Notes under the pieces: generated by a model
The model's input: the letters and a program-made list of their open reading frames with translations, nothing else
Databases searched by the model: none
Told to the model about the DNA's origin: nothing
DNA from: Minisyncoccia bacterium
GTDB taxonomy: Bacteria; Patescibacteriota; Minisyncoccia; Phycocordibacterales; UBA9973
Direction of reading: 5' to 3'
NCBI GenBank assembly: GCA_038251535.1
Contig: JBBSBF010000002.1
Location: 2,220-66,219, forward strand
Length of the DNA stretch: 64,000 bases
Part shown: in pieces, positions 1-64,000 of the stretch
Layout of the letters: each line of letters opens with the position of its first letter
How positions within the stretch are numbered: the first letter of the stretch is position 1
Program-made: the position numbers and the translations under genes

Positions 1-1
1 T

Positions 2-445
2 ATGCAAAAAATAACAAAGACAGAAGAAGAGTGGAAGCGCGAACTCACACCCGAGCAGTACGAGATATTGCGCGGCAAGGGGACAGAGGCTCGCATGAGT
101 AGCGCTCTCTTACATGAAAAAGCAGATGGTACCTATACGTGCATGGCGTGTGGAAACGAACTATTTAAAAGTGATGCCAAGTTCGATAGTGGTACTGGTT
201 GGCCATCATTTGATCAAGCGATTCCTGGAGCTGTCGAAGAAGTTGTTGATGAAAGCAATGGTATGAAGCGCACCGAAGTCGTCTGTGCACAGTGCGGCTC
301 CCACCTCGGACATGTGTTCAACGATGGTCCGACAGCAACAGGACAGCGCTACTGTTTGAACGGAGTCTGTCTAGGGCTTACCCCTGATGGTACTCCAAGA
401 GCAAAACAAATGGATGAAGGCGAAGCAAAGGAAGGGAACTGGTAG
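2..445 (+). CDS. msrB: peptide-methionine (R)-S-oxide reductase MsrB
   Basis: SelR/MsrB signatures are present: GWPSF, two CxxC pairs (CMACGNELF / CAQCGSHLGHVFNDGP) and RYCLNG. Length is 147 aa. Confidence 0.88.
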   Translation: MQKITKTEEEWKRELTPEQYEILRGKGTEARMSSALLHEKADGTYTCMACGNELFKSDAKFDSGTGWPSFDQAIPGAVEEVVDESNGMKRTEVVCAQCGSHLGHVFNDGPTATGQRYCLNGVCLGLTPDGTPRAKQMDEGEAKEGNW

Positions 446-454
446 CAATTTTAG

Positions 455-482
455 TTGACAAATATAATAAATATGCTATAGT
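455..482 (+). promoter_or_regulatory. sigma70-like promoter, TTGACA-16 nt-TATAGT
   Basis: Near-consensus -35 and -10 hexamers with 16-nt spacing, read directly from the sequence upstream of the 532 ORF. Confidence 0.45.
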
Positions 483-531
483 GGTTTTAGTAAAATACCT
501 ATAGTTCATTATAATTTAAAACCGTAAGCAA

Positions 532-1059
532 ATGAAAGAAATTCTTATTTCCAACAAATTCGAACCAACCGAATTCATCGTGTCTACGATTCCAACAGGC
601 AAAACATATATCATAGGCAAAGACAGATCACAGCTAGTTGCCACAAAAGCAGAAGGTGGATTATTTGACTGGTTATATTTTCGTGATATAGAAGGATGGT
701 TTCCAAAATTGAGATTCGATGACACTGAGTCAGTTGTCGGCAAAGTACAACAGTTTAAAAAAGATATTAGATACCGAAATATTATTAGAGAAGGAAAAAA
801 CCTTGGTATCTACCAGCTATATGATCTCGGCACAGCGTTATTGTTGGCCAACCAACTTGTTATCGCGGGCGCTCTCGAAACAGTCGGTGACCGTATCATG
901 ATTAACTTGAAAGAAAGAAACCGTCGTACTCGCTGTCGCCTCGACATAATTCGTCATAAAACTGACGAACCAGGAGTATCAAAAGTAGGGATAGGGATTT
1001 TTCGTATCTATCACAACGATTGGTATTTTAAGAGTAACGGCGTGCTCTTTGGTAATTGA
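532..1059 (+). CDS. hypothetical protein
   Basis: 175-aa ORF lying between a good promoter and a rho-independent terminator. I recognise no motif. Confidence 0.5.
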   Translation: MKEILISNKFEPTEFIVSTIPTGKTYIIGKDRSQLVATKAEGGLFDWLYFRDIEGWFPKLRFDDTESVVGKVQQFKKDIRYRNIIREGKNLGIYQLYDLGTALLLANQLVIAGALETVGDRIMINLKERNRRTRCRLDIIRHKTDEPGVSKVGIGIFRIYHNDWYFKSNGVLFGN

Positions 1060-1089
1060 TACTTTTCACTTTGATTTAAGTTCTTAGAA

Positions 1090-1119
1090 CCTTTGATTTT
1101 TTAATCAGAGGTTTTTTTA
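1090..1119 (+). terminator. rho-independent terminator
   Basis: 9-bp stem (cctttgatt / aatcagagg), loop tttt, then a T7 run. Confidence 0.5.
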
Positions 1120-1160
1120 TTACCTTTATTTTTATACTTCATTCTGCTAAGCTCGTTTGT

Positions 1161-2108
1161 ATGGAGCACACAGAAGAATTTCAAATCTTTCTCTTCTACA
1201 AATATGTCCGCATAGACAATCCGCAAGAAACGCGCGATTGGCTTTTTGCGTTGTGTACCAGGCTTGGAATCAAAGGTCGACTCATTGTCGCAACCGAAGG
1301 AATCAATATCACTTTGGAGGGAAAGGTTCAAAACACCGAAGCCTTCATTATAGAACTCGAAAGAGATGAGCGCTTCCTAAATATTCATTTCAAGCGAAGT
1401 ATTGGCACGGGAGATTCATTCCCAAGGCTTTCAGTGAAAGTCCGTGATGAGATTGTCTCGCTTCACCTCGGCACGTGCGACATCGATCCAAACAGTCTCA
1501 CTGGTACCCATCTCTCGCCGGAAGCATTGCATACTTGGATTGCAGACAAGAAGGAGTTTTATATCATCGACATGCGAAATGCCTACGAGCATGCGGTCGG
1601 GAAATTTAAAGACTCGATTTGTCTTCCTATGAATAACTTTCGCGATTTGCAAAAAGTCGTCAAATCTCTCTCACATGTAAAAAATAAAACAGTACTGACT
1701 GTATGCACTGGTGGTGTACGATGCGAAAAGGCAAGCGGGTATTTATTGAGCCAAGGATTTACTGACGTCTATCAACTTGATGGAGGGATTGTTTCATATA
1801 TGGAAAAGTATCCGAACGAAGACTTTGAAGGCAAGCTGTATGTCTTTGATGGACGGGTTGCAATGGGGTTTTATACTGATGATCCAAAACATGTCGTGAT
1901 TGGCACATGCGAACAGTGTGGTGCGAAATCTGAAAACATCGTCGACTGCCGAAGCGGCACCTGCAATGGACAGTTCATCATTTGTGATGAATGCGAGAAG
2001 GAGCAGCTCGATGAAAAGGGGATTACTTACTGCCCAAAAGGCTGTCAAGGGAAGGTAAAAAGCCCGTTTAGAAAAATAGTACATATAGTCAAAAAAATAT
2101 TTATATAA
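1161..2108 (+). CDS. trhO: rhodanese-domain tRNA uridine(34) hydroxylase TrhO (YceA / UPF0176 family) with a Cys-rich C-terminal tail
   Basis: ATEGINITLEG motif, central rhodanese domain with the active-site loop CTGGVRCEK, and an 8-Cys C-terminal extension. Confidence 0.75.
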   Translation: MEHTEEFQIFLFYKYVRIDNPQETRDWLFALCTRLGIKGRLIVATEGINITLEGKVQNTEAFIIELERDERFLNIHFKRSIGTGDSFPRLSVKVRDEIVSLHLGTCDIDPNSLTGTHLSPEALHTWIADKKEFYIIDMRNAYEHAVGKFKDSICLPMNNFRDLQKVVKSLSHVKNKTVLTVCTGGVRCEKASGYLLSQGFTDVYQLDGGIVSYMEKYPNEDFEGKLYVFDGRVAMGFYTDDPKHVVIGTCEQCGAKSENIVDCRSGTCNGQFIICDECEKEQLDEKGITYCPKGCQGKVKSPFRKIVHIVKKIFI

Positions 2109-2146
2109 AATTGTAAAAACCGTCCAATTTCTGTATAGTTTCTTTA

Positions 2147-2923
2147 ATGGAAATCCCAAAAGGGTCATTGCACCCGATCACACTCATCACCGAAGAAGCA
2201 ATCCGTATACTTACCAATCAAGGCTTTTCTGTTGCGCTCGGTCCAGAACTCGAAGATGAGTGGCACAACTTTGACGCACTCAATGTCGCCCCCGATCACC
2301 CGGCGCGCGATATGCAAGACACCTTTTGGGTGAAGTCAGATGCTACAAAAAGTGATGATACACAACGCTTTGTTATGCGTACGCATACTAGCCCGGTGCA
2401 GATCCGCTATATGGAAACCAACAAACCACCCTTTGCGATCGTCGCACCGGGAAAGGTATTTCGTAATGAGGCTACTGACGCGACCCACGAGATGCAATTT
2501 TACCAACTCGAAGGACTGGTCGTTGCAGAAGGTATTACTGTCGAGCACCTGAAAGGAACACTTCTGTCTTTTTTTAAAGAATTTTTTGGCCCTGATACCG
2601 AGATCCGATTGCGACCAAGTTTTTTTCCGTTCGTTGAGCCGGGATTTGAGGTTGATGTCTTTGTGATCGAAGAGAGCAAAGACCCCGAGCAAGGTCGAGG
2701 GGTAGGTCCTTCGACAGGCTCAGGACAACGCCGTGGGCGTTGGCTTGAAGTATGTGGTGCCGGCATGGTACATCCAAATGTATTTACCAATGTAAAGTAT
2801 GATCCAGCAAAGGTTACTGGATTTGCATTTGGTATGGGTATCGATCGACTGATGATGATCAAGTACGGCATTCCCGATGTTCGTCTAGCCTATCAGGGTG
2901 ATCTTCGGTTTAATCAATTTTAA
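2147..2923 (+). CDS. pheS: phenylalanine--tRNA ligase alpha subunit (catalytic core only, no N-terminal coiled coil)
   Basis: Class II motifs are present (FRNEATDATHEMQFYQLEG, FFPFVEPGFEVDV, GAGMVHPNVF, GFAFGMGIDRL). It overlaps pheT by 26 nt. Confidence 0.9.
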   Translation: MEIPKGSLHPITLITEEAIRILTNQGFSVALGPELEDEWHNFDALNVAPDHPARDMQDTFWVKSDATKSDDTQRFVMRTHTSPVQIRYMETNKPPFAIVAPGKVFRNEATDATHEMQFYQLEGLVVAEGITVEHLKGTLLSFFKEFFGPDTEIRLRPSFFPFVEPGFEVDVFVIEESKDPEQGRGVGPSTGSGQRRGRWLEVCGAGMVHPNVFTNVKYDPAKVTGFAFGMGIDRLMMIKYGIPDVRLAYQGDLRFNQF

Positions 2924-4712
2924 TATGAAGTATTCATACAATTGGTTACAAAAACATATCGAAGAAAAACTTCCTCAACCCGAGATCCTCAAAGAGGCTA
3001 TTATTTTTCATGCATTTGAAGTAGAGAGTACGGAACAAAAAAATAGCGATACTATATTTGATATCAAAGTCTTGCCTGATCGAGCAGGAGATTGTTTGTC
3101 GCACTACGGTATGGCGCGAGAAATTGCAGGACTACTGAAACTAACTTTGAAAGAAAGCAATCTAGACGCACTTCCTGATGGAGCACTTATTCTTCCGGTG
3201 GATATAAAGAGTGATCTCTGTCGGCGGTATATAGCAATCCAAATGAACGAGGTGACTGTTGGCCCTTCGCCATCATGGCTTATAGATGCGCTCCAGAGTA
3301 TCGGACAAAAAAGTATCAACAACATTGTCGATGCGACAAACTACATCCTTTTTGATACTGGACAACCCACTCATGCATTTGATGCTGCAAAAGTAGATGG
3401 CGGGATCACTGTGCGACTCGCGCATGACAAAGAAACGATTATTACACTTTCAGAAGAAAATAAATCGCTTTCTCCCGACATGCTCGTTATTACTGACTAT
3501 CTTGGAGCGATCGCAATTGCTGGAGTGAAGGGAGGAAAGACTGCTGAAATTTCGACCAGTGGAACACCGACGACTTCTGTGATTCTTGAAGTAGCAAATT
3601 TTGATCCGACGAGTGTCCGTAAAACTGCACGATCCCTTGGTCTCGCAACTGATGCCTCAAAACGATTTGAAAACAATCTCTCTCCAGAGATCGCATACGA
3701 CGCAGCCTCACAGTTAGTTTCATTGATCAAAGAAATTGCAGGAGGAGTGGTAGTGGGAGTGAGAGATGTACACGCAGTTCCTCAAAAGCCGCGAAGTATT
3801 TCATTTACTGTTTCAGATATACAGCGGATCCTAGGCCTTGCGATCAACGGATACAATATCGAAGATGTGTTTGATCAATATCGGTACGTGTATACAAAAG
3901 AAGAAGACCAATTTGTACTTACTGTTCCAAATTGGCGTCAAGACATACAGTCTGTTGCAGATATCGCCGAAGAAGTGGGGAGGGTTGTTGGATACGATAA
4001 AGTCCCGACCTGTACACTGCCGATCATGTTTACTCCAAGTCATTCACCAGTGTACGAGCAGATTTGGATGACGAAGTTATGGCTTGCAAGAGAAAGGTAT
4101 CGTGAAGTTATGAACTATACATTTTGCAAAGGTGGTGAAGTTTCCATACTGGCGGGCGCAGCTGATAAAAACACACTTCGAAGCAATCTCTCCGATGCAA
4201 TCAAAGATAGTTTCGAGTTGAATAAAAAAAATGCACCGCTTTTGGGATTGTCTGATATCAAACTTTTTGAAATAGGCACCGTCTTTTTCCTTGATCGAGA
4301 AGAAATCCACGTCGCTACCGTCGATAAAGGATTGATCCAAGAACTACCACTTGATACCTTTATTAAGGAGCGAGAAATATCTTTGGTCGAAGACAATGCT
4401 ACGTCAGCGTTCGCAGAGGGCATGTTTACTCCATGGTCGATATATCCTTTCATTACACGTGACGTTGCAGTATGGATCTCTACATCCGAAGATCAGGCGA
4501 AACTGCACGATATCCTTGCTGTATTTGCCCGAGAGTACTGTATGAGGGAGCCAGTCCTGTTTGATCAATTTACCAAGGGCGACAGAACAAGTGTGGCATA
4601 TCGGCTTGTGTTTCAATCGCCGACTAAAACGCTTACAGACCAAGAAGTAGAATCTTTCATGGAAAAACTGTTGGTAGAAATACGCAATCAGTCCTCTTTT
4701 GAACTTCGGTAG
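2898..4712 (+). CDS. pheT: phenylalanine--tRNA ligase beta subunit (short form, 604 aa)
   Basis: B3/B4 and B5 domain signatures are present (FDIKVLPDRAGDCLSHYGMAREIA; SISFTVSDIQRILGLAINGYNIED), as is the FDAF C-terminal domain. It sits immediately downstream of pheS. Confidence 0.85.
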   Translation: MIFGLINFNMKYSYNWLQKHIEEKLPQPEILKEAIIFHAFEVESTEQKNSDTIFDIKVLPDRAGDCLSHYGMAREIAGLLKLTLKESNLDALPDGALILPVDIKSDLCRRYIAIQMNEVTVGPSPSWLIDALQSIGQKSINNIVDATNYILFDTGQPTHAFDAAKVDGGITVRLAHDKETIITLSEENKSLSPDMLVITDYLGAIAIAGVKGGKTAEISTSGTPTTSVILEVANFDPTSVRKTARSLGLATDASKRFENNLSPEIAYDAASQLVSLIKEIAGGVVVGVRDVHAVPQKPRSISFTVSDIQRILGLAINGYNIEDVFDQYRYVYTKEEDQFVLTVPNWRQDIQSVADIAEEVGRVVGYDKVPTCTLPIMFTPSHSPVYEQIWMTKLWLARERYREVMNYTFCKGGEVSILAGAADKNTLRSNLSDAIKDSFELNKKNAPLLGLSDIKLFEIGTVFFLDREEIHVATVDKGLIQELPLDTFIKEREISLVEDNATSAFAEGMFTPWSIYPFITRDVAVWISTSEDQAKLHDILAVFAREYCMREPVLFDQFTKGDRTSVAYRLVFQSPTKTLTDQEVESFMEKLLVEIRNQSSFELR

Positions 4713-4735
4713 AAACCTTTTACACCGTTGGCTAC

Positions 4736-5284
4736 ATGAGGTATACTGGTCCCATGAAGCATGCAAAAGTAATGATTAGTATCGCAGCACTGGCAGTCAT
4801 CGTAATCCTCGTTGTCGTCAACTCTAGAGGTCGAGTTGACAAGGCCGATACTCAGTTGCCACCACCGGACGCGACCTTGGCGGGACCTCAAGCTCCTATT
4901 CCTGAAAATATGTACGACACAAAAGTACCATTATTAAAAAATCGAACACAATTTAAAGACAATATGAAAATAGAAGTAACAAAAGAAGGCACGGGCGCAT
5001 CTATCACCAACGGACAAACTGCAGTTGTTGATTATGTCGGCAAACTCTCTGACGGTACTATCTTTGATGCAAGTAAAAACCATGGCGATGGATCGTTCTC
5101 TTTTAGCTTAGGGGCTGGTCAGGTAATTAAAGGTTGGGATGAGGGAGTGCTTGATATGAAAGTGGGGGAAAGTCGAACTTTGACCATACCACCAGATCTT
5201 GCATACGGACCAAGTGGGATTCCGCCGGTTATTCCACCAAATGCGACATTGGTGTTTGACGTTACGCTTTTGGGAATTAAATAA
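4736..5284 (+). CDS. FKBP-type peptidyl-prolyl cis-trans isomerase, membrane-anchored
   Basis: N-terminal TM helix, then a FKBP domain (VVDYVGKLSDGTIFDAS...GAGQVIKGWDEGVLDMKVGESRTLTIPPDLAYG). The true start may be MKHAKV at 4754. Confidence 0.85.
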   Translation: MRYTGPMKHAKVMISIAALAVIVILVVVNSRGRVDKADTQLPPPDATLAGPQAPIPENMYDTKVPLLKNRTQFKDNMKIEVTKEGTGASITNGQTAVVDYVGKLSDGTIFDASKNHGDGSFSFSLGAGQVIKGWDEGVLDMKVGESRTLTIPPDLAYGPSGIPPVIPPNATLVFDVTLLGIK

Positions 5285-5298
5285 CGACAATAGAAATT

Positions 5299-6804
5299 AT
5301 GAAACAAACAATAAGGCGATTTTCCTTTCCAGTGTATCGTTGGTGGAAACGGCAATCAAAAACAGTCAAAATAATCCTCGGACTTGTTGTCGCCATCTTC
5401 ATCATCGTGTTGGTAAGTAAAAATAACTCGTCAGCCACCACTTCAATCGAAACGGTAAAACGTCAAAACCTTGTTCGAAGTATTTCAGCAAGTGGTATGG
5501 TTGTTAGTTCGACCGATCTCTCGCTTGGATTTGAACAAAGCAAAAAGATCGCCACAATCCCCGTACATGTTGGCGACACCGTTAAGCAGGGAACAATATT
5601 AGCGACACTTTCAAATGGTACTGAGCGTGCAGCTGTCTCTTCTGCAAAAGGAACGCTCCTTGCTGCACGTGCTCGGTATGAAAAAGTGCTTGACGGGTCT
5701 TCTAACGAAGAAATAAAACTTGCACAGATCCAACTTGATAATGCAAAAAGAACGCAGGCAAACTTTGTTGCGAACGCACGACGCAAGCTCTTCTCAGACA
5801 GTCTTATCGCCGACCCACAAAGTGGCACTAGTGACACTGCTCCAGTTATCACTGGCAACTTTAACGGAGAAGATGAAGGTGAATATCGGATATCTTTTTC
5901 AGCGACGAGTAATAACGATGTTCGGTACAATGGCATCGAACAAGGGACAACTGAGCTCAGTGACTTACCAAAGCCGTTGGGAACAAAAGGTCTGATGATT
6001 GCCTTTTATGGAGCAAACTATAACACCAATAGTAGCTGGAAGGTGTTGATTCCCAATAAAAATAGCACAAACTATACCAACAACCTCAACGCATACCAGG
6101 CAGCCCAGGCGAGTGCAGATGCAGCTATTGCCGAAGCACAAGCCAAACTCGATATCACTCGAGCGACCGCTCGGCAACCTGATATCGATGCAGCCCTTGC
6201 TGATATGGTAACTGCACAGGCGGGAGTAGATACTGCAAATGCAGTTCTAGAAAAAACGATACTCCGCGCTCCAGCTGACGGCACGATCACAGCAGTAAAC
6301 GTAAAGGTTGGAGAAATACCTCAGCTCGACAAGATCGCCATTGCACTCCAGGATGTATCAAACCTATACCTTGAAGCAAATGTAAATGAAAGCAATATCA
6401 AGAGCGTTCTCATTGGACAACCAGTTTCTGTTACTTTCGATGCGTTTCCTGGTGATACGTACCACGCCAGCGTTTCTTCTATTGACCCTGCTGCGACGAT
6501 TGAAAATAACGTCGTCAACTACAAAGTTAAGGCACTTTTGACTGACACTGCAGGAATCAAGCCAGGTATGACGGCAAATATGGTTATCAAAACAGCAGAA
6601 TTATTTAGCATACTTGTACTACCAAATCGTGTGATCGATACAAAGGATGGTATACAGAGTGTATTACTTGTTACTGATGAACGACACGACAAGGCGGTCG
6701 AAAAACCGGTAACGATCGGACTAAAGGGGGATGGGGATATGGTCGAAATACAAAGTGGATTGTCCGAAGGTGATCGGGTTAAATGGATAGCGAAAACAAA
6801 ATAA
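5299..6804 (+). CDS. HlyD-family periplasmic adaptor (membrane fusion protein) of an ABC-type efflux system
   Basis: N-terminal TM, a lipoyl/beta-hairpin motif (IPVHVGDTVKQGTILATL), coiled-coil segments, and an ILRAPADGTITAVNVKVGE beta-barrel motif. It is directly followed by the FtsX permease and the ABC ATPase. Confidence 0.75.
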   Translation: MKQTIRRFSFPVYRWWKRQSKTVKIILGLVVAIFIIVLVSKNNSSATTSIETVKRQNLVRSISASGMVVSSTDLSLGFEQSKKIATIPVHVGDTVKQGTILATLSNGTERAAVSSAKGTLLAARARYEKVLDGSSNEEIKLAQIQLDNAKRTQANFVANARRKLFSDSLIADPQSGTSDTAPVITGNFNGEDEGEYRISFSATSNNDVRYNGIEQGTTELSDLPKPLGTKGLMIAFYGANYNTNSSWKVLIPNKNSTNYTNNLNAYQAAQASADAAIAEAQAKLDITRATARQPDIDAALADMVTAQAGVDTANAVLEKTILRAPADGTITAVNVKVGEIPQLDKIAIALQDVSNLYLEANVNESNIKSVLIGQPVSVTFDAFPGDTYHASVSSIDPAATIENNVVNYKVKALLTDTAGIKPGMTANMVIKTAELFSILVLPNRVIDTKDGIQSVLLVTDERHDKAVEKPVTIGLKGDGDMVEIQSGLSEGDRVKWIAKTK

Positions 6805-6808
6805 AAAA

Positions 6809-8086
6809 ATGGTTCAGAAAAAAAGCAGTTGGGTAAAAATAAAAACCGATAGCACTGTAGGGATGTTTTTGGCGAAGCGTGATATTAAGCGGGCTAACCC
6901 ATGGACGACAATCCTTATCGTTTTTGTCATGCTCCTTACCTTTCTGAACCTTGTCGTTGTGTCGGGGATATTGGTTGGATTGATCGAAGGCTCAGTGAGT
7001 GCAGATGAAAGGTATTCTTCGGGTGATATATTGATATCCCCATTTCTAAACAAGTCCTATATCGAACAGACCCCCGAGGTTGTCGCGACTGCAAAAACAG
7101 TGCAGGGGTTTCAGGCACTCGCCGTGAGATACACTGCAGGTGCACGTGTTGAGTCAAATTATCGAACAACGATTCGACCGGATGAATTGCGCGACGGTGC
7201 GGGCGCGTCGTTATTGGGGATTGATCCCACAGTTGAACATGCATTTTCAGGTGTCGATAAGTTTATTATCGAAGGATCGTTTTTAGAACCAGGGGATAGT
7301 GATAGTGTCGTACTCGGTAAAAACCTCTTGTATAAATATACTCCGATTGAAGCTCCTGGGTTTCAGACACTCAAAGATGTTTCGATTGGATCTCAAATCA
7401 AAATTACTATTGGGGATGTGCAAAAAGAGTACTATGTGAAAGGTATTATTTCGAGTAAGGTCGATACGTTTGATGGATCGGTGATCATGCTTGATAGTGA
7501 AGCGCGAAAGCTTATTGGGCGTTCGGATTATAATGCAAATCAAATTGCGATTCGCCTTGTTCCAGGGACCGATCCAGTCGTTGCAAAGGCGATGTTGTTA
7601 GAAAGCGGTGCTGGTCAGTACGGACGAGTACAGACCCACGATGAAGCATTGCCCAAATTCCTCAAAGACATCCAAGCGACATTTGCCATACTGGGAAATG
7701 CGATTAGTTCTATCGGGCTTGTCGTGGCGGCAATCACGATATTTATCGTTATCTTCGTCAATGCGATTACACGCAGGCGGTATATTGGTATTTTAAAAGG
7801 TATTGGGATTACGCCTCGAGCAATTGCTATTTCGTACATTGTGCAATCTATTTTTTATGCTCTCGCAGGTTCTATCATCGGTATTGTTGTAGTGTTTGCA
7901 GTATTGAAACCGCTTTTTGTCGCGCATCCGATTGATTTTCCTTTTTCTGACGGGATTCTCGTTGCGACAGTACCAGGAACGTTGGCGCGTACGGCGATAT
8001 TACTCATTGCGACTATCGTTGCCGGATATATTCCCGCTCGAATTGTCATTAAACAAAATACGCTTAGTGCGATTTTAGGAAGATAA
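6809..8086 (+). CDS. ABC transporter permease, FtsX/MacB family
   Basis: One N-terminal TM, a large extracytoplasmic domain and three C-terminal TMs. Lies between the adaptor and the ATPase. Confidence 0.75.
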   Translation: MVQKKSSWVKIKTDSTVGMFLAKRDIKRANPWTTILIVFVMLLTFLNLVVVSGILVGLIEGSVSADERYSSGDILISPFLNKSYIEQTPEVVATAKTVQGFQALAVRYTAGARVESNYRTTIRPDELRDGAGASLLGIDPTVEHAFSGVDKFIIEGSFLEPGDSDSVVLGKNLLYKYTPIEAPGFQTLKDVSIGSQIKITIGDVQKEYYVKGIISSKVDTFDGSVIMLDSEARKLIGRSDYNANQIAIRLVPGTDPVVAKAMLLESGAGQYGRVQTHDEALPKFLKDIQATFAILGNAISSIGLVVAAITIFIVIFVNAITRRRYIGILKGIGITPRAIAISYIVQSIFYALAGSIIGIVVVFAVLKPLFVAHPIDFPFSDGILVATVPGTLARTAILLIATIVAGYIPARIVIKQNTLSAILGR

Positions 8087-8088
8087 TT

Positions 8089-8763
8089 ATGATTACTGTT
8101 AGCAATTTATTCAAAATATTTAAAAGCGGAGAGCAAGTTATTAAGGCCGTAAATGATATTTCATTTACGGTACCTGATGGTCAGTTTGTGGCGATTACGG
8201 GTCGATCCGGTTCTGGTAAATCGACTCTTTTGTATCAACTGGGTCTTCTCGATCGTCCAACGAGCGGCACAATCTTTCTTGATGATAGAGACATTACTGC
8301 GCTCTCTGATAAAGAACAGATTACGCTCCGTCTACACTCACTCGGTTATATTTTTCAAGACTATGCCATATTGCCAAGTTTGACTGCGCTTGAAAATGTC
8401 ATAGTACCTCTTTTGATGCAAGGACTAGACCAAAAAACTGCAACAAAGAAAGCAACGACAGCACTAAAGCGCATTGGGCTCGGGGATCGATTACACAACC
8501 TACCCGGGCAGCTTTCTGGTGGGCAACAGCAGCGCGTCTCCATCGCTCGAGCGATCGGCCATGATCCAAAGATTGTCTTTGCTGATGAACCAACTGCAAA
8601 CCTTGATTCTGAAACTTCGCAAAACGTGCTCGATGCATTTCTTGAGCTAAACAAAGAAGGCCAGACGATCATTATGGTTACCCACGAACCAGAGTACGCA
8701 GCGCTTACTCACCGAGTCATTACACTTGATGACGGCAAGCTCGTTTCAGATGTTATGAACTAA
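8089..8763 (+). CDS. ABC transporter ATP-binding protein (MacB/LolD-like)
   Basis: Walker A (GRSGSGKST), ABC signature (LSGGQQQRVSIARA) and Walker B (IVFADEPTANLD). Confidence 0.9.
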   Translation: MITVSNLFKIFKSGEQVIKAVNDISFTVPDGQFVAITGRSGSGKSTLLYQLGLLDRPTSGTIFLDDRDITALSDKEQITLRLHSLGYIFQDYAILPSLTALENVIVPLLMQGLDQKTATKKATTALKRIGLGDRLHNLPGQLSGGQQQRVSIARAIGHDPKIVFADEPTANLDSETSQNVLDAFLELNKEGQTIIMVTHEPEYAALTHRVITLDDGKLVSDVMN

Positions 8764-8822
8764 GCTAAAAACTGCATCATTGCGTTTTTGCCCAAATTCT
8801 AAAGGCGAGCTATACTACTGCC

Positions 8823-9623
8823 ATGACTACATTTATCGAAAAATACCAAAACATTATTATTCGAATCATCGTTGGGGTTGGCATACTACTATCACTGTTT
8901 CTCCTTACTGCAACACTTATCAAAATGAAGGAGTATCGATTTGTCGGTACTGGAGTTTCTGCGACAAATACTATTACAGTAAGCGGAACAGGGAAGATTG
9001 ACCGTGCTCCTGATACTGCAAAAATTTCATTTACGATACAGGACGAACAAAAAGACCTCAAAACAGCACAGGATAATGTAAGCAAGAAAATCGATACCGT
9101 AACAAAGCAATTAAAAACGATCGGCATTGATGAAAAATACATCAAGACTGATTCGTACAATTCGTACCCTCAGTATGATTATGTCAACACAATCCGATGT
9201 ATCACGACACCGTGTCCAACAAACAGCACTCCAGTGCTTCGTGGATATCAGGTGTCACACAACGTAACCATAAGTGTGAAAGCACTCGACAGTGTCCCAA
9301 AGGTGCTTGGAGTATTGGGAGACAATACCGTGACCAATATTTCAGGACCAAACTTTGGCTTTGAAGACGACAAGGCAATCGCACGAGAGGCGCGTGATAT
9401 GGCGATAGATGACGCAAAAAGTGAGGCACAAAAGTTGGCAAAATCTCTCGGAGTACACCTCGTGCGCATCGTGTCATTTAGCGACAATAATGGCGGTGGA
9501 TATCCAGTACCAATGTATGCGGCAAAAGATAGCATGATGGCAACGAGTGCTTCCGCACCGAGCCTTCCAGTTGGAGAGCAAAACATCCAATCAACCGTAA
9601 CGTTGGTGTACGAAATACAGTAA
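8823..9623 (+). CDS. SIMPL-domain (DUF541 / YggE-like) protein, membrane-anchored
   Basis: N-terminal TM, then the SIMPL pattern (ISFTIQDE...KDLKTAQDNVSKKIDTVTKQLKTIGIDEKYIKT ... GYQVSHNVTISV ... DDAKSEAQKLAKSLGV). Confidence 0.7.
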   Translation: MTTFIEKYQNIIIRIIVGVGILLSLFLLTATLIKMKEYRFVGTGVSATNTITVSGTGKIDRAPDTAKISFTIQDEQKDLKTAQDNVSKKIDTVTKQLKTIGIDEKYIKTDSYNSYPQYDYVNTIRCITTPCPTNSTPVLRGYQVSHNVTISVKALDSVPKVLGVLGDNTVTNISGPNFGFEDDKAIAREARDMAIDDAKSEAQKLAKSLGVHLVRIVSFSDNNGGGYPVPMYAAKDSMMATSASAPSLPVGEQNIQSTVTLVYEIQ

Positions 9624-9632
9624 GACGTTCGT

Positions 9633-9732
9633 ATAAAACATAGCAGTTTGCCGTCGCGTAATTTTCTGCTGAAAATTCGCTCCTTCTCAGACCAGTCGTC
9701 TTGCGAAAGACGGCAAACTGCTATGTTTTATA
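9633..9732. repeat. structured repeat element A: a 24-bp perfect inverted repeat enclosing a 52-nt core that contains a cgtctt-GCGA-aagacg hairpin
   Basis: tataaaacatagcagtttgccgtc at 9633-9656 pairs with gacggcaaactgctatgttttata at 9709-9732. A roughly 65-nt core recurs, reverse-complemented, at 40104-40177. Confidence 0.6.
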
Positions 9733-9827
9733 CTCACTTTGTGAAAAGTTGACTAAAATCAGCCTGCAGGGTATTATCTTCCTATAGATGCCCCTGGGGC
9801 GTTTTTTAGTAAGATCAAACAATATCA

Positions 9828-10010
9828 ATGAAACCAATTCAATTTCTCAAAGAAACACGCGGAGAACTCAAGCATGTCATCTGGCCAACACGACCTCGTG
9901 CGGTCATGTACGCTGCGATTATTATCGTTTTTTCCTTGGCGCTTGGGTACGGACTTGGAGCATTTGATCAACTATTTCGCTTCATACTTAAAACAGTAAT
10001 TATCAAATAA
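9828..10010 (+). CDS. secE: preprotein translocase subunit SecE (short single-TM form)
   Basis: 60 aa with a C-terminal TM, immediately upstream of nusG. The conserved tail [21 protein letters not shown] is present. Confidence 0.8.
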
Positions 10011-10011
10011 T

Positions 10012-10560
10012 ATGTCAAAACAAGAACACTCAGGAGTGCGTCACTGGTACGCTATTCACACTTATTCTGGATATGAAAACGCAGTATTGCGTAATCTCAG
10101 ACAACGTATCGAAAGTCTCGGTATGCAAGAAAAAATATACAACGTTGTTGTACCGATCGAAAAGAAAATCAAAATCAAAGGAGGAAAGCGAGTTGAGGTA
10201 GAAGAGAAGGTATACCCAGGGTACGTACTCGTCGACATGATTGTTGACGATGATTCATGGTTCGTCGTACGCAACACTCCACGAGTTACTGGATTTGTCG
10301 GCGCAGGAGTTACTCCAGTTCCACTAACACAAAAAGAGATTGATTACCTCATTGGCCGAATGGATGATGATACAGTGGCTCAACACACGATCGATCTCGA
10401 AGTAGGAGAGACGATCATTATCAACGATGGACCGTTCAAAGAGCTTGAAGGAAAAGTTTCAGAGGTCGATTCAGAACGCGGCAAGGTCAAAGTGCTCGTT
10501 TCTCTTTTTGGTCGTGAGACCCCAGTCGAGCTCGATTTCCTCCAGGTGAAAAAACTATAG
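10012..10560 (+). CDS. nusG: transcription termination/antitermination factor NusG
   Basis: NGN domain ([14 protein letters not shown]) and a KOW motif, in the secE-nusG-rplK order. Confidence 0.9.
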
Positions 10561-10614
10561 ATACTCTCGTTGACTTTAAAAGACACTTATTGTAGGGTTT
10601 AGAAAAATAACCCC

Positions 10615-10812
10615 ATGGAATTGATCTCAATATTGTACTGTATAGGAGTGGTTACCTTCTTTTTTGTAATATTTTATTTTATAAATAGGTTGGGAAATGA
10701 AAGTATAAAAAAATCACAACAAGCAAAGGTGGTGAATATAAGTAAAATATTACCATTAAAGAAGTTTGCCCAAAATATAAGCGAAAACTGGCAAAAATCC
10801 CTAAAAAACTAA
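10615..10812 (+). CDS. small hypothetical membrane protein
   Basis: 65-aa AT-rich ORF with one TM helix. A terminator-like hairpin follows at about 10831-10858. Confidence 0.3.
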   Translation: MELISILYCIGVVTFFFVIFYFINRLGNESIKKSQQAKVVNISKILPLKKFAQNISENWQKSLKN

Positions 10813-10943
10813 ACTGTACCGTTTGAATAAGCCCTGATTACAATTCGGGGTTTTTTATTTACAAAAAATTGGTTTCTGCTATAGTATGGCAGTTACGCTA
10901 GTGCTTCTACATTTAGCAGACAAGTCATTTCCTATCATTTTTT

Positions 10944-11369
10944 ATGGCAAAAAACATCACCAAACGAATCAAAGTTCAAGCAATGGGAGGCGCTGCGACC
11001 CCAGCACCACCCCTCGGCCCTGCACTCGGACAAGCAGGTGTCAACATCAGCGACTTCGTGCAGAAGTTCAATGCAGCGACCCAGGACCAAAAGGGAGAGA
11101 AACTAGGAGTTAAAATCGTAGTCTACGAAGATCGTAGTTACGACTTTGTCGTCTCGACCCCTCCCGCAACAGCACTTCTTTTGAAAGCTGCGGGACTTGA
11201 AAAGGGTTCCCAAAAGCCTCGTACGAGTAAGGCAGGCTCAGTGACCAAGGCACAAATACGAGCAATCGCAGAGCGCAAAATGCCGGATTTGAACGCCAAC
11301 GACATTGAGGCCGCGATGAAGATCATCGAAGGATCTGCTCGAAGCGCTGGGATCGAAGTGGTTGGGTAA
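10944..11369 (+). CDS. rplK: 50S ribosomal protein L11
   Basis: Strong L11 signature ([22 protein letters not shown]...GSVTKAQI). It is followed by a terminator rather than rplA. Confidence 0.95.
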
Positions 11370-11406
11370 TCCTTCGAGAAGCTCAGGATAAAATTAATAT
11401 GCAAAT

Positions 11407-11436
11407 AAAAGGCCGCTCCAGAAATGGGCGGCTTTT
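11407..11436. terminator. bidirectional rho-independent terminator
   Basis: aaaaggccgctccagaaatgggcggctttt: a GC stem with an A-run on one side and a T-run on the other, between the convergent rplK and folA. Confidence 0.55.
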
Positions 11437-11439
11437 GAG

Positions 11440-11994
11440 TTATCTTGAATATTTAAATATTCTAAACGGATACAAATTTTTCTCATCTATAGGATGATCT
11501 TGCAAGATTTCTGTTTTCCACATACCGAGATAGGCAGGAGGTGTAAATATCGTATCTCCCGCAAACATAGCACTGACAACAGTTGCGTAAATCTTAGAAA
11601 CATGAAAATTGTCACCAGGGGTAAATGATAGTGCTTGAGTGTAGATATCACCACCACCAATGCAAAATACTTTTTTGCCATGACAAACCTTTTCGCGTTT
11701 GAGTAGTCTATAGATTGCATCCCATGAGCTGCATACAAATGTCATCGCGTTTGTTGGGTTGGGTTGGTATAGGTCATTATTGGTCAGAATAATAACCACT
11801 CTTTCAGGTAATCCTTTAGGAAATGACTCGTATGTTTTTCTTCCCACGATACATACACTTCCAGCACCATTTTGTTTTGTAAGAGTTACAAACCAGTGCA
11901 TATCAGCAGGAAGCCACCATGGTATCTTTCCGTCTATTCCGATAACGAAATTTGTGCCATATCCGACAACAATAGATAAATCTATACGTTCCAT
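11440..11994 (-). CDS. folA: dihydrofolate reductase (paralog 1)
   Basis: DHFR motifs VIGIDGKIPW, IVGRKTYESFPKGLPERVVIILT and FCIGGGDIYTQAL. Confidence 0.85.
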   Translation of the reverse strand: MERIDLSIVVGYGTNFVIGIDGKIPWWLPADMHWFVTLTKQNGAGSVCIVGRKTYESFPKGLPERVVIILTNNDLYQPNPTNAMTFVCSSWDAIYRLLKREKVCHGKKVFCIGGGDIYTQALSFTPGDNFHVSKIYATVVSAMFAGDTIFTPPAYLGMWKTEILQDHPIDEKNLYPFRIFKYSR

Positions 11995-12013
11995 AATTTT
12001 TAATTTTCTTTTA

Positions 12014-12040
12014 CATTACTATTTTTGATACTTTTGTCAA
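12014..12040 (-). promoter_or_regulatory. promoter of folA paralog 1 (TTGACA-15 nt-TAATGT, minus strand)
   Basis: The hexamers are read from the sequence. The whole leader is about 85% identical to the leader of folA paralog 2 at 12660-12700. Confidence 0.4.
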
Positions 12041-12097
12041 ATCTGTTTTAAATAAAAAAAGCCGCTCCTCATGGGACGGCTTCTGTGTTGTGTTTCC

Positions 12098-12646
12098 CTA
12101 TGCAGTAAGTAAGTTTTCATATACTTCAACATCAAAATCATGCGAATTACCTTTATCTTTTTCACCACCAGGGACTCTTTTTTTAAAAGGTACCGTCACT
12201 AGGAGTTTATAAATAATTTCATTGTATGAAGGAAAAAATATATCCCCTTCAAATTCACCGTGTACTTTGGTGATATGAAGTTGATCAATAACAATATCTG
12301 GATTATTCAGTGCAAGTGTATATATCTGTGCACCACCAATAATCCAAATGATTTCACCTGATTCCTCTTCTGCTAAATATAAAGCTTGTTCCATAGTGGA
12401 AACATACTTAAAACCTTGCGGCAAACCTTTGGCAAAAGGGTTGTGAGTAATTACAATGTTGGCGCGTCTTGGAAGCGGTTTACCCAAAGATAGTGCTGTA
12501 TTCTTTCCCATAATAACCGGGCAATTAATGGTCTTTGGTTTAAAGTTTAGAAGGAAATCATCAGTAAGATGCCAGTCTGGCATTTGTAAACCGTTTCCCA
12601 TGACATTATTTTTTCCATGGGCAACAATAAGTTTTTTTTTCTTCAT
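12098..12646 (-). CDS. folA: dihydrofolate reductase (paralog 2)
   Basis: DHFR motifs VMGNGLQMPDW, IMGKNTALSLGKPLPRRANIVITHN and WIIGGAQIYTLAL. Confidence 0.8.
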   Translation of the reverse strand: MKKKKLIVAHGKNNVMGNGLQMPDWHLTDDFLLNFKPKTINCPVIMGKNTALSLGKPLPRRANIVITHNPFAKGLPQGFKYVSTMEQALYLAEEESGEIIWIIGGAQIYTLALNNPDIVIDQLHITKVHGEFEGDIFFPSYNEIIYKLLVTVPFKKRVPGGEKDKGNSHDFDVEVYENLLTA

Positions 12647-12771
12647 ATTTTCTATTTTAAATTTTCTTTTACCTTACTATTTTTATATCTTTTGTCAACT
12701 TTGACTTATGTGTAGAAAAGGATAATGTTCACTCAAATAAACAAAATTTCACAACCAAAATTCTTTGAAAA

Positions 12772-13401
12772 ATGAATAAAAAAAATAAAATTCTAAACAT
12801 CATAGGAACAGATGTTTCTGAAGAAGACCGTATTATTGAAGATCACCAGGAACTTATAAGTGTAATTGATTTTTTTCGAAACGAAGGCAAAAAGATTGTA
12901 TGGACAATGGGTGCATATGATATTAAACATGTTGGACATGATAGATATCTGAGAGAAGGGAAAAGTTATGGCGATATATTGATTGTTGGTCTTGACTCAG
13001 ATGAATATGTAAAAAAAGAAAAAGGTGATAATCGACCAATTGTTCCATATAAAGAAAGAGCGGAACAATTAGCATATTGTCGTCCAGTAAATATCATCAC
13101 TATTCTCAATACAAAAGAAGAAGCTACAAAACTTATGCAGGATATGAAACCTGATGTGGTAGTTCTTTCATTTAGTAGCACTACGGAGGCAATAGAAGTA
13201 TACGAAAACAGAATGAAAGAAAAATACGGCCCATATTGTAAAGAAGTAAAGATTTTGGAGCGACAAGCTGAAACTTCCACAACTGCTCGAATTAGACTTG
13301 TTATCATTGAAGGTTCACAAGAATTTGTCGAAATTGTTAAAGAATGCACCGACAAATTAGCTGTTGCTATTAAAAACTTCTTCACAAAAATCGGAGGTTA
13401 A
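12772..13401 (+). CDS. cytidylyltransferase-like nucleotidyltransferase (TagD / RfaE-domain-II-like HxGH family)
   Basis: HxGH motif (TMGAYDIKHVGHDRYL), ILIVGLDSDEYV, and a C-terminal ISTT-like motif (ETSTTARIRL). Confidence 0.6.
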   Translation: MNKKNKILNIIGTDVSEEDRIIEDHQELISVIDFFRNEGKKIVWTMGAYDIKHVGHDRYLREGKSYGDILIVGLDSDEYVKKEKGDNRPIVPYKERAEQLAYCRPVNIITILNTKEEATKLMQDMKPDVVVLSFSSTTEAIEVYENRMKEKYGPYCKEVKILERQAETSTTARIRLVIIEGSQEFVEIVKECTDKLAVAIKNFFTKIGG

Positions 13402-13403
13402 TC

Positions 13404-14258
13404 ATGAAAGAAGCAATTGTGTTATATATGCCGGATTTAAATAAGTCCTATAGGGACTTCTTCAAAAAAAATGGCCGAAAAGTAGATACCATTTTTTTGA
13501 TCAGTGAACAAATAATAGAAAAAATTACTGATCCAGGCTTTGTGTGGCAAATTGAAAAAGATTTACGAGCTCTTAATGCATTGGAAATGTTACGATCTGT
13601 TTCAGTTCAAGATTATGCACATGAGTTTAAAATTCTTACAGAAAATAATCTGAACGGATTTGACCAAGTAATTATTCCTGACGAGGATGAAATTGTAGAA
13701 AATGTATTGAAAGAGTTGTATCCAGGTATTCAACCTGTCAAAGAAAAATGGTTTATCCGATGGGGTAGGAAAACAGTTCTCTCTAAACGCGCCCCAGTAC
13801 CAAGTGCAAGTATTTCTATTGATGTATTCGACAGAGAAGTAATGGACAAAGCATTTGGAATTGCTGAGCATAGTTCGGATTGGTGGAGGCAAGTTGGAGT
13901 AATACTTTTACCCGTAAACGGAGAACCTATTTCAACTTTTAACCATCATTTACCAAACCAAAGATCACCGTATATAAATGGAGATCCAAGAACAAACTTT
14001 AAACCAGGTGAAAGTATAGAGATTTCTACTGCTATTCACGCTGAGGCGTCTGCAATTGCACATGCTGCAAATAAAGGGATTTCTCTAAATGGTGGAAGTA
14101 TTTATGTTTCGACATTTCCATGTCCAAATTGTGCATATCTAATTATCGAATCAGGTATTAAAAAGGTCTATTATTGCGAAGGGTATTCACTTCTCAATGC
14201 AGCTGAACTTTTTACTCAATTCGGAGTTTCGATGATTTTTGTTGATGTTCCAAATTAA
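13404..14258 (+). CDS. CMP/dCMP-deaminase-fold zinc deaminase fused to an uncharacterised N-terminal domain of about 150 aa
   Basis: The C-terminal half carries the HAE...PCxxC zinc motif (AIHAEASAIAHAANKG...STFPCPNCAYLIIESGIKKVYY). I recognise no motif in the N-terminal half. Confidence 0.65.
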   Translation: MKEAIVLYMPDLNKSYRDFFKKNGRKVDTIFLISEQIIEKITDPGFVWQIEKDLRALNALEMLRSVSVQDYAHEFKILTENNLNGFDQVIIPDEDEIVENVLKELYPGIQPVKEKWFIRWGRKTVLSKRAPVPSASISIDVFDREVMDKAFGIAEHSSDWWRQVGVILLPVNGEPISTFNHHLPNQRSPYINGDPRTNFKPGESIEISTAIHAEASAIAHAANKGISLNGGSIYVSTFPCPNCAYLIIESGIKKVYYCEGYSLLNAAELFTQFGVSMIFVDVPN

Positions 14259-14262
14259 AACA

Positions 14263-14292
14263 AGGCTGTTGAATGTATCAACAGCCTTTTTA
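14263..14292. terminator. bidirectional rho-independent terminator
   Basis: Perfect 10-bp stem (aggctgttga / tcaacagcct), 5-nt loop and a T-run. Confidence 0.6.
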
Positions 14293-14293
14293 T

Positions 14294-14737
14294 TTACTTA
14301 AGAGGAATTCTAACACCTGGTCCATTGGGGTCGGCGGCGATTATGTGCCCATGGAGTCTCTTTACAGTAGCGCCTGTAAAATCAGTATTACCATACCGCA
14401 TCCAATAACCTCCACCTTCAATATTGTATTCCTTATTTATTTCTCCAATAACTTTCTGAAGTTCAACTACTGCTTCAACAGGGAGTTCTTCCAAAACTTC
14501 AGCATATACAGTAGAAATTACCATAAAATGATGAATAGATCCTGGATAGGGATGAGCTGATTTTGTTACAAACCAGTGATTATATTTTTTCAGTATAGGG
14601 TATGGGTGATTTCTACCAATATAATGGGGATCGAAAGGATCGATGCCAGCTTCAATTATTTTTTGAAGCATGGAAACGTACTCCTCTCTTCCTCTCGCAT
14701 TTTTAATATTTACAAAGACTTTTTGATCTTGTTGCAT
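14294..14737 (-). CDS. HIT-like (histidine-triad superfamily) protein with a degenerate triad
   Basis: HIT-fold spacing is present (FVTKSAHPYPGSIHHFMV ... GNTDFTGATVKRLHGHIIA). The triad reads H-G-H-I-I, so only two of the three His are present. Confidence 0.4.
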   Translation of the reverse strand: MQQDQKVFVNIKNARGREEYVSMLQKIIEAGIDPFDPHYIGRNHPYPILKKYNHWFVTKSAHPYPGSIHHFMVISTVYAEVLEELPVEAVVELQKVIGEINKEYNIEGGGYWMRYGNTDFTGATVKRLHGHIIAADPNGPGVRIPLK

Positions 14738-14825
14738 AAAAGTTAATTTTCATTACTTTGCCATATAATGTAGAAATAAGCAAATAAAAAGCCCATCTTC
14801 TTTTTAGAGAAAACGGGCTGTAATT

Positions 14826-15758
14826 TTAAACCGTAATATCACCTTTGATCTTCGGGTGAGGATCATAATTCCTAATTTCGACATCTTCGGGTTTAAATTC
14901 AAAGATGTCAGTTATATTAGTATTTAGATGAAGCGTCGGAAGCACTTTCGGTGTACGCTTAAGCTGTAGTTTCATTTGCTCAACATGGTTTTCATATATG
15001 TGAGCACTGGATTCCGTAACGATAAGTCTTCCTGGCTTATACCCAGTAACCTGAGCAAGCATAGATAATAGCAATGCATATTGTGCAATGTTAAACGGAA
15101 CGCCCAAAAAGAAATCTCCGCTTCGCTGATACATTTTCATGCTTAAATAATTTTCATCCGCAGAAACACTACATTGAAAAAATGGATGACATGATCTCAA
15201 TTTTACTTTATCAAGAGCAAGATCTGCTGGATTCCATGCACTGACAAGCATCCCTTTTGAATGCGGTGCACGTTTTATTTCTTCAATCAAGTTTTTGATT
15301 TGATCAATAGAGTACTTTTTATATTCATCAGGTACCCATTCTGTATTTTCGGCATGTCTAGGTACGAATTGAAATACATCCCAATTACGCCATTGTTTGC
15401 CGTATATTGGACCCAAGTTACCATTTCCATCAGCCCATTCGTCCCAAAGTTTTACCTTTTTTTCATTCAACCATTTTACGTTGGTATTGCCAGAAAGCAT
15501 CCAAACAAGTTCAGTCGCGATGGTTTTCATCGGCATGGATTTGGTAGTCATAAGTGGAAAACCTTTTGTAAGGTCAAATTCCATTTGAACGGTGCCAAAA
15601 AATTCATGACCGGGTGTGTTTCTGCCTTTTTTCGGAGGTTGATCCAACAATGGTTGAACCCATCGAAGATATTCATAATCCACATGAAAAGGTGTGTAGT
15701 TTTCTGTATGGTACGGCATAATTCCTGTCCGCCCCCAAGTTTCTAATTGTGTATTCAT
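14826..15758 (-). CDS. thyA: thymidylate synthase, ThyA family
   Basis: ThyA signatures are present (LWDEWADGNGNLGPIYGKQWRNW, SAWNPADL, catalytic Cys in LRSCHPFFQ, and RSGDFFLGVPFNIAQYALL). The conserved Asn in PFNIAQ indicates dUMP specificity. Confidence 0.85.
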   Translation of the reverse strand: MNTQLETWGRTGIMPYHTENYTPFHVDYEYLRWVQPLLDQPPKKGRNTPGHEFFGTVQMEFDLTKGFPLMTTKSMPMKTIATELVWMLSGNTNVKWLNEKKVKLWDEWADGNGNLGPIYGKQWRNWDVFQFVPRHAENTEWVPDEYKKYSIDQIKNLIEEIKRAPHSKGMLVSAWNPADLALDKVKLRSCHPFFQCSVSADENYLSMKMYQRSGDFFLGVPFNIAQYALLLSMLAQVTGYKPGRLIVTESSAHIYENHVEQMKLQLKRTPKVLPTLHLNTNITDIFEFKPEDVEIRNYDPHPKIKGDITV

Positions 15759-15825
15759 TTTTTTTAAATTTTCTTAAACACTACGGAATACTGGAGAAAA
15801 GTCAAATTTCTGCTAGACTCTTTCT

Positions 15826-17568
15826 ATGAAAGAGATACTCGAAGATTTGATCAAGGCCGGCTTAAAAGAGCTCTGGGGGATAGTCGACGCTATTTTTGTT
15901 GTCGAAGAGCCAAAGGATTTGGACAATGGGGATTATGCCAGTAATGTGGCGTTGGTGGTTGCCAAGCAGCTCGACAATCCTTCGACAGGCTCAGGACTAG
16001 GGAATCCGAAGGAAATCGCTGAAAGCTTGGCAGCATATTTGAATAAATACAAAAGTGAGGAGATCGAGAGCGTGTCTGTCGCAGGTGCTGGCTTTATCAA
16101 CTTCACACTCAAGCAAGAATATTTTGCAGAAAAAGTAAAAGAAATAATTGAACGAAAAGATGAATGGGGGAAGAGTGATACGTTTGCGGGCAAAAAAATA
16201 TTGGTGGAGCATTCGAGTCCCAATCTCTTCAAGCCATTCCATATTGGGCACTTGATGAACAACACGATAGGGGAATCAATCACGAGACTTGCGCAGTGTT
16301 CGGGAGCAATAGTTACCACGATGACATTTCCATCTGATATCTCGCTTGGAGTTGCAAAGGCGATTTTTATTCTTCTCGAAGAACACACAACCTCCGCTAG
16401 GTCAGACCTAGCGGAAAGCGTAGAAGATCTCGGAAACGCCTATGTAGAGGGAACGAAGCGCTATGATGAAGATGAGAGCACGCATGCAAGAATAAAGGAA
16501 ATAGCCGACAATCTCTATGGCGGAATAGATAGTCCAGAATGGAAACTATTTGAAATGTGTAAGAAACTCAATATTTCTTATTTCGAACACATCGTTCTAA
16601 AACTCGGTTCTCACTTTGATGCATATATTTACGAAAGCGAAGCAGGTGTCGTCGGCAAAGATGTCGTACAGAAAGAAACACCCCGTGTATTTACCCAAAG
16701 CGAAGGAGCGATTGTGTACATCCCTGATGAAAGTCGTAAAGATATCAACACAGCAGTATTTATCAATTCCCAAGGCAATCCTACCTATGAAGCAAAAGAT
16801 ATCGGGCTATTGAAATTGAAATTTGACAGGTACACTCCTCATACTTCTATCTTTGTCACCGACAACCAACAAGTGTCGCATTTCGAAGTGGTCCTCGACG
16901 CAGCACAGAAAATCAATCGTGAGTGGTCAGACAAGAGTCTCCATGTACATCATGGCCGCATGTCGTTTAAAGGGCAAAAGATGTCGTCTCGTCTTGGAGG
17001 AGTACCACTAGTAGATGATGTGCTTGAGACAGTCATACAAGAAGTGAAAATAAAGAATCCTGATATGAGTGTGAGCGACGCAGAAGTGATTGCAATCGCT
17101 GCACTCAAATTTTCAATCCTGCGTGCCTCGGTCGGCAAAGACATCAACTTCGATCCAGATCTCTCATTATCATTTGATGGGGATAGTGGTCCGTATCTGC
17201 AGTACAGTGTCGTGCGTGCACAGTCGGTATTACAGAAATCCCCGAGGCAAGGCCTAGGGATAAGTTCAAGTGTGAGGAAAGACCTCACACCAGTCGTTGT
17301 AGATAATAATTGGGAGACGACGACACTTGAAAAAGTACTGATTCATTTCCCCGAGATTGTCCAACGTTCGATCAATGAGTGGGCACCACATTATGTTGTT
17401 GGATATCTCCTCGACCTCGCCCAAAGCTTCAATAGTTGGTATGCCACTACCAAGATCCTTGATGACACTGACGCTTCTAACTACAAACTTGCACTCACTG
17501 CTGCCTTTGCACAAACGATGCACAATGGTCTCCATTTGCTTGGGATTGAAGTTCCGGAAAAGATGTAG
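15826..17568 (+). CDS. argS: arginine--tRNA ligase
   Basis: N-terminal Arg_tRNA_synt_N-like domain, a HIGH motif (PFHIGHLMNNTIGE) and a C-terminal DALR anticodon-binding domain. Confidence 0.9.
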   Translation: MKEILEDLIKAGLKELWGIVDAIFVVEEPKDLDNGDYASNVALVVAKQLDNPSTGSGLGNPKEIAESLAAYLNKYKSEEIESVSVAGAGFINFTLKQEYFAEKVKEIIERKDEWGKSDTFAGKKILVEHSSPNLFKPFHIGHLMNNTIGESITRLAQCSGAIVTTMTFPSDISLGVAKAIFILLEEHTTSARSDLAESVEDLGNAYVEGTKRYDEDESTHARIKEIADNLYGGIDSPEWKLFEMCKKLNISYFEHIVLKLGSHFDAYIYESEAGVVGKDVVQKETPRVFTQSEGAIVYIPDESRKDINTAVFINSQGNPTYEAKDIGLLKLKFDRYTPHTSIFVTDNQQVSHFEVVLDAAQKINREWSDKSLHVHHGRMSFKGQKMSSRLGGVPLVDDVLETVIQEVKIKNPDMSVSDAEVIAIAALKFSILRASVGKDINFDPDLSLSFDGDSGPYLQYSVVRAQSVLQKSPRQGLGISSSVRKDLTPVVVDNNWETTTLEKVLIHFPEIVQRSINEWAPHYVVGYLLDLAQSFNSWYATTKILDDTDASNYKLALTAAFAQTMHNGLHLLGIEVPEKM

Positions 17569-17639
17569 GGTGACAAGATTTTGAAAGAAAGGGGTTGATT
17601 CATTTGCGGCTTTTTTTATTTCCTGTACGATAGACCAAT

Positions 17640-18116
17640 ATGATTCACGATACAGAAGAACGATCACTTATCATCATTAAGCCCGATGCGATCCAGCGTA
17701 ATTTGGTTGGAGAGATTATTACACGTTTTGAACGAAAGGGGCTCAAGATTATCGGTATGAAAATGATGCACCTGAAAGACGCACTTGTTGAGGAACACTA
17801 TGCGCATATCAAAGATAAGCCGTTTTTTCCTCGTATAAAGCGCTTTATGATGTCGAGTCCAGTCGTGGTGATGGCTGTGGCAGGACTCAAGGCGATTGAT
17901 AGTATACGTATTATTGTTGGGCCAACAAAAGGATTTGAAGCTGCAGCAGGTACACTCCGTGGAGATCTGTCGTTGTCGATGCAGTCAAATGTTGTGCACG
18001 CATCTGATTCATTAGAGAACGGTAAAGCGGAGATCAAACGGTTTTTTGAGGAGGATGAGATTGTTGAATACGATAAAGTTGATACGAAGTTTATTTTTTC
18101 AGACGACTTGATGTAA
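17640..18116 (+). CDS. ndk: nucleoside-diphosphate kinase
   Basis: NDK signature including the active-site His region (NVVHASDS) and RGDLSLS. Confidence 0.9.
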   Translation: MIHDTEERSLIIIKPDAIQRNLVGEIITRFERKGLKIIGMKMMHLKDALVEEHYAHIKDKPFFPRIKRFMMSSPVVVMAVAGLKAIDSIRIIVGPTKGFEAAAGTLRGDLSLSMQSNVVHASDSLENGKAEIKRFFEEDEIVEYDKVDTKFIFSDDLM

Positions 18117-18208
18117 AGAAGATGTATTGTGCCGTCTAGTTGTACTCAACCTCACTTTTTTACCCTGTCTATCTTGAATTGCTCAATAAGAGAACTATAA
18201 TAGAGGTA

Positions 18209-18390
18209 CGGCTATTTAAAAATAGTACCTAGAATGGAATCTTTTGGGAAACCGTTGTGGGCAACTCGACATGTTGGTTTATTTTTACATTTACTACCGT
18301 ATTGTTTTGTCCCGCGTGTCCCACCTGGCTTAACGCTATGGTACTATTTTCTAAATAGCCGTAAGAGAGGTCCCTCACTGAGGGGCTTTT
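18209..18390 (+). ncRNA. candidate structured RNA / long-stem element: a 21-bp near-perfect stem enclosing about 100 nt, followed by a terminator-like hairpin
   Basis: cggctatttaaaaatagtacc at 18209-18229 pairs with ggtactattttctaaatagccg at 18330-18351. The region carries no coding signal. The strand is not established. Confidence 0.3.
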
Positions 18391-18434
18391 CTCTTGTCAA
18401 CTTTTTATTTCTATACTTTGTGCGATACTAAGAC

Positions 18435-18836
18435 ATGTACAAAAAACTCATCAAATGGGCAGGAGTCACCGTCATACTGATGTTTATATTGCATACTTTG
18501 GCAAATACGTTTTATTGGTATACGAGTATATTTGGTTTTGATAAAGTCATGCATACGCTTGGCGGCATATTTCTCGCGTTGCTTGCCGGGGCGTTGTTGA
18601 ACGCTAAAAGAATGCCCGACCATACGAGACATCTATTTGTCACCTTGCTTCTCTTTGTATTTATCGTCGGTCTCGCGTGGGAATATTATGAATATCTCGT
18701 GCAATACATATTCAAAAGTATTCATCTTGCTGATGTTCCTGATTCTATCGGAGACCTTATCTTTGATATGGTGGGGGGAATCATCGGCTCTTATTTTGTT
18801 ATTCTGATAAAGAGACGGTACAATAAGGACTTATGA
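18435..18836 (+). CDS. small integral membrane protein, possibly VanZ-like
   Basis: Four predicted TM helices and a DKVMHTLGG motif resembling the VanZ DKxxH motif. Confidence 0.4.
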   Translation: MYKKLIKWAGVTVILMFILHTLANTFYWYTSIFGFDKVMHTLGGIFLALLAGALLNAKRMPDHTRHLFVTLLLFVFIVGLAWEYYEYLVQYIFKSIHLADVPDSIGDLIFDMVGGIIGSYFVILIKRRYNKDL

Positions 18837-20224
18837 ATGATCACGACAAAGCGCATGTACTGAAACTAACCTTTGCTGGTGGAACTGGCTCAGTGACCGG
18901 TGCAAACTTTCTGCTTGAAGCACCAGAGTCAGACGGTGGAAAAAAGTTTTTGATTGATTGCGGACTCAACCAAGGAACAAAAATGGCTGATGATAAAAAC
19001 TGGGATCCATTTATCTACGACCCTAGCACGATCGATATTCTTTTTATCACGCACGGACACATTGATCACATCGGTCGTATTCCTAAACTCATTCACGATG
19101 GATTTAAAGGTGAGATCTACTCCACCATCCCGACAAAGGCTATCACAGAACTTATGCTCGAAGATACTGCAAATATTCTCTCGCACTCGGACAACACGAC
19201 ATTGAAAGACATATACAGTCCTGCTATTTTACAAAAAGTATTTGAGAAGTGGCACACACTTGATTATCATCAGGATTTGGCAGTAGGACCATTTGTATTT
19301 CGTTATCGTGATGCTGGACATATCCTTGGGTCAGGTATGCTCGAAGTGATCTACAACAACAAAAAGATTGTGTTTACGGGAGATCTAGGCAACTCGCCAT
19401 CTCCGCTTTTGCGTGATACGGAGAGTCTTAAAAATGTCGACTATCTGTTGATGGAGAGTGTGTACGGAGATCGAAATCACATTGATCGCAATCTCCGTCG
19501 AGCAAAGCTCGAAGCAACGATCGAGGATAACTACAAAAAAAAGGGCACGCTCGTGATCCCTACCTTTTCGCTTGAGCGTTCGCAGGAGCTCCTGTTTGAG
19601 ATTGACCAGCTTGTCGAACATGATCGTGTGCCACACATGCCTATCTACTTTGATTCACCACTTGCAATCCGACTAACAAAAATCTATGGAACATTTTCCA
19701 AATACTTCAACGACTTTGCTCGCAAGTTAGTAGAAGGAGGGGAAGATATATTTAGTTTTCCAGGGCTTAAGTCAACGCTTTTGACCGAAGAGTCAAAAGA
19801 AATCCTTCACACCGTCAACCCAAAGATAGTCATTGCGGGCTCGGGGATGAGTAATGGCGGGCGAGTACTGCACCATGAGGCAAACTATCTACCCAATCCT
19901 TCCAACACATTACTTCTCACTGGATATCAGTCGCTCGGTACGATGGGCCGAACGATTCAAGACGGTGCGACAGAGGTTCATATCAATGGTCATGTCGTGC
20001 CAGTGCGTGCAAACGTCGTATTTATCGATGGGTATTCGGGACACAAAGATTCCAACCATCTCGTCGAGTTTGTCGAGTCAATCGCAGATAGTGTAAAAAA
20101 AGTATTTGTCGTGATGGGAGAACCAAAGAGTTCGTTATTTCTCACACAACGACTACGTGACTATCTCGGCGTCAACGCATACGCACCAGAAGAGGGAGAT
20201 GTGGTAGAATTGGATTGTAAGTAA
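18833..20224 (+). CDS. beta-CASP family MBL-fold ribonuclease (RNase J / CPSF-like)
   Basis: HxHxDH motif (ITHGHIDHIGR), the remaining beta-lactamase motifs, and a C-terminal RMMBL-like motif (DGYSGHKDSNHLVEFVE). Confidence 0.75.
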   Translation: MNDHDKAHVLKLTFAGGTGSVTGANFLLEAPESDGGKKFLIDCGLNQGTKMADDKNWDPFIYDPSTIDILFITHGHIDHIGRIPKLIHDGFKGEIYSTIPTKAITELMLEDTANILSHSDNTTLKDIYSPAILQKVFEKWHTLDYHQDLAVGPFVFRYRDAGHILGSGMLEVIYNNKKIVFTGDLGNSPSPLLRDTESLKNVDYLLMESVYGDRNHIDRNLRRAKLEATIEDNYKKKGTLVIPTFSLERSQELLFEIDQLVEHDRVPHMPIYFDSPLAIRLTKIYGTFSKYFNDFARKLVEGGEDIFSFPGLKSTLLTEESKEILHTVNPKIVIAGSGMSNGGRVLHHEANYLPNPSNTLLLTGYQSLGTMGRTIQDGATEVHINGHVVPVRANVVFIDGYSGHKDSNHLVEFVESIADSVKKVFVVMGEPKSSLFLTQRLRDYLGVNAYAPEEGDVVELDCK

Positions 20225-20244
20225 TCTATATGTAATCAATACCC

Positions 20245-20886
20245 ATGCCTGATACAGAAAAAAATCAATACATATGTTATAACGGTCCGATTGAAAATGA
20301 TGCAAAGCACGGTCACATCAAACTGAAAATTGGAGTTTCGGGTGCGGCTGAGACTGGTCACTGTGGTTTACACGCATTGGAAAAAGCAAAAGACCTGGGT
20401 CGAGAAATCGTCAAACAGGGAGGAATACTGATCACTGGTGCAACAACAGGGTTTCCGCTCTGGGCATGTATGGGTGCAAAAGAAGAACGGGGTATATCGA
20501 TCGGACTTTCTCCTGCCGCAAGCGAGCGAGAACATATAGAGAACTATCGATTGCCCGTTGATTATATGGATCTGATTATCTATACCGGATTTGGGTTCCC
20601 TGGTCGCGACCTCCTCTTTACTCGTAGCTGTGACGCGATCCTGATCGGATGTGGACGTATCGGTACGATCCATGAGTTCACCATAGCGTTTGAAGACGGC
20701 AAACCTATCGGAGTGCTTGAGGGGCCATGGACGATGGCAGAACAGATCAAGGACATGATCGCAAAAGGTAATCGTTCAGCAGAAAAAGTCATATTTGATA
20801 CTGATCCAAAGCGACTGATTGAACGAGTGATTCAGATGGTAGAAGGCGATCGATCTGAACTCGATAAATCAGCGCCTCATTTATAA
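20245..20886 (+). CDS. LOG / TIGR00725-family Rossmann-fold nucleotide-binding protein
   Basis: GVSGAA...GGILITGATTG...GCGRIGTIHE pattern. Confidence 0.55.
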   Translation: MPDTEKNQYICYNGPIENDAKHGHIKLKIGVSGAAETGHCGLHALEKAKDLGREIVKQGGILITGATTGFPLWACMGAKEERGISIGLSPAASEREHIENYRLPVDYMDLIIYTGFGFPGRDLLFTRSCDAILIGCGRIGTIHEFTIAFEDGKPIGVLEGPWTMAEQIKDMIAKGNRSAEKVIFDTDPKRLIERVIQMVEGDRSELDKSAPHL

Positions 20887-20890
20887 CAAC

Positions 20891-23341
20891 ATGGACACTT
20901 CCACTTTTGCAGGCTTGACCACAGACCAAGTTGCACGAGAGCGCAAGACGAGTGGATCAAACGCCCTCGTTACTCGGCGCACGCAATCCGCAACAAAAAC
21001 ATTTTTGATGGAATTTAAAAATCCGCTCGTGATCGTGTTGTCCGGAGCAGCACTTATTGCACTCGTGACCGGTGCGACGGTGAGTGGAGTGCTTATTATT
21101 GCCATTGTCTTAGTGAGCTCGGTCTTGGACTTTGCTATTTCGTACAAGTCTCAAAAAGCAGCGCAGTTGCTTGCGTCTCGTGTTTCTCCCAAGGCCATGG
21201 TTGTCAGAGACGGTGTTTCCGTGATGATCAGTCACGCAGAGATTGTGCCAGGAGATATCGTTATGCTCTCTGCAGGAAGTGTGATCCCTGCAGATGGCAA
21301 AATCGTTGCTACCGAAACGTTGTTTATCAACGAGTCGGCGCTGACTGGAGAATCATTGCCCGTACAAAAAAATATCGATGATGAAGTATACATGGGTAGC
21401 GGCGTCGTCAGTGGTCAGGGTGTTTTGCAGGTTGTTGCGACGGGATACAAAACAAAATATGCTCACATCGCGGCGTTATTGACTGAAAAGGAACGACCGA
21501 GTGAGTTTGAACAGGGGATCCGGAAGTTTAGCCTGCTTTTAACTCGGGTGATCATTATATTGGTGATCTGTATATTTTTGATCAATGCATATCTCAAACA
21601 TGATCTTATTACTTCGCTGTTGTTTTCACTCGCGCTTGCAGTTGGGCTCACGCCAGACTTGTTGCCAGTTATTATTGCAGTCAATCTTTCCCGTGCATCG
21701 TTGCGCATGGCAAAAAAGGGAGTAATCGTAAAAAAACTTTCTGCGATCGAAAACTTTGGTTCGATGGATATATTGTGCACGGACAAAACAGGCACACTGA
21801 CTGAAGACAAGATCGTCTTGGTCAAATATATCGATGCAAACAACACTACCTCAGACGAAGTGTTGCTCTCGGCGTATGTTTCAAGTGTTTTCAAAGGAGC
21901 CGCAAAGACACCGCTCGATGAGGCGATCATATCGCGCGAAGCGTTTCCTATAGAAACGTATTCCAAAGTACACGAAATACCGTTTGATTTTGAACGAAAG
22001 CGAGACACGATGATCGTCGCACGGGAAGGTTTGAAACCACTCCTTATCAGTAAGGGCGCACCCGAAGCAGTGTTGGCGGTGTGTGAGAGTAGTGTTGATA
22101 GCGATACGAAGAGTATGCAGCTCTTTCATGATCTGTCTCAAGAAGGGTATCGCGTGATTGCGGTAGCGACTCGCACGTTTGATACGGAGCAAACAACGTA
22201 CACGGTCGATGACGAACATGATCTAACGTTTCTCGGGTTTATCGCCTTTATCGATCCTCCAAAGAAAAACATCAAACACATACTCGAAGAAATGAGTGCT
22301 CGTCATATTGAAGTCAAAGTTATTACGGGAGACCACCAACTAGTCGCTGAACATATCGCTCGAGAGGTAGGTCTTCCGTCCAAGGGCACGCTCGATGGAG
22401 TTGACATAGAGACAATGCAAGATGACGATCTCGCAATACAAGTAGAACAACATACTATTTTTTCTCGTGTTACTCCAGTCCAGAAAAACCGCATCATTCG
22501 TGCCCTCCAGTCTCAAAAGCACACGGTCGGGTATATGGGGGACGGGATCAACGACGCACCAGCGCTCCGTTCAGCAGATGTGGGTATATCAGTCGACAAC
22601 GCGCTCGATGTGGCCAAAGAAAGTGCAGACATCGTGCTGACGACCAACGACCTTGAGCATTTGATCCAGGGAGTGAAAGAGGGTCGCAAAACATTTGGAA
22701 ATACCCAGAAATACATCTCAATGGCAGTGTCATCAAACTTTGGTAATATGATCTCGATGACGGGGGCATCCTTGGTCTTGCCGTATCTCCCGATGCTTCC
22801 AGCACAGATATTGCTCAACAACCTCCTCTACGAGTCTGCACAGATTGCACTCATTGCAGATCACGTCGACGAGACCGTGCTTAACCGCCCGAGTCCATGG
22901 AACATCGCGGCGCTCAAGAAGTTTATGATCGTGTTTGGACTACTCAGTTCGGCGTTTGATTTTGTGGTGTTTTTTGTACTGTATCACTTGTTTGGGCTCG
23001 GAGAGGCCGGATTTCAAACGGCGTGGTTTATACAGTCACTGTTCTCGCAGGTATTCGCAGTATTTTTCATTCGAACGACACACGCCGTATGGAAGACGAG
23101 GCGTCCACACCGACTCGTTATCAGTGCTGCATTTTTGACTACTGCCGTCGCGTGGTGGATCGCATTATCACAGTTTGGTCACTACTTTGGATTTACTCCG
23201 ATACCGGCGTTTGTCATTGCGACTGTTGTTGGTATATCGATCGCGTATTTTGTTTCCATAGAAGTGGTGAAGGTTTTCTATTTTCATCAGACGAGACCAC
23301 ACAAACACATAAAGAAAGGTTGGGTGGAAACGGCAAGATAA
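20891..23341 (+). CDS. cation-transporting P-type ATPase (MgtA-like, Mg2+ type by overall architecture)
   Basis: Phosphorylation motif DKTGTLT, TGDHQLVA, hinge MGDGINDAPAL, and 10 predicted TM helices. Confidence 0.88.
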   Translation: MDTSTFAGLTTDQVARERKTSGSNALVTRRTQSATKTFLMEFKNPLVIVLSGAALIALVTGATVSGVLIIAIVLVSSVLDFAISYKSQKAAQLLASRVSPKAMVVRDGVSVMISHAEIVPGDIVMLSAGSVIPADGKIVATETLFINESALTGESLPVQKNIDDEVYMGSGVVSGQGVLQVVATGYKTKYAHIAALLTEKERPSEFEQGIRKFSLLLTRVIIILVICIFLINAYLKHDLITSLLFSLALAVGLTPDLLPVIIAVNLSRASLRMAKKGVIVKKLSAIENFGSMDILCTDKTGTLTEDKIVLVKYIDANNTTSDEVLLSAYVSSVFKGAAKTPLDEAIISREAFPIETYSKVHEIPFDFERKRDTMIVAREGLKPLLISKGAPEAVLAVCESSVDSDTKSMQLFHDLSQEGYRVIAVATRTFDTEQTTYTVDDEHDLTFLGFIAFIDPPKKNIKHILEEMSARHIEVKVITGDHQLVAEHIAREVGLPSKGTLDGVDIETMQDDDLAIQVEQHTIFSRVTPVQKNRIIRALQSQKHTVGYMGDGINDAPALRSADVGISVDNALDVAKESADIVLTTNDLEHLIQGVKEGRKTFGNTQKYISMAVSSNFGNMISMTGASLVLPYLPMLPAQILLNNLLYESAQIALIADHVDETVLNRPSPWNIAALKKFMIVFGLLSSAFDFVVFFVLYHLFGLGEAGFQTAWFIQSLFSQVFAVFFIRTTHAVWKTRRPHRLVISAAFLTTAVAWWIALSQFGHYFGFTPIPAFVIATVVGISIAYFVSIEVVKVFYFHQTRPHKHIKKGWVETAR

Positions 23342-23369
23342 ATATGATAGGATATATGCATCAGCATTG

Positions 23370-23556
23370 AAGGAGCCCTGCCTGAGGCAGACGGGAATCA
23401 CTCCTTTGTCCCGCAAAGCATTGGCGAAGTGGGATGAGCTTTGGGGAGAAAGTAAGTAAATCCCAACGGGTATGCCCGTCATAGCAGTCAATAAGAATCC
23501 CACGTCGCCTACAAGCTATGCGGGACAAGAACTAAGGTGGTACCGCGAATTTTTTT
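23370..23556 (+). ncRNA. candidate structured small RNA between convergent genes
   Basis: Nested long-range stems are visible: gtcccgca at 23408 with tgcgggac at 23519, and ggcgaagtgggat at 23423 with atcccacgtcgcc at 23497. A small hairpin sits at 23378-23390 and a T-run follows at 23549-23556. The region has no ORF. Confidence 0.3.
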
Positions 23557-23567
23557 GGAAATAAAAA

Positions 23568-23618
23568 AACCTCGCCCTTGGAAATAATCTGTAAAAGATT
23601 GTTTTCGTGGGTGAGGTT
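23568..23618. terminator. terminator-like hairpin between convergent genes
   Basis: cctcgccc ... gggtgagg closing stem around an inner aatct/agatt stem, with an A-run upstream and a T-rich stretch downstream. Confidence 0.4.
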
Positions 23619-23622
23619 TTGT

Positions 23623-23877
23623 TTAATAGCAATCGCAATAAGGTTTTTGTTTGCCACAGTCAGCACATTTATTAGCTTCTTCTCTTCTGTATTCTCTTTC
23701 TTTTGCTTCTTCGTTTAGAACCCATTCTTGTGAATGTTCATCCCATTCCATACCTTCATAAAATCCCCCTTTTGCATTGCTTGTAAAGTATTCATTGTTT
23801 GTCATTAATCCTTTGCTTTTATGATGATCATCATAGAAGGTGTCATTTGGATTATGGCCGGGATACTTTTTACTCAT
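23623..23877 (-). CDS. small hypothetical protein with a C-terminal Cys cluster (CADCGKQKPYCDCY)
   Basis: 84-aa ORF with a proper terminator downstream. I recognise no family. Confidence 0.4.
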   Translation of the reverse strand: MSKKYPGHNPNDTFYDDHHKSKGLMTNNEYFTSNAKGGFYEGMEWDEHSQEWVLNEEAKEREYRREEANKCADCGKQKPYCDCY

Positions 23878-23919
23878 AACATTGTATATTTAAATTGAAT
23901 CTAATCTTTTATTCACTGT

Positions 23920-26900
23920 ATGTCAATCATCACCCCACAAAATCAAAACCAAAAATCTAACCAAGCACTTCGCCCTGCCGACGCGAAGTCCGCTATGGCG
24001 GGCAGGGAAGAAGCAGTTTTGGCATTCTGGAAAGAAAACGACATTTTCAAAAAGTCGCTTGAGAAAGATGCGCCAAACGGAGAATTTGTTTTTTACGAAG
24101 GTCCTCCAACGGCGAACGCAAAGCCGGCGCTTCACCACCTCGAAGCACGAGCATTTAAGGATGTCTTGCCTCGGTATAAAACGATGCAGGGCTTTCATGT
24201 GCGTCGTCGTGCGGGATGGGATACACACGGACTTCCTGTCGAACTCCAGATCGAAAAGAAACTCGGCTTCACGCACAAAAAACAAATCGAAGAATATGGT
24301 ATCGCAGCATTTAACAAAGAATGCAAAGATAGTGTGTTTACTTTTATTAAAGATTGGGAAGATTTCACCGAACGAATGGGGTACTGGGTAGATAAAAATG
24401 ATGCATACTATACGTTTGATCCATCCTACATGGAGAGTCTCTGGAATATTTTTGCAAAAGTTGATCGAGATGGATTGCTCTACAAAGACTACAAAGTCGT
24501 GCCGTGGTGTCCGCGATGTGGGACGACGCTCGCATCTCACGAACTTGCACAGGGATATCAAGATGATAAAGATTTGAGTGTTATTGCAAAATTCACGCTT
24601 ACTACTCACAGTATTGGATTGCTTCGGTCCTCGGGTCGCGTCGATGGGGCCGCTCAACCAGACACTCACCAATCCAACACTGCTCGTATGTCGCTCCTCG
24701 CATGGACGACAACACCATGGACACTGCCTGGGAATGTGGGATTGGCTGTTGGAAAGGATGTTGAATATATACTCATTCATCAAAATAATGAATTTTTGGT
24801 TCTTGCAAAGAATCGCTTGGAAATAATGAATGGAGGATATGAAATTATTTCCGAATTAAAGGGTTCTGATCTTGTTGGTCTTGAATACGAACCACTATAT
24901 CCCTATCTCGGCGAACTCATCAAAGGTCATCACCAAGAAAAGAATATGCAGAACGCATACAAAGTATATGCTGCGGATTTTGTCACGACCACAGACGGTA
25001 CTGGTATTGTGCACACTGCAGTGATGTATGGAGCCGAGGACTTTGAGCTCGGCACACAGGTGGGACTTCCCAAATTTCATACCGTAGACGCAGAAGGAAA
25101 GTTTGTACAAGGAACTGGATTCCTCGAAGGTCGCTTTGTCAAAGACGAGGAAGTAGCGATCGATATCATCAAAGATCTTGCACATCGCGGACTCTTGTTC
25201 AAAAAAGAAAAGTACGAACACTCATATCCGCATTGTTGGCGCTGCAAGACTCCGCTCATCTACTACGCGCGTGATAGCTGGTATATCGGTATGTCGCAGC
25301 TTCGCGATAAGCTAATGGCTGAAAATGAGCAGATCAACTGGGAACCGTTCCATATCAAGGAAGGACGATTTGGTGAGTGGTTACGCGAAGTGAAAGACTG
25401 GGCGATTTCTCGGGAGCGATATTGGGGGACACCGCTACCGATCTGGCACAACGAACACGATGGAGTACATGATCGCATCGTGGTTGACTCGATCGAGACA
25501 CTTAAAAAATATACAAAGAAATCAGGCAATGAATACTTCGTCATGCGGCATGGACAGTCAGAAGGAAATATTCGGTTAGTAGTCAGCTCACAGGTTACCA
25601 ACAAGGATCCGCTCACCGAGGAGGGTAGAAAACAGGTGTATGCTGCATCGGAACAACTTTCAAATATCGATATGATTGTTGCATCTCCATTTATGCGTAC
25701 CACTGAAACAGCGAAAATCATGGCGGAAAAATACGGTATCGACCCAGAAACAATCGTGTACGACGAACGGCTCGGCGAGATCAATGCAGGTGAGCTCGAA
25801 GGAAAAGAATGGAAGCTCTACCACGAATTTCTCTACGAACACGATCGAGATGAGTGGTATGAGCGTGCGATACCACAAGGAGAATCACTTGCCGATGTTG
25901 CGAGACGTGTTGGAGCTGTACTGTATGATATCGAAAAAACATATAGTAAAAAAAAGATTTTGATCGTAACACATGGCGGCCCAGCGTGGTTATTATATGT
26001 AGTTGCAGGTCAGTACCAACCAAACGGTAAAAACTACACCGTAGTTGATAATCATATTGTTGGAAAAGATTTTAAGTATTTTGATAATGCAGAGATACGA
26101 CCATTGCCGTTTGTGCCATTGCCGCATAATGAAAATTTTGAGCTCGATCTCCATCGTCCGTACATTGATGAGGTAGTACTTGAAAAGGATGGACATGATT
26201 TTCATCGAGTGAAAGAAGTGATGGATGTGTGGTTTGATAGTGGCTCGATGCCGTTTGCTCAGGATCATTATCCCTTTAGTAACAAAGAGCTTTTGTATCC
26301 CGCAGATTTTATTTCAGAAGCGATCGATCAGACGCGTGGATGGTTTTATACCCTCCATGCAGTAGGGACACTCATGGGTAGAGGCCGCGCGTTTAACAAC
26401 GTCATCTGTCTTGGTCACCTTCTCGACAAGGAAGGCAAAAAGATGTCCAAATCGATCGGCAACATAGTTGAACCATTTGCTCAAATAGAAAAGTTTGGCG
26501 TCGATAGCGTGCGTCTCTGGATGTACTCAGTCAACCAACCTGGAGAGAGTAAAAACTATGATGAAAAAACAGTGGGTGAATTACAGCGACAAGTCTTTGG
26601 ACTGCTCAATAACGTCATTGCATTTTATGAACTGTACCGAGATACGTCGATTGAACATATTGTGCCAACGGGAGAGCATGTCCTTGATGCATGGATAGCG
26701 ACGAGACTTGATCAACTTATCAGTTTTGTCACCGAAGAATTGAACCATTACCGTGTCATGCAACCAGTACGAGAAATGCGAGCCTTTATCGAAGACCTCT
26801 CGACATGGTACTTGCGAAGAAGTCGTGATCGAATAAAAGACGGCGATACTGTAGCGAAAGCGACCCTATATCGTGTACTCAAGACGCTCGCGCAAGTCAT

Positions 26901-27495
26901 GGCGCCGTTTGCTCCATTCGCTGCGGAAGATATCTGGCAAAAGCTCCGCCAGGAGGATGATGTCGAAAGTGTGCACTTAAGCGAGTGGCCAAAGGCAATG
27001 GAGATCAGTGACGAATTACTTACCACTATGCAAATAGTAAGAAATATTTGTACTGAAGGTAATGCACTCCGCAAAAAGCTGGGAATTGCAGTGAAGCAAC
27101 CACTTGGGAAGTTTGAAGTTGCAAATATAGACCTTCGAGGTCTCAATTTTAATCTATTGGATAAATATCTCGAACTAATAAAAGAAGAATTGAATGTGAA
27201 AAATGTTGTAGCTGGATCTAAAACAAGTCTCGATACGACTCTTACCTCTGAACTCAAAGCAGAAGGGAACTATCGCGAGCTCGTTCGTGCCGTGCAGGAT
27301 ATGCGCAAGGCAGCAGGACTTGAACCGAGTGATATGGTCAGTATAGGGTTGTCTTCAAACGCACTAGACTTACTAAATCCATTCATCGATGAATTTAAAA
27401 AGACTGTTCAAGCAAGCACTGTAACGTTTGTCGAAAACGATGGTACAGAAGTGAAGATCGATGAATTGAACATACATATTAGTATTGAGAAATAA
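23920..27495 (+). CDS. ileS: isoleucine--tRNA ligase (type 2-like) carrying an inserted histidine-phosphatase domain
   Basis: WTTTPWTLP editing-domain motif, KMSKSIGN, DLHRPYID and DVWFDSGSMPFAQ are present. A roughly 160-180-aa PGM-superfamily module with all its catalytic motifs sits at residues about 538-699. The HIGH position reads ALHH. Confidence 0.9.
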   Translation: MSIITPQNQNQKSNQALRPADAKSAMAGREEAVLAFWKENDIFKKSLEKDAPNGEFVFYEGPPTANAKPALHHLEARAFKDVLPRYKTMQGFHVRRRAGWDTHGLPVELQIEKKLGFTHKKQIEEYGIAAFNKECKDSVFTFIKDWEDFTERMGYWVDKNDAYYTFDPSYMESLWNIFAKVDRDGLLYKDYKVVPWCPRCGTTLASHELAQGYQDDKDLSVIAKFTLTTHSIGLLRSSGRVDGAAQPDTHQSNTARMSLLAWTTTPWTLPGNVGLAVGKDVEYILIHQNNEFLVLAKNRLEIMNGGYEIISELKGSDLVGLEYEPLYPYLGELIKGHHQEKNMQNAYKVYAADFVTTTDGTGIVHTAVMYGAEDFELGTQVGLPKFHTVDAEGKFVQGTGFLEGRFVKDEEVAIDIIKDLAHRGLLFKKEKYEHSYPHCWRCKTPLIYYARDSWYIGMSQLRDKLMAENEQINWEPFHIKEGRFGEWLREVKDWAISRERYWGTPLPIWHNEHDGVHDRIVVDSIETLKKYTKKSGNEYFVMRHGQSEGNIRLVVSSQVTNKDPLTEEGRKQVYAASEQLSNIDMIVASPFMRTTETAKIMAEKYGIDPETIVYDERLGEINAGELEGKEWKLYHEFLYEHDRDEWYERAIPQGESLADVARRVGAVLYDIEKTYSKKKILIVTHGGPAWLLYVVAGQYQPNGKNYTVVDNHIVGKDFKYFDNAEIRPLPFVPLPHNENFELDLHRPYIDEVVLEKDGHDFHRVKEVMDVWFDSGSMPFAQDHYPFSNKELLYPADFISEAIDQTRGWFYTLHAVGTLMGRGRAFNNVICLGHLLDKEGKKMSKSIGNIVEPFAQIEKFGVDSVRLWMYSVNQPGESKNYDEKTVGELQRQVFGLLNNVIAFYELYRDTSIEHIVPTGEHVLDAWIATRLDQLISFVTEELNHYRVMQPVREMRAFIEDLSTWYLRRSRDRIKDGDTVAKATLYRVLKTLAQVMAPFAPFAAEDIWQKLRQEDDVESVHLSEWPKAMEISDELLTTMQIVRNICTEGNALRKKLGIAVKQPLGKFEVANIDLRGLNFNLLDKYLELIKEELNVKNVVAGSKTSLDTTLTSELKAEGNYRELVRAVQDMRKAAGLEPSDMVSIGLSSNALDLLNPFIDEFKKTVQASTVTFVENDGTEVKIDELNIHISIEK
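25531..26016 (+). other. histidine phosphatase (phosphoglycerate-mutase superfamily) domain embedded in ileS
   Basis: RHG motif (FVMRHGQSEGN), RxxETA motif (RTTETAKI), acidic ELEGKEW, and the second His (ILIVTHGGPAW). Confidence 0.7.
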
Positions 27496-27498
27496 TCT

Positions 27499-28056
27499 AT
27501 GAAGAATGCCATCATCATTCACGGTATGCCGACAAAACAAGAGTACGATACAACACCGAACCAGTCACAACAACACTGGCTTCCATGGATTAAACAACAA
27601 CTCGAAGCACAAAAAATAATAACGACCGTTCCTGATATGCCGATGCCATATGCGCCGGTGTATGAAGAATGGAAAGATACTTTTGAGTGTATCCTTCTTT
27701 CTAAAGAAACGATATTGGTAGGACACAGTTGTGGTGGAGGATTTCTCGTGCGATGGCTTTCTGAACATGATGTGAAGGTTGGGCAACTTATCCTCGTTGC
27801 ACCATGGATAGATATTGAGAAAAAGCTTCCGAATGGATTTTTTGATTTTGAAATTGACACCAATCTTCTGATCAAGACAATGAACGGAATCTCCATGTTT
27901 TACTCGGCTGACGATGATGTTGATATTTTGCAAAGTGTTGAAAAACTCAAAACGATACAAGGGATTAAGATTCGAGAATTTTCAAACAAGGGTCATTTTG
28001 TGAAGGGAAGCGGTGTCTCAGAATTTCCAGAATTATTGGAAGGAATAAAATATTAA
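27499..28056 (+). CDS. alpha/beta-hydrolase, RBBP9/YdeN-like serine hydrolase
   Basis: About 185 aa with a nucleophile elbow (VGHSCGG) and a late Asp/His region. Confidence 0.55.
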   Translation: MKNAIIIHGMPTKQEYDTTPNQSQQHWLPWIKQQLEAQKIITTVPDMPMPYAPVYEEWKDTFECILLSKETILVGHSCGGGFLVRWLSEHDVKVGQLILVAPWIDIEKKLPNGFFDFEIDTNLLIKTMNGISMFYSADDDVDILQSVEKLKTIQGIKIREFSNKGHFVKGSGVSEFPELLEGIKY

Positions 28057-28062
28057 GCATTC

Positions 28063-28647
28063 ATGCACACCGTTCATCATACGAAAGCAGTTGTTATCAA
28101 AAGCCAGCCGTCTGGTGAGGCAAATAAGTTGTTTTGGTTATTTACCCGAGACCACGGACTGGTAGTCGCTTTGGCGACTGGAGTACGACTTGCTGGTGCC
28201 AAACTCAAAGGTCAAACTCGAGACTACACCGTGCTCGATGTTGATTTGGTGCAGGGACGTGAAGTGTGGAGGCTTGTGAGTGCCGTGCATGACATCGATC
28301 CTCTAAAGGAAACGCTCCGAGAACCAATAGCTCGGTCATATATACGAAACCTCGCCACACTCGAGCGATTTGTAACTGAGGAAAATCCGCACCCAGAGCT
28401 TTTTGCACACATACTAGAGTGCGCCATGGTTGCCGAGTATAAAGCCCTCGATCAGAAAGTAGTCCGTGCATATGATGCGATCGGTATCTGGCGGACACTG
28501 ATTCATCTAGGATACATCGCCGTTGATGACAAAGACAGCGGATTGTTCACCGACCCCATACTCCACGTTGCGTTACAGCTCAGTACAGAGAAACTCAAAC
28601 AATTGGTCAAAGTAGTAACTGAGGCTATAAAAGAAACACATCTTTGA
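28063..28647 (+). CDS. recO: DNA repair protein RecO-like (short)
   Basis: The N-terminal OB-fold pattern matches RecO (AVVIKSQPSGEANKLFWLFTRDHGLVVALATGVRL). At 194 aa it is shorter than canonical RecO. Confidence 0.45.
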   Translation: MHTVHHTKAVVIKSQPSGEANKLFWLFTRDHGLVVALATGVRLAGAKLKGQTRDYTVLDVDLVQGREVWRLVSAVHDIDPLKETLREPIARSYIRNLATLERFVTEENPHPELFAHILECAMVAEYKALDQKVVRAYDAIGIWRTLIHLGYIAVDDKDSGLFTDPILHVALQLSTEKLKQLVKVVTEAIKETHL

Positions 28648-28659
28648 TATACTGTAGCT

Positions 28660-30549
28660 ATGTCAGAAGAAAAGATTGGATACCTCGAAGCCCTACAAAA
28701 AAGTCTCTATAGTCGCAATCCGGAAAATCTTCCAAAGCGCAAATTTGGTATTCTCCATCCAGTGCGGCAAAAGGCGACATCGACATGGGGAGATACAGAG
28801 CTACCAGAAGAAAAACCAACCAAACATAACGGTGCTTCAGGATACAAACGATTTTTTGTATTTGCAGTATTCTTTTTTGCGATTGCACTCGGGGCTGCAC
28901 TATTTTCATACTATCGAGGTGCGGTCACGCTTTCGAGCAAAAACGTTGACCTGACGATACTCGGCAACTCATTTGTGGGTGGAGGAGAGGAGCTTCCCGT
29001 ACAGATAGAAGTAGCAAATAAAAACTCAGTCGACCTCACCAATGCAGAGCTCGTCATCAACTATCCAAAAGGTGCAACTGACGAAACAGGGAGTGATGTC
29101 GTACGGATCGTGCGACCGATGGGGACGATCATGAGCGGCAAGACAAAGAGCGAGGACTTCATCGCCATTCTCTATGGTGAACAGGGGATCAGCCGTGACA
29201 TCAAGGCAACGTTGACATATCAACTCAAAGGTTCAAGTGCGACATTTCAAAAAGAAACAACGTATTCTGTCATGGTGAGTTCAAGCCCCGTCGGACTTAC
29301 CGTTGACGCGCCTACTGCAGTCGTGTCAAACCAGTCATTTACGTTGACTCTTCACAATACGTTTTCGGGGGACAAACTACTCAACAATGTCGTTACTCGA
29401 GTCGAATATCCAAACGGATTTATATTTCAGTCAGCAGTCCCGGCTCCCGCAAACGGTTCAAATGTTTGGAGTCTCGGAGATCTCCAAAAGGGTGATGAGC
29501 GTACCATCACGATCATTGGCAAGCTGATCGGAGAAGAAAATGATGAGAAGGCATTTCGTATTTACATTGGTACACCCGAAAGTGATACGAGTAGCAAGAT
29601 TGCAGTTGCGTACAACTCTGCGCTCGCGACACTGCATATCACGCAGCCATTTATTGCTGGCGCTATAAGTGTTGCTGACAAAACTGACGACATCATCGCG
29701 CTTACTATTGGAGACAAGGTGAACGGACGTGTTTCTTGGATGAACACTTCATCACAAACTATCACCAACCCTACGTTCACACTTGCTTTAAAGGGAGACA
29801 GTATCGACGAGGCTTCGATTGCAGCAGCAAACAGCTACTACGACCCGCTCGAAAAAACTATTTCTTGGACCGCTGATTCGGATAGTGCCATCAGTACCAT
29901 CGCCCCTGGTACCAAGGGAGAGTTGCCATTTTCATTTAACACAAAGACAAGTAGTGGTTCACGAGATATTTCTCTCGACCTATCTATTAGCGGCACTGTT
30001 CCTGATAGAGATAATCAAATACAAACTATCAACACGATCGATCAAAAGATCATCCGTTTTGCTTCCACTATACAGTTTGGTGCGCAGTCGCTTTACTCCA
30101 TTGGTCCTATCAAAAATACCGGTCCATACCCACCAAAGGCAAATGCTGACACGACCTATACCGTGACGTGGACCTTGCTTCCTACTGACAATCCGCTCAG
30201 CAATGTTGCCGTCAGTGCGCCGTTACCAGACGGAGTCAACTGGACCAATGTCATCGTTCCGAGTACTGAAAGTATCACTTTTAATCCTGATACCAAACTA
30301 GTGACATGGACCGTGGGTTCACTGCCAAGGGCAACCGCGATACCTAAAAACAAAACTGCCTCATTTCAAGTAAAGGTAAAGCCAACTAAAACTCAGGTCG
30401 GAAGTACGGTCTCGCTCCTCGGAGAGAGTACGGTTACTGCTACCGATAGTGTCACGACGACTCCGATAACGATAGTGAAGCCAACACTAACGACTAAATT
30501 TGACACAGACCCTATCTATACCGAAGGGCGCGATCGTGTGGTACCATGA
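28660..30549 (+). CDS. large membrane-anchored hypothetical protein with repeated beta-rich extracellular domains
   Basis: Cytoplasmic N-terminus, one TM helix, then about 540 aa of Thr/Ser-rich repeats. Its end overlaps the glyQS start by 4 nt. Confidence 0.6.
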   Translation: MSEEKIGYLEALQKSLYSRNPENLPKRKFGILHPVRQKATSTWGDTELPEEKPTKHNGASGYKRFFVFAVFFFAIALGAALFSYYRGAVTLSSKNVDLTILGNSFVGGGEELPVQIEVANKNSVDLTNAELVINYPKGATDETGSDVVRIVRPMGTIMSGKTKSEDFIAILYGEQGISRDIKATLTYQLKGSSATFQKETTYSVMVSSSPVGLTVDAPTAVVSNQSFTLTLHNTFSGDKLLNNVVTRVEYPNGFIFQSAVPAPANGSNVWSLGDLQKGDERTITIIGKLIGEENDEKAFRIYIGTPESDTSSKIAVAYNSALATLHITQPFIAGAISVADKTDDIIALTIGDKVNGRVSWMNTSSQTITNPTFTLALKGDSIDEASIAAANSYYDPLEKTISWTADSDSAISTIAPGTKGELPFSFNTKTSSGSRDISLDLSISGTVPDRDNQIQTINTIDQKIIRFASTIQFGAQSLYSIGPIKNTGPYPPKANADTTYTVTWTLLPTDNPLSNVAVSAPLPDGVNWTNVIVPSTESITFNPDTKLVTWTVGSLPRATAIPKNKTASFQVKVKPTKTQVGSTVSLLGESTVTATDSVTTTPITIVKPTLTTKFDTDPIYTEGRDRVVP

Positions 30550-31925
30550 TGCCTATGGATGAAAAAAAGGTCTCAATGGAAGAAATAGTCAGTCTGTGCA
30601 AGCGCCGGGGATTTGTGTTTCAATCGAGTGAAATATATGGTGGATTGGCTGGATTTTGGGATTTTGGCCCACTCGGCGTAGAGCTTGCAAATAACATAAA
30701 AAAAGAATGGTGGAATGCAATAGTGCATGAGAGTGAAAACATCTTTGGTATTGATGGTGCAATCATCCAAAATCCTAAACTATGGGAAGCAAGTGGTCAT
30801 GTCGCTGGGTTTACCGATCCGCTAGTAGAAGACATTGTTACGCACAAGCGATATCGTGCCGATCATCTTGCAGGGGTCGATAGTAATGATGTTCTAGAAT
30901 TGACTCGATTGCTCAAAGACAAACTTTCTCCCGAAGGTAATGCGTTAGGGCCTGTGCGCACATTTAATATGATGATGAAGACTTTTGTGGGACCGATCGA
31001 AAATACTGAGAGTGTTGCGTATTTGCGTCCAGAGACCGCTGGTTCAATCTTTGTTAATTACAAAAATGTGCTCGATACAATGCGCGCAAAAGTACCGTTT
31101 GGTATCGCACAGATTGGCAAGGCATTTCGCAACGAAATATCCCCTCGTGACTTTATCTTTCGCGTGCGAGAACTTGAGCAAATGGAAATGCAATATTTTA
31201 CCTGGCCAAAAAATCAGGATGAGACATACGAATATTGGCGAAATTTTGCGTGGAGATTCCTTGTTGACCGTATGAGCATTGGTGAGAGTAATTTACAATG
31301 GCATGAACACGCTCCCGATGAGCGAGCACATTATGCTGCGGCTGCACACGATATTTATTTTAAATTCCCACATGGCTTCAAAGAATTGTGGGGCACACAT
31401 AACCGTACTGATTTTGATTTAAATAGCCATCAAAAAATGAGCGGTGCAGAATTGACATACTTTGATGAAGAAACAAAAGAACGTTTTGTGCCGTATATCA
31501 TTGAATCCTCAGTTGGTGTTGGACGTATGCTGCTCGCCGTACTGACGAATGCATATACCGAAGTCGGCGAAGGAGATGATGCACATGTCGTGTTGAAACT
31601 TAAACCTTCGCTTGCTCCGTACAAAGCCTGCGTCTCACCCCTTCTTAAAAACAAACCTGAACTTGTTTCAAAAGCTCGTGAAGTATTTCTCATGCTCAAA
31701 AAATCATTTGGATCCATCGTTTGGGATGATAACGGCAACATCGGCAAACGCTATAGGAGACAAGACGAGATCGGTACGCCGTACTGCATCGTGATTGATT
31801 TTGATACTCTAGGTGAAAATCCTGAGCTACTTAATACGGTAACAGTTCGTGACCGAGACACAGGACAGCAGGAGCGGATTGCGATCGGAGAGTTAGAAAG
31901 ATATATAAGTGAGAAAATAAAATAA
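30546..31925 (+). CDS. glyQS: glycine--tRNA ligase (alpha2 dimeric type)
   Basis: Class II motifs matching GlyRS: RGFVFQSSEIYGGLAGFWDFGPLG, FRNEISPRDFIFRVREL and SSVGVGRMLLAVL. Confidence 0.9.
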   Translation: MMPMDEKKVSMEEIVSLCKRRGFVFQSSEIYGGLAGFWDFGPLGVELANNIKKEWWNAIVHESENIFGIDGAIIQNPKLWEASGHVAGFTDPLVEDIVTHKRYRADHLAGVDSNDVLELTRLLKDKLSPEGNALGPVRTFNMMMKTFVGPIENTESVAYLRPETAGSIFVNYKNVLDTMRAKVPFGIAQIGKAFRNEISPRDFIFRVRELEQMEMQYFTWPKNQDETYEYWRNFAWRFLVDRMSIGESNLQWHEHAPDERAHYAAAAHDIYFKFPHGFKELWGTHNRTDFDLNSHQKMSGAELTYFDEETKERFVPYIIESSVGVGRMLLAVLTNAYTEVGEGDDAHVVLKLKPSLAPYKACVSPLLKNKPELVSKAREVFLMLKKSFGSIVWDDNGNIGKRYRRQDEIGTPYCIVIDFDTLGENPELLNTVTVRDRDTGQQERIAIGELERYISEKIK

Positions 31926-32189
31926 CCCTCAGTAGGGTTATTAGGCTTCATTGATTATGTCGCTTTTCATGTTTTTCAGTTCTCTTTTTTTCAATAATTA
32001 TTATTATTGTGACAAGAGACACAATAATAAGTATATATATAAGAAACGGAACATAGTCAAAGAAGTTATTCCAAAATCCAGTTGTTGAATATTTCATACA
32101 TACAAGTTTTGGTACTTATATAGAATACTCTCTTGGAAAAAATGTTGCAAGAGTTGCCCTGATGCTACTTTTCCTATTTAATACACCAT

Positions 32190-33464
32190 ATGAAAAAACC
32201 AATCCTCAAAACACTTCCAAACGGCTTGCGTGTACTCGTTATTCCAGAGCCAAATGCACTGACGTTGACCACATTGGTTCTGGTAGGTACTGGATCAAAG
32301 TACGAAACAAAGGCTGAAAACGGTCTTTCTCATTTTCTTGAGCATATGTGTTTCAAGGGAACAACGGCACTGCCATCTTCTCGGGCAGTCATGGAGACAT
32401 TTGATCGTATCGGATCAGTAGTAAATGCGTTTACGTCAAATGAGTATACGGGGTACTATGCAAAAGGCAGTCCAAAACATTTGAAAAAATTTGTCACAGT
32501 ACTCAGTGATATCTATATGAACTCCACGTTTCCTGAAAAGGAGATTGAAAAAGAAAAAGGGGTCGTTATCGAAGAAATCAACATGTACGAAGATATTCCA
32601 CAACATAGGGTGGGGCAGGCACTGACGACGTTGGTCTATGGAGACCAGCCAGTTGGATGGCCAATATTGGGCACGAAGGAGACTGTACGATCATTTACAC
32701 GACAGGATTTTATGCGATACAAGACCAAGCACTATCACGCAAAAAACACGATTGTTGTAGTTTCCGGTCCTGTCGAAGTAAAAGATGTGCAGGCATTGGT
32801 TCTAGATTCATTTGGGAAACTCGATGCTTCTGCGGCAACAAAAAAGAAAAAAGTGGCTGTCTCAAAAAAAACATTCAAAAGTGTTGTGGTGAACAAAAAG
32901 TCTGATCAAGCACATATGGTACTCGGGTTTCATTCGTTACCATACGGACATCGTGACAACCCGGCGATCGGTTTGCTCGCAACGGTCTTGGGGCGAGGAA
33001 TGAGCTCGCGGTTGTTTCAAGTACTTCGCGAAGAGATGGGGGCGGCATACTACGTTAGTTGTGGTAACGACACACAGACGGATACCGGGTTGTTTGAGAT
33101 TAGTGCGGGGATAGATAGTTCGAGACCAAACGTTATCTTGGAACGAATTTGTAGTATGCTCTCCAGTATGAAAGAAACACTTATCTCAGAACAAGAATTA
33201 CAAAAGGCACTTGAATACACACTCGGTATGATGCGTCTTGGACTAGAATCAAGCGATGATATGGCTGGTTTTTATGGAGCGCAGGTATTGATGAAGGGAG
33301 GGTTCAAGACTTTTGCGGAGATTGCAAGCGAGTACAAGGCAGTGACGGCAATGGACATCAGGCGAGTAGCGCGAAAGATCTTTGTTGCGGAAAACTGTAG
33401 TCTTGCTGTGCTAAGAGAGTTTACAGTCAACGATATAGACACCAAACCCTTTCGTTCCTTGTAA
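32190..33464 (+). CDS. M16-family (pitrilysin-like) zinc peptidase
   Basis: Inverted zinc motif HxxEH (GLSHFLEHMCFKGT) plus the downstream E in EEINMYED. Confidence 0.8.
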   Translation: MKKPILKTLPNGLRVLVIPEPNALTLTTLVLVGTGSKYETKAENGLSHFLEHMCFKGTTALPSSRAVMETFDRIGSVVNAFTSNEYTGYYAKGSPKHLKKFVTVLSDIYMNSTFPEKEIEKEKGVVIEEINMYEDIPQHRVGQALTTLVYGDQPVGWPILGTKETVRSFTRQDFMRYKTKHYHAKNTIVVVSGPVEVKDVQALVLDSFGKLDASAATKKKKVAVSKKTFKSVVVNKKSDQAHMVLGFHSLPYGHRDNPAIGLLATVLGRGMSSRLFQVLREEMGAAYYVSCGNDTQTDTGLFEISAGIDSSRPNVILERICSMLSSMKETLISEQELQKALEYTLGMMRLGLESSDDMAGFYGAQVLMKGGFKTFAEIASEYKAVTAMDIRRVARKIFVAENCSLAVLREFTVNDIDTKPFRSL

Positions 33465-33494
33465 GTAATAGGTGCCAAATGGTACCATGGTGAT

Positions 33495-34568
33495 ATGCAT
33501 GAAAGTCAGACTCTCAAAGTAAGTAACTCCAGTATAATTAGGGCTATTTTGTTGATTTTGGCAACCTATGTGTTGTTCTTGCTTCGGGATATTTTATTAC
33601 TCGTTCTTGTTTCGATCGTCATCGCGTCGTTTGTGGAAGCTGGAGTTCACGCACTTTCAAAATACAAAATTAGCCGCATGGTCAGTGTGCCCATCATTTT
33701 TGCACTAACGATACTGATCGTATTTGCTATTTTTTATGCATTTGTTCCAATCATTGTTCGTGAACTTTCTGATATGTTGGCCTTGTTGTTCAAGTATTTG
33801 CCAGCTGATTCACCGATCAACCAACAGTCGATCCAGGGGGCGTCCGACTTTGTCGGTGCAATTACAAAACAATCATCATTCACTGATCTGTTGAGTAGTA
33901 TCAAGAGTGCGAGTGGAGTGCTGTCTCAAGGCGCAACATCATTTATCGGCTCAACATTTGGAGGACTGGTGAACTTTATATTGGTCGTTGTTATGTCGTT
34001 TTATCTATCTATCCAAGAAAAAGGTATCGATGCTTTTTTGCGACTCCTCACTCCTGTCCGCAATGAAAAATACGTACTCGATCTATGGACTCGCACGCAG
34101 CGCAAAATCGGACTTTGGTTCAAAGGACAACTCCTCCTGGGATTTATCGTCGGGGCTATCACGTTTATCGTACTCGCACTTTTGGGAGTTCAATATGCAT
34201 TTTTGATCGGATTGATCAGTGGAATCGCAGAACTTATCCCATTTGGGATTATATTTGCTGCGGTACCGGCTATACTTTTTGCAGTGATAGGCGGAGGGGC
34301 ACTCCTTGGTGTAAAAGTACTTATTTTTTATGTCGTAGTCCAACAGGTTGAAAGTTATGTATTGAGTCCTATTGTTGCTCGACGTATTGTCGGTATCCCG
34401 CCGCTCGTTGTGTTGCTCGCATTTTTAGTCGGTATTACGCTCGCTGGGTTCTGGGGGGCACTGGTTGCGATGCCTGTTGCAGTCTTTATGCTCGAGTACA
34501 TGAGTGATGTTGAAAAGAGACGACTCGCCCCGGTGAAGAAAAACCCAGGAGGTAATCCACTCGAATAA
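33495..34568 (+). CDS. AI-2E family transporter (UPF0118 / PerM-like)
   Basis: About 350 aa with 7-8 TM helices and a family-like topology. The call rests on overall architecture only. Confidence 0.5.
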   Translation: MHESQTLKVSNSSIIRAILLILATYVLFLLRDILLLVLVSIVIASFVEAGVHALSKYKISRMVSVPIIFALTILIVFAIFYAFVPIIVRELSDMLALLFKYLPADSPINQQSIQGASDFVGAITKQSSFTDLLSSIKSASGVLSQGATSFIGSTFGGLVNFILVVVMSFYLSIQEKGIDAFLRLLTPVRNEKYVLDLWTRTQRKIGLWFKGQLLLGFIVGAITFIVLALLGVQYAFLIGLISGIAELIPFGIIFAAVPAILFAVIGGGALLGVKVLIFYVVVQQVESYVLSPIVARRIVGIPPLVVLLAFLVGITLAGFWGALVAMPVAVFMLEYMSDVEKRRLAPVKKNPGGNPLE

Positions 34569-34570
34569 CT

Positions 34571-36034
34571 ATGAACAATAAAGACAAAAAGCCTTTTTAT
34601 ATAACGACGACACTACCGTATGTAAACGCAGCACCGCATGTCGGCTTTGCACTTGAAATCGTACAAGCGGATGCTATCGCTCGGTATAAACGATTGCAAG
34701 GAACTGAAGTATTTTTTAATACAGGGACTGATGAACACGGACAAAAGATATACCAAGCCGCCAAGGCAAAAGATCAAAAGGTTGAAGCATATGTTGATCA
34801 CTATGCAGAGCAGTTTCGCACTCTCAAAGGATTGTTCGGACTTTCCATCAATCGGTTTATTCGTACCACTGACGTCGGGCACATAGCCGCTGCCCAAGAA
34901 TTATGGAAACGATGCGAGGCGAAAGAGGATATATATAAAAAAAAGTTTAAAGGACTGTACTGTGTGGGGGATGAAATGTTTCTCAAGGAGGGTGATTTGG
35001 TGAACGGTAAATGTCCCAACCACCCAACCATGGATCCAGTGGAAATCGAAGAGGAAAACTATTTCTTCAAATTGAGTGCGTATCAAGAAAAACTACTCGC
35101 ATACCTGGATAGATCGGGTGTGGTTTTGCCAGAATGGCGTCGTCTCGAAGCAATCAAGTTTATTGAACAAGGACTCGAAGACTTTAGTATTTCGCGTGAA
35201 GTAGGTCGTATGAACTGGGGGATACAAGTACCAGGGGATGATACACAGGTGATGTATGTGTGGTTTGACGCGCTGACAAACTATATCTCCACGCTACAGT
35301 GGCCTGACGAAAGTGGAGATTTCAAAAAGTTTTGGCAGGACGGTGAAGTTTTTCAGATGGCTGGTAAAGATCAGGTTCGTTTCCAATCGATCATTTGGCA
35401 AGCAATGCTTATGTCGGCAGGTATCAAAAATACTGACACTGTCATCTATCACGGATTTATCAATTCTGGTGGGCAAAAAATGTCAAAGTCACTAGGCAAT
35501 GTCTTGAGCCCATACGACATGATAGAGGTGCTCGCACCGTTTGCTGGAGATTTTGCAACTGATGCGTTGCGATACTATCTCTTGCGACATGTCAGTATGT
35601 ACGATGATGCAGATATGACCCTTGAAACACTCAAAGAAGCATATCAGGCGAACCTTGCAAATGGTCTCGGCAATCTTGTCTCGCGCATTATGACGCTTTC
35701 AGAAAAGCACTGCGATCCGTGGGAGGGACTACCAGAGACAAAGCTCGCAACAGACATCGATGCATCTATTGCAGTATTTGATATCCAAAAGGCGATGAAT
35801 GCTATCTGGGACGCGATTGGCATGCTCGATGCTGAAATTCAACAAACAGAACCATTTAAGGTGATAAAAGTAGACGAAGATGCGGGTAGGGAACTCATTA
35901 CTCGACACGTACAACTACTCTACACCATCGCCGAATCCCTCACACCGTTTATGCCGACAACGTCAGAGAAGATCATGGGGCTTATAAAACAGAACAAGAA
36001 GCCAGAAAAACCATTATTTGTTCGACTGACATAA
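34571..36034 (+). CDS. metG: methionine--tRNA ligase (core enzyme, no C-terminal tRNA-binding domain)
   Basis: LPYVNAAPHVGFALE at the HIGH position (reads HVGF), KMSKSLGN, and a CPNHP knuckle remnant. Confidence 0.88.
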   Translation: MNNKDKKPFYITTTLPYVNAAPHVGFALEIVQADAIARYKRLQGTEVFFNTGTDEHGQKIYQAAKAKDQKVEAYVDHYAEQFRTLKGLFGLSINRFIRTTDVGHIAAAQELWKRCEAKEDIYKKKFKGLYCVGDEMFLKEGDLVNGKCPNHPTMDPVEIEEENYFFKLSAYQEKLLAYLDRSGVVLPEWRRLEAIKFIEQGLEDFSISREVGRMNWGIQVPGDDTQVMYVWFDALTNYISTLQWPDESGDFKKFWQDGEVFQMAGKDQVRFQSIIWQAMLMSAGIKNTDTVIYHGFINSGGQKMSKSLGNVLSPYDMIEVLAPFAGDFATDALRYYLLRHVSMYDDADMTLETLKEAYQANLANGLGNLVSRIMTLSEKHCDPWEGLPETKLATDIDASIAVFDIQKAMNAIWDAIGMLDAEIQQTEPFKVIKVDEDAGRELITRHVQLLYTIAESLTPFMPTTSEKIMGLIKQNKKPEKPLFVRLT

Positions 36035-36036
36035 AT

Positions 36037-36843
36037 ATGAACATCATCGACACGCACTCACATTTCAACCTCTCGCAGTTCAATGACGATCGTGATGAGG
36101 CCATCGCGCGTATGGTGGAAGCTGGAGTAGGAACGATCTGTATCGGGATTGATTATGCGACGAGTGCGCTCGCGATCCAAATAGCAGAGATTCACCGTGA
36201 TATCAAGGCAATCGTTGGTATTCACCCGACGCACTGGGAAGTGGAATACAACTACGATCAGTTGAAAGTGCTCGCACAGCATCCCGCTGTCGTCGGTATC
36301 GGCGAGTGTGGCCTCGACTACTATAGAGAAAATGACCGTAAGAGCAAGCCCGCACAAAAGGCCTTGTTTCAGGCGCAGATAGATCTCGCACATGAGCTCG
36401 ATCTGCCGCTCATGCTCCATATCAGACCGCAAGAAAATCAAGAGAGAGATTCAAAAGCAGGGAACATGGACGCATACGAAGAAGCGCTTCTCATGCTCCA
36501 AGAAGCTCGAATACACTGGCCGAGTATGCGAGGGACTGCACACTTTTTTGCAGGGACGAAGGAGATCGCAGCACAATTTTTAAACCTTGGGTTTTATATT
36601 TCGTTCTCCGGTGTTATCACCATATTTCCTGAGTATGAAGTAGTCGTCGCATCAGTGCCGATCGATCGCATACTCCCTGAAACTGATGCACCGTTTGCAG
36701 CCCCGGTACCGTATCGGGGTACACGCAACGAACCAGCCTACGTCGTCGAAGTTGTCAAAAAGATCGCCGAAATAAAAGGACTTACTATAAAAGAAACGCA
36801 AGAACAATTACTTAAGAATGCAAAGCATTTGTTTGGTATTTGA
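36037..36843 (+). CDS. tatD: TatD-family metal-dependent deoxyribonuclease/hydrolase
   Basis: IDTHSHFN start, GECGLDYY motif, and the His and Asp of the TIM-barrel metallohydrolase pattern. Confidence 0.88.
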   Translation: MNIIDTHSHFNLSQFNDDRDEAIARMVEAGVGTICIGIDYATSALAIQIAEIHRDIKAIVGIHPTHWEVEYNYDQLKVLAQHPAVVGIGECGLDYYRENDRKSKPAQKALFQAQIDLAHELDLPLMLHIRPQENQERDSKAGNMDAYEEALLMLQEARIHWPSMRGTAHFFAGTKEIAAQFLNLGFYISFSGVITIFPEYEVVVASVPIDRILPETDAPFAAPVPYRGTRNEPAYVVEVVKKIAEIKGLTIKETQEQLLKNAKHLFGI

Positions 36844-36885
36844 TGATTTTAACTAAAAATTGTCAAAACAAGATATACTATAAAT

Positions 36886-37359
36886 ATGGAAAATACAGAT
36901 CAAAATAAAGATAAATCAAGCGATTATATAAAAGATCTATTAAGTACGGGGTTGGGGGAATACTCTTATGATTATGCGGATGCAGCGGCATGGAGACAAA
37001 GTAACTTTTATAAAGTTATTACTATTTTTTATGCAATTATCATAACTCTTTTATTTATTCTTGCTTTCAAGAATAGAGAGTTGATAGATAATAATGTAAT
37101 TTTTTATATCGCTATTTTTATCACAATCATACTCTTCATAATACGGAGGAAAATTATGATTAGAGTGTTAAACAAAATACCAGAAAATATATTGCAGGAT
37201 GAAGTAGCTAAAAAGAATCGTCAACTTGACAATAAGTTTAATAAATTTGCCAATATTGAACTTTCTAATAGTAAAACAATATATAAGACAATTGCCGTTA
37301 TCTTTTTACTAATAGTAGTTATCAGTGTTTCTTTGCTAATTAAATACAGAGTTTTTTAA
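36886..37359 (+). CDS. hypothetical membrane protein (very AT-rich gene)
   Basis: 157 aa with 3 TM helices. Its GC content is clearly below the local average. Confidence 0.4.
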   Translation: MENTDQNKDKSSDYIKDLLSTGLGEYSYDYADAAAWRQSNFYKVITIFYAIIITLLFILAFKNRELIDNNVIFYIAIFITIILFIIRRKIMIRVLNKIPENILQDEVAKKNRQLDNKFNKFANIELSNSKTIYKTIAVIFLLIVVISVSLLIKYRVF

Positions 37360-37414
37360 AAATAAAGTTTTAAATTTATTTTACAAACTTCTCCCAATAG
37401 GGTAGTATGCACCC

Positions 37415-37570
37415 GTAGCCCTATTTCCTGTAGTGGTCTTGCACCGAGGAGTCGAATGACCCTTTTGCTATAGGATATGTCCGAAATAGGCTCCCGATTT
37501 CTTAAACCGTAGGTTTGTAGAAAATCGCAGTCCTTTAGGGCTCCCGGATTGGGAACTCTACAGGGCTCTC
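37415..37570 (+). ncRNA. candidate structured RNA / leader upstream of rpsF
   Basis: Closing stem: gtagccctatttcctgtag at 37415-37433 pairs with ctacagggct at 37558-37567. An internal direct repeat aggctcccgatt / gggctcccggatt is present, and the region has no ORF. Confidence 0.3.
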
Positions 37571-37595
37571 ATTATTAAAAAATACAATAGTTCGT

Positions 37596-38120
37596 ATGAA
37601 AGAAGAAGCAACAAACCGGTTGTACGAGTTGGGATATCTTATTACTCCAACCACAACAGAGTCTGATATATCAAAAGAGGTAGATGTATTGAAAACATCA
37701 ATCACTACAATAGAGGGGGAGATCCACAGTGAAGGAAACCCAGAATTCATCGATCTCGCATACACCATAGAAAAGGATGTTGCGAGTAAAAAGATGAAGT
37801 GGAACCAAGCGTATTTTGGCTGGATCAAATTTACCGCAGACCCTGCAACGCTTGAAACGTTGAAAAAAGAGCTTGATGGCAATTTATCCCTGATCAGGTA
37901 TATACTGGTAAAGACAAACGTCGAGAATACGATTGTCTTTAAAAAGCCAAAAGTAGATGCAAAACGTGAAGTGTTTATGAGTGAAGAAGAGTTGGCAGCA
38001 CTTGAGGAAGCAACTGAAGAGTTGGTCGACGAGCCACAGGATGAACATGAAAAGCTTCCGTCCCTTGATATCGAATCATCTACTCCGTTGCCAGTGAAGT
38101 CAGAAGAAAAAGAGGTATAA
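37596..38120 (+). CDS. rpsF: 30S ribosomal protein S6 with an acidic C-terminal extension
   Basis: N-terminal S6 pattern (YELGYLITP...) and its position in the rpsF-ssb-rpsR order. Confidence 0.7.
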   Translation: MKEEATNRLYELGYLITPTTTESDISKEVDVLKTSITTIEGEIHSEGNPEFIDLAYTIEKDVASKKMKWNQAYFGWIKFTADPATLETLKKELDGNLSLIRYILVKTNVENTIVFKKPKVDAKREVFMSEEELAALEEATEELVDEPQDEHEKLPSLDIESSTPLPVKSEEKEV

Positions 38121-38161
38121 TTTTGCTACTTTCTATTTACTACTAACTACTAACTACTTAT

Positions 38162-38647
38162 ATGTATCTCAACAAAGTATTACTCATAGGAAATCTCACT
38201 CGTGATCCAGAATTGAAAGCACTCCCAACCGGGACAAAGGTAACGAGTCTTGCACTTGCGACAAACCGTACCTGGAAAGATCAACAGGGTATGAAGAAGG
38301 AAAGCGTCGAATACCACAACATCGTCGCATTTGCTCGCCAGGCAGAAGTGATCGCACAGTACTGCAAGAAAGGCTCTTCGCTCTATGTCGAAGGGAGACT
38401 ACAGACCAGATCGTGGGATGCTGCTGACGGTGTGAAGAAATACCGTACAGAGATAGTACTCGAAAGCTTTCAGTTCGGACCAAAGACTGGCGGAAGTGAT
38501 ACTTCGTACTCTGGCGGTTCTACGAGCAGTGCGTCTCGTGGATCTACTATCTCTGATGCAGAAGCTCCACAGGCCGATAGTAAACCTGATCTTGATACGA
38601 TCGAATACCCAGACGAAGAGATCAATCTCGAAGATATCCCATTTTAA
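38162..38647 (+). CDS. ssb: single-stranded DNA-binding protein
   Basis: OB-fold SSB signature ([16 protein letters not shown]...), a Gly/Ser-rich tail, and an acidic DIPF C-terminus. Confidence 0.9.
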
Positions 38648-38664
38648 CCATTAGAAAAATATTT

Positions 38665-38865
38665 ATGAAAAACGATTACTTTAACGCAAACAGTATCCGG
38701 TTCATCGACTACAAAGACCTCGATAGTCTCAAAAAGTTCTTGAATCCAAACGGACGCATCCTCGGACGCAAACGTACCGGGCTTGCTGCAAAAAACCAGC
38801 GCCTTGTCGCAGAAGCAGTCAAACGAGCACGATTTATGGCACTATTGCCATTCGTTGCAAATTAA
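38665..38865 (+). CDS. rpsR: 30S ribosomal protein S18
   Basis: S18 signature ([43 protein letters not shown]). Confidence 0.9.
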
Positions 38866-38875
38866 GTAAGGTGAT

Positions 38876-38904
38876 AAAAACCCCTCACTATGAGGGGTTT
38901 TTAT
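38876..38904 (+). terminator. rho-independent terminator
   Basis: aaaaacccctcactatgaggggttttt. Confidence 0.7.
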
Positions 38905-38932
38905 ATGCTATAGTGATACAAATTTATTTGTT

Positions 38933-39139
38933 ATGAGTATAGAAAAATATCATATTCCAGATGATAAAGCATCAAAAATGGTCTTGTGCGGATTGGGTGG
39001 AATGTTTACAGGACTAATGTGGTTTGTTTTCCCTCTTACTCGATACCCGCAGTATACATTTATCGGAGTTATCATTTTTGTAAGTTCACTTGTTTTATTT
39101 TATTTTGGAAATAAAAGAGACATGGAATCAAGAGAATAA
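38933..39139 (+). CDS. small hypothetical membrane protein
   Basis: 68 aa with two predicted TM helices. Confidence 0.3.
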   Translation: MSIEKYHIPDDKASKMVLCGLGGMFTGLMWFVFPLTRYPQYTFIGVIIFVSSLVLFYFGNKRDMESRE

Positions 39140-39173
39140 AATCTATCATTTATTAGTGGTAGATTTTTTAATT

Positions 39174-39325
39174 TGCGCTCTTATCCCATGCTACGTTCTG
39201 CATCTTCGAGAGCTATGCATGCCTCTTATCCCGTGCGGCTATGCGCAGGGATCTCACGCGCCCCGGAGTTCAGGCGCGTTCTTATCCCACACTACGTTCT
39301 GGATCTTCGAGGGCTACGCCCTCTC
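39174..39325. repeat. tandem direct repeats of about 46-54 nt (3 units sharing a cttatccc head) at the 3' end of efp
   Basis: Units 1 and 3 match at about 34 of 39 positions (cttatcccatgctacgttctgcatcttcgagagctatgc vs cttatcccacactacgttctggatcttcgagggctacgc). The middle unit contains a cgcgcc...ggcgcg hairpin. Confidence 0.6.
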
Positions 39326-39895
39326 GACATACTCACCAGTATCCGTATTGATGCGTATTTTTTCTCCAATTTCAATAAAGAGGGGAACGTTGACAGTAGC
39401 GCCAGTCTCGAGAGTCGCAACTTTGTTTCCACCGGTGACCGTAGAGCCTTTGACTGATGGGGGAGCATCTTTGACCACGAGGTCGACTTTGACGGGGATT
39501 TTCATACCGATGACGGTCTCTTTGTCATCATCGTCGGTATACACCGTCAGTTCTACTTCGTCGTTTTCTTTGATGTATTTGATCTTATCTCCAACGATAC
39601 CTTCTTTGAGGGAAAAACGTTTACTTTTTTCCTGGGGATCAGTAAACCATACTTCATCTTTTGCCCTGTACAAGTAGGTCACCGTTTTAGTTGAAATATC
39701 AGCTTCTTCGGCCTTTTCGGATCCACCAAACGATATTTCGGCAATACGGCCAGTGAGGAGGTTTTTGAGCTTGGTAGCATTCACTGGCTTTCGCTGTTGT
39801 TTACGAAATACATGACTTGCCATGACTTCGTGTGGGGCACCGTCCCAAACGATGATTTTGTGTTCTTTGATTTCGTTGTATTCAAGCATGGACAT
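39314..39895 (-). CDS. efp: elongation factor P
   Basis: EF-P signature (KPVNATKLKNLLTGRIAEISFGG, KGSTVTGGNK...GATVNVPLFIEIGEKIRINTDTGEYVERA). Confidence 0.9.
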   Translation of the reverse strand: MSMLEYNEIKEHKIIVWDGAPHEVMASHVFRKQQRKPVNATKLKNLLTGRIAEISFGGSEKAEEADISTKTVTYLYRAKDEVWFTDPQEKSKRFSLKEGIVGDKIKYIKENDEVELTVYTDDDDKETVIGMKIPVKVDLVVKDAPPSVKGSTVTGGNKVATLETGATVNVPLFIEIGEKIRINTDTGEYVERA

Positions 39896-39977
39896 AGGGA
39901 TTTTTTATATACTTCAAAAACAAAAGTATATTCCTCAAAATACGCGCATAAAAGTCTGGTGACTTTTTGCTATGCTC

Positions 39978-40177
39978 GGACCAGTCGTCCTGCGCAATGT
40001 ATTTTTCGGAACACACTTTTGTTTTTGTCATTCAGTGGTAACGGATCGATTGTAGCGGAAAGGGGATTGAAAGTCCATTTCTTTCTGGAGCGAGAAACCT
40101 CTCTTTTACTGTCTTTCGCAAGACGACTGGTCTGAGAATGAGCGATTTTTCAGCAGAAAAATACGCGACGGTAAAAG
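39978..40177. repeat. structured repeat element B: a reverse-complement copy (about 90% identical) of the element A core plus an inverted partner core
   Basis: 40104-40177 matches the reverse complement of 9651-9718. The forward core cggaccagtcgtcctgcgcaa at 39978-39998 can pair with it across about 110 nt. Confidence 0.6.
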
Positions 40178-40195
40178 AAAGGTTTTGAGTGGAAG

Positions 40196-41278
40196 TTATT
40201 CTCCCGAACTCTCCATCACCACATCTTTCATTCTTTTGCGGACATCTTTGGTGATCGCATCACGGACCTTTGGGTTATCACGCATAAATACTCGAGATGC
40301 ATCATAGCCACGGCCGAGTTTCACTTCTGATTCTGCGGAATCATGTCGCGTACCGTCCTTTGAAACGCGACCTTCTGGTTTGTATGAATAAGATGTTCCA
40401 CTTTTTTCAATCACGCCGAGCTTTTCTCCGAGGGCAAGGAGCTCTCCTTCGAGCGAGATGCCTTCGCCGTATATGATATCAAACTCAGTTTGTTTGAACG
40501 GGGCAGCAACTTTGTTTTTCACTACTTTGACTCGAGTACGACTTCCGACGACTTCGTCACCCTTTTTGATCTGGGCGATGCGCCGGATATCGAGTCGGAC
40601 TGAAGTGTAAAACTTGAGCGCCTTTCCTCCTGGGGTGGTCTCAGGGTTTCCAAACATGATACCGATCTGCATTCGGATTTGGTTGATAAAGATGACGAGT
40701 GTCTTTGACTTGTGCACGATAGCAGTAAGTTTGCGGAGAGCTTGAGACATCAGACGTGCTTGTTTACCCATGTGTTGTTGACCCATATCTCCCTCGATCT
40801 CGTCTTTTGGGGTGAGGGCGGCGACTGAGTCGATGACGATGACGTCGATCTTGCCACTTCGCACTAAACTCTCGGTGATCTCGAGACCTTGTTCACCAGT
40901 GTCGGGCTGAGAAATGAGGAGTTCGTTGATTTTGACGCCGATATTTTTTGCGTATTCTGGATCCATCGCGTGCTCTGCGTCGATATACGCGCAGATACCG
41001 CCCAGCTTTTGTGCTTCGGCAACGACATGGAGTGCAAGGGTAGTCTTTCCACTAGATTCTGGACCAAAGACCTCAATGATGCGTCCCCGTGGCAACCCAC
41101 CGATACCGAGTGCGATGTCGAGCCCGATCGAACCAGTCGGGATCACGGAGATATCGACCTTGGGTGCGTCTCCAAGCTTCATGATTGCGCCTTCGCCAAA
41201 TTTAGTCTGGATAGATTTGATGGTTTCTTCGACCGAAGAATCCATAGTTTTTGCTTCTTTTGCTGCTTTTTTTGCCAT
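40196..41278 (-). CDS. recA: recombinase RecA
   Basis: Walker A (GPESSGKTT) and the canonical RecA core ([14 protein letters not shown]...). Confidence 0.95.
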
Positions 41279-41293
41279 AATGATTAAGTATTA

Positions 41294-41689
41294 TTAATAA
41301 GGAGTGGTTAGTGCAACGGCGTCAGGCGGGGAGACAACTATTTGATATGTCTTTATCTTTTGATTTCCAAATTGATCTTTTAATGCTATCTCTACTATAT
41401 TATATCCTTTTGAAAGTACGACTTCATCATTAAACGTTCCTTCTCGTGTCACGGCAATAGGTCGACCGTTTATCAGTATTTCACGAGCATGACGGGCAAA
41501 TCCTGATATTGGCAAAAATGGACTCTCAACAGTCGCACCGTCTGATGCAGTAGTTACGATCAATGGTGTGCCCAAAATCCTATCTCGCATATTGTTAACG
41601 ACGAGACCTAGTATGCCGAAAGCTACCACTATAAAAAGGGCTGCTTTTGGGGAGATACGGAGTTTTGCGGTGGAATGTTTGATATACAT
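41294..41689 (-). CDS. hypothetical membrane-anchored protein
   Basis: 131 aa with an N-terminal TM helix and a beta-rich extracellular part. Lies between recA and ftsK. Confidence 0.5.
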   Translation of the reverse strand: MYIKHSTAKLRISPKAALFIVVAFGILGLVVNNMRDRILGTPLIVTTASDGATVESPFLPISGFARHAREILINGRPIAVTREGTFNDEVVLSKGYNIVEIALKDQFGNQKIKTYQIVVSPPDAVALTTPY

Positions 41690-41692
41690 ATA

Positions 41693-43897
41693 TTATATAC
41701 CCATTTCGTCAGCTACTATATCTGAAACGGCTTGATTTGCGCCGCGCATACCACTTTCGAGGACTTCGCGAGGCTTTGCTCTATCACTCGCGCCGATCAC
41801 TCCACGTTCCTCGAGCATATCCATGAGTCGTGCTGCTCGAGCATAGCCAACCTTTAGTTTTCGTTGAATGTAGGAAGTTGATGCCTTGCCCGCTTCTATA
41901 ATGATACTGCGAGCTTCTTCGTAGAGGGCGTCGTCGTCTCCATTTTCCATACTATCGCTAAACATCGACTTTTCTCCGGTGACGGTACCACTGAGCTCTA
42001 TTGTTTCTCGGATATCATCTCGAAATGCGTTTTTGAGGTATTTGACGACGTTTTTTACTTCTTCCTCAGTAATAAATGCACTTTGTAGGCGCTCCGCTTG
42101 GCTGTCTCCAATAACTGCGAGCATATCTCCTTGACCGAGCAGTTTTTCTGCACCTCCTGCGTCAAGAATGGTGCGTGAGTCGATCTGGGTAGGAACGCGG
42201 AGCGCAATACGAGCAGGGACGTTTGCTTTGATCAACCCTGTAATAACGTTTACCTCTGGGCGTTGGGTGGAGAGGATCAGATGAATTCCGACTGCACGAG
42301 ACATCTGTGCGAGCCGTACAATTGCTGCCTCGAGTTCTCGGGGGAATGCCTGCATGATGTCTGCCAACTCATCAATCACGATGACGATATATGGCATACG
42401 ATCCGGTGCATCGTCTGAGTCGTCGGCAGGTTTTGCAAAAGTAGCAGCGTATTTTTTGTGATAGGAAGTAATGTCTCGTACTGATTCTGATTCGAGTATG
42501 TCGTATCGTCGATTCATTTCTGTTGCGGCCCATTTGAGTGCGAGGATCGCTTTTTTTGATTCGGTAATAACGGGGGTCAATAGGTGGGGGATGCCGTTAT
42601 AGAGCGTGAGTTCGACGCGCTTTGGGTCGACAAAGATAAATCGCATATCATCAGGTCCATATCGATACAAGAGAGACGTGATGATGGCGTGGATGGTGAC
42701 CGACTTTCCTGACCCAGTAGTTCCAGCGATGAGTAGGTGCGGCATTGCTGCGATGCTTCGGAGGACTGATTTTCCAGAAATATTTCGACCTAAAGCTACG
42801 GTCAATGGTTTTGCAGGATTGTTGAATGTAGGGTCTGCGAGGAGCGTTGCAAGACCAACCGTTGCTTTTGTCTTGTTTGGGATTTCGATACCAACCAAAC
42901 TTTTGCCAGGGATTGGTGCTTCGATGCGGATAGGGTGAGCGGCGAGTGAAAGTGCGAGGTCGTTTTGGAGACCGACAATTCGAGAGAGCTTTACTCCTTG
43001 TGCTGGTTTGAGGGCATATCGGGTAACTGATGGACCGATAGTAACTTCATCCATCTCAACTTCGATACCAAAGTTTGAGAGTGTCCGTCTGATAATATTT
43101 GCATTTGCTTTCACGTCTCCAACATTTGCCTTGCCACGGTCGCCTTCGAGGAGTGACAACGGAGGAGGTACATATGCTCCAGTACTGGACTTCACCCGTT
43201 TTGGATTGATGGAAAAATCTGGATCGTTACTTGGTTCTGTTATCTTGAGCTCTGTAGCTTTTGATTCCGCCGGAGAGGGTGCTGGATGATTCAGTTCGCT
43301 CGCAGGGATCACATACTCACCATCTTCTTCAACTTCCTCTAGACTAGCTAGTGCAGGTTCTTGACGAGTCAGGAGGGACTTGATTTTTGTCCATATTTTT
43401 TCAAAAAATGGGAATAGGTTTGGTGTACGGTCGAAGAATAACGTAAATGAACAAAGCACAATAAAGAGTAAGATTATTGTCGCAAAAAGTTGGTCAAAAC
43501 TCGCGATAAGTGGCGCTGCAAGCAACCTACCGACAATACCTCCCAAGGCAAGATCTTTTATAGAAAGCAGTGTCAGTACTGCAGCAATTCCGACGATACT
43601 TGTTACAATCTCTCGAACACTCGCTTCTATATGTTTGTTTCGGATCAGCAGTATCCCTGTAGTACCAAGTGCAAGGGGGATAATACTAGCGCCTGCACCA
43701 AACAGCCAGTACGCCAGTTGTGCGAGGATAAACCCACCGATTCCTGCGGCACCTCCCATGCCACCCAATGCGATAAGTGCAAAAAGCAACAACACTAAGC
43801 CGCCAACTACATGCTTCGTTCGGTCGTTCTTTTGCTTCTGTTTTTTCTGAGAATGCTTCTTTTTTGCCATAGATACGTGCTCGTATGAGTATATCAC
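41693..43897 (-). CDS. ftsK: DNA translocase FtsK/SpoIIIE
   Basis: N-terminal TMs, Walker A (AGTTGSGKS), Walker B (VIVIDELADIM) and a C-terminal winged helix gamma domain. Confidence 0.9.
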   Translation of the reverse strand: MIYSYEHVSMAKKKHSQKKQKQKNDRTKHVVGGLVLLLFALIALGGMGGAAGIGGFILAQLAYWLFGAGASIIPLALGTTGILLIRNKHIEASVREIVTSIVGIAAVLTLLSIKDLALGGIVGRLLAAPLIASFDQLFATIILLFIVLCSFTLFFDRTPNLFPFFEKIWTKIKSLLTRQEPALASLEEVEEDGEYVIPASELNHPAPSPAESKATELKITEPSNDPDFSINPKRVKSSTGAYVPPPLSLLEGDRGKANVGDVKANANIIRRTLSNFGIEVEMDEVTIGPSVTRYALKPAQGVKLSRIVGLQNDLALSLAAHPIRIEAPIPGKSLVGIEIPNKTKATVGLATLLADPTFNNPAKPLTVALGRNISGKSVLRSIAAMPHLLIAGTTGSGKSVTIHAIITSLLYRYGPDDMRFIFVDPKRVELTLYNGIPHLLTPVITESKKAILALKWAATEMNRRYDILESESVRDITSYHKKYAATFAKPADDSDDAPDRMPYIVIVIDELADIMQAFPRELEAAIVRLAQMSRAVGIHLILSTQRPEVNVITGLIKANVPARIALRVPTQIDSRTILDAGGAEKLLGQGDMLAVIGDSQAERLQSAFITEEEVKNVVKYLKNAFRDDIRETIELSGTVTGEKSMFSDSMENGDDDALYEEARSIIIEAGKASTSYIQRKLKVGYARAARLMDMLEERGVIGASDRAKPREVLESGMRGANQAVSDIVADEMGI

Positions 43898-44058
43898 CCC
43901 TTTTGCCGTAAAACTATTATAGTATAAGGATAATTACGACACGATCATTACTTGTGTGGGGGAGAAATGTCCTTTATAATGAAATGATTCAGGACGCATA
44001 TCGGTCAATTTTCTTAAAGGACATCTTTATAAACCTTTGTTTATAAGTAGAAAAAATA

Positions 44059-44631
44059 ATGGACAAAAATAAAGGACAAAAAATAATAGCTGCGATCTAT
44101 CTCGTCACGAGACATTTATCAGACAGTGATCCAATAAAGTTGTCGCTTCGGCAACATGGACTGTCGTTACTACTTCCTGAGAGCGACACGGAAAGACTCG
44201 CCCAACACATGGTAGTACTACTCAAAGCTGCAGCTCTTGCGGGACTCATGAGTGAAAAAAATGTTCTCATTATCACAGAACAAGTCCAGAGCTTTAGCAT
44301 TGCGGGAGGAAATATGGCAGGAGATATATTTGAGACAACGGGAGACGATGCGTTAACAAACAGCTATATAGGACAAAAAATGTCCTATATAAAAAGTGGT
44401 AAAGAGCCTGTCTATAATCAAAAACATAGTGATAATAAGTCTAAAAGGCAGGACCACATACTGACCTTTATTAAAAGACAAAAGTCTGTTGGTATAAAGG
44501 ACATTTCTCAACTCTTTTCTGAGGTGAGTGAAAAAACCATACAACGCGAACTAAGTGCATTGGTTAAAAACGGGATGATCACAAAGCGCGGAAGCAAACG
44601 GTGGAGCCTCTATATGGCAGTTGGTGCGTAA
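44059..44631 (+). CDS. putative transcriptional regulator with a C-terminal DeoR-like winged HTH
   Basis: The C-terminus (ILTFIKRQKSVGIKDISQLFSEVSEKTIQRELSALVKNGMI) matches DeoR-type HTH spacing. The N-terminal domain is unrecognised. A palindrome lies in its promoter region at 43940-44058. Confidence 0.45.
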   Translation: MDKNKGQKIIAAIYLVTRHLSDSDPIKLSLRQHGLSLLLPESDTERLAQHMVVLLKAAALAGLMSEKNVLIITEQVQSFSIAGGNMAGDIFETTGDDALTNSYIGQKMSYIKSGKEPVYNQKHSDNKSKRQDHILTFIKRQKSVGIKDISQLFSEVSEKTIQRELSALVKNGMITKRGSKRWSLYMAVGA

Positions 44632-44907
44632 CGCTACAAACAAGAAATTGTGTAATATAACGAGTCTTTAGTAGTCAACCTTTACAAGTGGCGTACATTT
44701 TTTGCTTGCGTTCGCATCTGTACATATAGATAGTCTATAGCTATCCACATATCTGGTTCAAAATGAACTATTGTGGTACTATAAAAGCTGTCTTTTGGTA
44801 CGATCTTTAGCTGGGTATAGGTTTCGGCTTATCTTCATCTAAAGGCGACAAAAGTCAAAAAATGGAGGTGCTCACTATTCTTCGGAGTATTGAGTATCGC
44901 CACGAAG

Positions 44908-44972
44908 CGGCTCGTTGAAAACTACATAGCCTTAAAAAGCAAGTATAGTATTTCGACGAGCCGTTTTTTTGT
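44908..44972 (+). terminator. terminator-like hairpin, 13-bp stem and a long loop
   Basis: cggctcgttgaaa pairs with tttcgacgagccg, followed by T7. Confidence 0.4.
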
Positions 44973-45163
44973 TTTTATTCACTTGATTTTCAAATGAATA
45001 AAAACGATATCGGCCTTGTCGACACGGCAGATACAGCAGCTCGTTACTGCTTTTCTGCGATTAGCTAAACCGTATGGTGCCTCGAGGTGATAAAGACCTT
45101 GGCTCACCGTACACCCGTCACACTCATATATAAGTGCGACGATTACTAACAATTAATCAAATT

Positions 45164-47215
45164 ATGAATAAAATTACAAAATTTATCGTAGGCGCATCTC
45201 TTGCTGCTTTTGCACTCGTTGCATCAGCATCAACAGCTAGTGCTGCTTACATGCACACTGGTCTCCTTAAACAAGGGATGACTAGTTCACAAGTGATGAG
45301 TCTTCAAACGACTTTGAACGCAAGTGGATTCTTGGTTTCTACTACCGGTGCTGGATCTCCAGGAATGGAATCTAGTTACTTTGGTTCAAAGACCAAGGCT
45401 GCTGTTATGGCATTCCAAACAGCAAAAGGTTTGACCGCTGACGGAATCGTCGGTGCTCAGACTGGAACTGCACTCGCTGCAATGACTGGCGGAAGTATGT
45501 CTTACCCAGCAGGTTGTTCATCAACTTCTGGATACAGCACTGTTAACGGTCAGCCTTGCACGATGACTGCTAATTACCCAGTTGGATGTATGTCAAATTC
45601 TGGATACAGCACTACTACAGGGCAACCTTGTACTGGGGCTAGTCTTCCAGCTGGATGTATGTCAACAGCAGGATTCTCTCCAATTTCTGGCGTTTCTTGT
45701 TCTACTGGAGGTTCGTCTAACGGCGCACTTTCTGGTTCAACTGGAAACATTAGTTCTTACAGTCTCCTTTCTTCAGTTGACAACCAAGTTGGCGAAGGAA
45801 ACACTGACAAGAAAGTTGTTGGCGTTGAAATCAAAGCAGATGCAGGTTCAGACCTCAACATCTCTGCGATGCGCGTAACTTTCAAGAACACTAACTCTCC
45901 AAGTTCATCAAAGCGATTTGATCGATACGCAAAGACAGTGTCAGTATGGGCAGGTAGTACAAAGGTTGGATCAGCAAGTATTTCTGATTTCTCAGAAGAC
46001 TCTGGTCTCTACACAAAGACTATCAACCTCTCAGGTGCAACTGTAAAGGCTGACCAAAAGAGCCAATTTTACGTAACTGTTGATGCAGTAAGTAACATTG
46101 ATTCAGGTGACTTTACAAACACATTCGTTGCAACGATCGACAATGCTCGTTTCAACGATGCGTCTGGAGCTATCTTGACTGAAACTTTCTCAAGTCCGAC
46201 AATTACAAAGACCTTTAGTTTCGTGTCACTTGCAACTGCAAATGACCTCGAACTCAAAGTCAATCTTGCGTCTGACAACATGAAAGCTACAACAGTTAAA
46301 GTTTCTACCACTTCAAACACTAACAACGTGCAACTCTTGAAGTTCACCGTTAAGGCACAAGGTGGAAAGATGCACATTGATCAAATCCCAGTGTATTTCG
46401 CTGCTAGTACCGCACTTAGTGAGGTTACTGGAAACGTAACATTGAAAATCAATGGCGACACCTTTACAGAAACGATTGCTTCAACAACAGCAACTGGTGC
46501 AACGATCACGTTTGACAACCTCAGCTTTGATATCAGTGCAGACGATACCGTTACTGGTACAGTCTACGCAGACATCAACGACATCGAAGTACCTTACTTC
46601 AACCAAGGTGACACGCTCAAAGCGTCTATCACTTCTAGTGAAGTAGCGGTCATCGATGCTGAGGACGCCAATGGCGACAACATCCAGTCTGGAGACCGTT
46701 CAGGTTCTGCAGTTGGTGAAGTTATGACATTCCGTTCAACTGGAGTTAACGCAGTGATGGGCGATGCGTCTATCACTCGTGACACCGACCAAAATGGTAA
46801 TATCGTTCAGGTTCACTACAGTATTCCTGTATCTGTAACTTCATTCGGTAATACTCTTTACCTCGGACAGTCAGCACAGCTTGCTGCTACTGCAACTGGA
46901 TCAAACGCTTTTGCTCTCGTTTACGAGGCTTCAAGCGCTGGTTCTACACCAGTAGTAGGTGGAACTTCTAGTATCACTCTTTCATCTTCTGATTCATCGA
47001 TTGATACAAACGGATTCCGTCTTGACGATGGTCAGACTAAGCACTTCACGATCACTGTAAACCTCATTGATCCTGCAACTGCTAGTACTTCATATCGTGT
47101 TCACCTCGATCAGATCCGAACATTCACTGACGCTCTCCTCACTGCAGGTGCAGCTAACAGTGACTTGCTCCCTATCGAGTCATACCGAACTAACTACCAA
47201 TTGATCAATAGCTAA
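45164..47215 (+). CDS. secreted Ser/Thr-rich surface protein with an N-terminal peptidoglycan-binding domain and three tandem 2-Cys repeats
   Basis: Signal peptide, a PG_binding_1-like motif (MSLQTTLNASGF...AAVMAFQTAKGLTADGIVGAQT), three repeats GC[SM]S.SG[YF]S...G.PC, then beta-rich Thr/Ser domains. The ORF tool starts it at 45134. Confidence 0.6.
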   Translation: MNKITKFIVGASLAAFALVASASTASAAYMHTGLLKQGMTSSQVMSLQTTLNASGFLVSTTGAGSPGMESSYFGSKTKAAVMAFQTAKGLTADGIVGAQTGTALAAMTGGSMSYPAGCSSTSGYSTVNGQPCTMTANYPVGCMSNSGYSTTTGQPCTGASLPAGCMSTAGFSPISGVSCSTGGSSNGALSGSTGNISSYSLLSSVDNQVGEGNTDKKVVGVEIKADAGSDLNISAMRVTFKNTNSPSSSKRFDRYAKTVSVWAGSTKVGSASISDFSEDSGLYTKTINLSGATVKADQKSQFYVTVDAVSNIDSGDFTNTFVATIDNARFNDASGAILTETFSSPTITKTFSFVSLATANDLELKVNLASDNMKATTVKVSTTSNTNNVQLLKFTVKAQGGKMHIDQIPVYFAASTALSEVTGNVTLKINGDTFTETIASTTATGATITFDNLSFDISADDTVTGTVYADINDIEVPYFNQGDTLKASITSSEVAVIDAEDANGDNIQSGDRSGSAVGEVMTFRSTGVNAVMGDASITRDTDQNGNIVQVHYSIPVSVTSFGNTLYLGQSAQLAATATGSNAFALVYEASSAGSTPVVGGTSSITLSSSDSSIDTNGFRLDDGQTKHFTITVNLIDPATASTSYRVHLDQIRTFTDALLTAGAANSDLLPIESYRTNYQLINS

Positions 47216-47251
47216 TCGCTATCTGTCAGTTAGGTATACGTTCCTAATGGC

Positions 47252-47286
47252 AAAAAACCTCCCTATATGGGAGGTTTTTTGTTTTT
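47252..47286 (+). terminator. rho-independent terminator
   Basis: aaaaaacctccctatatgggaggttttttg. Confidence 0.7.
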
Positions 47287-47304
47287 CAGCTATACTTTCC
47301 TTAT

Positions 47305-49341
47305 ATGGAAAAAATACGAGAAGGAGTGCTCACATATGGGTCGATCGCAGTGGTGTTTCTTGTACCGATGATGTACATGAGTACACGGGTATTTCCACAC
47401 ATAACCTCAAAAACGTTCTTTTTCTACGGAATTGTTGAAACGCTTTTTGCGGTATGGATATATAGCGCAATAGTTGACCCGACCTATCGATTGAGTAAAC
47501 GACAGCTATACTTTTTGTTGCCGATACTTTTATTTATCGTATGGTTCACGCTCGCGGGCGTTATGGCAGTCAATCCCCATCTTGCGTTTTGGTCTTCTCT
47601 TTCACGAGGTACGGGGATCATTTCGTTGTACCATTGTGTAGCGTTGTGTATCGTTCTTGTATCGTTGGTCAATAGATATAGTTTTGAAATATATGGAATG
47701 AAGATACTGCGGTGGATCGTATACGCTGGAGGTATTGTTGCGGTGTCCGTGTGGTGTGCAAATGAAGGATTTGATTTGCCGTACCGTTTTTTGCAGCAAT
47801 CACAAGGAGGAGGATTGGTGGGGAACTCATCGCTCGCGGCGACGTATCTGTTGTTAGTGTTATGTATAGGATTGTTTTTGGTGTTTTCCCCGACTGTTTC
47901 CAGGTCAAGAAAAAATACCATCATCGTTATCTCGGCAGTAGTACTTGGTTCACCATTGTTTATGAACATTCATGGATTACTTGTTGGAAAGAGTATCGTT
48001 GGAAGTGCTCATGGGGCAACGATCGGTATCGTTGTAGGGCTTGGCGTAACAGTTCTCGGTGCGAGCATCTTGTCTAAAAACAAGGGAGCAAAGGTAGTTG
48101 GATGGTCGGGTGTAGTTCTGGGCTTGGTAGCGTTTGTGTATGTGTGGAGTCAGCTCTTGGTCGCAGGTTCGACGATTAATCAAAAATTCATTCAGATAGC
48201 TTCGGGGACACGATTTATATTTTGGAATGTTGCGAGTGAATCAATGCATGCGCATCCATGGCTTGGGTATGGTCCCGAAAACTATATGATCGCGCTTCAG
48301 GATCACTTTGATCCTAAAATGCTTCTCTCTGATTATGGATTTGAGGCATGGGATGATAGAGCGCATAACGTGTATTACGATATGGGAGTTTCGGGTGGGT
48401 ATCCTGCCATCATGCTGTATGCGTTTGTGCTCATATCTTTCGGGTACGTCGTATACGAACTCTTTTCAAAAAAGGTGCTTTCTCGATGGCAGGCGTCAAC
48501 ACTGTGGGGACTTTTGATCGGCTATATCTTTCAAAATCTTTTTGTGTTTGACTCACTGGTTTCGTATGTGATATTTTTTGCGATTGTAGGAGTTTTTGTT
48601 GGTGCGGGGAGGGGGATGTATGCGAAAGAGCGAGGAGGGACAAAACAGATTTCTCAGAGTAGTGGTAATCTTATCGCAGGTGTTCTCATCATCATGACTG
48701 CAATTATCTGGTATAACACGACATGGTTGCCATCTCGGAAAGCAATCGCGTTTGGACGGATCCTTGATTTACCACTCAATACTCGTGCAGAAAGTTATCC
48801 AAAGCTCTCTCTAGGTTCATCGATTGGGAATGATTGGGATGTTGGAGGATTTGGACATAATCTGTTTAAACTTTACGCAGCAAAACCTGAAGAGGTAAAA
48901 AGCAATCCAAAGATTATGCGCTACGCACCAACTGATGTATCAACGTTTTTGGAATACCTTGAAAAAGTAGATACTCAAAATGAACATGACTATCGACTCA
49001 AGTTGAGTATTATCCATCTCTACAGTACCTATATTTTCCTCACCGATAAGCCTGTTGATCCAGTGTATGCGCAGCACATTCTTGATCTTGCGCAAGAAGC
49101 AGAAAAACTTTCGCCAAATGATCCACAAACATATTGGAGTGTTACGCCGATACTTACGTGGCTCGGAAGTATCGATGCGGCACAGGCAGCATATGAAAAA
49201 GCAATCAGTATCGATCCGAGTATTCCAATATCGCACACGCTCCTCATTCAGTTTGCAGAAGGTTTGGGAAACAAAAAACTAGCTCAACAGGCCTTGGCGC
49301 AGGCCGAAAAAGATATTCCAGGATTCACCTATAACCAATAA
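47305..49341 (+). CDS. Wzy_C-family membrane protein (O-antigen ligase / PglL-like O-oligosaccharyltransferase-like) with C-terminal TPR repeats
   Basis: About 12 TM helices and Wzy_C motifs in a periplasmic loop (HAHPWLGYGPENY ... RAHNVYYDMGVSGG). The C-terminus has TPR-like repeats (AYEKAISIDP...). Confidence 0.7.
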   Translation: MEKIREGVLTYGSIAVVFLVPMMYMSTRVFPHITSKTFFFYGIVETLFAVWIYSAIVDPTYRLSKRQLYFLLPILLFIVWFTLAGVMAVNPHLAFWSSLSRGTGIISLYHCVALCIVLVSLVNRYSFEIYGMKILRWIVYAGGIVAVSVWCANEGFDLPYRFLQQSQGGGLVGNSSLAATYLLLVLCIGLFLVFSPTVSRSRKNTIIVISAVVLGSPLFMNIHGLLVGKSIVGSAHGATIGIVVGLGVTVLGASILSKNKGAKVVGWSGVVLGLVAFVYVWSQLLVAGSTINQKFIQIASGTRFIFWNVASESMHAHPWLGYGPENYMIALQDHFDPKMLLSDYGFEAWDDRAHNVYYDMGVSGGYPAIMLYAFVLISFGYVVYELFSKKVLSRWQASTLWGLLIGYIFQNLFVFDSLVSYVIFFAIVGVFVGAGRGMYAKERGGTKQISQSSGNLIAGVLIIMTAIIWYNTTWLPSRKAIAFGRILDLPLNTRAESYPKLSLGSSIGNDWDVGGFGHNLFKLYAAKPEEVKSNPKIMRYAPTDVSTFLEYLEKVDTQNEHDYRLKLSIIHLYSTYIFLTDKPVDPVYAQHILDLAQEAEKLSPNDPQTYWSVTPILTWLGSIDAAQAAYEKAISIDPSIPISHTLLIQFAEGLGNKKLAQQALAQAEKDIPGFTYNQ

Positions 49342-50197
49342 GTCCTTTCCATACGCCCCGATACCACGGTATGAGTGCCTGCGAACTCTTTTTTTGAAGT
49401 ACTCGTACAAATGCATATACCGTGATGAGTAGTGTGATGGCATAGACACGTTGTATGAAGGAAAAATTTTTTTGATAAAAAATAGTCATACTTTTCGATA
49501 ACTGTTCGAGTGCAAAGGTATTTGCTCGTTTTGATCCACCTGTTTCAATCTGGTGCCAAGCCTTCGCTTGGGGGACATAGTAGATATGGTGAGCGGTATG
49601 TGTACGCCAACAAAAATCCAAATCTTCAACATAAAAATAATACTGTTCATCAAAGTATCCAATCTGTTCGAAAAGTTTCGATCGTATGAGCATGACACAT
49701 CCGGTCACAAAGTCGACCTGTTGTGGCTCGTCGTTTATTTCGTTACGAATCACATTTTTCTGTGGCATGTGAATGTTCATTCGAGCATATGAGAAAAAAC
49801 CTCCAGCCTGCCAAATCTTGTTTCGTTGTGTTGCGTAGTATATCGTTGGTCCGACGATCATAGTGAGAGGGTCCCTATCACAGGGGGCAATGAGTTGTGA
49901 AAGTGTGGTCGGAGAAACTGTCGCGTCGTCATTGATGAGTAAGACGTAGTCTGAGTTTTCGCCGAGTGCTTTTCGTATACCTTGATTTACTGCATGGGCA
50001 AATCCCATGTTTGTTTTGTTTTGAATGTATGGTAATGATGGAAATGCATGTTGCACTGGGGCTAATGCTGCTTCGGTGCCATTGTTTACGATGATGATAC
50101 GAACGATCACACCTTGGCTTTTTAATAAAGAATGTATAGCCGCAATTGTTTCTTGTGGTTTTTGATAATGAATAATGATTGCGGTAACGGTAGGCAT
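49325..50197 (-). CDS. family 2 glycosyltransferase
   Basis: GT-A fold with a DxD motif (LLINDDA) in the N-terminal half. Confidence 0.8.
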   Translation of the reverse strand: MPTVTAIIIHYQKPQETIAAIHSLLKSQGVIVRIIIVNNGTEAALAPVQHAFPSLPYIQNKTNMGFAHAVNQGIRKALGENSDYVLLINDDATVSPTTLSQLIAPCDRDPLTMIVGPTIYYATQRNKIWQAGGFFSYARMNIHMPQKNVIRNEINDEPQQVDFVTGCVMLIRSKLFEQIGYFDEQYYFYVEDLDFCWRTHTAHHIYYVPQAKAWHQIETGGSKRANTFALEQLSKSMTIFYQKNFSFIQRVYAITLLITVYAFVRVLQKKSSQALIPWYRGVWKGLIGYR

Positions 50198-50198
50198 A

Positions 50199-51359
50199 TT
50201 ATTTGAGGATTGATGCTGCTATTGCCTTACGATTTAAGACACTTCTCCAGTACGTAGCAATCGCGTGCGGGTCTCGCTTGTTTTCCTCCCATGCAGAAAT
50301 CTCATATAAAAGCGCTTCTTTTTGGTCACTGTACGTATTTTTTTTCGCAACGGTACCACTGTTGTTGTGTGTTAAAAAATGCGCGTATTCTAGTGGACTT
50401 GCAACAAGAGTCATGCCACAACACACTGCTTCTGATGCTGACAAGTTGAAGCCTTCCCATCGAGATGGAATAAAAAGAATTTGGCTGTTGAGTAAATGTT
50501 TTTGTACAAGCAATGCATGCGAGAGTGGCTTGAAGATAGCGACATTTTTTAGCTGTGAAAAATACGAACTATGGCTACCAATAACAGAAAATGAGTATTG
50601 AGGAAAAAGGCGTGGTATCGTTGTTAGTATTTTTTTAAGAACCTCTCTGTTTTTTGACCGATCATTCCATCTGCCGATTGAGATGATGCGTTGTTCTTTG
50701 TGGGTTGGTAGTGGTGCATCAATAATATCTTGACTGACAGGGTTTGGAATCACTCTAATTTTTTCCGATAGTCCGGGCATGTTCCAGTAGGATAATATTT
50801 TTGTGAGATTTTCTTTTGCGAGAGGGGATTCGATGATGGTAGTGTCAGCTAAGGCTATTTGCTGTAGTCGGTTGCGATGGAAAAATCCGATTGGAAATAT
50901 CCACTGCACTGACCGAATACTCCAATAGATAAAGTCTCGCACACTACTCCAGTATCCCGCACCTCGCAGATATGAAGGACGCAATGGATATCCAAGTCTT
51001 CCGTCACTATCGAGTTTTATAGCAGTTTTAATTTGGTTTAATACAAGAGCCTTGATGATCGGTGTAAGTGTGTACGAAAGCCAGGTATAACAAAGGATGA
51101 AATCAATCGTCTGGTTTGTTGTTTGTTCTTTCCAAAAAGATGCTCGTTTTGCATCTGCTTTTGATATAAGCATAGTGGGAATGTTTGCATCTGGATGAAC
51201 TGATGAAGAAAATGTATACACAGTGACACGATGGCCTAAATCTATAAATCCAAGGAGTATTTGGCCCACATCTTTTGTAAGCATGTACGAATCAAATGTT
51301 GGGATAAATAACACGATATTTTTAGGCATTTTTTCCATGATATGATGTAATGATAACAC
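50199..51359 (-). CDS. family 4 (GT-B) glycosyltransferase
   Basis: E-x7-E-like motif (WEGFNLSASEAVCCGMTLVAS). Confidence 0.7.
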   Translation of the reverse strand: MLSLHHIMEKMPKNIVLFIPTFDSYMLTKDVGQILLGFIDLGHRVTVYTFSSSVHPDANIPTMLISKADAKRASFWKEQTTNQTIDFILCYTWLSYTLTPIIKALVLNQIKTAIKLDSDGRLGYPLRPSYLRGAGYWSSVRDFIYWSIRSVQWIFPIGFFHRNRLQQIALADTTIIESPLAKENLTKILSYWNMPGLSEKIRVIPNPVSQDIIDAPLPTHKEQRIISIGRWNDRSKNREVLKKILTTIPRLFPQYSFSVIGSHSSYFSQLKNVAIFKPLSHALLVQKHLLNSQILFIPSRWEGFNLSASEAVCCGMTLVASPLEYAHFLTHNNSGTVAKKNTYSDQKEALLYEISAWEENKRDPHAIATYWRSVLNRKAIAASILK

Positions 51360-51369
51360 ACGTAACTGT

Positions 51370-52596
51370 ATGCATGATCGCCCAAAAGTATTGGTTTTAC
51401 TGTCGAGAATACCGTATCCCCATACTGATGGTACTCGGTTTAAGGTTTACAACAATATCCTGGGAGGGCTTTCGGAGCTCTACGACGTAGAGTTGTTGAT
51501 CGTGACGAACGATCGCCTTACAAAGGAGGCAGAAGAAGCATTATCTAAGGTCTCGAATAAATTTCACTACTTTTATTTACCGCTTACGGTACGGATTAAA
51601 AATATTTTTCGCGCCATCTTTTCCTCGCTACCATTTCAAGCGCGACTGTATCGTTCGACCAAGGCGCTTCATTTTTTTGTGTCTCATCTCAAGCACTATG
51701 ATGCTGTGTATGTGCACACATTGCGTATGGCGATCTATGCTGACGCAAGTAAAGATACAGACAAGATACTTATTGATTTTAATGACGCGATTTCATTGAA
51801 CTATATCGAAGCGAAAAAAAAGGCGTCACTGTTGTGGCGGGTAATATACTCAATTGAACTACAAAGGGTACGTTATTATGAGAGGGCACTTTTGCTCCGC
51901 TACTGTTATTTTTGTTGTGTATCACCGTATGATCGATCGTATCTTTTGGAAAATATTTCAGGAGATTTGCAAAAAAATATAGTATTTAACATAGTTCCAC
52001 ACGGCATTTCTGATGATCTCATTGGTCTCAAGAAAGAGCACAATGAAACTATTACGCGATTAATATTTTTGGGAAATTTGGAGTATCCTCCCAACACTGA
52101 TGCGATGCGATATTTTTTCAACACCGTATGGCGTGGCATACGTACTCGCTACCCACATATCACACTCACCGTGATCGGTAAGGGGCGAGAAATATTTAAC
52201 CATGCGATTGACGGAGTTACTTTTTTGGGATTTGTTGAAGATCACGGGAGTGAGTTGGCGGCACACGATGTATTTATTTCCCCACTGCGTTTTGGGGCAG
52301 GGATTCCGAGTAAAATATTGGAGGCGATGGGTGTTGGATTACCTATTCTCGGCACAACGTTTTCGTTTCGCGGTATTTCTGGCGTAGACTCGTCTTTGTG
52401 TGGAGCGTTAGTTGAGCGAGTGGGTACTGTTAATGAGTGGGTTTCTGCGATCGAAATACTTGGACCAAAGGTAACGAGAGCCCGTATTGGGTTGCACAAT
52501 CGAGAGGTGATTGATCGACTGTACTCCAACTATCAAAGCAAAAAAGTATACCAACAGTTAGTTGGGGAAATTATTTCAAAAAATAGCGCCGTTTAA
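51370..52596 (+). CDS. family 4 (GT-B) glycosyltransferase
   Basis: C-terminal GT-B motif (RFGAGIPSKILEAMGVGLPILGT). Confidence 0.7.
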   Translation: MHDRPKVLVLLSRIPYPHTDGTRFKVYNNILGGLSELYDVELLIVTNDRLTKEAEEALSKVSNKFHYFYLPLTVRIKNIFRAIFSSLPFQARLYRSTKALHFFVSHLKHYDAVYVHTLRMAIYADASKDTDKILIDFNDAISLNYIEAKKKASLLWRVIYSIELQRVRYYERALLLRYCYFCCVSPYDRSYLLENISGDLQKNIVFNIVPHGISDDLIGLKKEHNETITRLIFLGNLEYPPNTDAMRYFFNTVWRGIRTRYPHITLTVIGKGREIFNHAIDGVTFLGFVEDHGSELAAHDVFISPLRFGAGIPSKILEAMGVGLPILGTTFSFRGISGVDSSLCGALVERVGTVNEWVSAIEILGPKVTRARIGLHNREVIDRLYSNYQSKKVYQQLVGEIISKNSAV

Positions 52597-54022
52597 AAAA
52601 CATCATTCCTTTGTAAAAAAATGGTTCTTTGTATGAAATCAACACGCTAATATAGACCACCATCGATAGTACGACAGGGATCCATAGATGCACTCGGCGA
52701 GGAGTGACGAAAACTATGACGATCATACACAGCGCTGCAATGACGTACTTTTTCAACTGTTCCATGATTGGTCTTGTTTCGATATCGGCGACGAACCATC
52801 CAGTGATAGTAAGGGTCAAAAGTGATATCGTTGTTGCGATGGCGGCACCGATAGTATGAAAATACTTTGTGAGAAAATAAATGAGTACGATATTTAGTAC
52901 CACGGTGCATAGATGTGAGTAAATATAGTTCCACTGTTTTTGTTTGGCGATAACGCTATTGTTGATGAGGTGGAGAGGAAAGACGGCGATGATACTCGTC
53001 AGCAATATACTAAATATTGGGACTGATGCTTTGAAGCTCTCTCCAAATGCAATGTGGACAATAGATGGAGCAATGGCGATACCTATGATGACGATCGGAA
53101 AAGAGAAACCGATAAGCGCAGAAAGTATGATGTTGAATTGAGTTGATTGTGACGAAGGATCTTTGATCATCGACGGGAGGAGCGCGAGACTTATTAAATA
53201 TGGGACCATGTACATGATTTGGATCAGTCGCTGACCTGCTGCATAGATACCTAGACTATATGAGCCCTGGAGCCACCCAACCACGACGGTGTCTATGTTA
53301 AAGATGACTGTAGTAGAGAAAAGGAGTAAACCAAAAGGTATCATTTCTTTCCAGATGTTTTTTAGCGCACGAGTTGGTCTTTGTTTGAGATCTGTCTTCA
53401 CATATCGACCAAAAAAAATCATAACGAGCGCAACTGCTGCGGTACTCCCGATAGCATATGCCGCAACCAATGATGCTGCTGAATGAAATCGATACAATAC
53501 AAATACTCCGATTGATGCCGTGGCGATGTTTGCAGCAATCTTTATTGCCGCTTCTGCTTCCATCTTTTCATGTGCACGGATAATGCCAAACAAAAAATCT
53601 TTGAATGAATCAACTACAGTAAAGATGGCAATCCAGAAGATCAAGTGTGACGTGACGCTGATTTTTGTACTAATGCAAAAAAACACCACAATACAAACAT
53701 AGGTACACAACAGTAAAAGGTACTTGAGAAAGATACTGCTATAGATATAATCGTTACGTCTGTTGTGTGGAGCAAATGAAAATTCTCTCGCAGCAAGTGT
53801 GTGCAATCCCATATCTGAAAAGAATGAAAAGACTAGTGCTATCGAGAGTCCATATGAAAATATACCCCACTCTTGTACTCCGAGCATTCGAGCACCAAAA
53901 ATGATGAGCGCGATTTTGATCACTCGACTTACTCCTTCACCGATAAAAAGCCAAAGAGTGTTTTTTGCAACTGTTTGTGTTGCCGTTGTGTTTTTAAATA
54001 AAAATTTTTTTAAACTAGACAT
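52571..54022 (-). CDS. wzx: polysaccharide biosynthesis flippase (Wzx, MOP/PST family)
   Basis: About 483 aa with 12-14 TM helices and a PST-family N-terminus (NTLWLFIGEGVSRVIKIALIIFGARMLG). Confidence 0.75.
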   Translation of the reverse strand: MSSLKKFLFKNTTATQTVAKNTLWLFIGEGVSRVIKIALIIFGARMLGVQEWGIFSYGLSIALVFSFFSDMGLHTLAAREFSFAPHNRRNDYIYSSIFLKYLLLLCTYVCIVVFFCISTKISVTSHLIFWIAIFTVVDSFKDFLFGIIRAHEKMEAEAAIKIAANIATASIGVFVLYRFHSAASLVAAYAIGSTAAVALVMIFFGRYVKTDLKQRPTRALKNIWKEMIPFGLLLFSTTVIFNIDTVVVGWLQGSYSLGIYAAGQRLIQIMYMVPYLISLALLPSMIKDPSSQSTQFNIILSALIGFSFPIVIIGIAIAPSIVHIAFGESFKASVPIFSILLTSIIAVFPLHLINNSVIAKQKQWNYIYSHLCTVVLNIVLIYFLTKYFHTIGAAIATTISLLTLTITGWFVADIETRPIMEQLKKYVIAALCMIVIVFVTPRRVHLWIPVVLSMVVYISVLISYKEPFFYKGMMFFKRRYFLK

Positions 54023-54024
54023 GA

Positions 54025-55299
54025 TTAGTGGGTAAAGATAATCTGTATCGTTTTTAGGCTGATACCAATATCGAGCAATATATTTTTGTTTCGGATGTAA
54101 TAAAGATCATACTCAAATTTTTCTTTTGAATCCGCAATCGATCGTGCATAGCGGTATTTGATCTGTGCCCAGCCAGTGAATCCGGGTCTAATAGTGTGTC
54201 TGAGGTAATAGTAGGGAATATGTTTCTCAAGCTCTGCGACAAATTCCGGACGTTCGGCACGGGGGCCAATAAGGGCGAGGTCTCCTCGGATAATATTGTA
54301 CATTTGTGGGATCTCATCGATATGGGTCTTTCGCAAGATCTTGCCGACTCGGGTAATGCGTGGGTCAGTCTCCTCTGCCCACTGTGCCCCTAATTTTTCA
54401 GCACGCTTCTTCATTGATCGAAGTTTGTAGATAATAAAGGATGCATTGTTTTTCCCTACACGCGTTTGCCCATAAAATATGGGAGAACCATCTTCAAGAT
54501 ATATAGCAATTGCGGCGAGTAGTATGATCGGAGCGGTTACTATCAATACAATACTCGCAATCAGTATCTCTAAAGCTCGGGTGAAAAATCTGTTTCCGCG
54601 GAAATGATTGCTACTCAACACGTCAAGTGCTATTTGATCGCTCATGAGTTCAAGAGGAAATGTTCCAAGGAGGGAAGCATACGCCTCAAGGAGTGAAAGG
54701 CTTGGTGCATTTATTTTTTGTGAGAGGAGGTGGAGATCGTACGGGTCCGTTTGGTGAGCAATGATGAGGTCAACAGGGTTCTCGATCGATCGTGGGGTGG
54801 TATCCCAGTGCCCCACGACGATGCCGATATGGGAATGCTTTGACAAAGCATCTGAAAGCAGGTGTATGGTCGGAGTCGACCCAATGAGCGCAATGCGCCG
54901 TTTAAATCTAAACGCATACAAGTGATAAAATGCCCTTCTCCAAAGTAAGAGTAGTATAAAACTAGTACCGATCAAGATCGCGAGGTTGGTTTTAGGGCTG
55001 ATGCCAGTGTTTGGAGTTAGATAAAATAACACAACGGCGAGCACGGTATTTACCCCCATCGCTGCAACGAGTTGCCCAATGTTGCGAGCGTTTGGATTGA
55101 TGCGAGATATATCGTACAGATCAAATATAAAAAAAACGATGAGCCATATCAGGAACATGACACCAAAGACCATCACTTCATACCAAATATGAGTGCCTTG
55201 AGCACCGACGTCAAATCTGACGATGGCCATGATCGCAAGCGATAGGACGAGCGCGAGGACGTCTCCGAGTAATAGCAGGATCTTTTGGTGGGAAAACAT
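54025..55299 (-). CDS. polyprenyl-phosphate sugar-phosphate transferase (WbaP/WcaJ/PglC-type initiating transferase)
   Basis: C-terminal bacterial sugar-transferase domain (IGPRAERPEF ... YYLRHTIRPGFTGWAQI). The likely start is MFSHQK at 55299; the ORF tool extends it to 55521 through a hydrophobic low-complexity stretch. Confidence 0.78.
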   Translation of the reverse strand: MFSHQKILLLLGDVLALVLSLAIMAIVRFDVGAQGTHIWYEVMVFGVMFLIWLIVFFIFDLYDISRINPNARNIGQLVAAMGVNTVLAVVLFYLTPNTGISPKTNLAILIGTSFILLLLWRRAFYHLYAFRFKRRIALIGSTPTIHLLSDALSKHSHIGIVVGHWDTTPRSIENPVDLIIAHQTDPYDLHLLSQKINAPSLSLLEAYASLLGTFPLELMSDQIALDVLSSNHFRGNRFFTRALEILIASIVLIVTAPIILLAAIAIYLEDGSPIFYGQTRVGKNNASFIIYKLRSMKKRAEKLGAQWAEETDPRITRVGKILRKTHIDEIPQMYNIIRGDLALIGPRAERPEFVAELEKHIPYYYLRHTIRPGFTGWAQIKYRYARSIADSKEKFEYDLYYIRNKNILLDIGISLKTIQIIFTH

Positions 55300-55407
55300 G
55301 CAAAAATTATATAATAATTTGTGATTTTGTACAGTATGTCCAAAAGACATTCTTATGTACACTACAGGTATTACCATAAGTGGATAATCATAGTAAAAAG
55401 AGTACGT

Positions 55408-56079
55408 ATGAACAACGAACAAAACAACCAACAAAATCAGAATAACCAGCGTAACAATAATCAAAATCAGCACAATCAGCACAATCAACAACCAAAACCA
55501 GAGCAGCCGCAACAGCGCCACCCTGAAATGTCTCCAGAAGCTCCAGAGTCACAGGAACGAAACAAAAAAGCGATGAAAGGTATTGGGATCGCGCTCATCA
55601 TCATTGTCGTCGTCGTATTGGCCGCAAGCGGTAAATGGTTTAAATCGAGCGACAAAACAACGACTGACCAATCGCTTACTACCGACACACTCCCAGAAGG
55701 TTGTAGTGAAGGATCACTCTTTAGTGCGACAACAGGTAAACCATGTCCAAGTACTCCAACAACCATCGGAGGAGATTCCATGAAGGCTGACAAACCTGAT
55801 ACGACTGAAACATCCGGCTACGATGAAGCGATCAAGGCATACGCCGGCAAAATGATTGCATTTGATGGAGATTGCAAACCAGCACCTGCTTCTCCAGAGT
55901 TTGCTATCGGCACGCGCATATTGGTTGCCAACAATTCTGAAAAGACACTCATACTCTCTGCGAGTGGACGGACTGAAACACTCGATCGATATCATTACTT
56001 TACCGTCACACTCCCTATCGGTGGGATGACAGATGTATCTTGCAATGGTGCAGTTGCGGCGACTGTAATGGTCAAATAG
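55408..56079 (+). CDS. hypothetical membrane protein with an N/Q-rich cytoplasmic tail and an extracellular domain carrying one 2-Cys motif
   Basis: Poly-N/Q low-complexity tail, one TM helix, and GCSEGSLFSATTGKPC, which resembles the repeats in the 45164 protein. The likely start is MNNEQ; the ORF tool gives 55321. Confidence 0.4.
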   Translation: MNNEQNNQQNQNNQRNNNQNQHNQHNQQPKPEQPQQRHPEMSPEAPESQERNKKAMKGIGIALIIIVVVVLAASGKWFKSSDKTTTDQSLTTDTLPEGCSEGSLFSATTGKPCPSTPTTIGGDSMKADKPDTTETSGYDEAIKAYAGKMIAFDGDCKPAPASPEFAIGTRILVANNSEKTLILSASGRTETLDRYHYFTVTLPIGGMTDVSCNGAVAATVMVK

Positions 56080-56099
56080 AATATCACCGTACGTTGATA

Positions 56100-56132
56100 G
56101 AAAAACACCCTCTGTTACAGAGGGTGTTTTTC
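56100..56132 (+). terminator. rho-independent terminator
   Basis: 10-bp stem (acaccctctg / cagagggtgt), 3-nt loop and a T-run. Confidence 0.7.
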
Positions 56133-56150
56133 TTGGTGTATACTCCTGAC

Positions 56151-56417
56151 ATGGAATCTACCCCTAAAACAACAATATTGTGGTTTCGCGCCAAGCGGTA
56201 TGGGTACGGCTGGTACCCAAGTTCGTGGCAAGGATGGGCAGTGCTCGTCATGTATTTGTTTGCTGTTACGTGGGATTTCCTCGCATTAGATGGGCAATCG
56301 CACTCTGTATCTGATACACTCATCGGATTTTTCCCACACTTTTATATCCTCACAGTCTTTCTTATTATCATTTGTGAAGCAAAAGGAGAGAAGGCGAAAT
56401 GGAGGTGGGGGAAATAA
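56151..56417 (+). CDS. small hypothetical membrane protein
   Basis: About 88 aa with two TM helices, starting after the terminator. The ORF tool starts it at 56040, inside the upstream gene. Confidence 0.3.
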   Translation: MESTPKTTILWFRAKRYGYGWYPSSWQGWAVLVMYLFAVTWDFLALDGQSHSVSDTLIGFFPHFYILTVFLIIICEAKGEKAKWRWGK

Positions 56418-56437
56418 AAAAACATAGGAGTTTGAAC

Positions 56438-56938
56438 CTATGTTTTTAGTTTCGGAGTGAATAGTAAGTGAATTTTCTCTAATTTGTGAAGTAATTCTCT
56501 CGCCATAGGTTTTTCAGTATCAAATAAGAAGTAGCAAATAATTGAACCTATAGCAAACTGAGTATCAACTATTATCTGAGTGAGTACGCCTTTTTGGATA
56601 TGTACTGCACCTATTCCAGGTAATAATATTTTTTGAATGGAAATTTTTTGGGTTCCTAAAATGTCTTTTCTAATAAGTTCGTTCTTTAGAAATACGGGGA
56701 AGGTTTCCCAGCGAGAAAGAAGTTCAAGACCCTTTATGATTTCAGAAACTTTTTCATTACTTAAGTTATTTTCGACGAATACAGAAAGACTTTTCTGAAA
56801 ATCATTTATTTCGAAGAGTATTCCCGGGAGGAATCTTTCTATTAATTCTAACTCTTCATCACTGAGCTTTTTTATATTTAAAAAGCGATTTTTGTTGCTT
56901 ATATTTTGATCCACTAACCTTTTCTTTTTGGTGTACAT
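56438..56938 (-). CDS. hypothetical protein
   Basis: 166-aa ORF with no recognisable motif. Confidence 0.45.
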   Translation of the reverse strand: MYTKKKRLVDQNISNKNRFLNIKKLSDEELELIERFLPGILFEINDFQKSLSVFVENNLSNEKVSEIIKGLELLSRWETFPVFLKNELIRKDILGTQKISIQKILLPGIGAVHIQKGVLTQIIVDTQFAIGSIICYFLFDTEKPMARELLHKLEKIHLLFTPKLKT

Positions 56939-56959
56939 ATGAGTTGTTTTTGTTTAGAT

Positions 56960-57129
56960 TACGTAAAATACATCATTTGTCAAATAAAGTATTTCTGCTA
57001 TAGTGTCCCTGTGTAGATCAAAGACAGCAGGGGACATTCATTTGTCTTAATATCCTGCCGAGGTCGAACTCTCTACGACTACACAGTAGTTTTTACTAAC
57101 TACTATCTACTCACTAAATAACTAGTTCT
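56960..57129 (+). promoter_or_regulatory. rplJ promoter plus a structured leader (putative L10 autoregulatory leader)
   Basis: ttgtca-17 nt-tatagt promoter, followed by the hairpin gtccctgtgtagatcaaagacagcaggggac in the 5' UTR of rplJ. Confidence 0.4.
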
Positions 57130-57621
57130 ATGGCAATCACAAAAGATAAAAAAGTCTCTATCGTTGCCTCATTTGCTGACATGCTCAAGGATGCGCAATC
57201 AGTCGCATTTGTGCAATTTAGCAAGCTCACGGTAAAGGACGCCAATGCGCTCCGACGCAGCTTGCGTAGCGAGGGTATCACGTACAAAGTAGGAAAAAAG
57301 ACCCTACTCAAGCGTGTGCTCAGCGATATGGGCATTGTAGGTACACTCCCCGCACTCGAAGGCGAAATCGCGATAGCGGCAAGTACGGACCTTTTAGCTC
57401 CTGCACGAGTTGTGTATGAGTTCCAAAAAACGCACAAAGACATGATCACTCTTGTCGGAGGTATTTTTGAAGGAGCGTACAAGGACAAAGAAAGCATGAC
57501 CATGATTGCAACGATTCCTCCACGGGAAGTGTTGCTCTCGCAAATTGCCTACTTACTCAAGAGTCCGATGCAGCGTCTCGCTATTGCGGTCAACGAAGTC
57601 TCAAAAACAAAAAATGCGTAA
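57130..57621 (+). CDS. rplJ: 50S ribosomal protein L10
   Basis: L10 signature, directly upstream of rplL. Confidence 0.9.
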   Translation: MAITKDKKVSIVASFADMLKDAQSVAFVQFSKLTVKDANALRRSLRSEGITYKVGKKTLLKRVLSDMGIVGTLPALEGEIAIAASTDLLAPARVVYEFQKTHKDMITLVGGIFEGAYKDKESMTMIATIPPREVLLSQIAYLLKSPMQRLAIAVNEVSKTKNA

Positions 57622-57665
57622 GCATGGTACTCCTTACTATTTACTACTAACTACTAACTAATTAT

Positions 57666-58028
57666 ATGGCAACATTTGACAAATTTCTCACCGAACTCGA
57701 AGGAGCTTCAGTGATTGAACTAAACGATTTGGTAAAGGCGATCGAGGAAAAATTTGGTGTTTCAGCAGCTGCAGTTTCTGCAGCCCCTGCTGCGGCAGCA
57801 GGTCCTGTTGAAGAAAAAGACAGCTTTACTGTTGTGCTTGCTTCTGCAGGGGAACAGAAAATCGCCGTGATGAAGGCGGTGAAGGAAGCACTTGGGTTGG
57901 GTCTCAAGGAGGCAAAAGACCTCGTTGATGGCGCACCAGCGACCCTCAAGGACGGTATGAAGAAAGACGAAGCAGAAGCCCTCAAGAAATCTATCGAGGA
58001 GGCGGGTGGGAAGATCGAATTGAAATAA
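57666..58028 (+). CDS. rplL: 50S ribosomal protein L7/L12
   Basis: Ala-rich hinge and a conserved C-terminal domain ([25 protein letters not shown]...). Confidence 0.95.
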
Positions 58029-58050
58029 TTCAAAGTATTTCATGCGCACA

Positions 58051-58079
58051 AAAAACTCCGATTATTCGGAGTTTTTTTG
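58051..58079 (+). terminator. rho-independent terminator
   Basis: aactccg-attatt-cggagtt followed by T7. Confidence 0.7.
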
Positions 58080-58183
58080 TTGGGAGATTTTGACGAAGCG
58101 CACATTTTGAACATACAGTGCTTATAACTGAAGGGGGAGCGGAGATACTTACTAAATAAAGAGAATTTTGGTAAACTAGAAGT

Positions 58184-58396
58184 ATGATAAAGAGGGTACT
58201 CTGTTTTTCAATACTGACGGTATTTTGTGTCTTTGGGTTTTTCAATCATGCCCATGCAGCACTGACGGATAACTTGAGTGCGTATTGGAAACTCGATGAA
58301 GCAAGTGGCACGAGAGTAGATAGCGCTGGAAGCAACGATCTCACCTCAAACAATAGTGTCGGGCAAGCAGTCGGCAAACTTGGGAATGCCTCATAG
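58184..58396 (+). CDS. N-terminal fragment (signal peptide plus start of a LamG domain) of the giant surface protein, ended by an in-frame TAG
   Basis: Signal peptide, then DNLSAYWKLDEASG...GKLGNAS, which continues in the same frame after the TAG at 58394-58396 as FTATSSQYLSIPDNAAL... Confidence 0.55.
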   Translation: MIKRVLCFSILTVFCVFGFFNHAHAALTDNLSAYWKLDEASGTRVDSAGSNDLTSNNSVGQAVGKLGNAS

Positions 58397-58420
58397 TTTA
58401 CAGCTACTAGTAGTCAGTAT

Positions 58421-61400
58421 TTGAGCATTCCTGATAATGCAGCACTAAGTACAGGGGATATAGATTTTACTGTTGCAGGGTGGGTGTACTTAAGCTCTAA
58501 AACTACCTCACAAGGTTTAATAGGTAAATGGGATAGTGGAACTACTCGTGAATATCTTATTTATTATAATACCAGCGGTGATAGTTTTAATTTTGGTGTA
58601 AGCAGTAATGGAAGTAATTTAACAACCATTACAGCTAGCAGTTTTGGTTCTCCTGCTCTTAACACATGGTATTATGTCGTTGGATGGCATGATTCTGTTA
58701 ACAACACACTCAATATTCAAGTAAATAATGGGACAACAAACTCAGTTAGTTATTCTTCTGGAGTTATTGATAGCACGTCTTCATTTTATATTGGGCAGTA
58801 CCAAGGTGGACAATTTTTTACTGGTAATATAGATAGTGTCGGCCTTTGGAAGAGAGTGTTAACTAGTCCTGAAAAAGCAACACTTTATAATTCAGGAAAT
58901 GGACTTGAATATCCTTTTGTGGTCACTGTTCCCGATGCTCCAACTTCACTTTCAGCAAATACGGGAAATGCACAAGCTTATTTGTACTGGGACCCACCTT
59001 CTAATACTGGTGGTTCATCAATCACAGATTATATTGTCGAATATAAACTTTCAAGTGAGCCAACGACTTGGTCAACGTTCTCTGATGGGACGAGTACAGT
59101 AACGTATACCACAGTTACGGGGCTGACAAATAACCTTTCTTATGATTTTCGAGTCAGCGCAGTAAATGCAATCGGTACTGGTACAGCATCAGGTGTCGCG
59201 ACAACAACACCCCTTCTTCTGTCGACTTTGTTAAGTGATAGCTTCACCGGTACAACTATCGATACAGCAAAATGGACAGAAATAGATAGCATTGCAGGTG
59301 GTACAGGTGGAAACGTTACTCAAAATGGAACATTAAGTGTTGCAAATAGTTTCGTTGCATCGACATGGGGAGCAACAGCGCTTTATTCTACGAACACCTT
59401 TTCTTCAAACGGTCTTGAAATATCAGCAATTATGACTCCGGGAGGTGATCAGTTTATTGAGTATGGTGACATCAATTTTCAATCTGCGGGGACTAGAGCA
59501 TACATACTTTTTTTGACAGGTGGTGGTGTTCAAGGAATTGCTAAAAAGGATGGAGCGTATACATCGAATGTAAGTTGCGGAACAGCAACAAGTGGGGCTA
59601 CGTACAAGATGAAAATTATTACAACTGGATTTCAAATATACAAGAATGGTGTATTACAGTGCGTTGCAAATCCCGGAGCTTCTAATTTAGTGGATAATAA
59701 ACCTGTTTTTCTTGAATCCGCTACAACTGCGAGTACTTTTGATGATGTATTAGTTTACGGTGATAGCGCGACAAGTACAGTACCAGATGCTCCAACTGCG
59801 GTCTCAGCAACAGCGGGGGATGCACAGGCAATTGTCTCTTTCACCGCACCAGCTTCAAATGGAGGATCTGCTATTACAAGCTACACAGTTACCTCCTCTC
59901 CTGGTGGCATTACGGGTACAGGTTCTACTTCTCCAATTACCGTTACTGGTCTGACAAACAATACCGCTTACACATTTATTGTTACCGCAACAAACTCTAT
60001 TGGGACTAGTGCCTCTTCATCTTCTTCAAATAGTGTCACTCCTACTGCTTCTTCATTACAATCAATATCGATTACAAATGCAAATCTTGTCTGGAGTCCT
60101 TACAATTGGCATTTCAACGGATCAACATCTGCAACTACTAATCCTGGCGGAGCATATGTAAAGGTTGCATTTAGTGGCACAACGCTTGCGATTGGCGTCG
60201 ATACATCTTCGCTAGGCTCTGTACCTGCTTCATCGATACACATTCATACATTTATTGATGGTTCAACAAGTCTTATTGATAAAACACTTGCAAATGCAGT
60301 GAGTAACACGGTCACCATAAGCAGTTCTCTTTCTTCTGGCAATCATTATGCAATTATATATCTTGGTATTACAGACAATAATGTCGCCTATGATAGATGG
60401 ACTGTCCCCAATAATGCATTAAAAATAACGAACATAAAAATTGATGCTGCAGAGAGTATCTTGTCATTGAGCAGTACACCATTGGCACAAAAATCACAAA
60501 AAATAATTATATTTGGTGATTCAATTACTGAAGGATCTATTAACATTGTCACCGGCTCCGAATATGGGTATGCAGCAATTATGGGTAAGACGTACAATGC
60601 TGAATACGGACAAATTGGGTATGGAGGACAAGGATGGAATAGAGGAGGAAGAGGAAGTGTGCCTGCATTTTATAACGCAACAACACCAGGGCTTGCCTCG
60701 TGGCGTTCGTACGACAGCACCGCAACTAGACTCGTAGATGTAAACGACCTTTCCGCGGGTTTTATTGGAGGAAATCCGGATGCAGTATTTGTCAATATGG
60801 GCACTAACGATGCTATTAATAGTGTTGGTACAACACTGCAAGAAAATGCTATAGCTGCATGGCTCGCAGATATCAGGTTGACTGTGGGTAATACTGCGAA
60901 AATCTTTATTATCTCTCCATTTGATTTTGGCAATACAGGAAGTAGTACTTATGCACCGTATAAGACATCTTTATTGGCTGGCATTAATGATTATAAATTG
61001 GCAGACCCTGCTGATAATAAAGTATATATACTTGATTTAGGTATGCCTGGTTATAATACTGTCGTTGCTAATTCAAGTGATAGTCTTCATCCAAACAATA
61101 CTGGGTCTGCATTGCTTGGTAATCAATTAGCGGCACTAGCTGTTTCCACGTCAACTTTTACGACATCTCCAAGCACCACAGTGCAAGACAGTACTGCTGT
61201 CACTATCACCCTTACCGGTACTGGTACAGCGTGGACAACTGGAACGCCAGGGACCCCTACCTTCTTACTCTCTGGAGGAACCGGTGCTAGTATTACTGCT
61301 CAAACAATCACTTCAAGTACCAGTGCCACACTCACCATCAATGCTGGCAGTGCAGTAACTACTCTTACCATCGCTGACCCAACAAATAATTCAACAACTA

Positions 61401-62443
61401 CTGTTTCTGTTACTTCATCTGATATTATCCCACCCGTTATTTCACTTACCACACCTTCTGTGGGTACTGTTTCCGGACCTTCAGTTACTGTCTCGGCATC
61501 AGCTTCTGATAATGCAGTTGTCATTGGTGTTCAGTTTAAACTCGATGGAAGTAATCTTCAAGCTGAAGACATTGTATCTCCTTATGTGATTAGTTGGGAC
61601 ACTACTACCGTTGCAGATGGAATTCACACGCTGACTGCAGTTGCTAGAGATGCAGCAGGGAATAGTACAACGACTTCATCGACCTCTGTAACTGTCGACA
61701 ACACCCCTCCCTCCCTCTCCCTCGGTTCTCCTTCAGGCTCTCTTGCTTCCTCAACCACCTCAACTACACTCTCCATCACCACCGACGAATCTTCCACCTG
61801 CAAATACGACACCACCCCAAGCACTCTCTACGCATCCATGTCTCACACCTTTGATACCACGGGAGGTACTTCTCACACTTCTTCTCTCACCAGTCTCACC
61901 TCTGGAACGTCATACTCATACTACATCCGTTGCATCGACGCTTCTTCCAATGCAAACACGTCTGACTACACCATCTCCTTCTCAGTTGATGCTCTCTCAA
62001 CCATCCCTCATATCAACATCACCTCTATCGGATACAATCCTTCATTCCTTCCAGGTCTTCTCTTTCCAATCACTAACAGCACTAACAGCACTAACAGCAC
62101 TGACACCACTGCGTGTAGAAGAGGAGACTCCTTCTCCATGACTACCGGTGCTCGATGTACACCTACTACTCCTTACACTCCACCATCATCATTCATCTTC
62201 ACCCGTTCACTCTCTTGGCATGACACAGGGGACGACGTCAGATCCCTCCAACACTATCTCAACACCCACAACACACCTGTTGCACCCTCTGGTGTTGGCT
62301 CTCTCAATCATGAGACAACATACTTTGGGTTAGCGACGAGAGCTGCAGTGATGGCATTCCAGAAGGCGAACGGACTCGTCGATGATGGGGTGGTGGGGCC
62401 GATCACGAGGAAGGTGATTGAGTCCGTCGAAAGGCAGAATTGA
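58421..62443 (+). CDS. giant secreted multidomain surface protein: LamG - FN3 - FN3 - SGNH/GDSL hydrolase - Ig-like Thr/Ser-rich region - C-terminal peptidoglycan-binding domain
   Basis: Two FN3 units (PDAPTSLSA...YLYWDPP, PDAPTAVSA...IVSFTAP). SGNH block I (IIFGDSITEG) and block V (DSLHPNNTG). A C-terminal PG_binding_1 motif (AAVMAFQKANGLVDDGVVGPIT). The ORF begins with TTG and is in frame with the 58184 fragment. Confidence 0.7.
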   Translation: MSIPDNAALSTGDIDFTVAGWVYLSSKTTSQGLIGKWDSGTTREYLIYYNTSGDSFNFGVSSNGSNLTTITASSFGSPALNTWYYVVGWHDSVNNTLNIQVNNGTTNSVSYSSGVIDSTSSFYIGQYQGGQFFTGNIDSVGLWKRVLTSPEKATLYNSGNGLEYPFVVTVPDAPTSLSANTGNAQAYLYWDPPSNTGGSSITDYIVEYKLSSEPTTWSTFSDGTSTVTYTTVTGLTNNLSYDFRVSAVNAIGTGTASGVATTTPLLLSTLLSDSFTGTTIDTAKWTEIDSIAGGTGGNVTQNGTLSVANSFVASTWGATALYSTNTFSSNGLEISAIMTPGGDQFIEYGDINFQSAGTRAYILFLTGGGVQGIAKKDGAYTSNVSCGTATSGATYKMKIITTGFQIYKNGVLQCVANPGASNLVDNKPVFLESATTASTFDDVLVYGDSATSTVPDAPTAVSATAGDAQAIVSFTAPASNGGSAITSYTVTSSPGGITGTGSTSPITVTGLTNNTAYTFIVTATNSIGTSASSSSSNSVTPTASSLQSISITNANLVWSPYNWHFNGSTSATTNPGGAYVKVAFSGTTLAIGVDTSSLGSVPASSIHIHTFIDGSTSLIDKTLANAVSNTVTISSSLSSGNHYAIIYLGITDNNVAYDRWTVPNNALKITNIKIDAAESILSLSSTPLAQKSQKIIIFGDSITEGSINIVTGSEYGYAAIMGKTYNAEYGQIGYGGQGWNRGGRGSVPAFYNATTPGLASWRSYDSTATRLVDVNDLSAGFIGGNPDAVFVNMGTNDAINSVGTTLQENAIAAWLADIRLTVGNTAKIFIISPFDFGNTGSSTYAPYKTSLLAGINDYKLADPADNKVYILDLGMPGYNTVVANSSDSLHPNNTGSALLGNQLAALAVSTSTFTTSPSTTVQDSTAVTITLTGTGTAWTTGTPGTPTFLLSGGTGASITAQTITSSTSATLTINAGSAVTTLTIADPTNNSTTTVSVTSSDIIPPVISLTTPSVGTVSGPSVTVSASASDNAVVIGVQFKLDGSNLQAEDIVSPYVISWDTTTVADGIHTLTAVARDAAGNSTTTSSTSVTVDNTPPSLSLGSPSGSLASSTTSTTLSITTDESSTCKYDTTPSTLYASMSHTFDTTGGTSHTSSLTSLTSGTSYSYYIRCIDASSNANTSDYTISFSVDALSTIPHINITSIGYNPSFLPGLLFPITNSTNSTNSTDTTACRRGDSFSMTTGARCTPTTPYTPPSSFIFTRSLSWHDTGDDVRSLQHYLNTHNTPVAPSGVGSLNHETTYFGLATRAAVMAFQKANGLVDDGVVGPITRKVIESVERQN
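62072..62107 (+). repeat. 9-nt microsatellite (actaacagc) x3 plus a degenerate copy, encoding TNSTNSTNSTD
   Basis: Read directly from the sequence, inside the giant surface protein gene. Confidence 0.7.
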
Positions 62444-62580
62444 AGTAAATTTCAAACACCTCACTATCGAAAACAAAGCACCCGAACGGGTGCTTTGTTA
62501 TTTGGGTCTATATCATACGGATGGTTGACATTTTATACTTTGTACTATATAATAATCCCAAACATTTTAAAACTTTAAAA

Positions 62581-63210
62581 ATGAAAAAGATAGTTATATT
62601 TCTCACGGCACTTGTGCTCCTTTCTGTGCTCCTTTCTTCATGCAAGAAAGAGCATTCGGTAGTAGTAGCTACTGACGGTCCTGAAAAAATGGACCAAAAA
62701 ATAATTCAACAATTGATAAAGGAAACGGGTGAACGGGCATCACACCCACAATGTAATGAGGGTGTTGCCCCAAATCCGGTGGGCACAGGGTTTGTTATTA
62801 CAGATCCTATGCTACATAGCGATTCGTCAAGAATCGATGTGTATGGATTTTACTTTTATTTTGACCAATCAGCAAAATGGCCAAAAATAATGGCCATAAC
62901 AGTATCCTGGATGGATGGGGGGATAAAACAAAGTCGACTTTCGACGTTTTGGGTCAAGAGTCTCGTGGACCCGAATGATCTGGGAACATTAATAATGAAT
63001 GTAAATGTTCCGAAAGAAAAGGATTTCACGATAGACATTTACGGTTTCTCTTCACTATCTTGCTCCTCGCATTGTTTGGTAGTTAACCACTTCCAATCAC
63101 CGACCTACTTCATCTCGAGAGAAGGGGTCATGGTGAAAAATAATGATCAGCTGGAATTCAATCGAATGAAAACAGGGGGTCAAAATCACATAAGTTATTC
63201 GGTACAATAA
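62581..63210 (+). CDS. hypothetical lipoprotein
   Basis: Signal peptide with a lipobox-like LSSC. The ORF tool starts it at 62521; MKKIVIF at 62581 is the better start. Confidence 0.4.
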   Translation: MKKIVIFLTALVLLSVLLSSCKKEHSVVVATDGPEKMDQKIIQQLIKETGERASHPQCNEGVAPNPVGTGFVITDPMLHSDSSRIDVYGFYFYFDQSAKWPKIMAITVSWMDGGIKQSRLSTFWVKSLVDPNDLGTLIMNVNVPKEKDFTIDIYGFSSLSCSSHCLVVNHFQSPTYFISREGVMVKNNDQLEFNRMKTGGQNHISYSVQ

Positions 63211-63327
63211 AAAATCATTTTCCGTACACTATCTGCTCGCAAGCCGCACCTCAATAGGGGCGGTTTTTTTATACTTGACAAATATTTGAAATATGATATA
63301 GTCATAAAAAACCTAAAACTTTAAAAA

Positions 63328-63684
63328 ATGAAAAAAATACTGATTTTACTCAATGTGTTGTTATTAACAGTTACCTGTACCGTTGGTCAAATAAATACTA
63401 AAACTTCAATAAAAAATTACGAAAAAATACTCAAAGTGGATGGAGTAGAGTTTGCTGGAACCCGGGCTGAACTTTTAGCTCTTTATCCAAAAAGCTTACT
63501 TGTAAATCAACCAAAAGACAGTCTACTTCTGTATATGGTGGCCTTACCTAATAAGGCAAGAGTTCGTCGTAGGGTTGCGGTAGGAGAATACCCATTCCAT
63601 ATTTGGAAAGGGACATTCCGACTCCAGACTGTCGGAGAATACAAGGGTTATTGGCTTTACATAAACAAATGGAAACAAAGCTAG
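63328..63684 (+). CDS. hypothetical small secreted/lipoprotein
   Basis: Signal peptide with LTVTC. Its upstream region is similar to that of the preceding lipoprotein gene (aaaactttaaaaaatgaaaaa). Confidence 0.4.
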   Translation: MKKILILLNVLLLTVTCTVGQINTKTSIKNYEKILKVDGVEFAGTRAELLALYPKSLLVNQPKDSLLLYMVALPNKARVRRRVAVGEYPFHIWKGTFRLQTVGEYKGYWLYINKWKQS

Positions 63685-63798
63685 TAAAAGATATAGCCCA
63701 CAACTACAATGTTGTGGGCTATTTTTATATTCTAAACACTGATTTGGACACCGCAATCATTGGGAGTATACTCTCTATATCCGTAAGTGGAAAAAGAA

Positions 63799-64000
63799 AT
63801 GGAAATTTTAGGAAAATTATTAGGCGGAATTCCGCGAGTAAAGATTATGCGATTATTTCTCCTCAATCCTGAGGCGGGGTTTGAAACGGTGGATATCACC
63901 GAACGCAGTCGTATCAGTCCAACTCACTCGCGTAAATCAGTAGCCACTCTCGCTGCAATGGATTTTATTGTGAAAAAGTCTTTTACCAAGGAAACGACCA
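63799..64000 (+). CDS. partial CDS (5' end only), hypothetical, possibly a small HTH protein
   Basis: ATG at 63799 and an open frame to the window edge (MEILGKLLGGIPRVKIMRLFLLNPEAGFETVDITERSR...). Confidence 0.3.
   Translation, partial: MEILGKLLGGIPRVKIMRLFLLNPEAGFETVDITERSRISPTHSRKSVATLAAMDFIVKKSFTKETT

Follow-up and report, generated by a model that had tools for sequence, protein, structure and literature searches.

Copies of an apparently undescribed T-shaped palindromic repeat are interspersed in genomes of Patescibacteria

What is the long, perfect palindrome that lies between a SIMPL-domain gene and secE in this contig: a structured RNA, a mobile hairpin, or a terminator? We analyzed a stretch of 64,000 nucleotides (the window), in which the original prediction had singled out a 24-bp perfect stem around a 52-nt core. 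The pairing is indeed perfect and the core is there, but both are slightly longer than predicted, since the two 25-nt arms of the outer stem P1 (positions 9631 to 9655 and 9709 to 9733, plus strand) are 100% complementary and have 53 nt between them. The chance expectation for such a 25-nt perfect inverted repeat in 64 kb is ∼6e-9. The whole element, copy A (103 nt, 9631 to 9733, plus strand), scores 85 bits with our covariance model R1 and has RNA folding energies of -54.7 and -58.7 kcal/mol on the two strands (z of about -10.5 versus shuffled controls), with a z of about -10.6 versus shuffles for the DNA fold. The comparison of fold energy with shuffled controls, proposed as a check, thus comes out far in favor of the natural sequence on both strands.

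The single strand folds into a T shape, in which P1 carries a cap formed by a three-way junction with two hairpins, P2 and P3. P2 (9656 to 9680, plus strand) consists of gcg, a bulged t, aatttt, the loop ctgctg, aaaatt, and cgc, and corresponds to the imperfect inner stem seen originally. P3 (9684 to 9707, plus strand) has a lower stem ttc/gaa, an internal loop of tc opposite t-g-c, an upper stem agac/gtct, and the loop cagtc. A GNRA-capped hairpin, cgtctt-gcga-aagacg, had also been proposed, and the sequence is present (9697 to 9712); as a conserved feature it was rejected, because it is impossible in most relatives, is limited to the subfamily of copies A, B, L128, and L141, and competes with P1, with which its 3′ strand has gacg (9709 to 9712) in common. 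It is missing from the minimum-energy folds and from every predicted fold.

Copy A starts 7 nt past the stop codon of the SIMPL-domain gene (9623) and is followed after 15 nt by a promoter-like site of the secE-nusG unit (TTGACT-17-TATTAT, 9749 to 9777, plus strand), which lies outside the element and is kept in the relatives L150, L152, L154, and L155. Its 5′ arm starts A-rich (ATAAAACATAGC), as host terminators do, and its 3′ arm has a T-rich end (gctatgttttatac). Beyond the promoter-like site, a hairpin with a T run (gcccctggggcgtttttt, 9790 to 9807) is found ∼20 nt 5′ of the secE ATG (9828). The same layout of promoter, hairpin, and T run (9749 to 9807 in the window) precedes secE in the four relatives, and it may be a leader or attenuator of the secE-nusG unit or a tiny RNA.

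A second copy with about 90% identity had been predicted and is present: positions 40105 to 40175 are 92% identical over 71 nt to the reverse complement of 9647 to 9717, and a 24-nt core word has only one other match in the window, with one mismatch, at 40109 to 40132 on the minus strand (0 expected). This copy B (91 nt, 40095 to 40185, minus strand, 82 bits) lies directly past the recA stop codon (40196) in the orientation of recA. Its outer stem, predicted to pair despite its different sequence, does so over 19 bp with two mismatches (40095 to 40113 with 40167 to 40185). A third copy, C (113 nt, 39915 to 40027, plus strand, 65 bits), had been overlooked; it has the same core as A and B but is decayed, with 29-nt arms that are 86% complementary and form 25 Watson-Crick pairs. 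B and C converge as a pair between recA and efp. The spacer of this doublet (40028 to 40094, minus strand) contains the 3′ flank motif of copy B (ctcgctcc, 40087 to 40094, where the plus strand reads ggagcgag) and a promoter-like site of efp (TGGACT-17-TACAAT, 40077 to 40049), so that copy C sits in the efp leader, antisense, between the promoter and the efp start. The spacer is alignable with that of the relative L156, in which an orthologue of copy B is present.

To survey the family we searched related Patescibacteria contigs with exact patterns, then with a fuzzy pattern, and finally with covariance model R1. An exact 16-mer proved too short a word for representative genomes, with ∼115 of 119 matches arising by chance in high-GC genomes and real copies only in L019, L021, L031, and L097, which are metagenome-assembled genomes labeled Candidatus Saccharibacteria or uncultured bacterium. 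A more specific core pattern returned 29 metagenome loci, for which gene calls are simple open reading frame calls, and syntenic loci were fetched via NusG, EF-P, and YchF homologues. R1 mapped ∼90 matches, the first 80 of them (53 distinct) within 282 kb of loci and the further ones in the syntenic loci. The core search and the covariance model that had been suggested as checks thus both yielded a family of related copies. Because all copies outside the window were found from exact core words, the diversity of the family is wider than the sample. The suggested comparison with Rfam returned no family: Rfam 15 gave no match in the window at the gathering score and nothing relevant around A or B/C at E values up to 10.

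The copies are non-coding, interspersed, and ∼85 to 120 nt long. The genomes that bear them are labeled Paceibacterota, Pacebacteria, or "Saccharibacteria" by their submitters, and homologues of the flanking proteins carry the labels Pacebacteria, Paceibacterota, Yanofskybacteria, or Patescibacteria. Genes beside copies are housekeeping genes (PolA, Fpg, YchF, S1, RecA, and NusG). Related genomes vary about tenfold in density, with 3 copies in the 64-kb window and 6 within 12 kb of L142; in dense genomes the copies are regularly spaced and all lie between open reading frames, and in some members the family makes up a large share of the intergenic regions. No copy was found in the viral contigs, phage records, and plasmid records searched, and the 64-kb window contains no tRNA or tmRNA gene. 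A literature search on the core word and on palindromic repeats, MITEs, and REPs of CPR/Saccharibacteria found no description of the family, which is apparently so far undescribed.

The fold is supported by covariation throughout the cap. P2 follows the pattern of 3 bp, a bulged T, 5 to 6 bp, and a CTRCTG loop, while P3 has a lower stem of 3 to 5 bp, an internal loop of TC and TSC, a 4-bp upper stem, and a C(A)GTC loop. The upper stem is RGAC/GTCY in the window, with R and Y covarying in the conserved fold RGAC-C(A)GTC-GTCY, and CGC/GCG, GCCT/AGGC, or GATT/AATC elsewhere. By pair counts, with support from RNAalifold, pairing reaches 92% in P2 and 97.6% in upper P3, whereas control partners slid along the alignment pair at ∼45%. 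Double changes occur at all nine pairs of P2, and doubly changed cells number 255 versus 75 ± 8 in column shuffles, none of 500 shuffles reaching 255. Pairing kept under sequence change, originally read from two copies, therefore extends to many, with 92 to 98% pairing in P2 and upper P3. About 16 unpaired positions in the loops and the internal loop are nearly invariant. In some copies (L125 385 to 474, L142 567 to 682, and L140 1927 to 1980), this plan is expanded at fixed points by insertions of variable length, either an extra 47-nt hairpin (aaagcgattctagtcgg..ccgactaagaaacttcgctt) just 5′ of P3 or a bigger P2 (cctgcctgccggcaggcagg).

A compact three-way junction with such covariation, nearly invariant unpaired bases, and many copies could be a structured small RNA that is active by itself, whether it acts in trans or is a new ribozyme that cleaves itself and rides on a repeated element, as hammerhead and twister ribozymes do. 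We consider this very unlikely: no Rfam family matches even at E values up to 10, copies A and B/C have no promoter of their own within the element, pairing is Watson-Crick only, and the P2 loop is TTGATA in the orthologous L156 copy. A perfect 25- to 32-bp stem is unusual in ribozymes, and RNase III would be expected to act on it. Two more specific ideas were discarded. The hammerhead-like reading of CTGCTGA...GAAA fails because the motif lies within a hairpin loop and matches no Rfam model, and kissing between CUG in the P2 loop and CAG in the P3 loop fails because many copies with a CGTC loop lack the matching change in P2.

The arms behave differently from the cap. P1 typically spans 19 to 32 bp, although some copies have a shorter or interrupted stem, and its sequence is copy-specific, identical cores occurring with different arms; it is almost purely Watson-Crick, at 957 of 999 positions in 46 distinct arm pairs. 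G-T pairs account for only 9 of these 999 positions versus 9 of 195 (4.6%) in the ordinary terminators of the host (Fisher p = 9e-4), and in P2 and upper P3, too, G-U is limited to ∼1% of cells. Mismatches are distributed asymmetrically between the strands, A-C mismatches exceeding G-U by 17:9 on the sense strand and by 10:3 on the strand predicted as transcribed. The scarcity of G-U and the excess of A-C in predicted transcripts argue for folding at the DNA level rather than for a classical RNA gene, and selection at the RNA level on the transcribed strand was rejected on this ground. One arm differs at four adjacent positions, each of them compensated in the partner arm (TTTT/AAAA to CCCC/GGGG). 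Point changes that arise singly and are then selected can hardly account for this, but copying or conversion from arm to arm can. Arms acting as guides to other DNA were also considered and rejected, the matches elsewhere in the window being merely chance 10- to 11-mers.

Watson-Crick-only pairing would also suit a site on double-stranded or cruciform DNA for a nucleoid, gyrase, or replication protein, without mobility of its own, since such pairing holds for both strands. The intergenic, regular spacing of copies in dense genomes fits such a site, and the pairing of copies from two subtypes is reminiscent of the Y and Z units in BIMEs, elements that in E. coli are bound by gyrase and IHF. We nevertheless regard it as improbable. 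Within a single genome, P2 and P3 half-sites vary widely from one subtype to another, so that what is conserved is the shape of the hairpins and not a double-strand binding sequence, making a sequence-specific binder unlikely. Extrusion of a cruciform over a 53-nt center is kinetically unfavorable, and both the strand asymmetry of the mismatches and the density gap between the window and L142 (1 copy per 2 kb) speak against a structural site of this kind.

Position brings in the most serious rival. Copies usually lie directly 3′ of stop codons or in convergent pairs, which are frequent, 110 to 190 nt apart, and made of two unlike core subtypes; from whichever side each such pair is approached, the copy reached first is sense. 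Single copies between codirectional genes are sense in nine cases and antisense in two (one-sided p = 0.03). Other copies are found between divergent genes, inside the FtsX-ABC operon (L150), and antisense in the efp 5′ untranslated region (copy C). Copies A and B are both sense and follow a stop codon ahead of the next promoter, where terminators are expected. The ordinary terminators of this host are perfect palindromes with an A tract, a 7- to 17-bp stem, a 1- to 8-nt loop, and a T tract (14262 to 14288, 38874 to 38904, 47251 to 47281, 56099 to 56133, 58050 to 58077, 62472 to 62499, and 63693 to 63722); many can be read in both directions, and G-T pairs occur only in one-directional ones. 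The outer ends of copy arms resemble these bidirectional terminators. A terminator consensus scan made no call at A or B/C, and many arms lack a proper U tract directly past the stem; as the arms end T-rich like host terminators, the element may nonetheless act in a terminator-like way. The original statement that the element is not a simple terminator is therefore only half right, given the likeness of the arms and the positions of A and B.

These observations fit a cis-acting RNA selected by the host, a lineage-specific terminator, insulator, or 3′-end-protecting hairpin whose cap binds a host RNA-binding factor. Copies would come from occasional duplication and be kept as punctuation of transcription units, with convergent pairs stopping transcripts from both sides. 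The sense bias and the positions directly past stop codons fit an RNA role equally well as they fit a mobile hairpin, and a plain terminator occupies the place of the B/C pair in the relative L157 (AAAAAAGTCTGTTGG-aaat-CCAACAGACTTTTT). Orthologous copies, moreover, keep their fold although arms and P2 have changed almost wholly (window B versus L156, and L142 versus L160), and this compensated change at copies that stay put, which counts against a mobile hairpin, could alternatively reflect host selection on structure. We hold such an RNA to be a possible but rather unlikely explanation, because its pairing has far fewer G-U pairs than that of ordinary host terminators and more A-C than G-U mismatches in predicted transcripts, and because neither A nor B is called as a terminator. 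Copies between divergent genes, in an antisense 5′ untranslated region, or inside an operon fit it poorly as well, and a strong terminator within FtsX-ABC would be polar.

Comparison of orthologous sites shows presence and absence of copies between relatives. The spacer between the SIMPL-domain gene and secE has no copy in L154 and L155, where 14 nt separate the stop codon from the promoter, nor in L152 and L150, where the spacer sequence is another. At the FtsX-ABC junction, L150 has a copy with flanks, ∼132 nt, where the window reads TAAttATG and L152 reads TAAacttgtATG. The TatD-MetRS spacer carries a copy in L156 and none in the window, and the recA-efp spacer has an orthologous pair in the window and L156. 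Copies missing from orthologous sites in some relatives and present at others in them have thus been gained and lost. The relatives are only 88 to 92% identical in NusG or EF-P (90 to 92% for NusG of L150, L152, L154, and L155 versus that of the window), so that insertion and deletion are indistinguishable and the ends of the element cannot be fixed from these sites. L139 and L124 differ by ∼163 nt, one copy plus spacer, with fuzzy ends as the flanks are ∼83% identical. Of the two options offered originally, a conserved RNA structure or a MITE-like mobile hairpin, the second has the better support, from presence or absence at orthologous sites and from a density of up to 6 copies within 12 kb of one relative; the mismatch pattern of the pairs speaks against a classical RNA structure on one strand.

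The copy of L150 (at 8053) shares the arm imperfections of window copy C (TTCCTCRAAA / TTTYTCGGAAC) at a different locus, which indicates that arms travel with the cap. We had considered that the cap alone inserts into preexisting host terminators, an idea that drew on the arm-like host terminators and on the plain L157 terminator at the recA site. At the sites that allowed a comparison this idea was not upheld, since the empty sites of copy A and of the L150 copy have no hairpin and the L150 arms share the imperfections of copy C.

Strain-level pairs (L142 versus L159 and L138 versus L145) show deletions between copies and no clean insertions. One runs from a copy into its convergent partner over ∼530 nt (L142 6290 to 7200 versus L159 5465 to 5840) and another does the same over ∼97 nt (L138 4805 to 4960 versus L145 7716 to 7940), which makes these repeats rearrangement hot spots.

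A pyrimidine motif often accompanies the stem, in the form 5′ ..CTC | stem .. stem | TCG.. 3′, often extended to (T)CGCTC on both sides. In A, L128, L127, and L021 it marks the P1 base, and in window C, L150, L031, and L147 it makes up an internal loop 4 to 7 bp from the cap. TC stands on both sides at the first pairing break in 10 of 55 distinct copies versus ∼0.2 expected. The flanks ..CGCTC| and |TCGCT.. recur as similar, non-identical sequences around one copy, and in copy A they appear as the variants acgttc (9625 to 9630, plus strand) and tcactt (9734 to 9739, plus strand). No clean target-site duplication can be defined from the copy flanks, and the genomes with empty sites have diverged too far for the ends to be placed.

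Taken together, our leading explanation, to which we give about even credence, is that the family is a mobile hairpin of the REP/MITE type, non-autonomous and folded in single-stranded form. A putative trans-acting protein, with no gene nearby, would recognize it by the invariant unpaired bases of the cap and by the pyrimidine motif. Perfect hairpins would arise and persist at the level of DNA, by single-strand folding and arm-to-arm templating or conversion, and not by selection on one RNA strand. By imitating the A-tract/stem/T-tract bidirectional terminators of the host, the arms would let the element settle at boundaries of transcription units, often as a convergent pair of two unlike subtypes; there it would be harmless, probably doubling as a terminator or insulator hairpin. 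This reading and the host terminator are compatible, since co-option can turn a mobile hairpin into a terminator. Candidate machinery was sought without success: the window genes scanned with Pfam include no transposase, integrase, or reverse transcriptase, no IS200/IS608-like TnpA matches in ∼370 kb of loci, and no autonomous parent element turned up in genome, metagenome, viral, phage, and plasmid searches.

We also entertain, as a speculative and doubtful idea, that the cap with the pyrimidine motif is the site of a new CPR system for mobilization or homogenization of single-stranded DNA or, alternatively, that the cap is a new protein-binding or catalytic RNA module. If the former were true, one arm would be copied from the other, every new hairpin would be perfect, and tiny genomes would be seeded with portable bidirectional terminators. 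If the latter were true, the lineage would have its own way of ending transcripts.

Several other features of the window and its relatives were recorded. Repeats of the ACTAACTACTAACTA type lie directly 5′ of start codons in the window (38107 to 38164, with the ssb ATG at 38162, and 57611 to 57668), and in L150 (9659 to 9735) the SIMPL-secE spacer is taken up by a palindromic form of them, TAGTAG/CTACTA, at the place of window copy A; they are a second repeat family or a leader motif. The isoleucyl-tRNA synthetase gene (23920 to 27495) contains an inserted His_Phos_1 (histidine-phosphatase) domain at amino acids 540 to 711, an architecture also present in the annotation of L152. Two tandem DHFR genes (11440 to 11994 and 12098 to 12646, minus strand) have upstream 55-nt segments that are 82% identical (11996 to 12050 and 12654 to 12708), and L150, L152, and L154 have a single DHFR gene at this site. 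A reverse transcriptase gene (RVT_1, 353 amino acids) lies 5′ of SelR in the close relative L154 (1888 to 2949), whereas neither the window nor L152 has one there. The gene may be part of a diversity-generating retroelement, a retron, or a group II intron. Three tandem repeats of 69 to 72 nt (45497 to 45674) occur within the gene of a peptidoglycan-binding-domain protein (45134 to 47215).

Among known systems, parvovirus inverted terminal repeats resemble the family in shape only, with a long stem capped by two small hairpins and with GCTC-type motifs adjoining the stem, which in AAV belong to the Rep-binding element. Those repeats are the ends of linear single-stranded DNA genomes, carry GAGC repeats inside the stem, and exist in flip and flop forms, whereas copies of the family are chromosomal and their cap has a fixed orientation relative to the flank motif. 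Integron attC sites share structure kept over varying stem sequence and recognition, proposed for the family, as folded single-stranded DNA, and large attC tips can branch. They differ in having R″/R′ boxes (GTTRRRY), extrahelical bases, and same-orientation arrays beside intI with one site per cassette, while the family has no GTTRRRY at the stem base, perfect arms, copies that face each other, and no integrase in the window. IS200/IS605-derived PATEs have two subterminal hairpins, insert 3′ of a fixed tetra- or pentanucleotide with no duplication, and have a TnpA in the genome. The likeness is that P2, with its bulged T, and P3 could act as the two hairpins and that the 5′ flank often ends in CGCTC, but no TnpA was found in ∼370 kb of loci and complementary linkers are not a PATE feature.

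Host intrinsic terminators share the A tract, perfect stem, T tract, Watson-Crick pairs, and position right past stop codons. An intrinsic terminator has a G+C-rich stem, a short loop, and a direct U run; in the family the "loop" is a 53-nt structured cap in place of 1 to 8 nt, stems are 19 to 32 bp versus 7 to 17 bp, many copies have no clean U tract, and copies also occur in non-terminator places. Hairpin MITEs (Correia/NEMIS of Neisseria, ERIC, RUP, BOX, and Nezha), of which the Correia type is closest in size, are like the family small (∼100 to 150 bp), non-coding, intergenic, provided with long inverted arms, and polymorphic in presence between relatives; cotranscription with neighboring genes, predicted for the family, is a further likeness. 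In MITEs, however, the terminal repeats are conserved, matching a parent insertion sequence, and the center varies. The reverse holds for the family, which counts against its being an ordinary mobile hairpin, and its internal hairpins covary, with no constant target duplication (such as TA) or parent insertion sequence found.

The closest systems in lifestyle are the REP/BIME/REPIN elements of proteobacteria, which are mobilized in trans by RAYT, a Y1 HUH transposase; for the family, too, we propose mobilization in trans, by a putative protein. Both are extragenic palindromes of many copies, dense between housekeeping genes and mostly past gene ends, both form inverted pairs of two unlike subtypes (BIME Y/Z), and both combine single-strand folding with rearrangement hot spots. 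Genomes with REPs carry a cognate RAYT gene flanked by the repeats; no RAYT was found by Pfam in the window and no IS200/IS608-like match in ∼370 kb of loci. A REP is a simple hairpin of 20 to 40 nt, an imperfect palindrome with a conserved 5′ GTAG, whereas the unit here is ∼100 nt with a three-way-junction cap, has no 5′ GTAG, combines a copy-specific stem with a conserved cap, and belongs to a different host phylum. The traits of the family that are unusual are its conserved three-way-junction cap, hypervariable perfect arms, and terminator mimicry, and together they offer a handle on the punctuation of transcription units, the upkeep of palindromes, and a reader protein of a T-shaped strand. 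Genomes of CPR/Patescibacteria are minimal, and mobile DNA and known regulatory RNAs are usually described as scarce in them; in these lineages, known from metagenomes only, the family is a marker for strain typing and for rearrangement breakpoints. Even if it were an ordinary selfish repeat, it would broaden REP/MITE biology by one phylum and one architecture.

What the first reader, a model, noticed from the sequence alone, without database searches (positions are those of the whole stretch)
12772..15758. Thymidylate island with unusual accessories: cytidylyltransferase-like NTase, a deaminase fused to an unknown 150-aa domain, and a HIT-like protein with an incomplete triad next to thyA
The canonical dTMP route is complete here: a dCMP-deaminase fold, then ThyA (with the conserved Asn indicating dUMP specificity), then two DHFRs. 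Three non-canonical components are interleaved with it. One is a TagD/RfaE-II-like HxGH nucleotidyltransferase (TMGAYDIKHVGH ... ETSTTARI). One is a zinc deaminase whose N-terminal half matches nothing I recognise. The third is a HIT-like protein whose His triad reads H-G-H-I-I. NTase and HIT enzymes together make and break nucleotide-phosphate adducts. The cluster could be a salvage or modified-nucleotide pathway, such as nucleotide-sugar or NDP-X formation or scavenging of nucleoside monophosphates from a host, grafted onto thymidylate synthesis in a biosynthetically reduced organism.
Basis: partly seen in the sequence, partly recalled or inferred. Interest (0 to 1): 0.55.

Follow-up and report, generated by a model that had tools for sequence, protein, structure and literature searches.

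The report
Extended thymidylate gene module in CPR bacteria
Next to ordinary thymidylate synthase and dihydrofolate reductase genes sit three uncharacterised partners (a cytidylyltransferase-type enzyme, a two-domain dCMP-type deaminase and a HIT nucleotide enzyme) that travel with them in hundreds of ultra-small (CPR) bacteria, which suggests a still unknown step or control in making the DNA base T.

Summary
Window 11440-15758 encodes two DHFRs, a cytidylyltransferase-family NTase, a 284-aa protein (a conserved 140-aa N-domain plus a dCMP-deaminase-type domain), a HIT-fold protein and a canonical ThyA.

The NTase and HIT genes are not stray housekeeping genes.
- In 39 loci from different GTDB species found through the HIT protein, 37 carry the two-domain deaminase, 36 the NTase and 34 ThyA.
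- Five of five distant deaminase homologues looked up have the NTase just upstream and the HIT convergent downstream. One of them is in an actinobacterium.
- Among the 150 best HIT-family representatives, 33 are DHFR-HIT fusions, one is HIT-ThyA and one is deaminase-HIT. One NTase is fused to thymidylate kinase.

The "incomplete triad" is a quirk of this lineage. The first His is Arg and the nucleophile His is invariant. Most orthologues have HxHxH and some have HxHxQ. The "unknown" N-domain is widespread and Rossmann-like, with a PVxHxGY loop that is degenerate in this window.

I found no description of the module in the literature. The function is inferred: most likely a dedicated branch that turns cytosine deoxynucleotides into dUMP for ThyA using alpha-phosphate chemistry. 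Substrates are untested. This is a new variant of a known kind, of moderately high interest.

The parts
11440..11994 (-). DHFR-a, a second and divergent dihydrofolate reductase (184 aa)
   Evidence: Pfam DHFR_1 E 2.4e-31. Only 30% identical to DHFR-b. More similar to DHFRs of other CPR lineages than to the orthologue in the closest relative.
12098..12646 (-). DHFR-b, the module's dihydrofolate reductase (182 aa), divergent from the NTase gene
   Evidence: Pfam DHFR_1 E 4.9e-35. Best match to the single DHFR of the closest related locus, L009 (41%). A DHFR is present in 28 of 39 related loci.
12772..13401 (+). Cytidylyltransferase-family nucleotidyltransferase (209 aa) with H53-x-G55-H56 and T168-S-T170 motifs
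   Evidence: Pfam PF01467, 48.5 bits. The family profile hits ECT 3elb (2.4e-31), HldC 5x9q, CCT and GCT. Invariant residues are listed. The gene lies directly upstream of the deaminase gene in 36 of 39 HIT-anchored loci and in 5 of 5 deaminase-anchored loci.
13404..13823 (+). N-domain of the deaminase protein (aa 1-140): a conserved Rossmann-like domain. The family motifs are PVxHxGY, RDxRAL, PDED and FLRWD. The window copy reads PDLNKSY.
   Evidence: AF2 pLDDT 87 with a beta-alpha-beta pattern. No Pfam or PDB sequence hit. Motif statistics over 146 sequences are. A weak hhalign match places HxGY on the NTase HxGH (E 0.02-0.05).
13824..14258 (+). Zinc deaminase domain of the dCMP-deaminase clade (H212-A-E214, P239-C240-x-x-C243)
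   Evidence: Pfam PF00383, 58.9 bits. The best structural matches are T4, human, S. mutans and PBCV-1 dCMP deaminases.
14262..14288 (.). Hairpin followed by a T-run on both strands, between the convergent deaminase and HIT genes (terminator-like in both directions)
   Evidence: Consensus scan. A pattern match only.
14294..14737 (-). HIT-fold protein (147 aa) with motif R127-L-H129-G-H131-I-I. It belongs to a HIT subfamily that is linked or fused to thymidylate enzymes.
   Evidence: AF2 and Foldseek against Hint. The family holds 622 representatives. Fusions to DHFR, ThyA and a deaminase are shown. H129 is invariant.
14790..14819 (-). Terminator-like hairpin between ThyA and the HIT gene
   Evidence: Consensus scan. 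A pattern match only.
14826..15758 (-). Canonical thymidylate synthase ThyA (310 aa)
   Evidence: Pfam 314 bits. TIGR03284, 289.7 bits against a cut-off of 108. The alignment to 6auj (9.5e-77) conserves the catalytic Cys and the Asn of PFNIA, with an insertion of about 20 aa.

Best explanation
The block is one copy of a deeply conserved thymidylate-synthesis module of Patescibacteria (CPR). It is built from two convergent units: ThyA-(DHFR)-HIT, and NTase followed by a two-domain deaminase.

Shown:
- The five families co-occur and stay adjacent across CPR classes and in one actinobacterium.
- The NTase and deaminase genes abut or overlap.
- The HIT domain is repeatedly fused to DHFR, and once each to ThyA and to a deaminase. 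An NTase is fused to thymidylate kinase.
- The residues needed for chemistry are kept: HxGH and TSTT in the NTase, HxE and PCxxC in the deaminase, and the nucleophile His in the HIT protein.
- ThyA is a canonical dUMP methylase.

Inferred:
- The three accessory proteins form the entry branch that delivers dUMP to ThyA from cytosine deoxynucleotides. The CT-family NTase and the HIT enzyme both act at a nucleotide alpha-phosphate. The NTase makes an NMP-phosphate adduct from an NTP and releases PPi. The HIT enzyme breaks such adducts to give an NMP. The deaminase converts C to U between or after these steps. The net reaction would be dCTP (or dCDP) to dUMP.
- This is functionally like T4 gp56 plus Cd, or human DCTPP1 plus DCTD, but built from different enzyme families.
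- The N-domain, which looks like a diverged cytidylyltransferase-type Rossmann domain, most likely docks the deaminase onto the NTase, as the two tandem CT domains of ECT pair with each other. Alternatively, or in addition, it binds a nucleotide.

My probabilities: about 0.9 that the five genes form one dedicated functional unit, about 0.45 that the unit's extra job is dUMP supply from cytosine deoxynucleotides, and about 0.2 for any particular order of steps.
For: Conservation:
- In the HIT-anchored census of 39 GTDB species loci, 37 carry the N-domain deaminase, 36 the NTase, 34 ThyA and 28 DHFR. Thirty-two have HIT, deaminase, NTase and ThyA together, and most gaps are at contig ends.
- The block is the same in L007/L008 despite different flanks (TopA, rpsB-tsf).
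- Deaminase-anchored look-ups at 34-42% identity have the NTase upstream, the HIT downstream and ThyA in 5 of 5 cases, including Phycicoccus flavus.
- De novo clustering finds no other recurrent family except the neighbouring rplK and nusG.

Fusions:
- 33 of the 150 top HIT representatives are DHFR-HIT. P0209 is HIT-ThyA and P0296 is deaminase-HIT.
- L033 encodes a Tmk-NTase fusion in one ORF.

Gene junctions:
- The NTase stop and the deaminase start lie between -4 and +56 nt apart.

Catalytic residues retained.

Family chemistry:
- The NTase is nearest to ECT, HldC, CCT and GCT.
- The HIT protein is nearest to Hint and Fhit type hydrolases.
- The deaminase core is nearest to dCMP deaminases. 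Its best NCBIfam and PADLOC core matches are to dCTP-deaminating relatives.

A recognised need for a dCTP-to-dCMP step upstream of dCMP deaminase is documented for human DCTPP1 (abstract of PMC7162842).
Against: - No substrate has been tested for any of the three proteins.
- A two-enzyme make-and-break cycle is a roundabout way to hydrolyse dCTP.
- dUTPase sits in or next to some copies of the module (L001, L005, L009, L048, L050), so a conventional dUMP source coexists with it.
- DHFR-HIT fusions may simply reflect the gene order ThyA>DHFR>HIT and do not say which step HIT serves.
- The N-domain's similarity to the NTase fold is not statistically established (hhalign E 0.02-0.05, probability 1-2%). 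I could not run a fold search on the isolated domain.
- In this window the N-domain signature His and Gly are replaced, so whatever that loop does is dispensable or altered here.
- The third HIT motif position switches between His and Gln, and the first between His and Arg. This leaves hydrolase versus phosphorylase or transferase chemistry open.
Confidence: 0.45

Rival explanations
1. Regulatory complex. The NTase and the N-domain do not turn over substrate in the pathway. They act as a nucleotide sensor (dCTP/dTTP or CTP) that replaces the canonical allosteric site of dCMP deaminases. The HIT protein is a separate pool-sanitising or salvage hydrolase co-expressed with ThyA and DHFR.
For: The canonical DCTD allosteric motif G(Y/W)N(A/G) (PMC12088426) is not kept. 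The family reads [AGTS][YFH]N[HRK]H, with the fourth position never A or G. The Zn-binding cap insert of classical dCMP deaminases (PMC3239186) is replaced by a Cys-free insert with an invariant GDPR. CT-family proteins bind CTP tightly. The N-domain is fused to the deaminase, which is where a regulatory domain would sit.
Against: The NTase keeps every catalytic signature across 71 sequences, although these same residues also bind the triphosphate. The HIT protein is as tightly linked as the NTase, which a generic sanitiser would not be. A sensor role gives no particular reason for the Tmk-NTase fusion.
Confidence: 0.2
2. Triphosphate-level route. The deaminase works on dCTP (or dCDP), as CDADC1 and the anti-phage dCTP deaminases do. 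The HIT enzyme then strips the product to dUMP, acting as a HIT-type dUTP/dUDP nucleotidohydrolase. The NTase plays an auxiliary part.
For: The deaminase core scores best against dCTP-deaminating relatives (NF041025 E 4e-21 against ComEB 3e-13; PADLOC dCTPase 4e-23). Extra conserved basic residues lie near the active-site motif (H/R/K181, H182, R162, R196). CDADC1 shows that a DCTD-like domain with an added N-terminal domain can be (d)CTP-specific through Lys and Arg contacts (PMC12088426). HIT chemistry (His attack on the alpha-phosphate) fits release of PPi or Pi.
Against: The core similarity covers only about 70 residues and is far below both family cut-offs. Classical dUTPase co-occurs in several module copies. 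No NTP- or NDP-hydrolysing HIT relative was identified here. The role of the NTase is left unexplained.
Confidence: 0.15
3. Modified-pyrimidine or nucleotide-sugar pathway. The NTase, deaminase and HIT protein make a non-canonical pyrimidine nucleotide, for DNA hypermodification or a nucleoside natural product, using a ThyA-like enzyme.
For: The actinobacterial copy (L049) also carries a second ThyA-like protein fused to a pterin-binding DUF4346 domain, a HAD hydrolase and a ParB-CE protein. That is reminiscent of modification clusters.
Against: In CPR the ThyA is canonical (Cys and Asn conserved, about 50% identity to solved thymidylate synthases). It is paired with DHFR, SHMT and FolD, which a hydroxymethylase would not need. 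No kinase, glycosyltransferase or other tailoring genes recur in the module. There is no phage homologue of the HIT protein, and phage NTase relatives sit in sugar contexts.
Confidence: 0.05
4. Coincidental synteny. The NTase is an ordinary envelope-precursor enzyme (TagD/HldC-like) and the HIT protein an ordinary Hint. They merely happen to sit near thyA because gene order is inherited.
For: Most loci lie next to the same secE-nusG-rplK cluster (29 of the loci clustered), so part of the conservation is vertical inheritance.
Against: The block is retained where the flanks differ and in an actinobacterium. Fusions to DHFR, ThyA, a deaminase and Tmk exist. The equivalog models for RfaE-II, TagD and CoaD are all far below cut-off. 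The start and stop codons of the NTase and deaminase genes overlap.
Confidence: 0.03

Closest known systems
thyA-folA gene pair, and the protozoan DHFR-TS fusion
   Same: ThyA and DHFR are adjacent and functionally coupled. Synteny of thyA with folA, and widespread folA, glyA and folD in CPR, are documented (PMC11974145).
   Different: Here three further proteins (a CT-type NTase, an N-domain deaminase and a HIT protein) are as conserved as the pair itself. The recurrent fusion is DHFR-HIT, not DHFR-TS.
Phage T4 dCTPase/dUTPase (gp56) + dCMP deaminase (Cd) + Td + Frd; human DCTPP1-DCTD-TYMS axis
   Same: The pathway logic matches what I infer: a dCTP-to-dCMP (or dUMP) feeder, then dCMP deaminase, thymidylate synthase and DHFR. 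The deaminase domain is structurally closest to T4 Cd and human DCTD. DCTPP1's role is described in the abstract of PMC7162842. The T4 enzymology is from my own knowledge.
   Different: The putative feeders here belong to the cytidylyltransferase (HUP Rossmann) and HIT superfamilies, not to the dUTPase-like or all-alpha MazG-like families. Their activity is untested.
Ethanolamine-phosphate cytidylyltransferase (ECT; PDB 3elb) and the GCT/CCT/HldC cytidylyl- and adenylyltransferases
   Same: These are the best solved relatives of the NTase (2.4e-31), with the HxGH and (R)TxGISTT-like motifs. ECT has two tandem CT domains, which is a model for an NTase plus N-domain pair.
   Different: No equivalog model is reached (RfaE-II 93.9 against 181.5; TagD 31.8 against 165.4). 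The gene context is thymidylate synthesis rather than lipid or envelope synthesis. The second, CT-like domain sits on another polypeptide fused to a deaminase, and its homology to CT domains is unproven.
Hint/Fhit-branch HIT hydrolases, and HxHxQ-type HIT transferases or phosphorylases (GalT, Ap4A phosphorylase)
   Same: The HIT fold, the nucleophile His and a GxxV-x-H-phi-H-phi-H-phi-phi style motif. The best PDB matches are bacterial Hint-like proteins and Fhit. Some orthologues carry HxHxQ, as transferases do.
   Different: A distinct subfamily with an N-terminal helical extension and MRFGDT..TGATV before the triad. It is linked or fused to DHFR, ThyA and a deaminase. The window protein falls below the Pfam HIT cut-off and has Arg at the first His position.
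Two-domain DCTD-like deaminases: the anti-phage dCTP deaminase (AvcD type) and vertebrate CDADC1
   Same: A dCMP-deaminase-type catalytic domain preceded by an extra N-terminal domain. The core is similar to the anti-phage family. CDADC1 shows that such architectures can shift the substrate to (d)CTP (PMC12088426).
   Different: The N-domain here is neither a P-loop kinase-like domain nor an inactive deaminase. The scores are far below the family cut-offs (75 against 400). The context is a housekeeping thymidylate module, not a defence island.

Membership tests
HIT superfamily | HIT alpha/beta fold | tested here: met
   AF2 model pLDDT 82.4. Foldseek against PDB puts ecHint 3n1s and many other HIT structures at the top, at probability 1.0 and TM about 0.55-0.7.
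HIT superfamily | Histidine triad H-phi-H-phi-H-phi-phi with the middle His as nucleophile | tested here: inconclusive
   The window has R-L-H-G-H-I-I. The first His is Arg; the middle and third His are present. In the wider subfamily, 90 of 150 have HxHxH, 43 HxHxQ and 7 RxHxH. Only the middle His is invariant.
HIT superfamily | Pfam PF01230 gathering score | tested here: not met
   The window protein scores 16.7 bits against a cut-off of 21.5. Several orthologues and fusion proteins do pass, for example P0191 at 36 bits.
Cytidylyltransferase-like family (PF01467; GCT/CCT/ECT/HldC group) | HxGH motif after strand 1, a C-terminal (R)TxGISTT-like motif, and the Pfam gathering score | tested here: met
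   H53-V-G55-H56 and E-T168-S-T170-T-A-R-I are invariant or nearly so in 19 sequences. Pfam 48.5 bits against 21. The profile hits ECT, HldC, CCT and GCT.
RfaE domain II / HldC (heptose-1-P adenylyltransferase), TagD, CoaD equivalogs | NCBIfam equivalog trusted cut-offs | tested here: not met
   TIGR02199 93.9 against 181.5; TIGR01518 31.8 against 165.4; PPAT models 33-43 against 104-290.
dCMP deaminase / ComEB clade of the zinc deaminases | HxE and PCxxC zinc site, and the Pfam PF00383 gathering score | tested here: met
   H212-A-E214 and P239-C240-x-x-C243 are invariant. 58.9 bits against 25. The best structural matches are dCMP deaminases.
dCMP deaminase / ComEB clade of the zinc deaminases | Clade signatures listed in PMC3239186 (a bihelical insert with a second Zn site of 2 Cys + His; NA two residues after HxE) and the allosteric motif G(Y/W)N(A/G) (PMC12088426) | tested here: not met
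   The insert at aa 185-208 has no conserved Cys and has an invariant G-D-P-R instead. The position after HAE-A is S/A/G, not N. The allosteric motif reads [AGTS][YFH]N[HRK]. The ComEB equivalog scores 49.8 against 219.
Anti-phage dCTP deaminase (NF041025 / PADLOC dCTPase) | Full-length match including the N-terminal kinase-like domain, and the trusted cut-off | tested here: not met
   Only about 70 core residues match (aa 197-271). 75.4 bits against 400; PADLOC profile positions 432-498 of 630.
Thymidylate synthase ThyA (methylase) | The family model, the catalytic Cys and the dUMP-specifying Asn | tested here: met
   PF00303 314 bits; TIGR03284 289.7 against 108. The Cys of SCH aligns with PCH, and the Asn of PFNIA is conserved in the alignment to 6auj. 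Methyl versus hydroxymethyl transfer cannot be read from sequence, but DHFR linkage argues for methylase.
Dihydrofolate reductase FolA | Pfam PF00186 gathering score | tested here: met
   109 and 121 bits against 25 for the two copies.
HUP/cytidylyltransferase fold (for the deaminase N-domain) | Significant profile or structural similarity to CT-fold domains | tested here: inconclusive

The most novel reading that the evidence does not exclude
The NTase, the two-domain deaminase and the HIT protein form a previously unknown carrier route to dUMP. The NTase loads a deoxycytidylyl group from dCTP onto a phosphorylated acceptor, giving a dCDP-X or dinucleoside-diphosphate adduct. The deaminase recognises the adduct through its CT-like N-domain and converts C to U on the carrier. 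The HIT enzyme then releases dUMP directly to ThyA. dCTP would thus be converted to dUMP without ever producing free dUTP, in a large part of bacterial diversity.
Probability: 0.15. Interest if true: 0.85.

Novelty: new variant of a known kind. Interest (0 to 1): 0.66.

Why it matters
Thymidylate synthesis is among the best-studied and most drug-targeted pathways. CPR/Patescibacteria make up a large share of bacterial lineages yet have minimal metabolism. Three uncharacterised proteins are retained, ordered and even fused with ThyA, DHFR, a deaminase and Tmk in these reduced genomes. This implies that the textbook pathway is missing a step, a feeder or a control that these organisms need.

The proteins are small and soluble, come from known superfamilies, and have clear candidate substrates. 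The question of where dCMP or dUMP comes from in organisms that rely on dCMP deaminase becomes directly testable. The work also gives a functional context to a HIT subfamily (622 cluster representatives), to an unnamed domain found in hundreds of proteins annotated only as "deaminase", and to a CT-family clade currently mislabelled as RfaE/HldE.

Tried and rejected
- Sequence and profile searches of the N-domain against PDB and Pfam found nothing. hhalign against the NTase family gave a suggestive but non-significant match.
A narrower HIT alignment (A6) worked, but its search pattern (GATVx[HR]LH[AGV]H) biases the 39 loci towards HxHxH members.
- Phage origin. There is no phage homologue of the HIT protein. 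Phage relatives of the NTase are generic and sit in sugar contexts. PHROGs has nothing for the HIT protein.
- Defence system. PADLOC matches only the deaminase core.
- The unknown N-terminal domain of about 290 aa fused to the NTase in L017 and L027 has no Pfam, NCBIfam or PDB match.
- Other conserved unknown genes in the module. De novo clustering found none.
- The 55-nt element upstream of both DHFR genes is not found in related loci.
- Tmk, dUTPase, SHMT and FolD were not detected in the 64-kb window with the seeds available.
- Eight literature searches, for HIT with DHFR, thyA, dCMP deaminase, CPR and DUF4346, found no description of the module.

Full report
WHAT IS THERE

ORF listing and family scans give this gene map:
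- nusG (10012-10560, +) and rplK (10944-11369, +)
- DHFR-a (11440-11994, -) and DHFR-b (12098-12646, -)
- a cytidylyltransferase-family NTase (12772-13401, +)
- a 284-aa deaminase (13404-14258, +)
- a 147-aa HIT-like protein (14294-14737, -)
- ThyA (14826-15758, -)
- argS (15826-17568, +) and ndk (17640-18116, +)

The NTase passes Pfam CTP_transf_like (48.5 bits). It carries HVGH and ETSTTARI. Its solved relatives are ECT, HldC, CCT and GCT. It reaches no equivalog model; RfaE-II, TagD and CoaD are all far below cut-off.

In the deaminase, the dCMP_cyt_deam_1 domain covers only aa 143-258. Residues 1-140 match nothing by sequence.

The HIT-like protein is below the Pfam HIT cut-off (16.7 against 21.5). 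Its AlphaFold model (pLDDT 82) nevertheless matches Hint and other HIT structures at Foldseek probability 1.0.

ThyA is canonical. The catalytic Cys and the Asn of PFNIA align with solved thymidylate synthases at E 9.5e-77, with an insertion of about 20 residues.

One correction: the HIT motif is R127-L-H129-G-H131-I-I. The first His is missing and the nucleophile His is present.

ARE THE NTASE AND HIT GENES REALLY LINKED TO THYMIDYLATE SYNTHESIS?

1. Close relatives (L001-L006, L009) keep the same block between rplK/nusG and argS. Some add dUTPase and SHMT next to ThyA.

2. L007 and L008 have different flanks (topA on one side; SHMT, FolD and rpsB-tsf on the other). They keep DHFR | NTase-deaminase | HIT | ThyA. 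Their small ORF is a HIT homologue by hhalign, at probability 99%.

3. A scan of one genome per GTDB species with a HIT alignment returned 39 loci. All those with a taxon label are Patescibacteria: Saccharibacteria and many Paceibacterota lineages. My ORF and HMM census found the N-domain deaminase in 37, the NTase in 36, ThyA in 34 and DHFR in 28. HIT, deaminase, NTase and ThyA occur together in 32, and all five families in 27. Most absences are at contig ends. The usual layout is ThyA > (DHFR >) HIT > < deaminase < NTase.

4. Sampling from the other side, I looked up five deaminase homologues at 34-42% identity. All five have the NTase immediately upstream, a HIT homologue convergent downstream, and ThyA. 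One of them is in the actinobacterium Phycicoccus flavus (L049). The trio is therefore not only an inherited CPR gene order.

5. De novo clustering of all ORFs in these loci shows no further recurrent unknown family. Besides the five, only rplK and nusG recur, in 29 and 27 loci.

FUSIONS

An exhaustive HMMER search with the HIT alignment found 622 cluster representatives (376 at E below 1e-10). Among the best 150:
- 33 are DHFR-HIT fusions of about 280-340 aa
- one is DHFR-HIT-HIT
- one is HIT-ThyA (P0209; its cluster mate is HRH31222.1, annotated as thymidylate synthase in Candidatus Paceibacterota)
- one is deaminase-HIT (P0296)

In L033 a single ORF encodes thymidylate kinase (PF02223, E 3e-28) followed by the NTase. 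Because DHFR precedes HIT in the common gene order, DHFR-HIT fusions partly reflect adjacency. Even so, four different thymidylate-pathway partners are involved.

THE HIT SUBFAMILY

Across 48 diverse members only W55, Y64, G116 and H129 are invariant. H129 is the middle His of the triad. Of the 150 top representatives, 90 read HxHxH, 43 HxHxQ and 7 RxHxH. The distant module copies in L005 and L007 carry HxHxQ.

The incomplete triad of the window is therefore a minor lineage variant. The subfamily as a whole looks catalytically competent. Whether it hydrolyses or transfers to phosphate is open. Its best solved relatives by profile are bacterial Hint-like proteins and Fhit. Seven loci carry two HIT-family ORFs. 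In six of them (L010, L020, L025, L029, L033, L042) the two are tandem paralogues, and in four of these the other copy has a degenerate or HxHxQ motif.

THE DEAMINASE

The family of about 280 aa is large. There are 634 hits, and the best 120 are almost all 265-300 aa covering at least 96% of the query.

The N-domain is predicted with high confidence (pLDDT 87) as a Rossmann-like beta-alpha-beta domain. Its signature residues over 146 sequences are P10 (143), H13 (139), G15 (138), R55 (130), R119 (141) and W120 (140). These lie in the motifs PVxHxGY, RDxRAL, PDED and FLRWD. The window copy is one of nine deviants (PDLNKSY).

The motif sits after strand 1. The order of the later motifs recalls the cytidylyltransferase fold (HxGH after strand 1, a basic motif after helix B, an acidic motif after strand 4, a phosphate-binding motif after strand 5). 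That comparison rests on my recollection of the TagD topology. hhalign places HxGY on the NTase HxGH and R55 on the NTase RP motif, but only at E 0.02-0.05 and probability 1-2%. I treat CT-like as an inference, not a result.

The catalytic domain keeps HxE and PCxxC. It is structurally closest to the T4, human, S. mutans and PBCV-1 dCMP deaminases. It departs from classical clade signatures in three ways:
- The second-zinc cap insert described in PMC3239186 is replaced by a Cys-free insert with an invariant GDPR.
- The NA after HxE is not kept.
- The allosteric motif G(Y/W)N(A/G) (PMC12088426) reads [AGTS][YFH]N[HRK]H.

Its best NCBIfam and PADLOC core matches are to dCTP-deaminating relatives, far below membership thresholds.

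HOW IT MOST LIKELY WORKS

Shown: five families behave as one unit, the catalytic residues are retained, and the NTase and deaminase genes abut or overlap (-4 to +56 nt).

Established chemistry of the families, from general knowledge:
- CT enzymes attack the alpha-phosphate of CTP or ATP with a phosphate-ester acceptor, giving NMP-P-X and PPi.
- HIT enzymes attack the alpha-phosphate of NMP-X compounds through a His-NMP intermediate and release NMP.
- dCMP-type deaminases convert C to U.

Two of the three accessory enzymes come from families that handle cytosine nucleotides. The third produces NMPs, and ThyA needs an NMP.

The reading I favour is that this is the dUMP entry branch. It converts cytosine deoxynucleotides (dCTP or dCDP from ribonucleotide reduction, or salvage products) to dUMP, with the NTase and HIT enzyme doing the alpha-phosphate steps and the deaminase the C-to-U step. 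This is analogous in logic to T4 gp56 plus Cd and to human DCTPP1 plus DCTD (PMC7162842), but uses unrelated folds.

The N-domain would tether the deaminase to the NTase, as the tandem CT domains of ECT pair, or would bind a nucleotide. I put about 0.9 on a dedicated functional unit, about 0.45 on dUMP supply from cytosine deoxynucleotides, and no more than 0.2 on any specific order.

The most novel variant is a carrier route: dCTP to dCDP-X, then dUDP-X, then dUMP. It would explain why all three unusual parts co-evolve. I give it about 0.15.

Rivals:
- a regulatory NTase and N-domain sensor replacing the lost allosteric site (0.2)
- a triphosphate-level route with HIT acting as a dUTP/dUDP hydrolase (0.15)
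- a modified-base pathway (0.05; ThyA is canonical and DHFR-linked, and no tailoring enzymes recur)
- coincidental synteny (0.03)

Main points against my reading:
- Nothing has been tested biochemically.
- dUTPase co-occurs in several copies of the module.
- The make-and-break scheme is roundabout.
- The window's own N-domain has lost its signature His and Gly.

COMPARISON WITH WHAT IS KNOWN

Synteny of thyA with folA and the prevalence of folA, glyA and folD in CPR are published (PMC11974145). Eight full-text searches found no description of a HIT protein, a CT-type NTase or an N-domain deaminase as parts of a thymidylate module. The HIT subfamily and the N-domain have no Pfam, NCBIfam or PHROG model that the window proteins reach. 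Sources name these proteins "deaminase", "RfaE/HldE", "ATP adenylyltransferase" or "Ap4A hydrolase".

I class the finding as a new variant of a known kind: a thymidylate gene cluster with three undescribed obligate partners. It is not categorically new, because every part belongs to a known superfamily and the core pathway is classical.

LOCAL DETAILS OF THIS WINDOW
- The six-gene block has GC 0.33-0.38 and GC3 0.21-0.32, against 0.42-0.52 and 0.41-0.51 in the flanking genes.
- The two DHFRs are only 30% identical. DHFR-b is the module orthologue.
- A 55-nt direct repeat (82% identical) precedes both DHFR genes. A 23-nt partial copy precedes thyA. The repeat is absent from related loci.
- Hairpins followed by T-runs lie between the convergent deaminase and HIT genes (readable on both strands) and after thyA.

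LIMITS
- The 39-locus census was seeded with a pattern that favours HxHxH members.
- The taxonomy of the 622 representatives is unknown.
- L048 is labelled Pseudomonadales, but I could not check that label.
- The fold of the N-domain and any protein-protein contacts remain predictions.

Noticed in passing
window 11440-15758: The whole six-gene block (two DHFRs, NTase, deaminase, HIT, ThyA) is a compositional island. Its GC is 0.33-0.38 and GC3 0.21-0.32, against 0.42-0.52 and 0.41-0.51 for the flanking nusG, rplK, argS and ndk. Possible causes are replacement by a copy from a lower-GC relative, or different codon usage.
   Followed up: partly
window 11996-12050, 12654-12708, 15762-15784: A 55-nt direct repeat (82% identical) lies immediately upstream of both DHFR genes. 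On the coding strand it contains TTGACA. A 23-nt partial copy lies upstream of thyA. No match is expected by chance in the window. The repeat was not found in the related loci. It may be a shared promoter or operator.
   Followed up: partly
window 11440-11994 and 12098-12646: There are two tandem DHFR genes that are only 30% identical. The related loci examined each carry at most one DHFR. DHFR-b matches the orthologue in the closest relative. DHFR-a resembles DHFRs of other CPR lineages.
   Followed up: partly
L033 3097-4428 (-): A single ORF fuses thymidylate kinase (PF02223, E 3e-28) to the module NTase in a Saccharibacteria MAG.
   Followed up: yes
L017 9311-10750 (-) and L027 9307-10926 (-): In two Saccharibacteria MAGs the NTase carries a shared N-terminal domain of about 290 aa. 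It has no Pfam, NCBIfam or PDB sequence match. Its identity could reveal the NTase's co-substrate.
   Followed up: partly
L010, L020, L025, L029, L033, L042 (HIT genes near the anchor): These loci have tandem HIT paralogues. In four of the six, one copy has the canonical GATVxHLHAH motif and the other a divergent, degenerate or HxHxQ motif. In L033 and L042 both copies keep HxHxH. P0203 is DHFR-HIT-HIT and P0292 is HIT-HIT. The pair may form a heterodimer.
   Followed up: no
L049 (Phycicoccus flavus SAYU02000056.1) 587-7299: This is an actinobacterial copy of the NTase, N-domain deaminase and HIT trio. It also carries ThyA, a second ThyA-like protein fused to a pterin-binding DUF4346 domain (518 aa), a HAD hydrolase and a ParB-CE protein. 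No DHFR is in view.
   Followed up: partly
window 14826-15758 (ThyA aa ~128-149): ThyA carries an insertion of about 20 residues (FQFVPRHAENTEWVPDEYKKY) relative to the solved bacterial thymidylate synthases it aligns with.
   Followed up: no
L001 1-870 and L004 1-1497: The neighbouring isoleucyl-tRNA-synthetase-like gene (1128-1160 aa) has a histidine-phosphatase (PF00300 His_Phos_1) hit listed between its tRNA-synt_1 hits. That would be an unusual insertion in a class I synthetase.
   Followed up: no
L048 8464-9030 and L050 8883-9449: A second CTP_transf_like gene sits next to thyA in these loci. It is NadD-like (GGAFDPPHLGH) and does not match the module NTase profile. Tmk and dUTPase lie within 4 kb of the module there.
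   Followed up: partly

What the first reader, a model, noticed from the sequence alone, without database searches (positions are those of the whole stretch)
25531..26016. Complete histidine-phosphatase (PGM-superfamily) domain inserted inside isoleucyl-tRNA synthetase
Between the IleRS catalytic-core segment DWAISRERYWGTPLPIW and the conserved LDLHRPYID segment there are about 240 residues. A canonical type-2 IleRS has only about 30-60 there. The extra segment carries every catalytic signature of branch-1 histidine phosphatases in the correct order and spacing: RHG (FVMRHGQSEGN), RxxETA (RTTETAKI), an acidic EGKEW, and the second His (IVTHGGPAW). That makes it a potentially active phosphatase/mutase module embedded in an essential aminoacyl-tRNA synthetase, with the reading frame intact on both sides. 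I know of no described IleRS with this architecture. It could be a new editing, proofreading or nucleotide-dephosphorylating accessory, or a resistance-related module, since type-2 IleRS is a known antibiotic target.
Basis: partly seen in the sequence, partly recalled or inferred. Interest (0 to 1): 0.8.

Follow-up and report, generated by a model that had tools for sequence, protein, structure and literature searches.

The report
Histidine phosphatase nested inside isoleucyl-tRNA synthetase
The enzyme that charges tRNA with isoleucine in this tiny-genome bacterium carries a complete, apparently active phosphatase inside a surface loop; the arrangement is common across its bacterial radiation, sometimes appears as a neighbouring gene instead, and seems never to have been described.

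Summary
The ORF at 23920-27495 (+, 1191 aa) is an intact type-2 IleRS (TIGR00392 858 bits; cutoff 621). About 206 residues (aa 533-738) replace a 4-residue loop of the CP3 subdomain. They form a complete branch-1 histidine phosphatase (PF00300, E 4e-32; AF2 pLDDT 90-96).

It is not an assembly chimera. All 120 closest homologs, from independent assemblies, share the architecture, as do at least 95 of the 150 best 50%-identity cluster representatives. These come from Paceibacteria-type and Peregrinibacteria lineages. Some carry 2-4 tandem copies.

The catalytic set R543/H544/N550/R593/E620/H685 is invariant in close homologs and kept in 92 of 99 divergent embedded copies.

New here: where IleRS lacks the insert, the same phosphatase subfamily can be a separate gene abutting ileS (five loci, two IleRS subtypes, two orientations). 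Once it is fused to the t6A enzyme TsaC. This argues for a real functional partnership with tRNA-Ile charging.

The substrate is unknown. The domain fits no curated functional subfamily (dPGM, CobC, PspA, SixA).

No paper describing this architecture was found. I rate it a new variant of a known kind. It is widespread and machine-annotated but undescribed.

The parts
23920..27495 (+). ileS: 1191-aa type-2 isoleucyl-tRNA synthetase with a nested phosphatase (stop codon included)
   Evidence: ORF. TIGR00392 858.2 bits against a cutoff of 621.4. The full-length AF2 model (pLDDT 82.5, pTM 0.70) superposes on IleRS2 8C8V (TM 0.79) and 1ILE (TM 0.88), both normalised to the target.
23920..25515 (+). 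IleRS N-terminal part (aa 1-532): first Rossmann half, CP core, CP1 editing domain, CP2, CP2-3 linker and the start of CP3
   Evidence: Aligns to 8C8W residues 6-478. The WTTTPWTL editing motif is at aa 262 and the HTAVMYG motif at aa 365.
24127..24138 (+). Class I signature motif in its non-canonical form, ALHH (aa 70-73)
   Evidence: Aligns to the GVHH of the 8C8W mutant. ALHH occurs in 84 of 120 homologs and GIHH in 34 of 120. The G/AXHH class is described in PMC10485003.
25396..25428 (+). CP2-3 linker DWAISRERYWG (aa 493-503), immediately upstream of the host subdomain
   Evidence: Invariant in the homologs. The equivalent ScIleRS segment, 453-ARDWNVSRNRYWG-465, lines the reveromycin/tRNA-CCA pocket (PMC7955072).
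25516..26133 (+). Inserted module (aa 533-738): N-linker KKSGNEY, histidine-phosphatase domain, variable loop, last strand and C-linker FVPLPHNE
   Evidence: Boundaries come from the alignment to 8C8W. PF00300 covers aa 540-711. The stand-alone AF2 model has pLDDT 87.3 and pTM 0.87. Foldseek probability is 1.00 to PspA, TIGAR, PhoE, CobC and GpgP.
25546..25554 (+). R543-H544-G545: the phospho-accepting histidine motif
   Evidence: Invariant in 120 and in 50 homologs. Retained in divergent embedded copies.
25567..25569 (+). N550 of the RHGxxxxN motif
   Evidence: Invariant.
25696..25698 (+). R593 (SPxxRTxETA), a phosphate-pocket arginine
   Evidence: Invariant.
25777..25779 (+). E620, the catalytic acid/base
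   Evidence: Invariant. Aligns with the family Glu in PspA and PhoE.
25972..25977 (+). H685-G686, the second catalytic histidine
   Evidence: Invariant.
26020..26079 (+). Variable, low-confidence loop of the insert (aa 701-720)
   Evidence: pLDDT 56-63 and 42-64. Variable in length in the alignment.
26134..27495 (+). IleRS C-terminal part (aa 739-1191): the rest of CP3 (LDLHRPYID), DVWFDSG, second Rossmann half, KMSKS (aa 841-845, nt 26440-26454), anticodon-binding and C-terminal domains
   Evidence: Aligns to 8C8W residues 483-848 and beyond. PF08264 covers aa 923-1062 and PF19302 covers aa 1102-1191.

Best explanation
The gene encodes the type-2 IleRS of a Patescibacteria (Paceibacteria-like) bacterium. 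It is probably the housekeeping copy, but copy number could not be checked. A complete branch-1 histidine phosphatase of about 200 aa is nested in the surface subdomain CP3, about 25 residues after the CP2-3 linker that lines the tRNA-CCA pocket.

Shown: the synthetase keeps its synthetic-site motifs, its editing motifs and its anticodon domains. The insert folds as an independent histidine-phosphatase domain whose first and last strands bring its two ends together. Its catalytic residues are under strong purifying selection across a very deep clade.

Inferred: the module is an active phosphomonoesterase using the standard family mechanism. H544 attacks the phosphate, which is held by R543, R593, N550 and H685. 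A phospho-histidine intermediate forms, and E620 acts as the acid/base.

Inferred from genomic association: it is a dedicated partner of isoleucyl-tRNA formation and not a random passenger. The same phosphatase subfamily is found nested in IleRS, nested in tandem copies, encoded as a separate gene abutting an insert-less ileS, and once fused to TsaC. TsaC makes the threonylcarbamoyl-AMP needed for t6A37, which is a bacterial IleRS identity element.

My best guess is that it hydrolyses a small phosphorylated compound linked to the adenylate-forming step. Candidates are a nucleotide phosphate, pyrophosphate, a phosphorylated amino-acid derivative or a phosphorylated adenylate mimic. I think tRNA or protein substrates are less likely, and it is not an editing domain. 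The substrate itself is unknown.
For: Architecture and intact IleRS.

Nested in CP3: the insertion point aligns to about Sc492 and Ca499. CP3 spans residues 459-526 in ScIleRS and 473-534 in CaIleRS.

Fold and confidence: pLDDT 90-96 in the full model; pTM 0.87 for the insert alone; Foldseek probability 1.00 to histidine phosphatases.

Selection: R543, H544, N550, R593, E620 and H685 are invariant in 120 and in 50 homologs, while the rest of the insert is less conserved than the IleRS body (0.55 against 0.72-0.75). 92 of 99 fully covered embedded copies in divergent 50%-cluster representatives keep all six residues, including both copies of tandem forms.

Breadth: 120 of 120 top homologs carry the domain. 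At least 95 of the best 150 representatives carry IleRS flanks. GTDB loci come from Paceibacteria, Yanofskybacteria, Spechtbacterales, Minisyncoccia and a Peribacteria MAG.

Functional coupling: a free-standing member of the subfamily directly abuts an insert-less ileS in L086/L087, L092/L093, L094, L098 and L090. Spacing ranges from a 10-nt overlap to a 10-nt gap. Four are co-directional and L090 is convergent. These ileS genes belong to two IleRS subtypes. In L094 there is no argS upstream.

TsaC fusion: P0158 passes the TIGR00057 cutoff (146.8 against 123.2 bits). t6A as an IleRS determinant: PMC2685093.

Nanoarchaeota relative: it lies between aEF-1beta and a HIT hydrolase.

Small-molecule-like domain: the nearest structures are all metabolite phosphatases and share a cap of similar size.
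Against: No activity data exist, and the substrate is pure inference. The domain fails every curated functional subfamily cutoff, so nothing can be transferred by homology. Presence is patchy: 112 of the 120 closest relatives of an insert-less Patescibacteria IleRS lack the insert. L010 and L011 have no copy within 3 kb of ileS, so the function is dispensable or is supplied elsewhere. Four of ten free-standing relatives examined are not next to ileS. The TsaC fusion rests on one 3.7-kb contig. The ileS-adjacent loci are related genomes, so the adjacency cases are not fully independent. I could not obtain model coordinates, so the position of the phosphatase active site relative to the synthetic site and the tRNA path is unknown. 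If the substrate were PPi or AMP, it is unclear why only IleRS among the synthetases would need the domain.
Confidence: 0.55

Rival explanations
1. Passenger metabolic phosphatase. The domain would be an ordinary small-molecule phosphatase (phosphoserine, sugar-phosphate or ribazole-type) that became fused to, or linked with, an essential and constitutively expressed gene in reduced genomes. It would work independently of isoleucylation.
For: All nearest structures and profiles are metabolite phosphatases: PspA, PhoE, CobC, TIGAR, GpgP and the riboflavin HFP. Some free-standing relatives sit in metabolic neighbourhoods, such as next to a ROK kinase, or near inositol-1-P synthase and AdoMet synthase. 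Insert presence is patchy within Patescibacteria. CP3 is a plastic, surface-exposed subdomain that should tolerate insertions.
Against: The association with ileS recurs in four different genomic forms: nested, tandem-nested, adjacent co-directional and adjacent convergent. It occurs with two IleRS subtypes. There is also a fusion to TsaC, another tRNA-Ile-related adenylate-forming enzyme. Nesting inside a catalytic domain of an essential enzyme is a costly way to achieve mere co-expression.
Confidence: 0.25
2. Built-in protection module. The phosphatase would reverse or pre-empt an attack on IleRS. It might remove an inhibitory phosphate put on the synthetase or its tRNA by a toxin kinase. Alternatively it might destroy a phosphorylated isoleucyl-adenylate mimic made by a host or competitor.
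For: The host IleRS already carries the non-canonical ALHH signature, which has been linked experimentally to mupirocin hyper-resistance. That shows this clade has been shaped by inhibitor pressure. NCBIfam curates an IleRS with a GNAT domain (NF040702). From my own knowledge, GNATs and HIT hydrolases detoxify aminoacyl-nucleotide antibiotics. A HIT gene follows the free-standing relative in Nanoarchaeota. The patchy distribution, with gains, losses and tandem amplification, is typical of conflict-driven traits. Toxin kinases that inactivate synthetases (HipA on GluRS, HipT on TrpRS) are known; this is my own knowledge and was not tested here.
Against: The capped active site resembles small-molecule phosphatases and not open protein phosphatases such as SixA. 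No kinase or toxin gene is linked in any locus examined. The ALHH/GxHH motif does not correlate with the insert. I know of no phosphorylated natural IleRS inhibitor. Conservation across a very deep clade fits a housekeeping role better.
Confidence: 0.12
3. Non-catalytic role. The domain would serve only as a structural, dimerisation or ligand-sensing module, a pseudo-enzyme that modulates IleRS through the strands that flank the isoleucine pocket.
For: The conserved linkers (SGN and FVPLPHN) and high model confidence at the junctions suggest a fixed orientation. Many histidine phosphatases are dimers (my own knowledge), and tandem copies occur. The flanking motifs DWxISR and DVWFDSG belong to the catalytic core.
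Against: All six catalytic residues are invariant or near-invariant while the surface drifts. That is the signature of retained chemistry. A sensing role that uses the phospho-histidine chemistry is not excluded, but it would still require catalysis.
Confidence: 0.06
4. Assembly or annotation artefact: a chimeric join of an ileS and a phosphatase gene.
For: None found. The window is a metagenome-type sequence and no reads were available.
Against: The frame is intact and composition is continuous. The same architecture appears in 120 of 120 top homologs from NCBI, JGI, ENA and Logan assemblies, on contigs up to 0.8 Mb. It also appears in 10 GTDB species representatives and in metagenome loci L099-L101.
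Confidence: 0.01

Closest known systems
Type-2 (eukaryote-like) bacterial IleRS, e.g. P. megaterium IleRS2 (8C8U-8C8W), T. thermophilus IleRS (1ILE) and D. radiodurans IleRS2
   Same: The whole synthetase body aligns end to end. It has the same domain set: tRNA-synt_1, CP1 editing, Anticodon_1 and DUF5915. It carries the same non-canonical ALHH signature as DrIleRS2.
   Different: Those enzymes have a CP3 of about 60-65 residues. Here and in its relatives, CP3 hosts a phosphatase domain of about 200 aa, or two to four of them.
Small broad-specificity branch-1 histidine phosphatases: PspA (4IJ5), PhoE/YhfR (1H2E, 1EBB), CobC (6E4B), GpgP (4PZ9), TIGAR (3DCY), riboflavin HFP (9MMH)
   Same: The fold, the size, the cap region and the full catalytic set R-H-N-R-E-H.
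   Different: Sequence identity is only 21-27%. The domain is below every curated subfamily cutoff. It has a subfamily-specific N-terminal SGNxY motif and a C-terminal F-x-P-L-P-H-N motif. It is nested in, or linked to, a tRNA synthetase and is not a stand-alone metabolic enzyme.
Bifunctional RNase H / acid phosphatase (Rv2228c type, NCBIfam NF005567)
   Same: A CobC-like histidine phosphatase is joined to a nucleic-acid enzyme, and the link between the two activities is unclear. It is the second-best NCBIfam match of the insert (78 bits).
   Different: That is an end-to-end fusion and not a nested insertion. The partner enzyme is different. The score is far below the cutoff of 326.
CP1 editing domain of IleRS, ValRS and LeuRS
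   Same: It is the precedent for a second catalytic domain nested inside the Rossmann fold of a class Ia synthetase (PMC13114784).
   Different: CP1 is a hydrolase for mischarged aminoacyl esters, is universal in these enzymes and sits at a different insertion point. The phosphatase has unrelated chemistry, sits in CP3 and is lineage-specific.
IleRS with an N-acetyltransferase domain (NCBIfam NF040702, ileS_w_GNAT)
   Same: A curated example showing that bacterial IleRS can acquire an extra enzymatic domain.
   Different: The extra domain is of a different family. It lies before the region aligned to window residue 349, so it is at a different site. The window protein scores 316.7 against a cutoff of 1999.
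Histidine-phosphatase domain of the yeast TFIIIC tau55 subunit (my own knowledge, not tested here)
   Same: A histidine-phosphatase domain built into a tRNA-related machine, with no established substrate.
   Different: It is eukaryotic, it belongs to a transcription factor, and it is not nested in a catalytic domain.

Membership tests
Isoleucyl-tRNA synthetase (TIGR00392 equivalog; type 2) | Whole-protein score above the curated cutoff | tested here: met
   858.2 bits against a cutoff of 621.4, in two stretches split by the insert.
Isoleucyl-tRNA synthetase (TIGR00392 equivalog; type 2) | Class I signature motifs (HIGH-type and KMSKS) | tested here: met
   KMSKS is at aa 841-845. The HIGH position reads ALHH, which is the described non-canonical G/AXHH variant of IleRS2.
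Isoleucyl-tRNA synthetase (TIGR00392 equivalog; type 2) | CP1 editing domain and anticodon-binding domain present | tested here: met
   WTTTPWTL is at aa 262 and HTAVMYG at aa 365. The T. thermophilus editing-domain structures match aa 255-438. PF08264 covers aa 923-1062.
Isoleucyl-tRNA synthetase (TIGR00392 equivalog; type 2) | Aminoacylates tRNA-Ile | not testable with these tools
   Requires biochemistry.
Histidine phosphatase superfamily, branch 1 (PF00300) | Profile score above the gathering threshold | tested here: met
   111.8 bits (116.4 for the excised region) against 21.7. Profile positions 2-173 of 194 are matched.
Histidine phosphatase superfamily, branch 1 (PF00300) | Catalytic core: RHG histidine, two arginines, Asn, Glu acid/base and a second histidine | tested here: met
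   R543, H544, N550, R593, E620 and H685 are invariant. They are kept in 92 of 99 divergent embedded copies.
Histidine phosphatase superfamily, branch 1 (PF00300) | Alpha/beta phosphoglycerate-mutase-like fold | tested here: met
   The AF2 model has pTM 0.87. Foldseek probability is 1.00 and TM 0.63-0.72 to PspA, PhoE, CobC and TIGAR.
Histidine phosphatase superfamily, branch 1 (PF00300) | Phosphomonoesterase activity through a phospho-histidine intermediate | not testable with these tools
   Requires an enzyme assay.
Cofactor-dependent phosphoglycerate mutase (TIGR01258; NF038349) | Score above the curated cutoff | tested here: not met
   TIGR01258 scores 21.4 against 81.7. NF038349 scores 72.5-73.9 against 225. 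The second-His motif reads THGGPAW and not the mutase-type HGNS (sequence reading plus my own knowledge).
Alpha-ribazole phosphatase CobC (TIGR03162) | Score above the curated cutoff | tested here: not met
   82.0-85.4 bits against 162.9.
Phosphoserine phosphatase PspA (NF045917) | Score above the curated cutoff | tested here: not met
   48.5-52.7 bits against 350, even though PspA is the best solved-structure match.
Phosphohistidine phosphatase SixA (TIGR00249) | Score above the curated cutoff | tested here: not met
   26.5 bits against 74.5, and only the N-terminal 70 residues match.
Acquired mupirocin-resistant IleRS MupA / MupB (NF000257, NF000258) | Score above the curated cutoff | tested here: not met
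   717.3 and 747 bits against 1900. This is general type-2 similarity only.
IleRS with GNAT domain (NF040702) | Score above the curated cutoff | tested here: not met
   316.7 bits against 1999. Pfam finds no acetyltransferase domain.

The most novel reading that the evidence does not exclude
The phosphatase would be a third catalytic centre of isoleucylation in Patescibacteria and some DPANN archaea. It would be a dedicated accessory enzyme, nested in IleRS, encoded next to it or fused to TsaC. It would act on a so-far unrecognised phosphorylated intermediate, by-product or inhibitor of tRNA-Ile charging or t6A formation. If so, aminoacylation in this huge radiation would include a step unknown in model organisms.
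Probability: 0.3. Interest if true: 0.88.

Novelty: new variant of a known kind. Interest (0 to 1): 0.68.

Why it matters
Aminoacyl-tRNA synthetases are among the best-studied enzymes. Extra catalytic domains in bacterial synthetases are essentially limited to editing modules. Here a catalytically intact phosphatase sits inside the catalytic domain of IleRS. It is conserved across a radiation that may hold a large share of bacterial diversity, and it is replaced in some members by a neighbouring gene. Together these features point to an unrecognised requirement of isoleucyl-tRNA formation, or of its defence, in ultra-small symbiotic bacteria.

The finding also gives a clean experimental handle: a single polypeptide, a point mutant (H544A), and natural insert-less and split versions for comparison.

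It has a practical side too. The insert prevents NCBI's pipeline from naming most of these proteins as IleRS, so genome-completeness and metabolic surveys may undercount the enzyme. IleRS is also an antibiotic target, and the active-site variant present here (ALHH) is linked to hyper-resistance.

Tried and rejected
- Assembly chimera: rejected, because many independent assemblies share the architecture.
- Split ileS genes starting at 'MRHG': the proteins that begin at the phosphatase are contig-edge fragments. P0126 starts 8 nt from a contig end.
- A free-standing copy beside the insert-less Patescibacteria ileS of L010 and L011, or elsewhere in the 64-kb window: none found.
- Correlation between the insert and the non-canonical HIGH motif: none. 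Both motif classes occur with and without the insert.
- Naming the organism or the relatives through cluster look-ups: almost no names were returned.
- Rfam scan for a T-box or other leader upstream of ileS: no match in the whole window.
- AlphaFold-database fold search: the library was not available.
- Recurrence of the TsaC-phosphatase fusion: the metagenome scan found only phosphatase-only or IleRS-linked relatives.
- Literature: eight full-text searches and the papers read gave no description of the architecture. One further query failed on syntax.
- Neighbour-joining trees of the IleRS body and of the phosphatase domain: too poorly resolved, and without support values, to count gains and losses. 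I use them only qualitatively.
- Geometry of the two active sites: the tools return no model coordinates, so this could not be computed.
Full report
**1. The observation**

The window holds one uninterrupted ORF at 23920-27495 on the + strand, 1191 aa long.

- Pfam finds tRNA-synt_1 split into two stretches.
- His_Phos_1 (PF00300) covers aa 540-711, with E 4.3e-32 and 111.8 bits against a gathering score of 21.7.
- Anticodon_1 and DUF5915 follow.
- NCBIfam's ileS equivalog TIGR00392 scores 858.2 against a cutoff of 621.4, also in two stretches.

GC content and skew run smoothly through both junctions.

One detail is wrong. The catalytic acid is E620 in RLGEINAG. It is invariant and aligns with the family glutamate.

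**2. Where exactly the insert sits**

Against the closest solved structure, P. megaterium IleRS2 (8C8W), query residue 532 aligns to chain residue 478 and query 739 to chain 483. About 206 residues (aa 533-738, nt 25516-26133) therefore replace a 4-residue loop.

The same alignments put the insertion point at about residue 492 of S. cerevisiae IleRS and 499 of C. albicans IleRS. The published domain boundaries give CP3 as residues 459-526 in ScIleRS (PMC7955072) and 473-534 in CaIleRS (PMC7191050). The phosphatase is therefore nested inside the CP3 subdomain.

What the literature says about CP3 and its surroundings:

- CP3 differs in topology between IleRS of different organisms.
- In human IARS1 it is a protein-docking surface (PMC13439101). 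It is thus a plastic, exposed element.
- The segment just upstream (DWAISRERYWG here, ARDWNVSRNRYWG in yeast) lines the pocket that binds reveromycin and the tRNA CCA end.

I measured the distance from WGxP to DVWFDSG in 80 loci. It is 58-86 aa in 68 canonical type-2 IleRS, 247-262 aa in nine Patescibacteria loci, and 267 aa in the window.

**3. Structure**

The full-length AlphaFold2 model has mean pLDDT 82.5 and pTM 0.70. The insert is among the best-predicted parts, at pLDDT 90-96 over aa 530-700. Only a variable loop at aa 701-720 is poorly defined.

The model superposes end to end on IleRS2 structures, with TM 0.79 to 8C8V and 0.88 to 1ILE, normalised to the target. The synthetase fold is therefore complete around the insert.

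Modelled alone, the insert gives pLDDT 87.3 and pTM 0.87. It matches branch-1 histidine phosphatases with probability 1.00. The hits are PspA 4IJ5/4IJ6, TIGAR, the riboflavin HFP 9MMH, PhoE, CobC and GpgP, with TM 0.63-0.72 at 21-27% identity.

The first strand (RHG) and the last strand (NAEIR) belong to the same domain in the model. By the standard topology of this fold they lie side by side, which explains how the domain fits into a loop. That last point is inference from the known fold, because the tools return no model coordinates.

**4. Not an artefact; how widespread it is**

All 120 best homologs carry PF00300 together with the IleRS domains. They are 58-72% identical to the query. They come from NCBI, JGI, ENA and Logan, on contigs up to 0.8 Mb. 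Where they have names, these are Paceibacterota, Nomurabacteria, Minisyncoccia or 'Patescibacteria group'.

A search with the insert alone against 1.84 billion cluster representatives gave 757 hits at E<=1e-10. Of the best 150, at least 95 carry IleRS flanks.

Among GTDB species representatives the insert occurs in MAGs labelled Paceibacteria, Yanofskybacteria, Spechtbacterales and Minisyncoccia. It also occurs in a Peribacteria MAG (phylum Peregrinibacteriota), whose CP3 loop is 447 aa long and holds two phosphatase domains. Other representatives have two to four tandem copies.

Presence is not universal. Among the 120 closest relatives of an insert-less Patescibacteria IleRS (L011), 112 lack the domain and 8 have it. 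A crude neighbour-joining tree places those insert-less forms among insert-bearing ones. This suggests secondary loss, but the tree has no support values.

**5. Is the phosphatase alive?**

R543, H544, N550, R593, E620 and H685 are invariant in alignments of 120 and of 50 homologs, as are G569, S589, T597, E655, R663 and G686. Mean column conservation of the insert is lower than that of the IleRS body, at 0.55 against 0.72-0.75.

In the much more divergent representative set, 92 of 99 fully covered embedded copies keep all six catalytic residues. Most exceptions are conservative (E to D, N to Q). Both copies of tandem forms are intact.

This is the pattern of a working enzyme and not of a structural relic. 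The IleRS itself keeps KMSKS, the editing motifs and the anticodon domain.

**6. What kind of phosphatase**

The domain falls below the curated cutoff of every functional subfamily model:

| Model | Score (bits) | Cutoff (bits) |
|---|---|---|
| CobC (TIGR03162) | 82-85 | 163 |
| Archaeal dPGM (NF038349) | 72-74 | 225 |
| dPGM (TIGR01258) | 21 | 82 |
| PspA (NF045917) | 48-53 | 350 |
| SixA (TIGR00249) | 26.5 | 74.5 |
| RNase H/acid phosphatase (NF005567) | 74-78 | 326 |

Its cap region is similar in size to those of small-molecule phosphatases. Close homologs fall into two sequence types in that cap. No substrate can be assigned by homology.

**7. Evidence for a functional link with IleRS**

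This is the main new result. Some of the best non-IleRS hits are free-standing proteins of about 190-210 aa. They share the subfamily's N-terminal SGNxY-xx-RHG motif. I looked up their genomic contexts.

| Locus | Arrangement |
|---|---|
| L086/L087 | argS, phosphatase, insert-less ileS (1 nt apart), recO, DUF11 protein |
| L092/L093 | argS, phosphatase, insert-less ileS |
| L098 | argS, phosphatase, insert-less ileS (10-nt overlap) |
| L094 | phosphatase precedes ileS; no argS upstream |
| L090 | phosphatase abuts an insert-less ileS on the opposite strand |

- The gene order downstream of ileS in L086 (recO, then a DUF11 protein) is the same as in the window.
- The ileS genes next to these free-standing phosphatases belong to two different IleRS subtypes. 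One has a canonical HYGH motif with a cysteine-rich CP3. The other is query-like.
- Two further contexts end at a contig edge right after argS and the phosphatase. Four others are unrelated to ileS.
- One representative, P0158, is a fusion of a bona fide threonylcarbamoyl-AMP synthase with this phosphatase. TIGR00057 scores 146.8 against a cutoff of 123.2. It was seen on one contig only.
- TsaC, like IleRS, makes an acyl-adenylate from ATP and an amino acid. Its product t6A37 is a determinant for bacterial IleRS (PMC2685093).
- In a Nanoarchaeota MAG the relative lies between aEF-1beta and a HIT-family hydrolase.

Fusion, nested fusion and conserved adjacency in different orientations, with different partner subtypes, are the classical genomic signs of a functional partnership.

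**8. Most likely mechanism, and what is only inferred**

- Shown: the architecture, the fold, the conservation and the genomic association.
- Inferred from family knowledge: H544 attacks a phosphomonoester held by R543, R593, N550 and H685, forms a phospho-histidine, and E620 acts as the acid/base.
- Inferred from partners and the capped pocket: the substrate is a small phosphorylated molecule connected with adenylate-forming tRNA-Ile enzymes, and not tRNA or protein.

An editing role is unlikely on chemical grounds, because the family does not hydrolyse aminoacyl esters. I cannot say which substrate it is.

A generic product such as PPi or AMP would not explain why only IleRS is involved. A defence role against a phosphorylating toxin or a phosphorylated adenylate mimic remains possible. 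It is made slightly more attractive by the ALHH signature motif of the host enzyme. That motif class was linked experimentally to mupirocin hyper-resistance (PMC10485003). It does not track the insert, however.

**9. Comparison with what is known, and novelty**

The protein is a member of type-2 IleRS and of the branch-1 histidine phosphatases. It is not a member of any characterised phosphatase subfamily, nor of the MupA/MupB or GNAT-IleRS exception families.

Nested catalytic domains in class Ia synthetases are known only for CP1 editing.

Eight full-text searches, and reading recent IleRS structure and evolution papers, found no description of a phosphatase in IleRS. These included a 2026 preprint on IleRS domain evolution that mentions neither phosphatase nor Patescibacteria.

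Databases already hold the Pfam assignments. PGAP names most insert-bearing proteins only 'class I tRNA ligase family protein', while insert-less relatives are named 'isoleucine--tRNA ligase'.

My verdict is a new variant of a known kind. It is real, widespread and undescribed, and its function is still unknown.

Noticed in passing
window 24127-24138 (aa 70-73): The class I HIGH signature reads ALHH. This is the non-canonical G/AXHH motif, identical to that of D. radiodurans IleRS2, which was shown experimentally to give mupirocin hyper-resistance (PMC10485003). Among 120 homologs, 84 have ALHH and 34 have GIHH. The motif does not correlate with presence of the insert.
   Followed up: yes
L097:977-2140 (protein P0158): A single-polypeptide fusion of a TsaC-type threonylcarbamoyl-AMP synthase (passes the TIGR00057 cutoff) with the same histidine-phosphatase subfamily. 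It was seen on one 3.7-kb contig only. A metagenome scan found no second example.
   Followed up: partly
L033:2899-7314 (Peribacteria MAG); also P0147, P0150, P0161, P0181, P0219, P0242, P0244, P0263: IleRS with two to four tandem histidine-phosphatase domains in the same CP3 loop. Nearly all copies keep the catalytic residues. Free-standing tandem two-domain proteins also exist (P0199, P0246, P0248, P0257, P0269).
   Followed up: partly
L081-L084 (Nanoarchaeota MAG), e.g. L081:5719-7285: A free-standing relative of the insert lies in a co-directional run: aEF-1beta (EF1_GNE), His_Phos_1, then a HIT/DcpS_C-family hydrolase. This hints at a nucleotide or adenylate-related substrate, but it is one lineage only.
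   Followed up: no
L086:6303-11367, L092:3341-8471, L098:2432-7341: A conserved argS, phosphatase, ileS gene string in some Patescibacteria. Intergenic spacing ranges from a 10-nt overlap to 10 nt. The recO and DUF11 genes downstream match the window's gene order.
   Followed up: yes
L090:2682-5609 (minus strand): The ileS convergent with the free-standing phosphatase has one in-frame stop near codon 412, and the contig contains ambiguous bases. This could be a sequencing error, a pseudogene or an alternative genetic code. I did not resolve it.
   Followed up: no
window 24595-24684 (aa 226-255): An extra loop of about 25 residues in the CP1/editing region that is absent from P. megaterium IleRS2 and from most homologs. 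It has low model confidence (pLDDT below 50 at aa 247-253).
   Followed up: no
window 1-64000: No Rfam family reaches its gathering score anywhere in the 64 kb. There is no tRNA, rRNA, riboswitch or T-box leader upstream of ileS.
   Followed up: no
homolog tables: NCBI's pipeline names insert-less Patescibacteria proteins 'isoleucine--tRNA ligase' but most insert-bearing ones only 'class I tRNA ligase family protein'. The insert seems to break automatic naming and could distort gene-content surveys.
   Followed up: partly
L041 and L065 (Treponema MAGs): In a crude neighbour-joining tree of the IleRS body, these insert-less Treponema IleRS group near the candidate-phyla clade that carries tandem inserts. 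This could be horizontal transfer or a long-branch artefact.
   Followed up: no
window 25516-26133 and alignment A2: Close homologs fall into two sequence types in the phosphatase cap and C-terminal region: an 'EINAG...W(F/Y)...HGGPAW' type and an 'EWNVG...DRY.FKT...HG(G/A)xxRA' type. This may reflect different substrate preferences.
   Followed up: no
window 23623-23877 (minus strand): An 84-aa ORF with a cysteine-rich C-terminus (CADCGKQKPYCDCY) lies in the AT-rich gap upstream of ileS. It has no Pfam match.
   Followed up: no
window 58421-62443: A 1340-aa predicted surface protein combining LamG-like, fibronectin-III, GDSL lipase, bacterial Ig-like and peptidoglycan-binding domains.
   Followed up: no
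window 27499-28056: A Ser_hydrolase (PF06821) gene starts 4 nt after the ileS stop and is followed by recO 7 nt later. This suggests one transcription unit with ileS.
   Followed up: no
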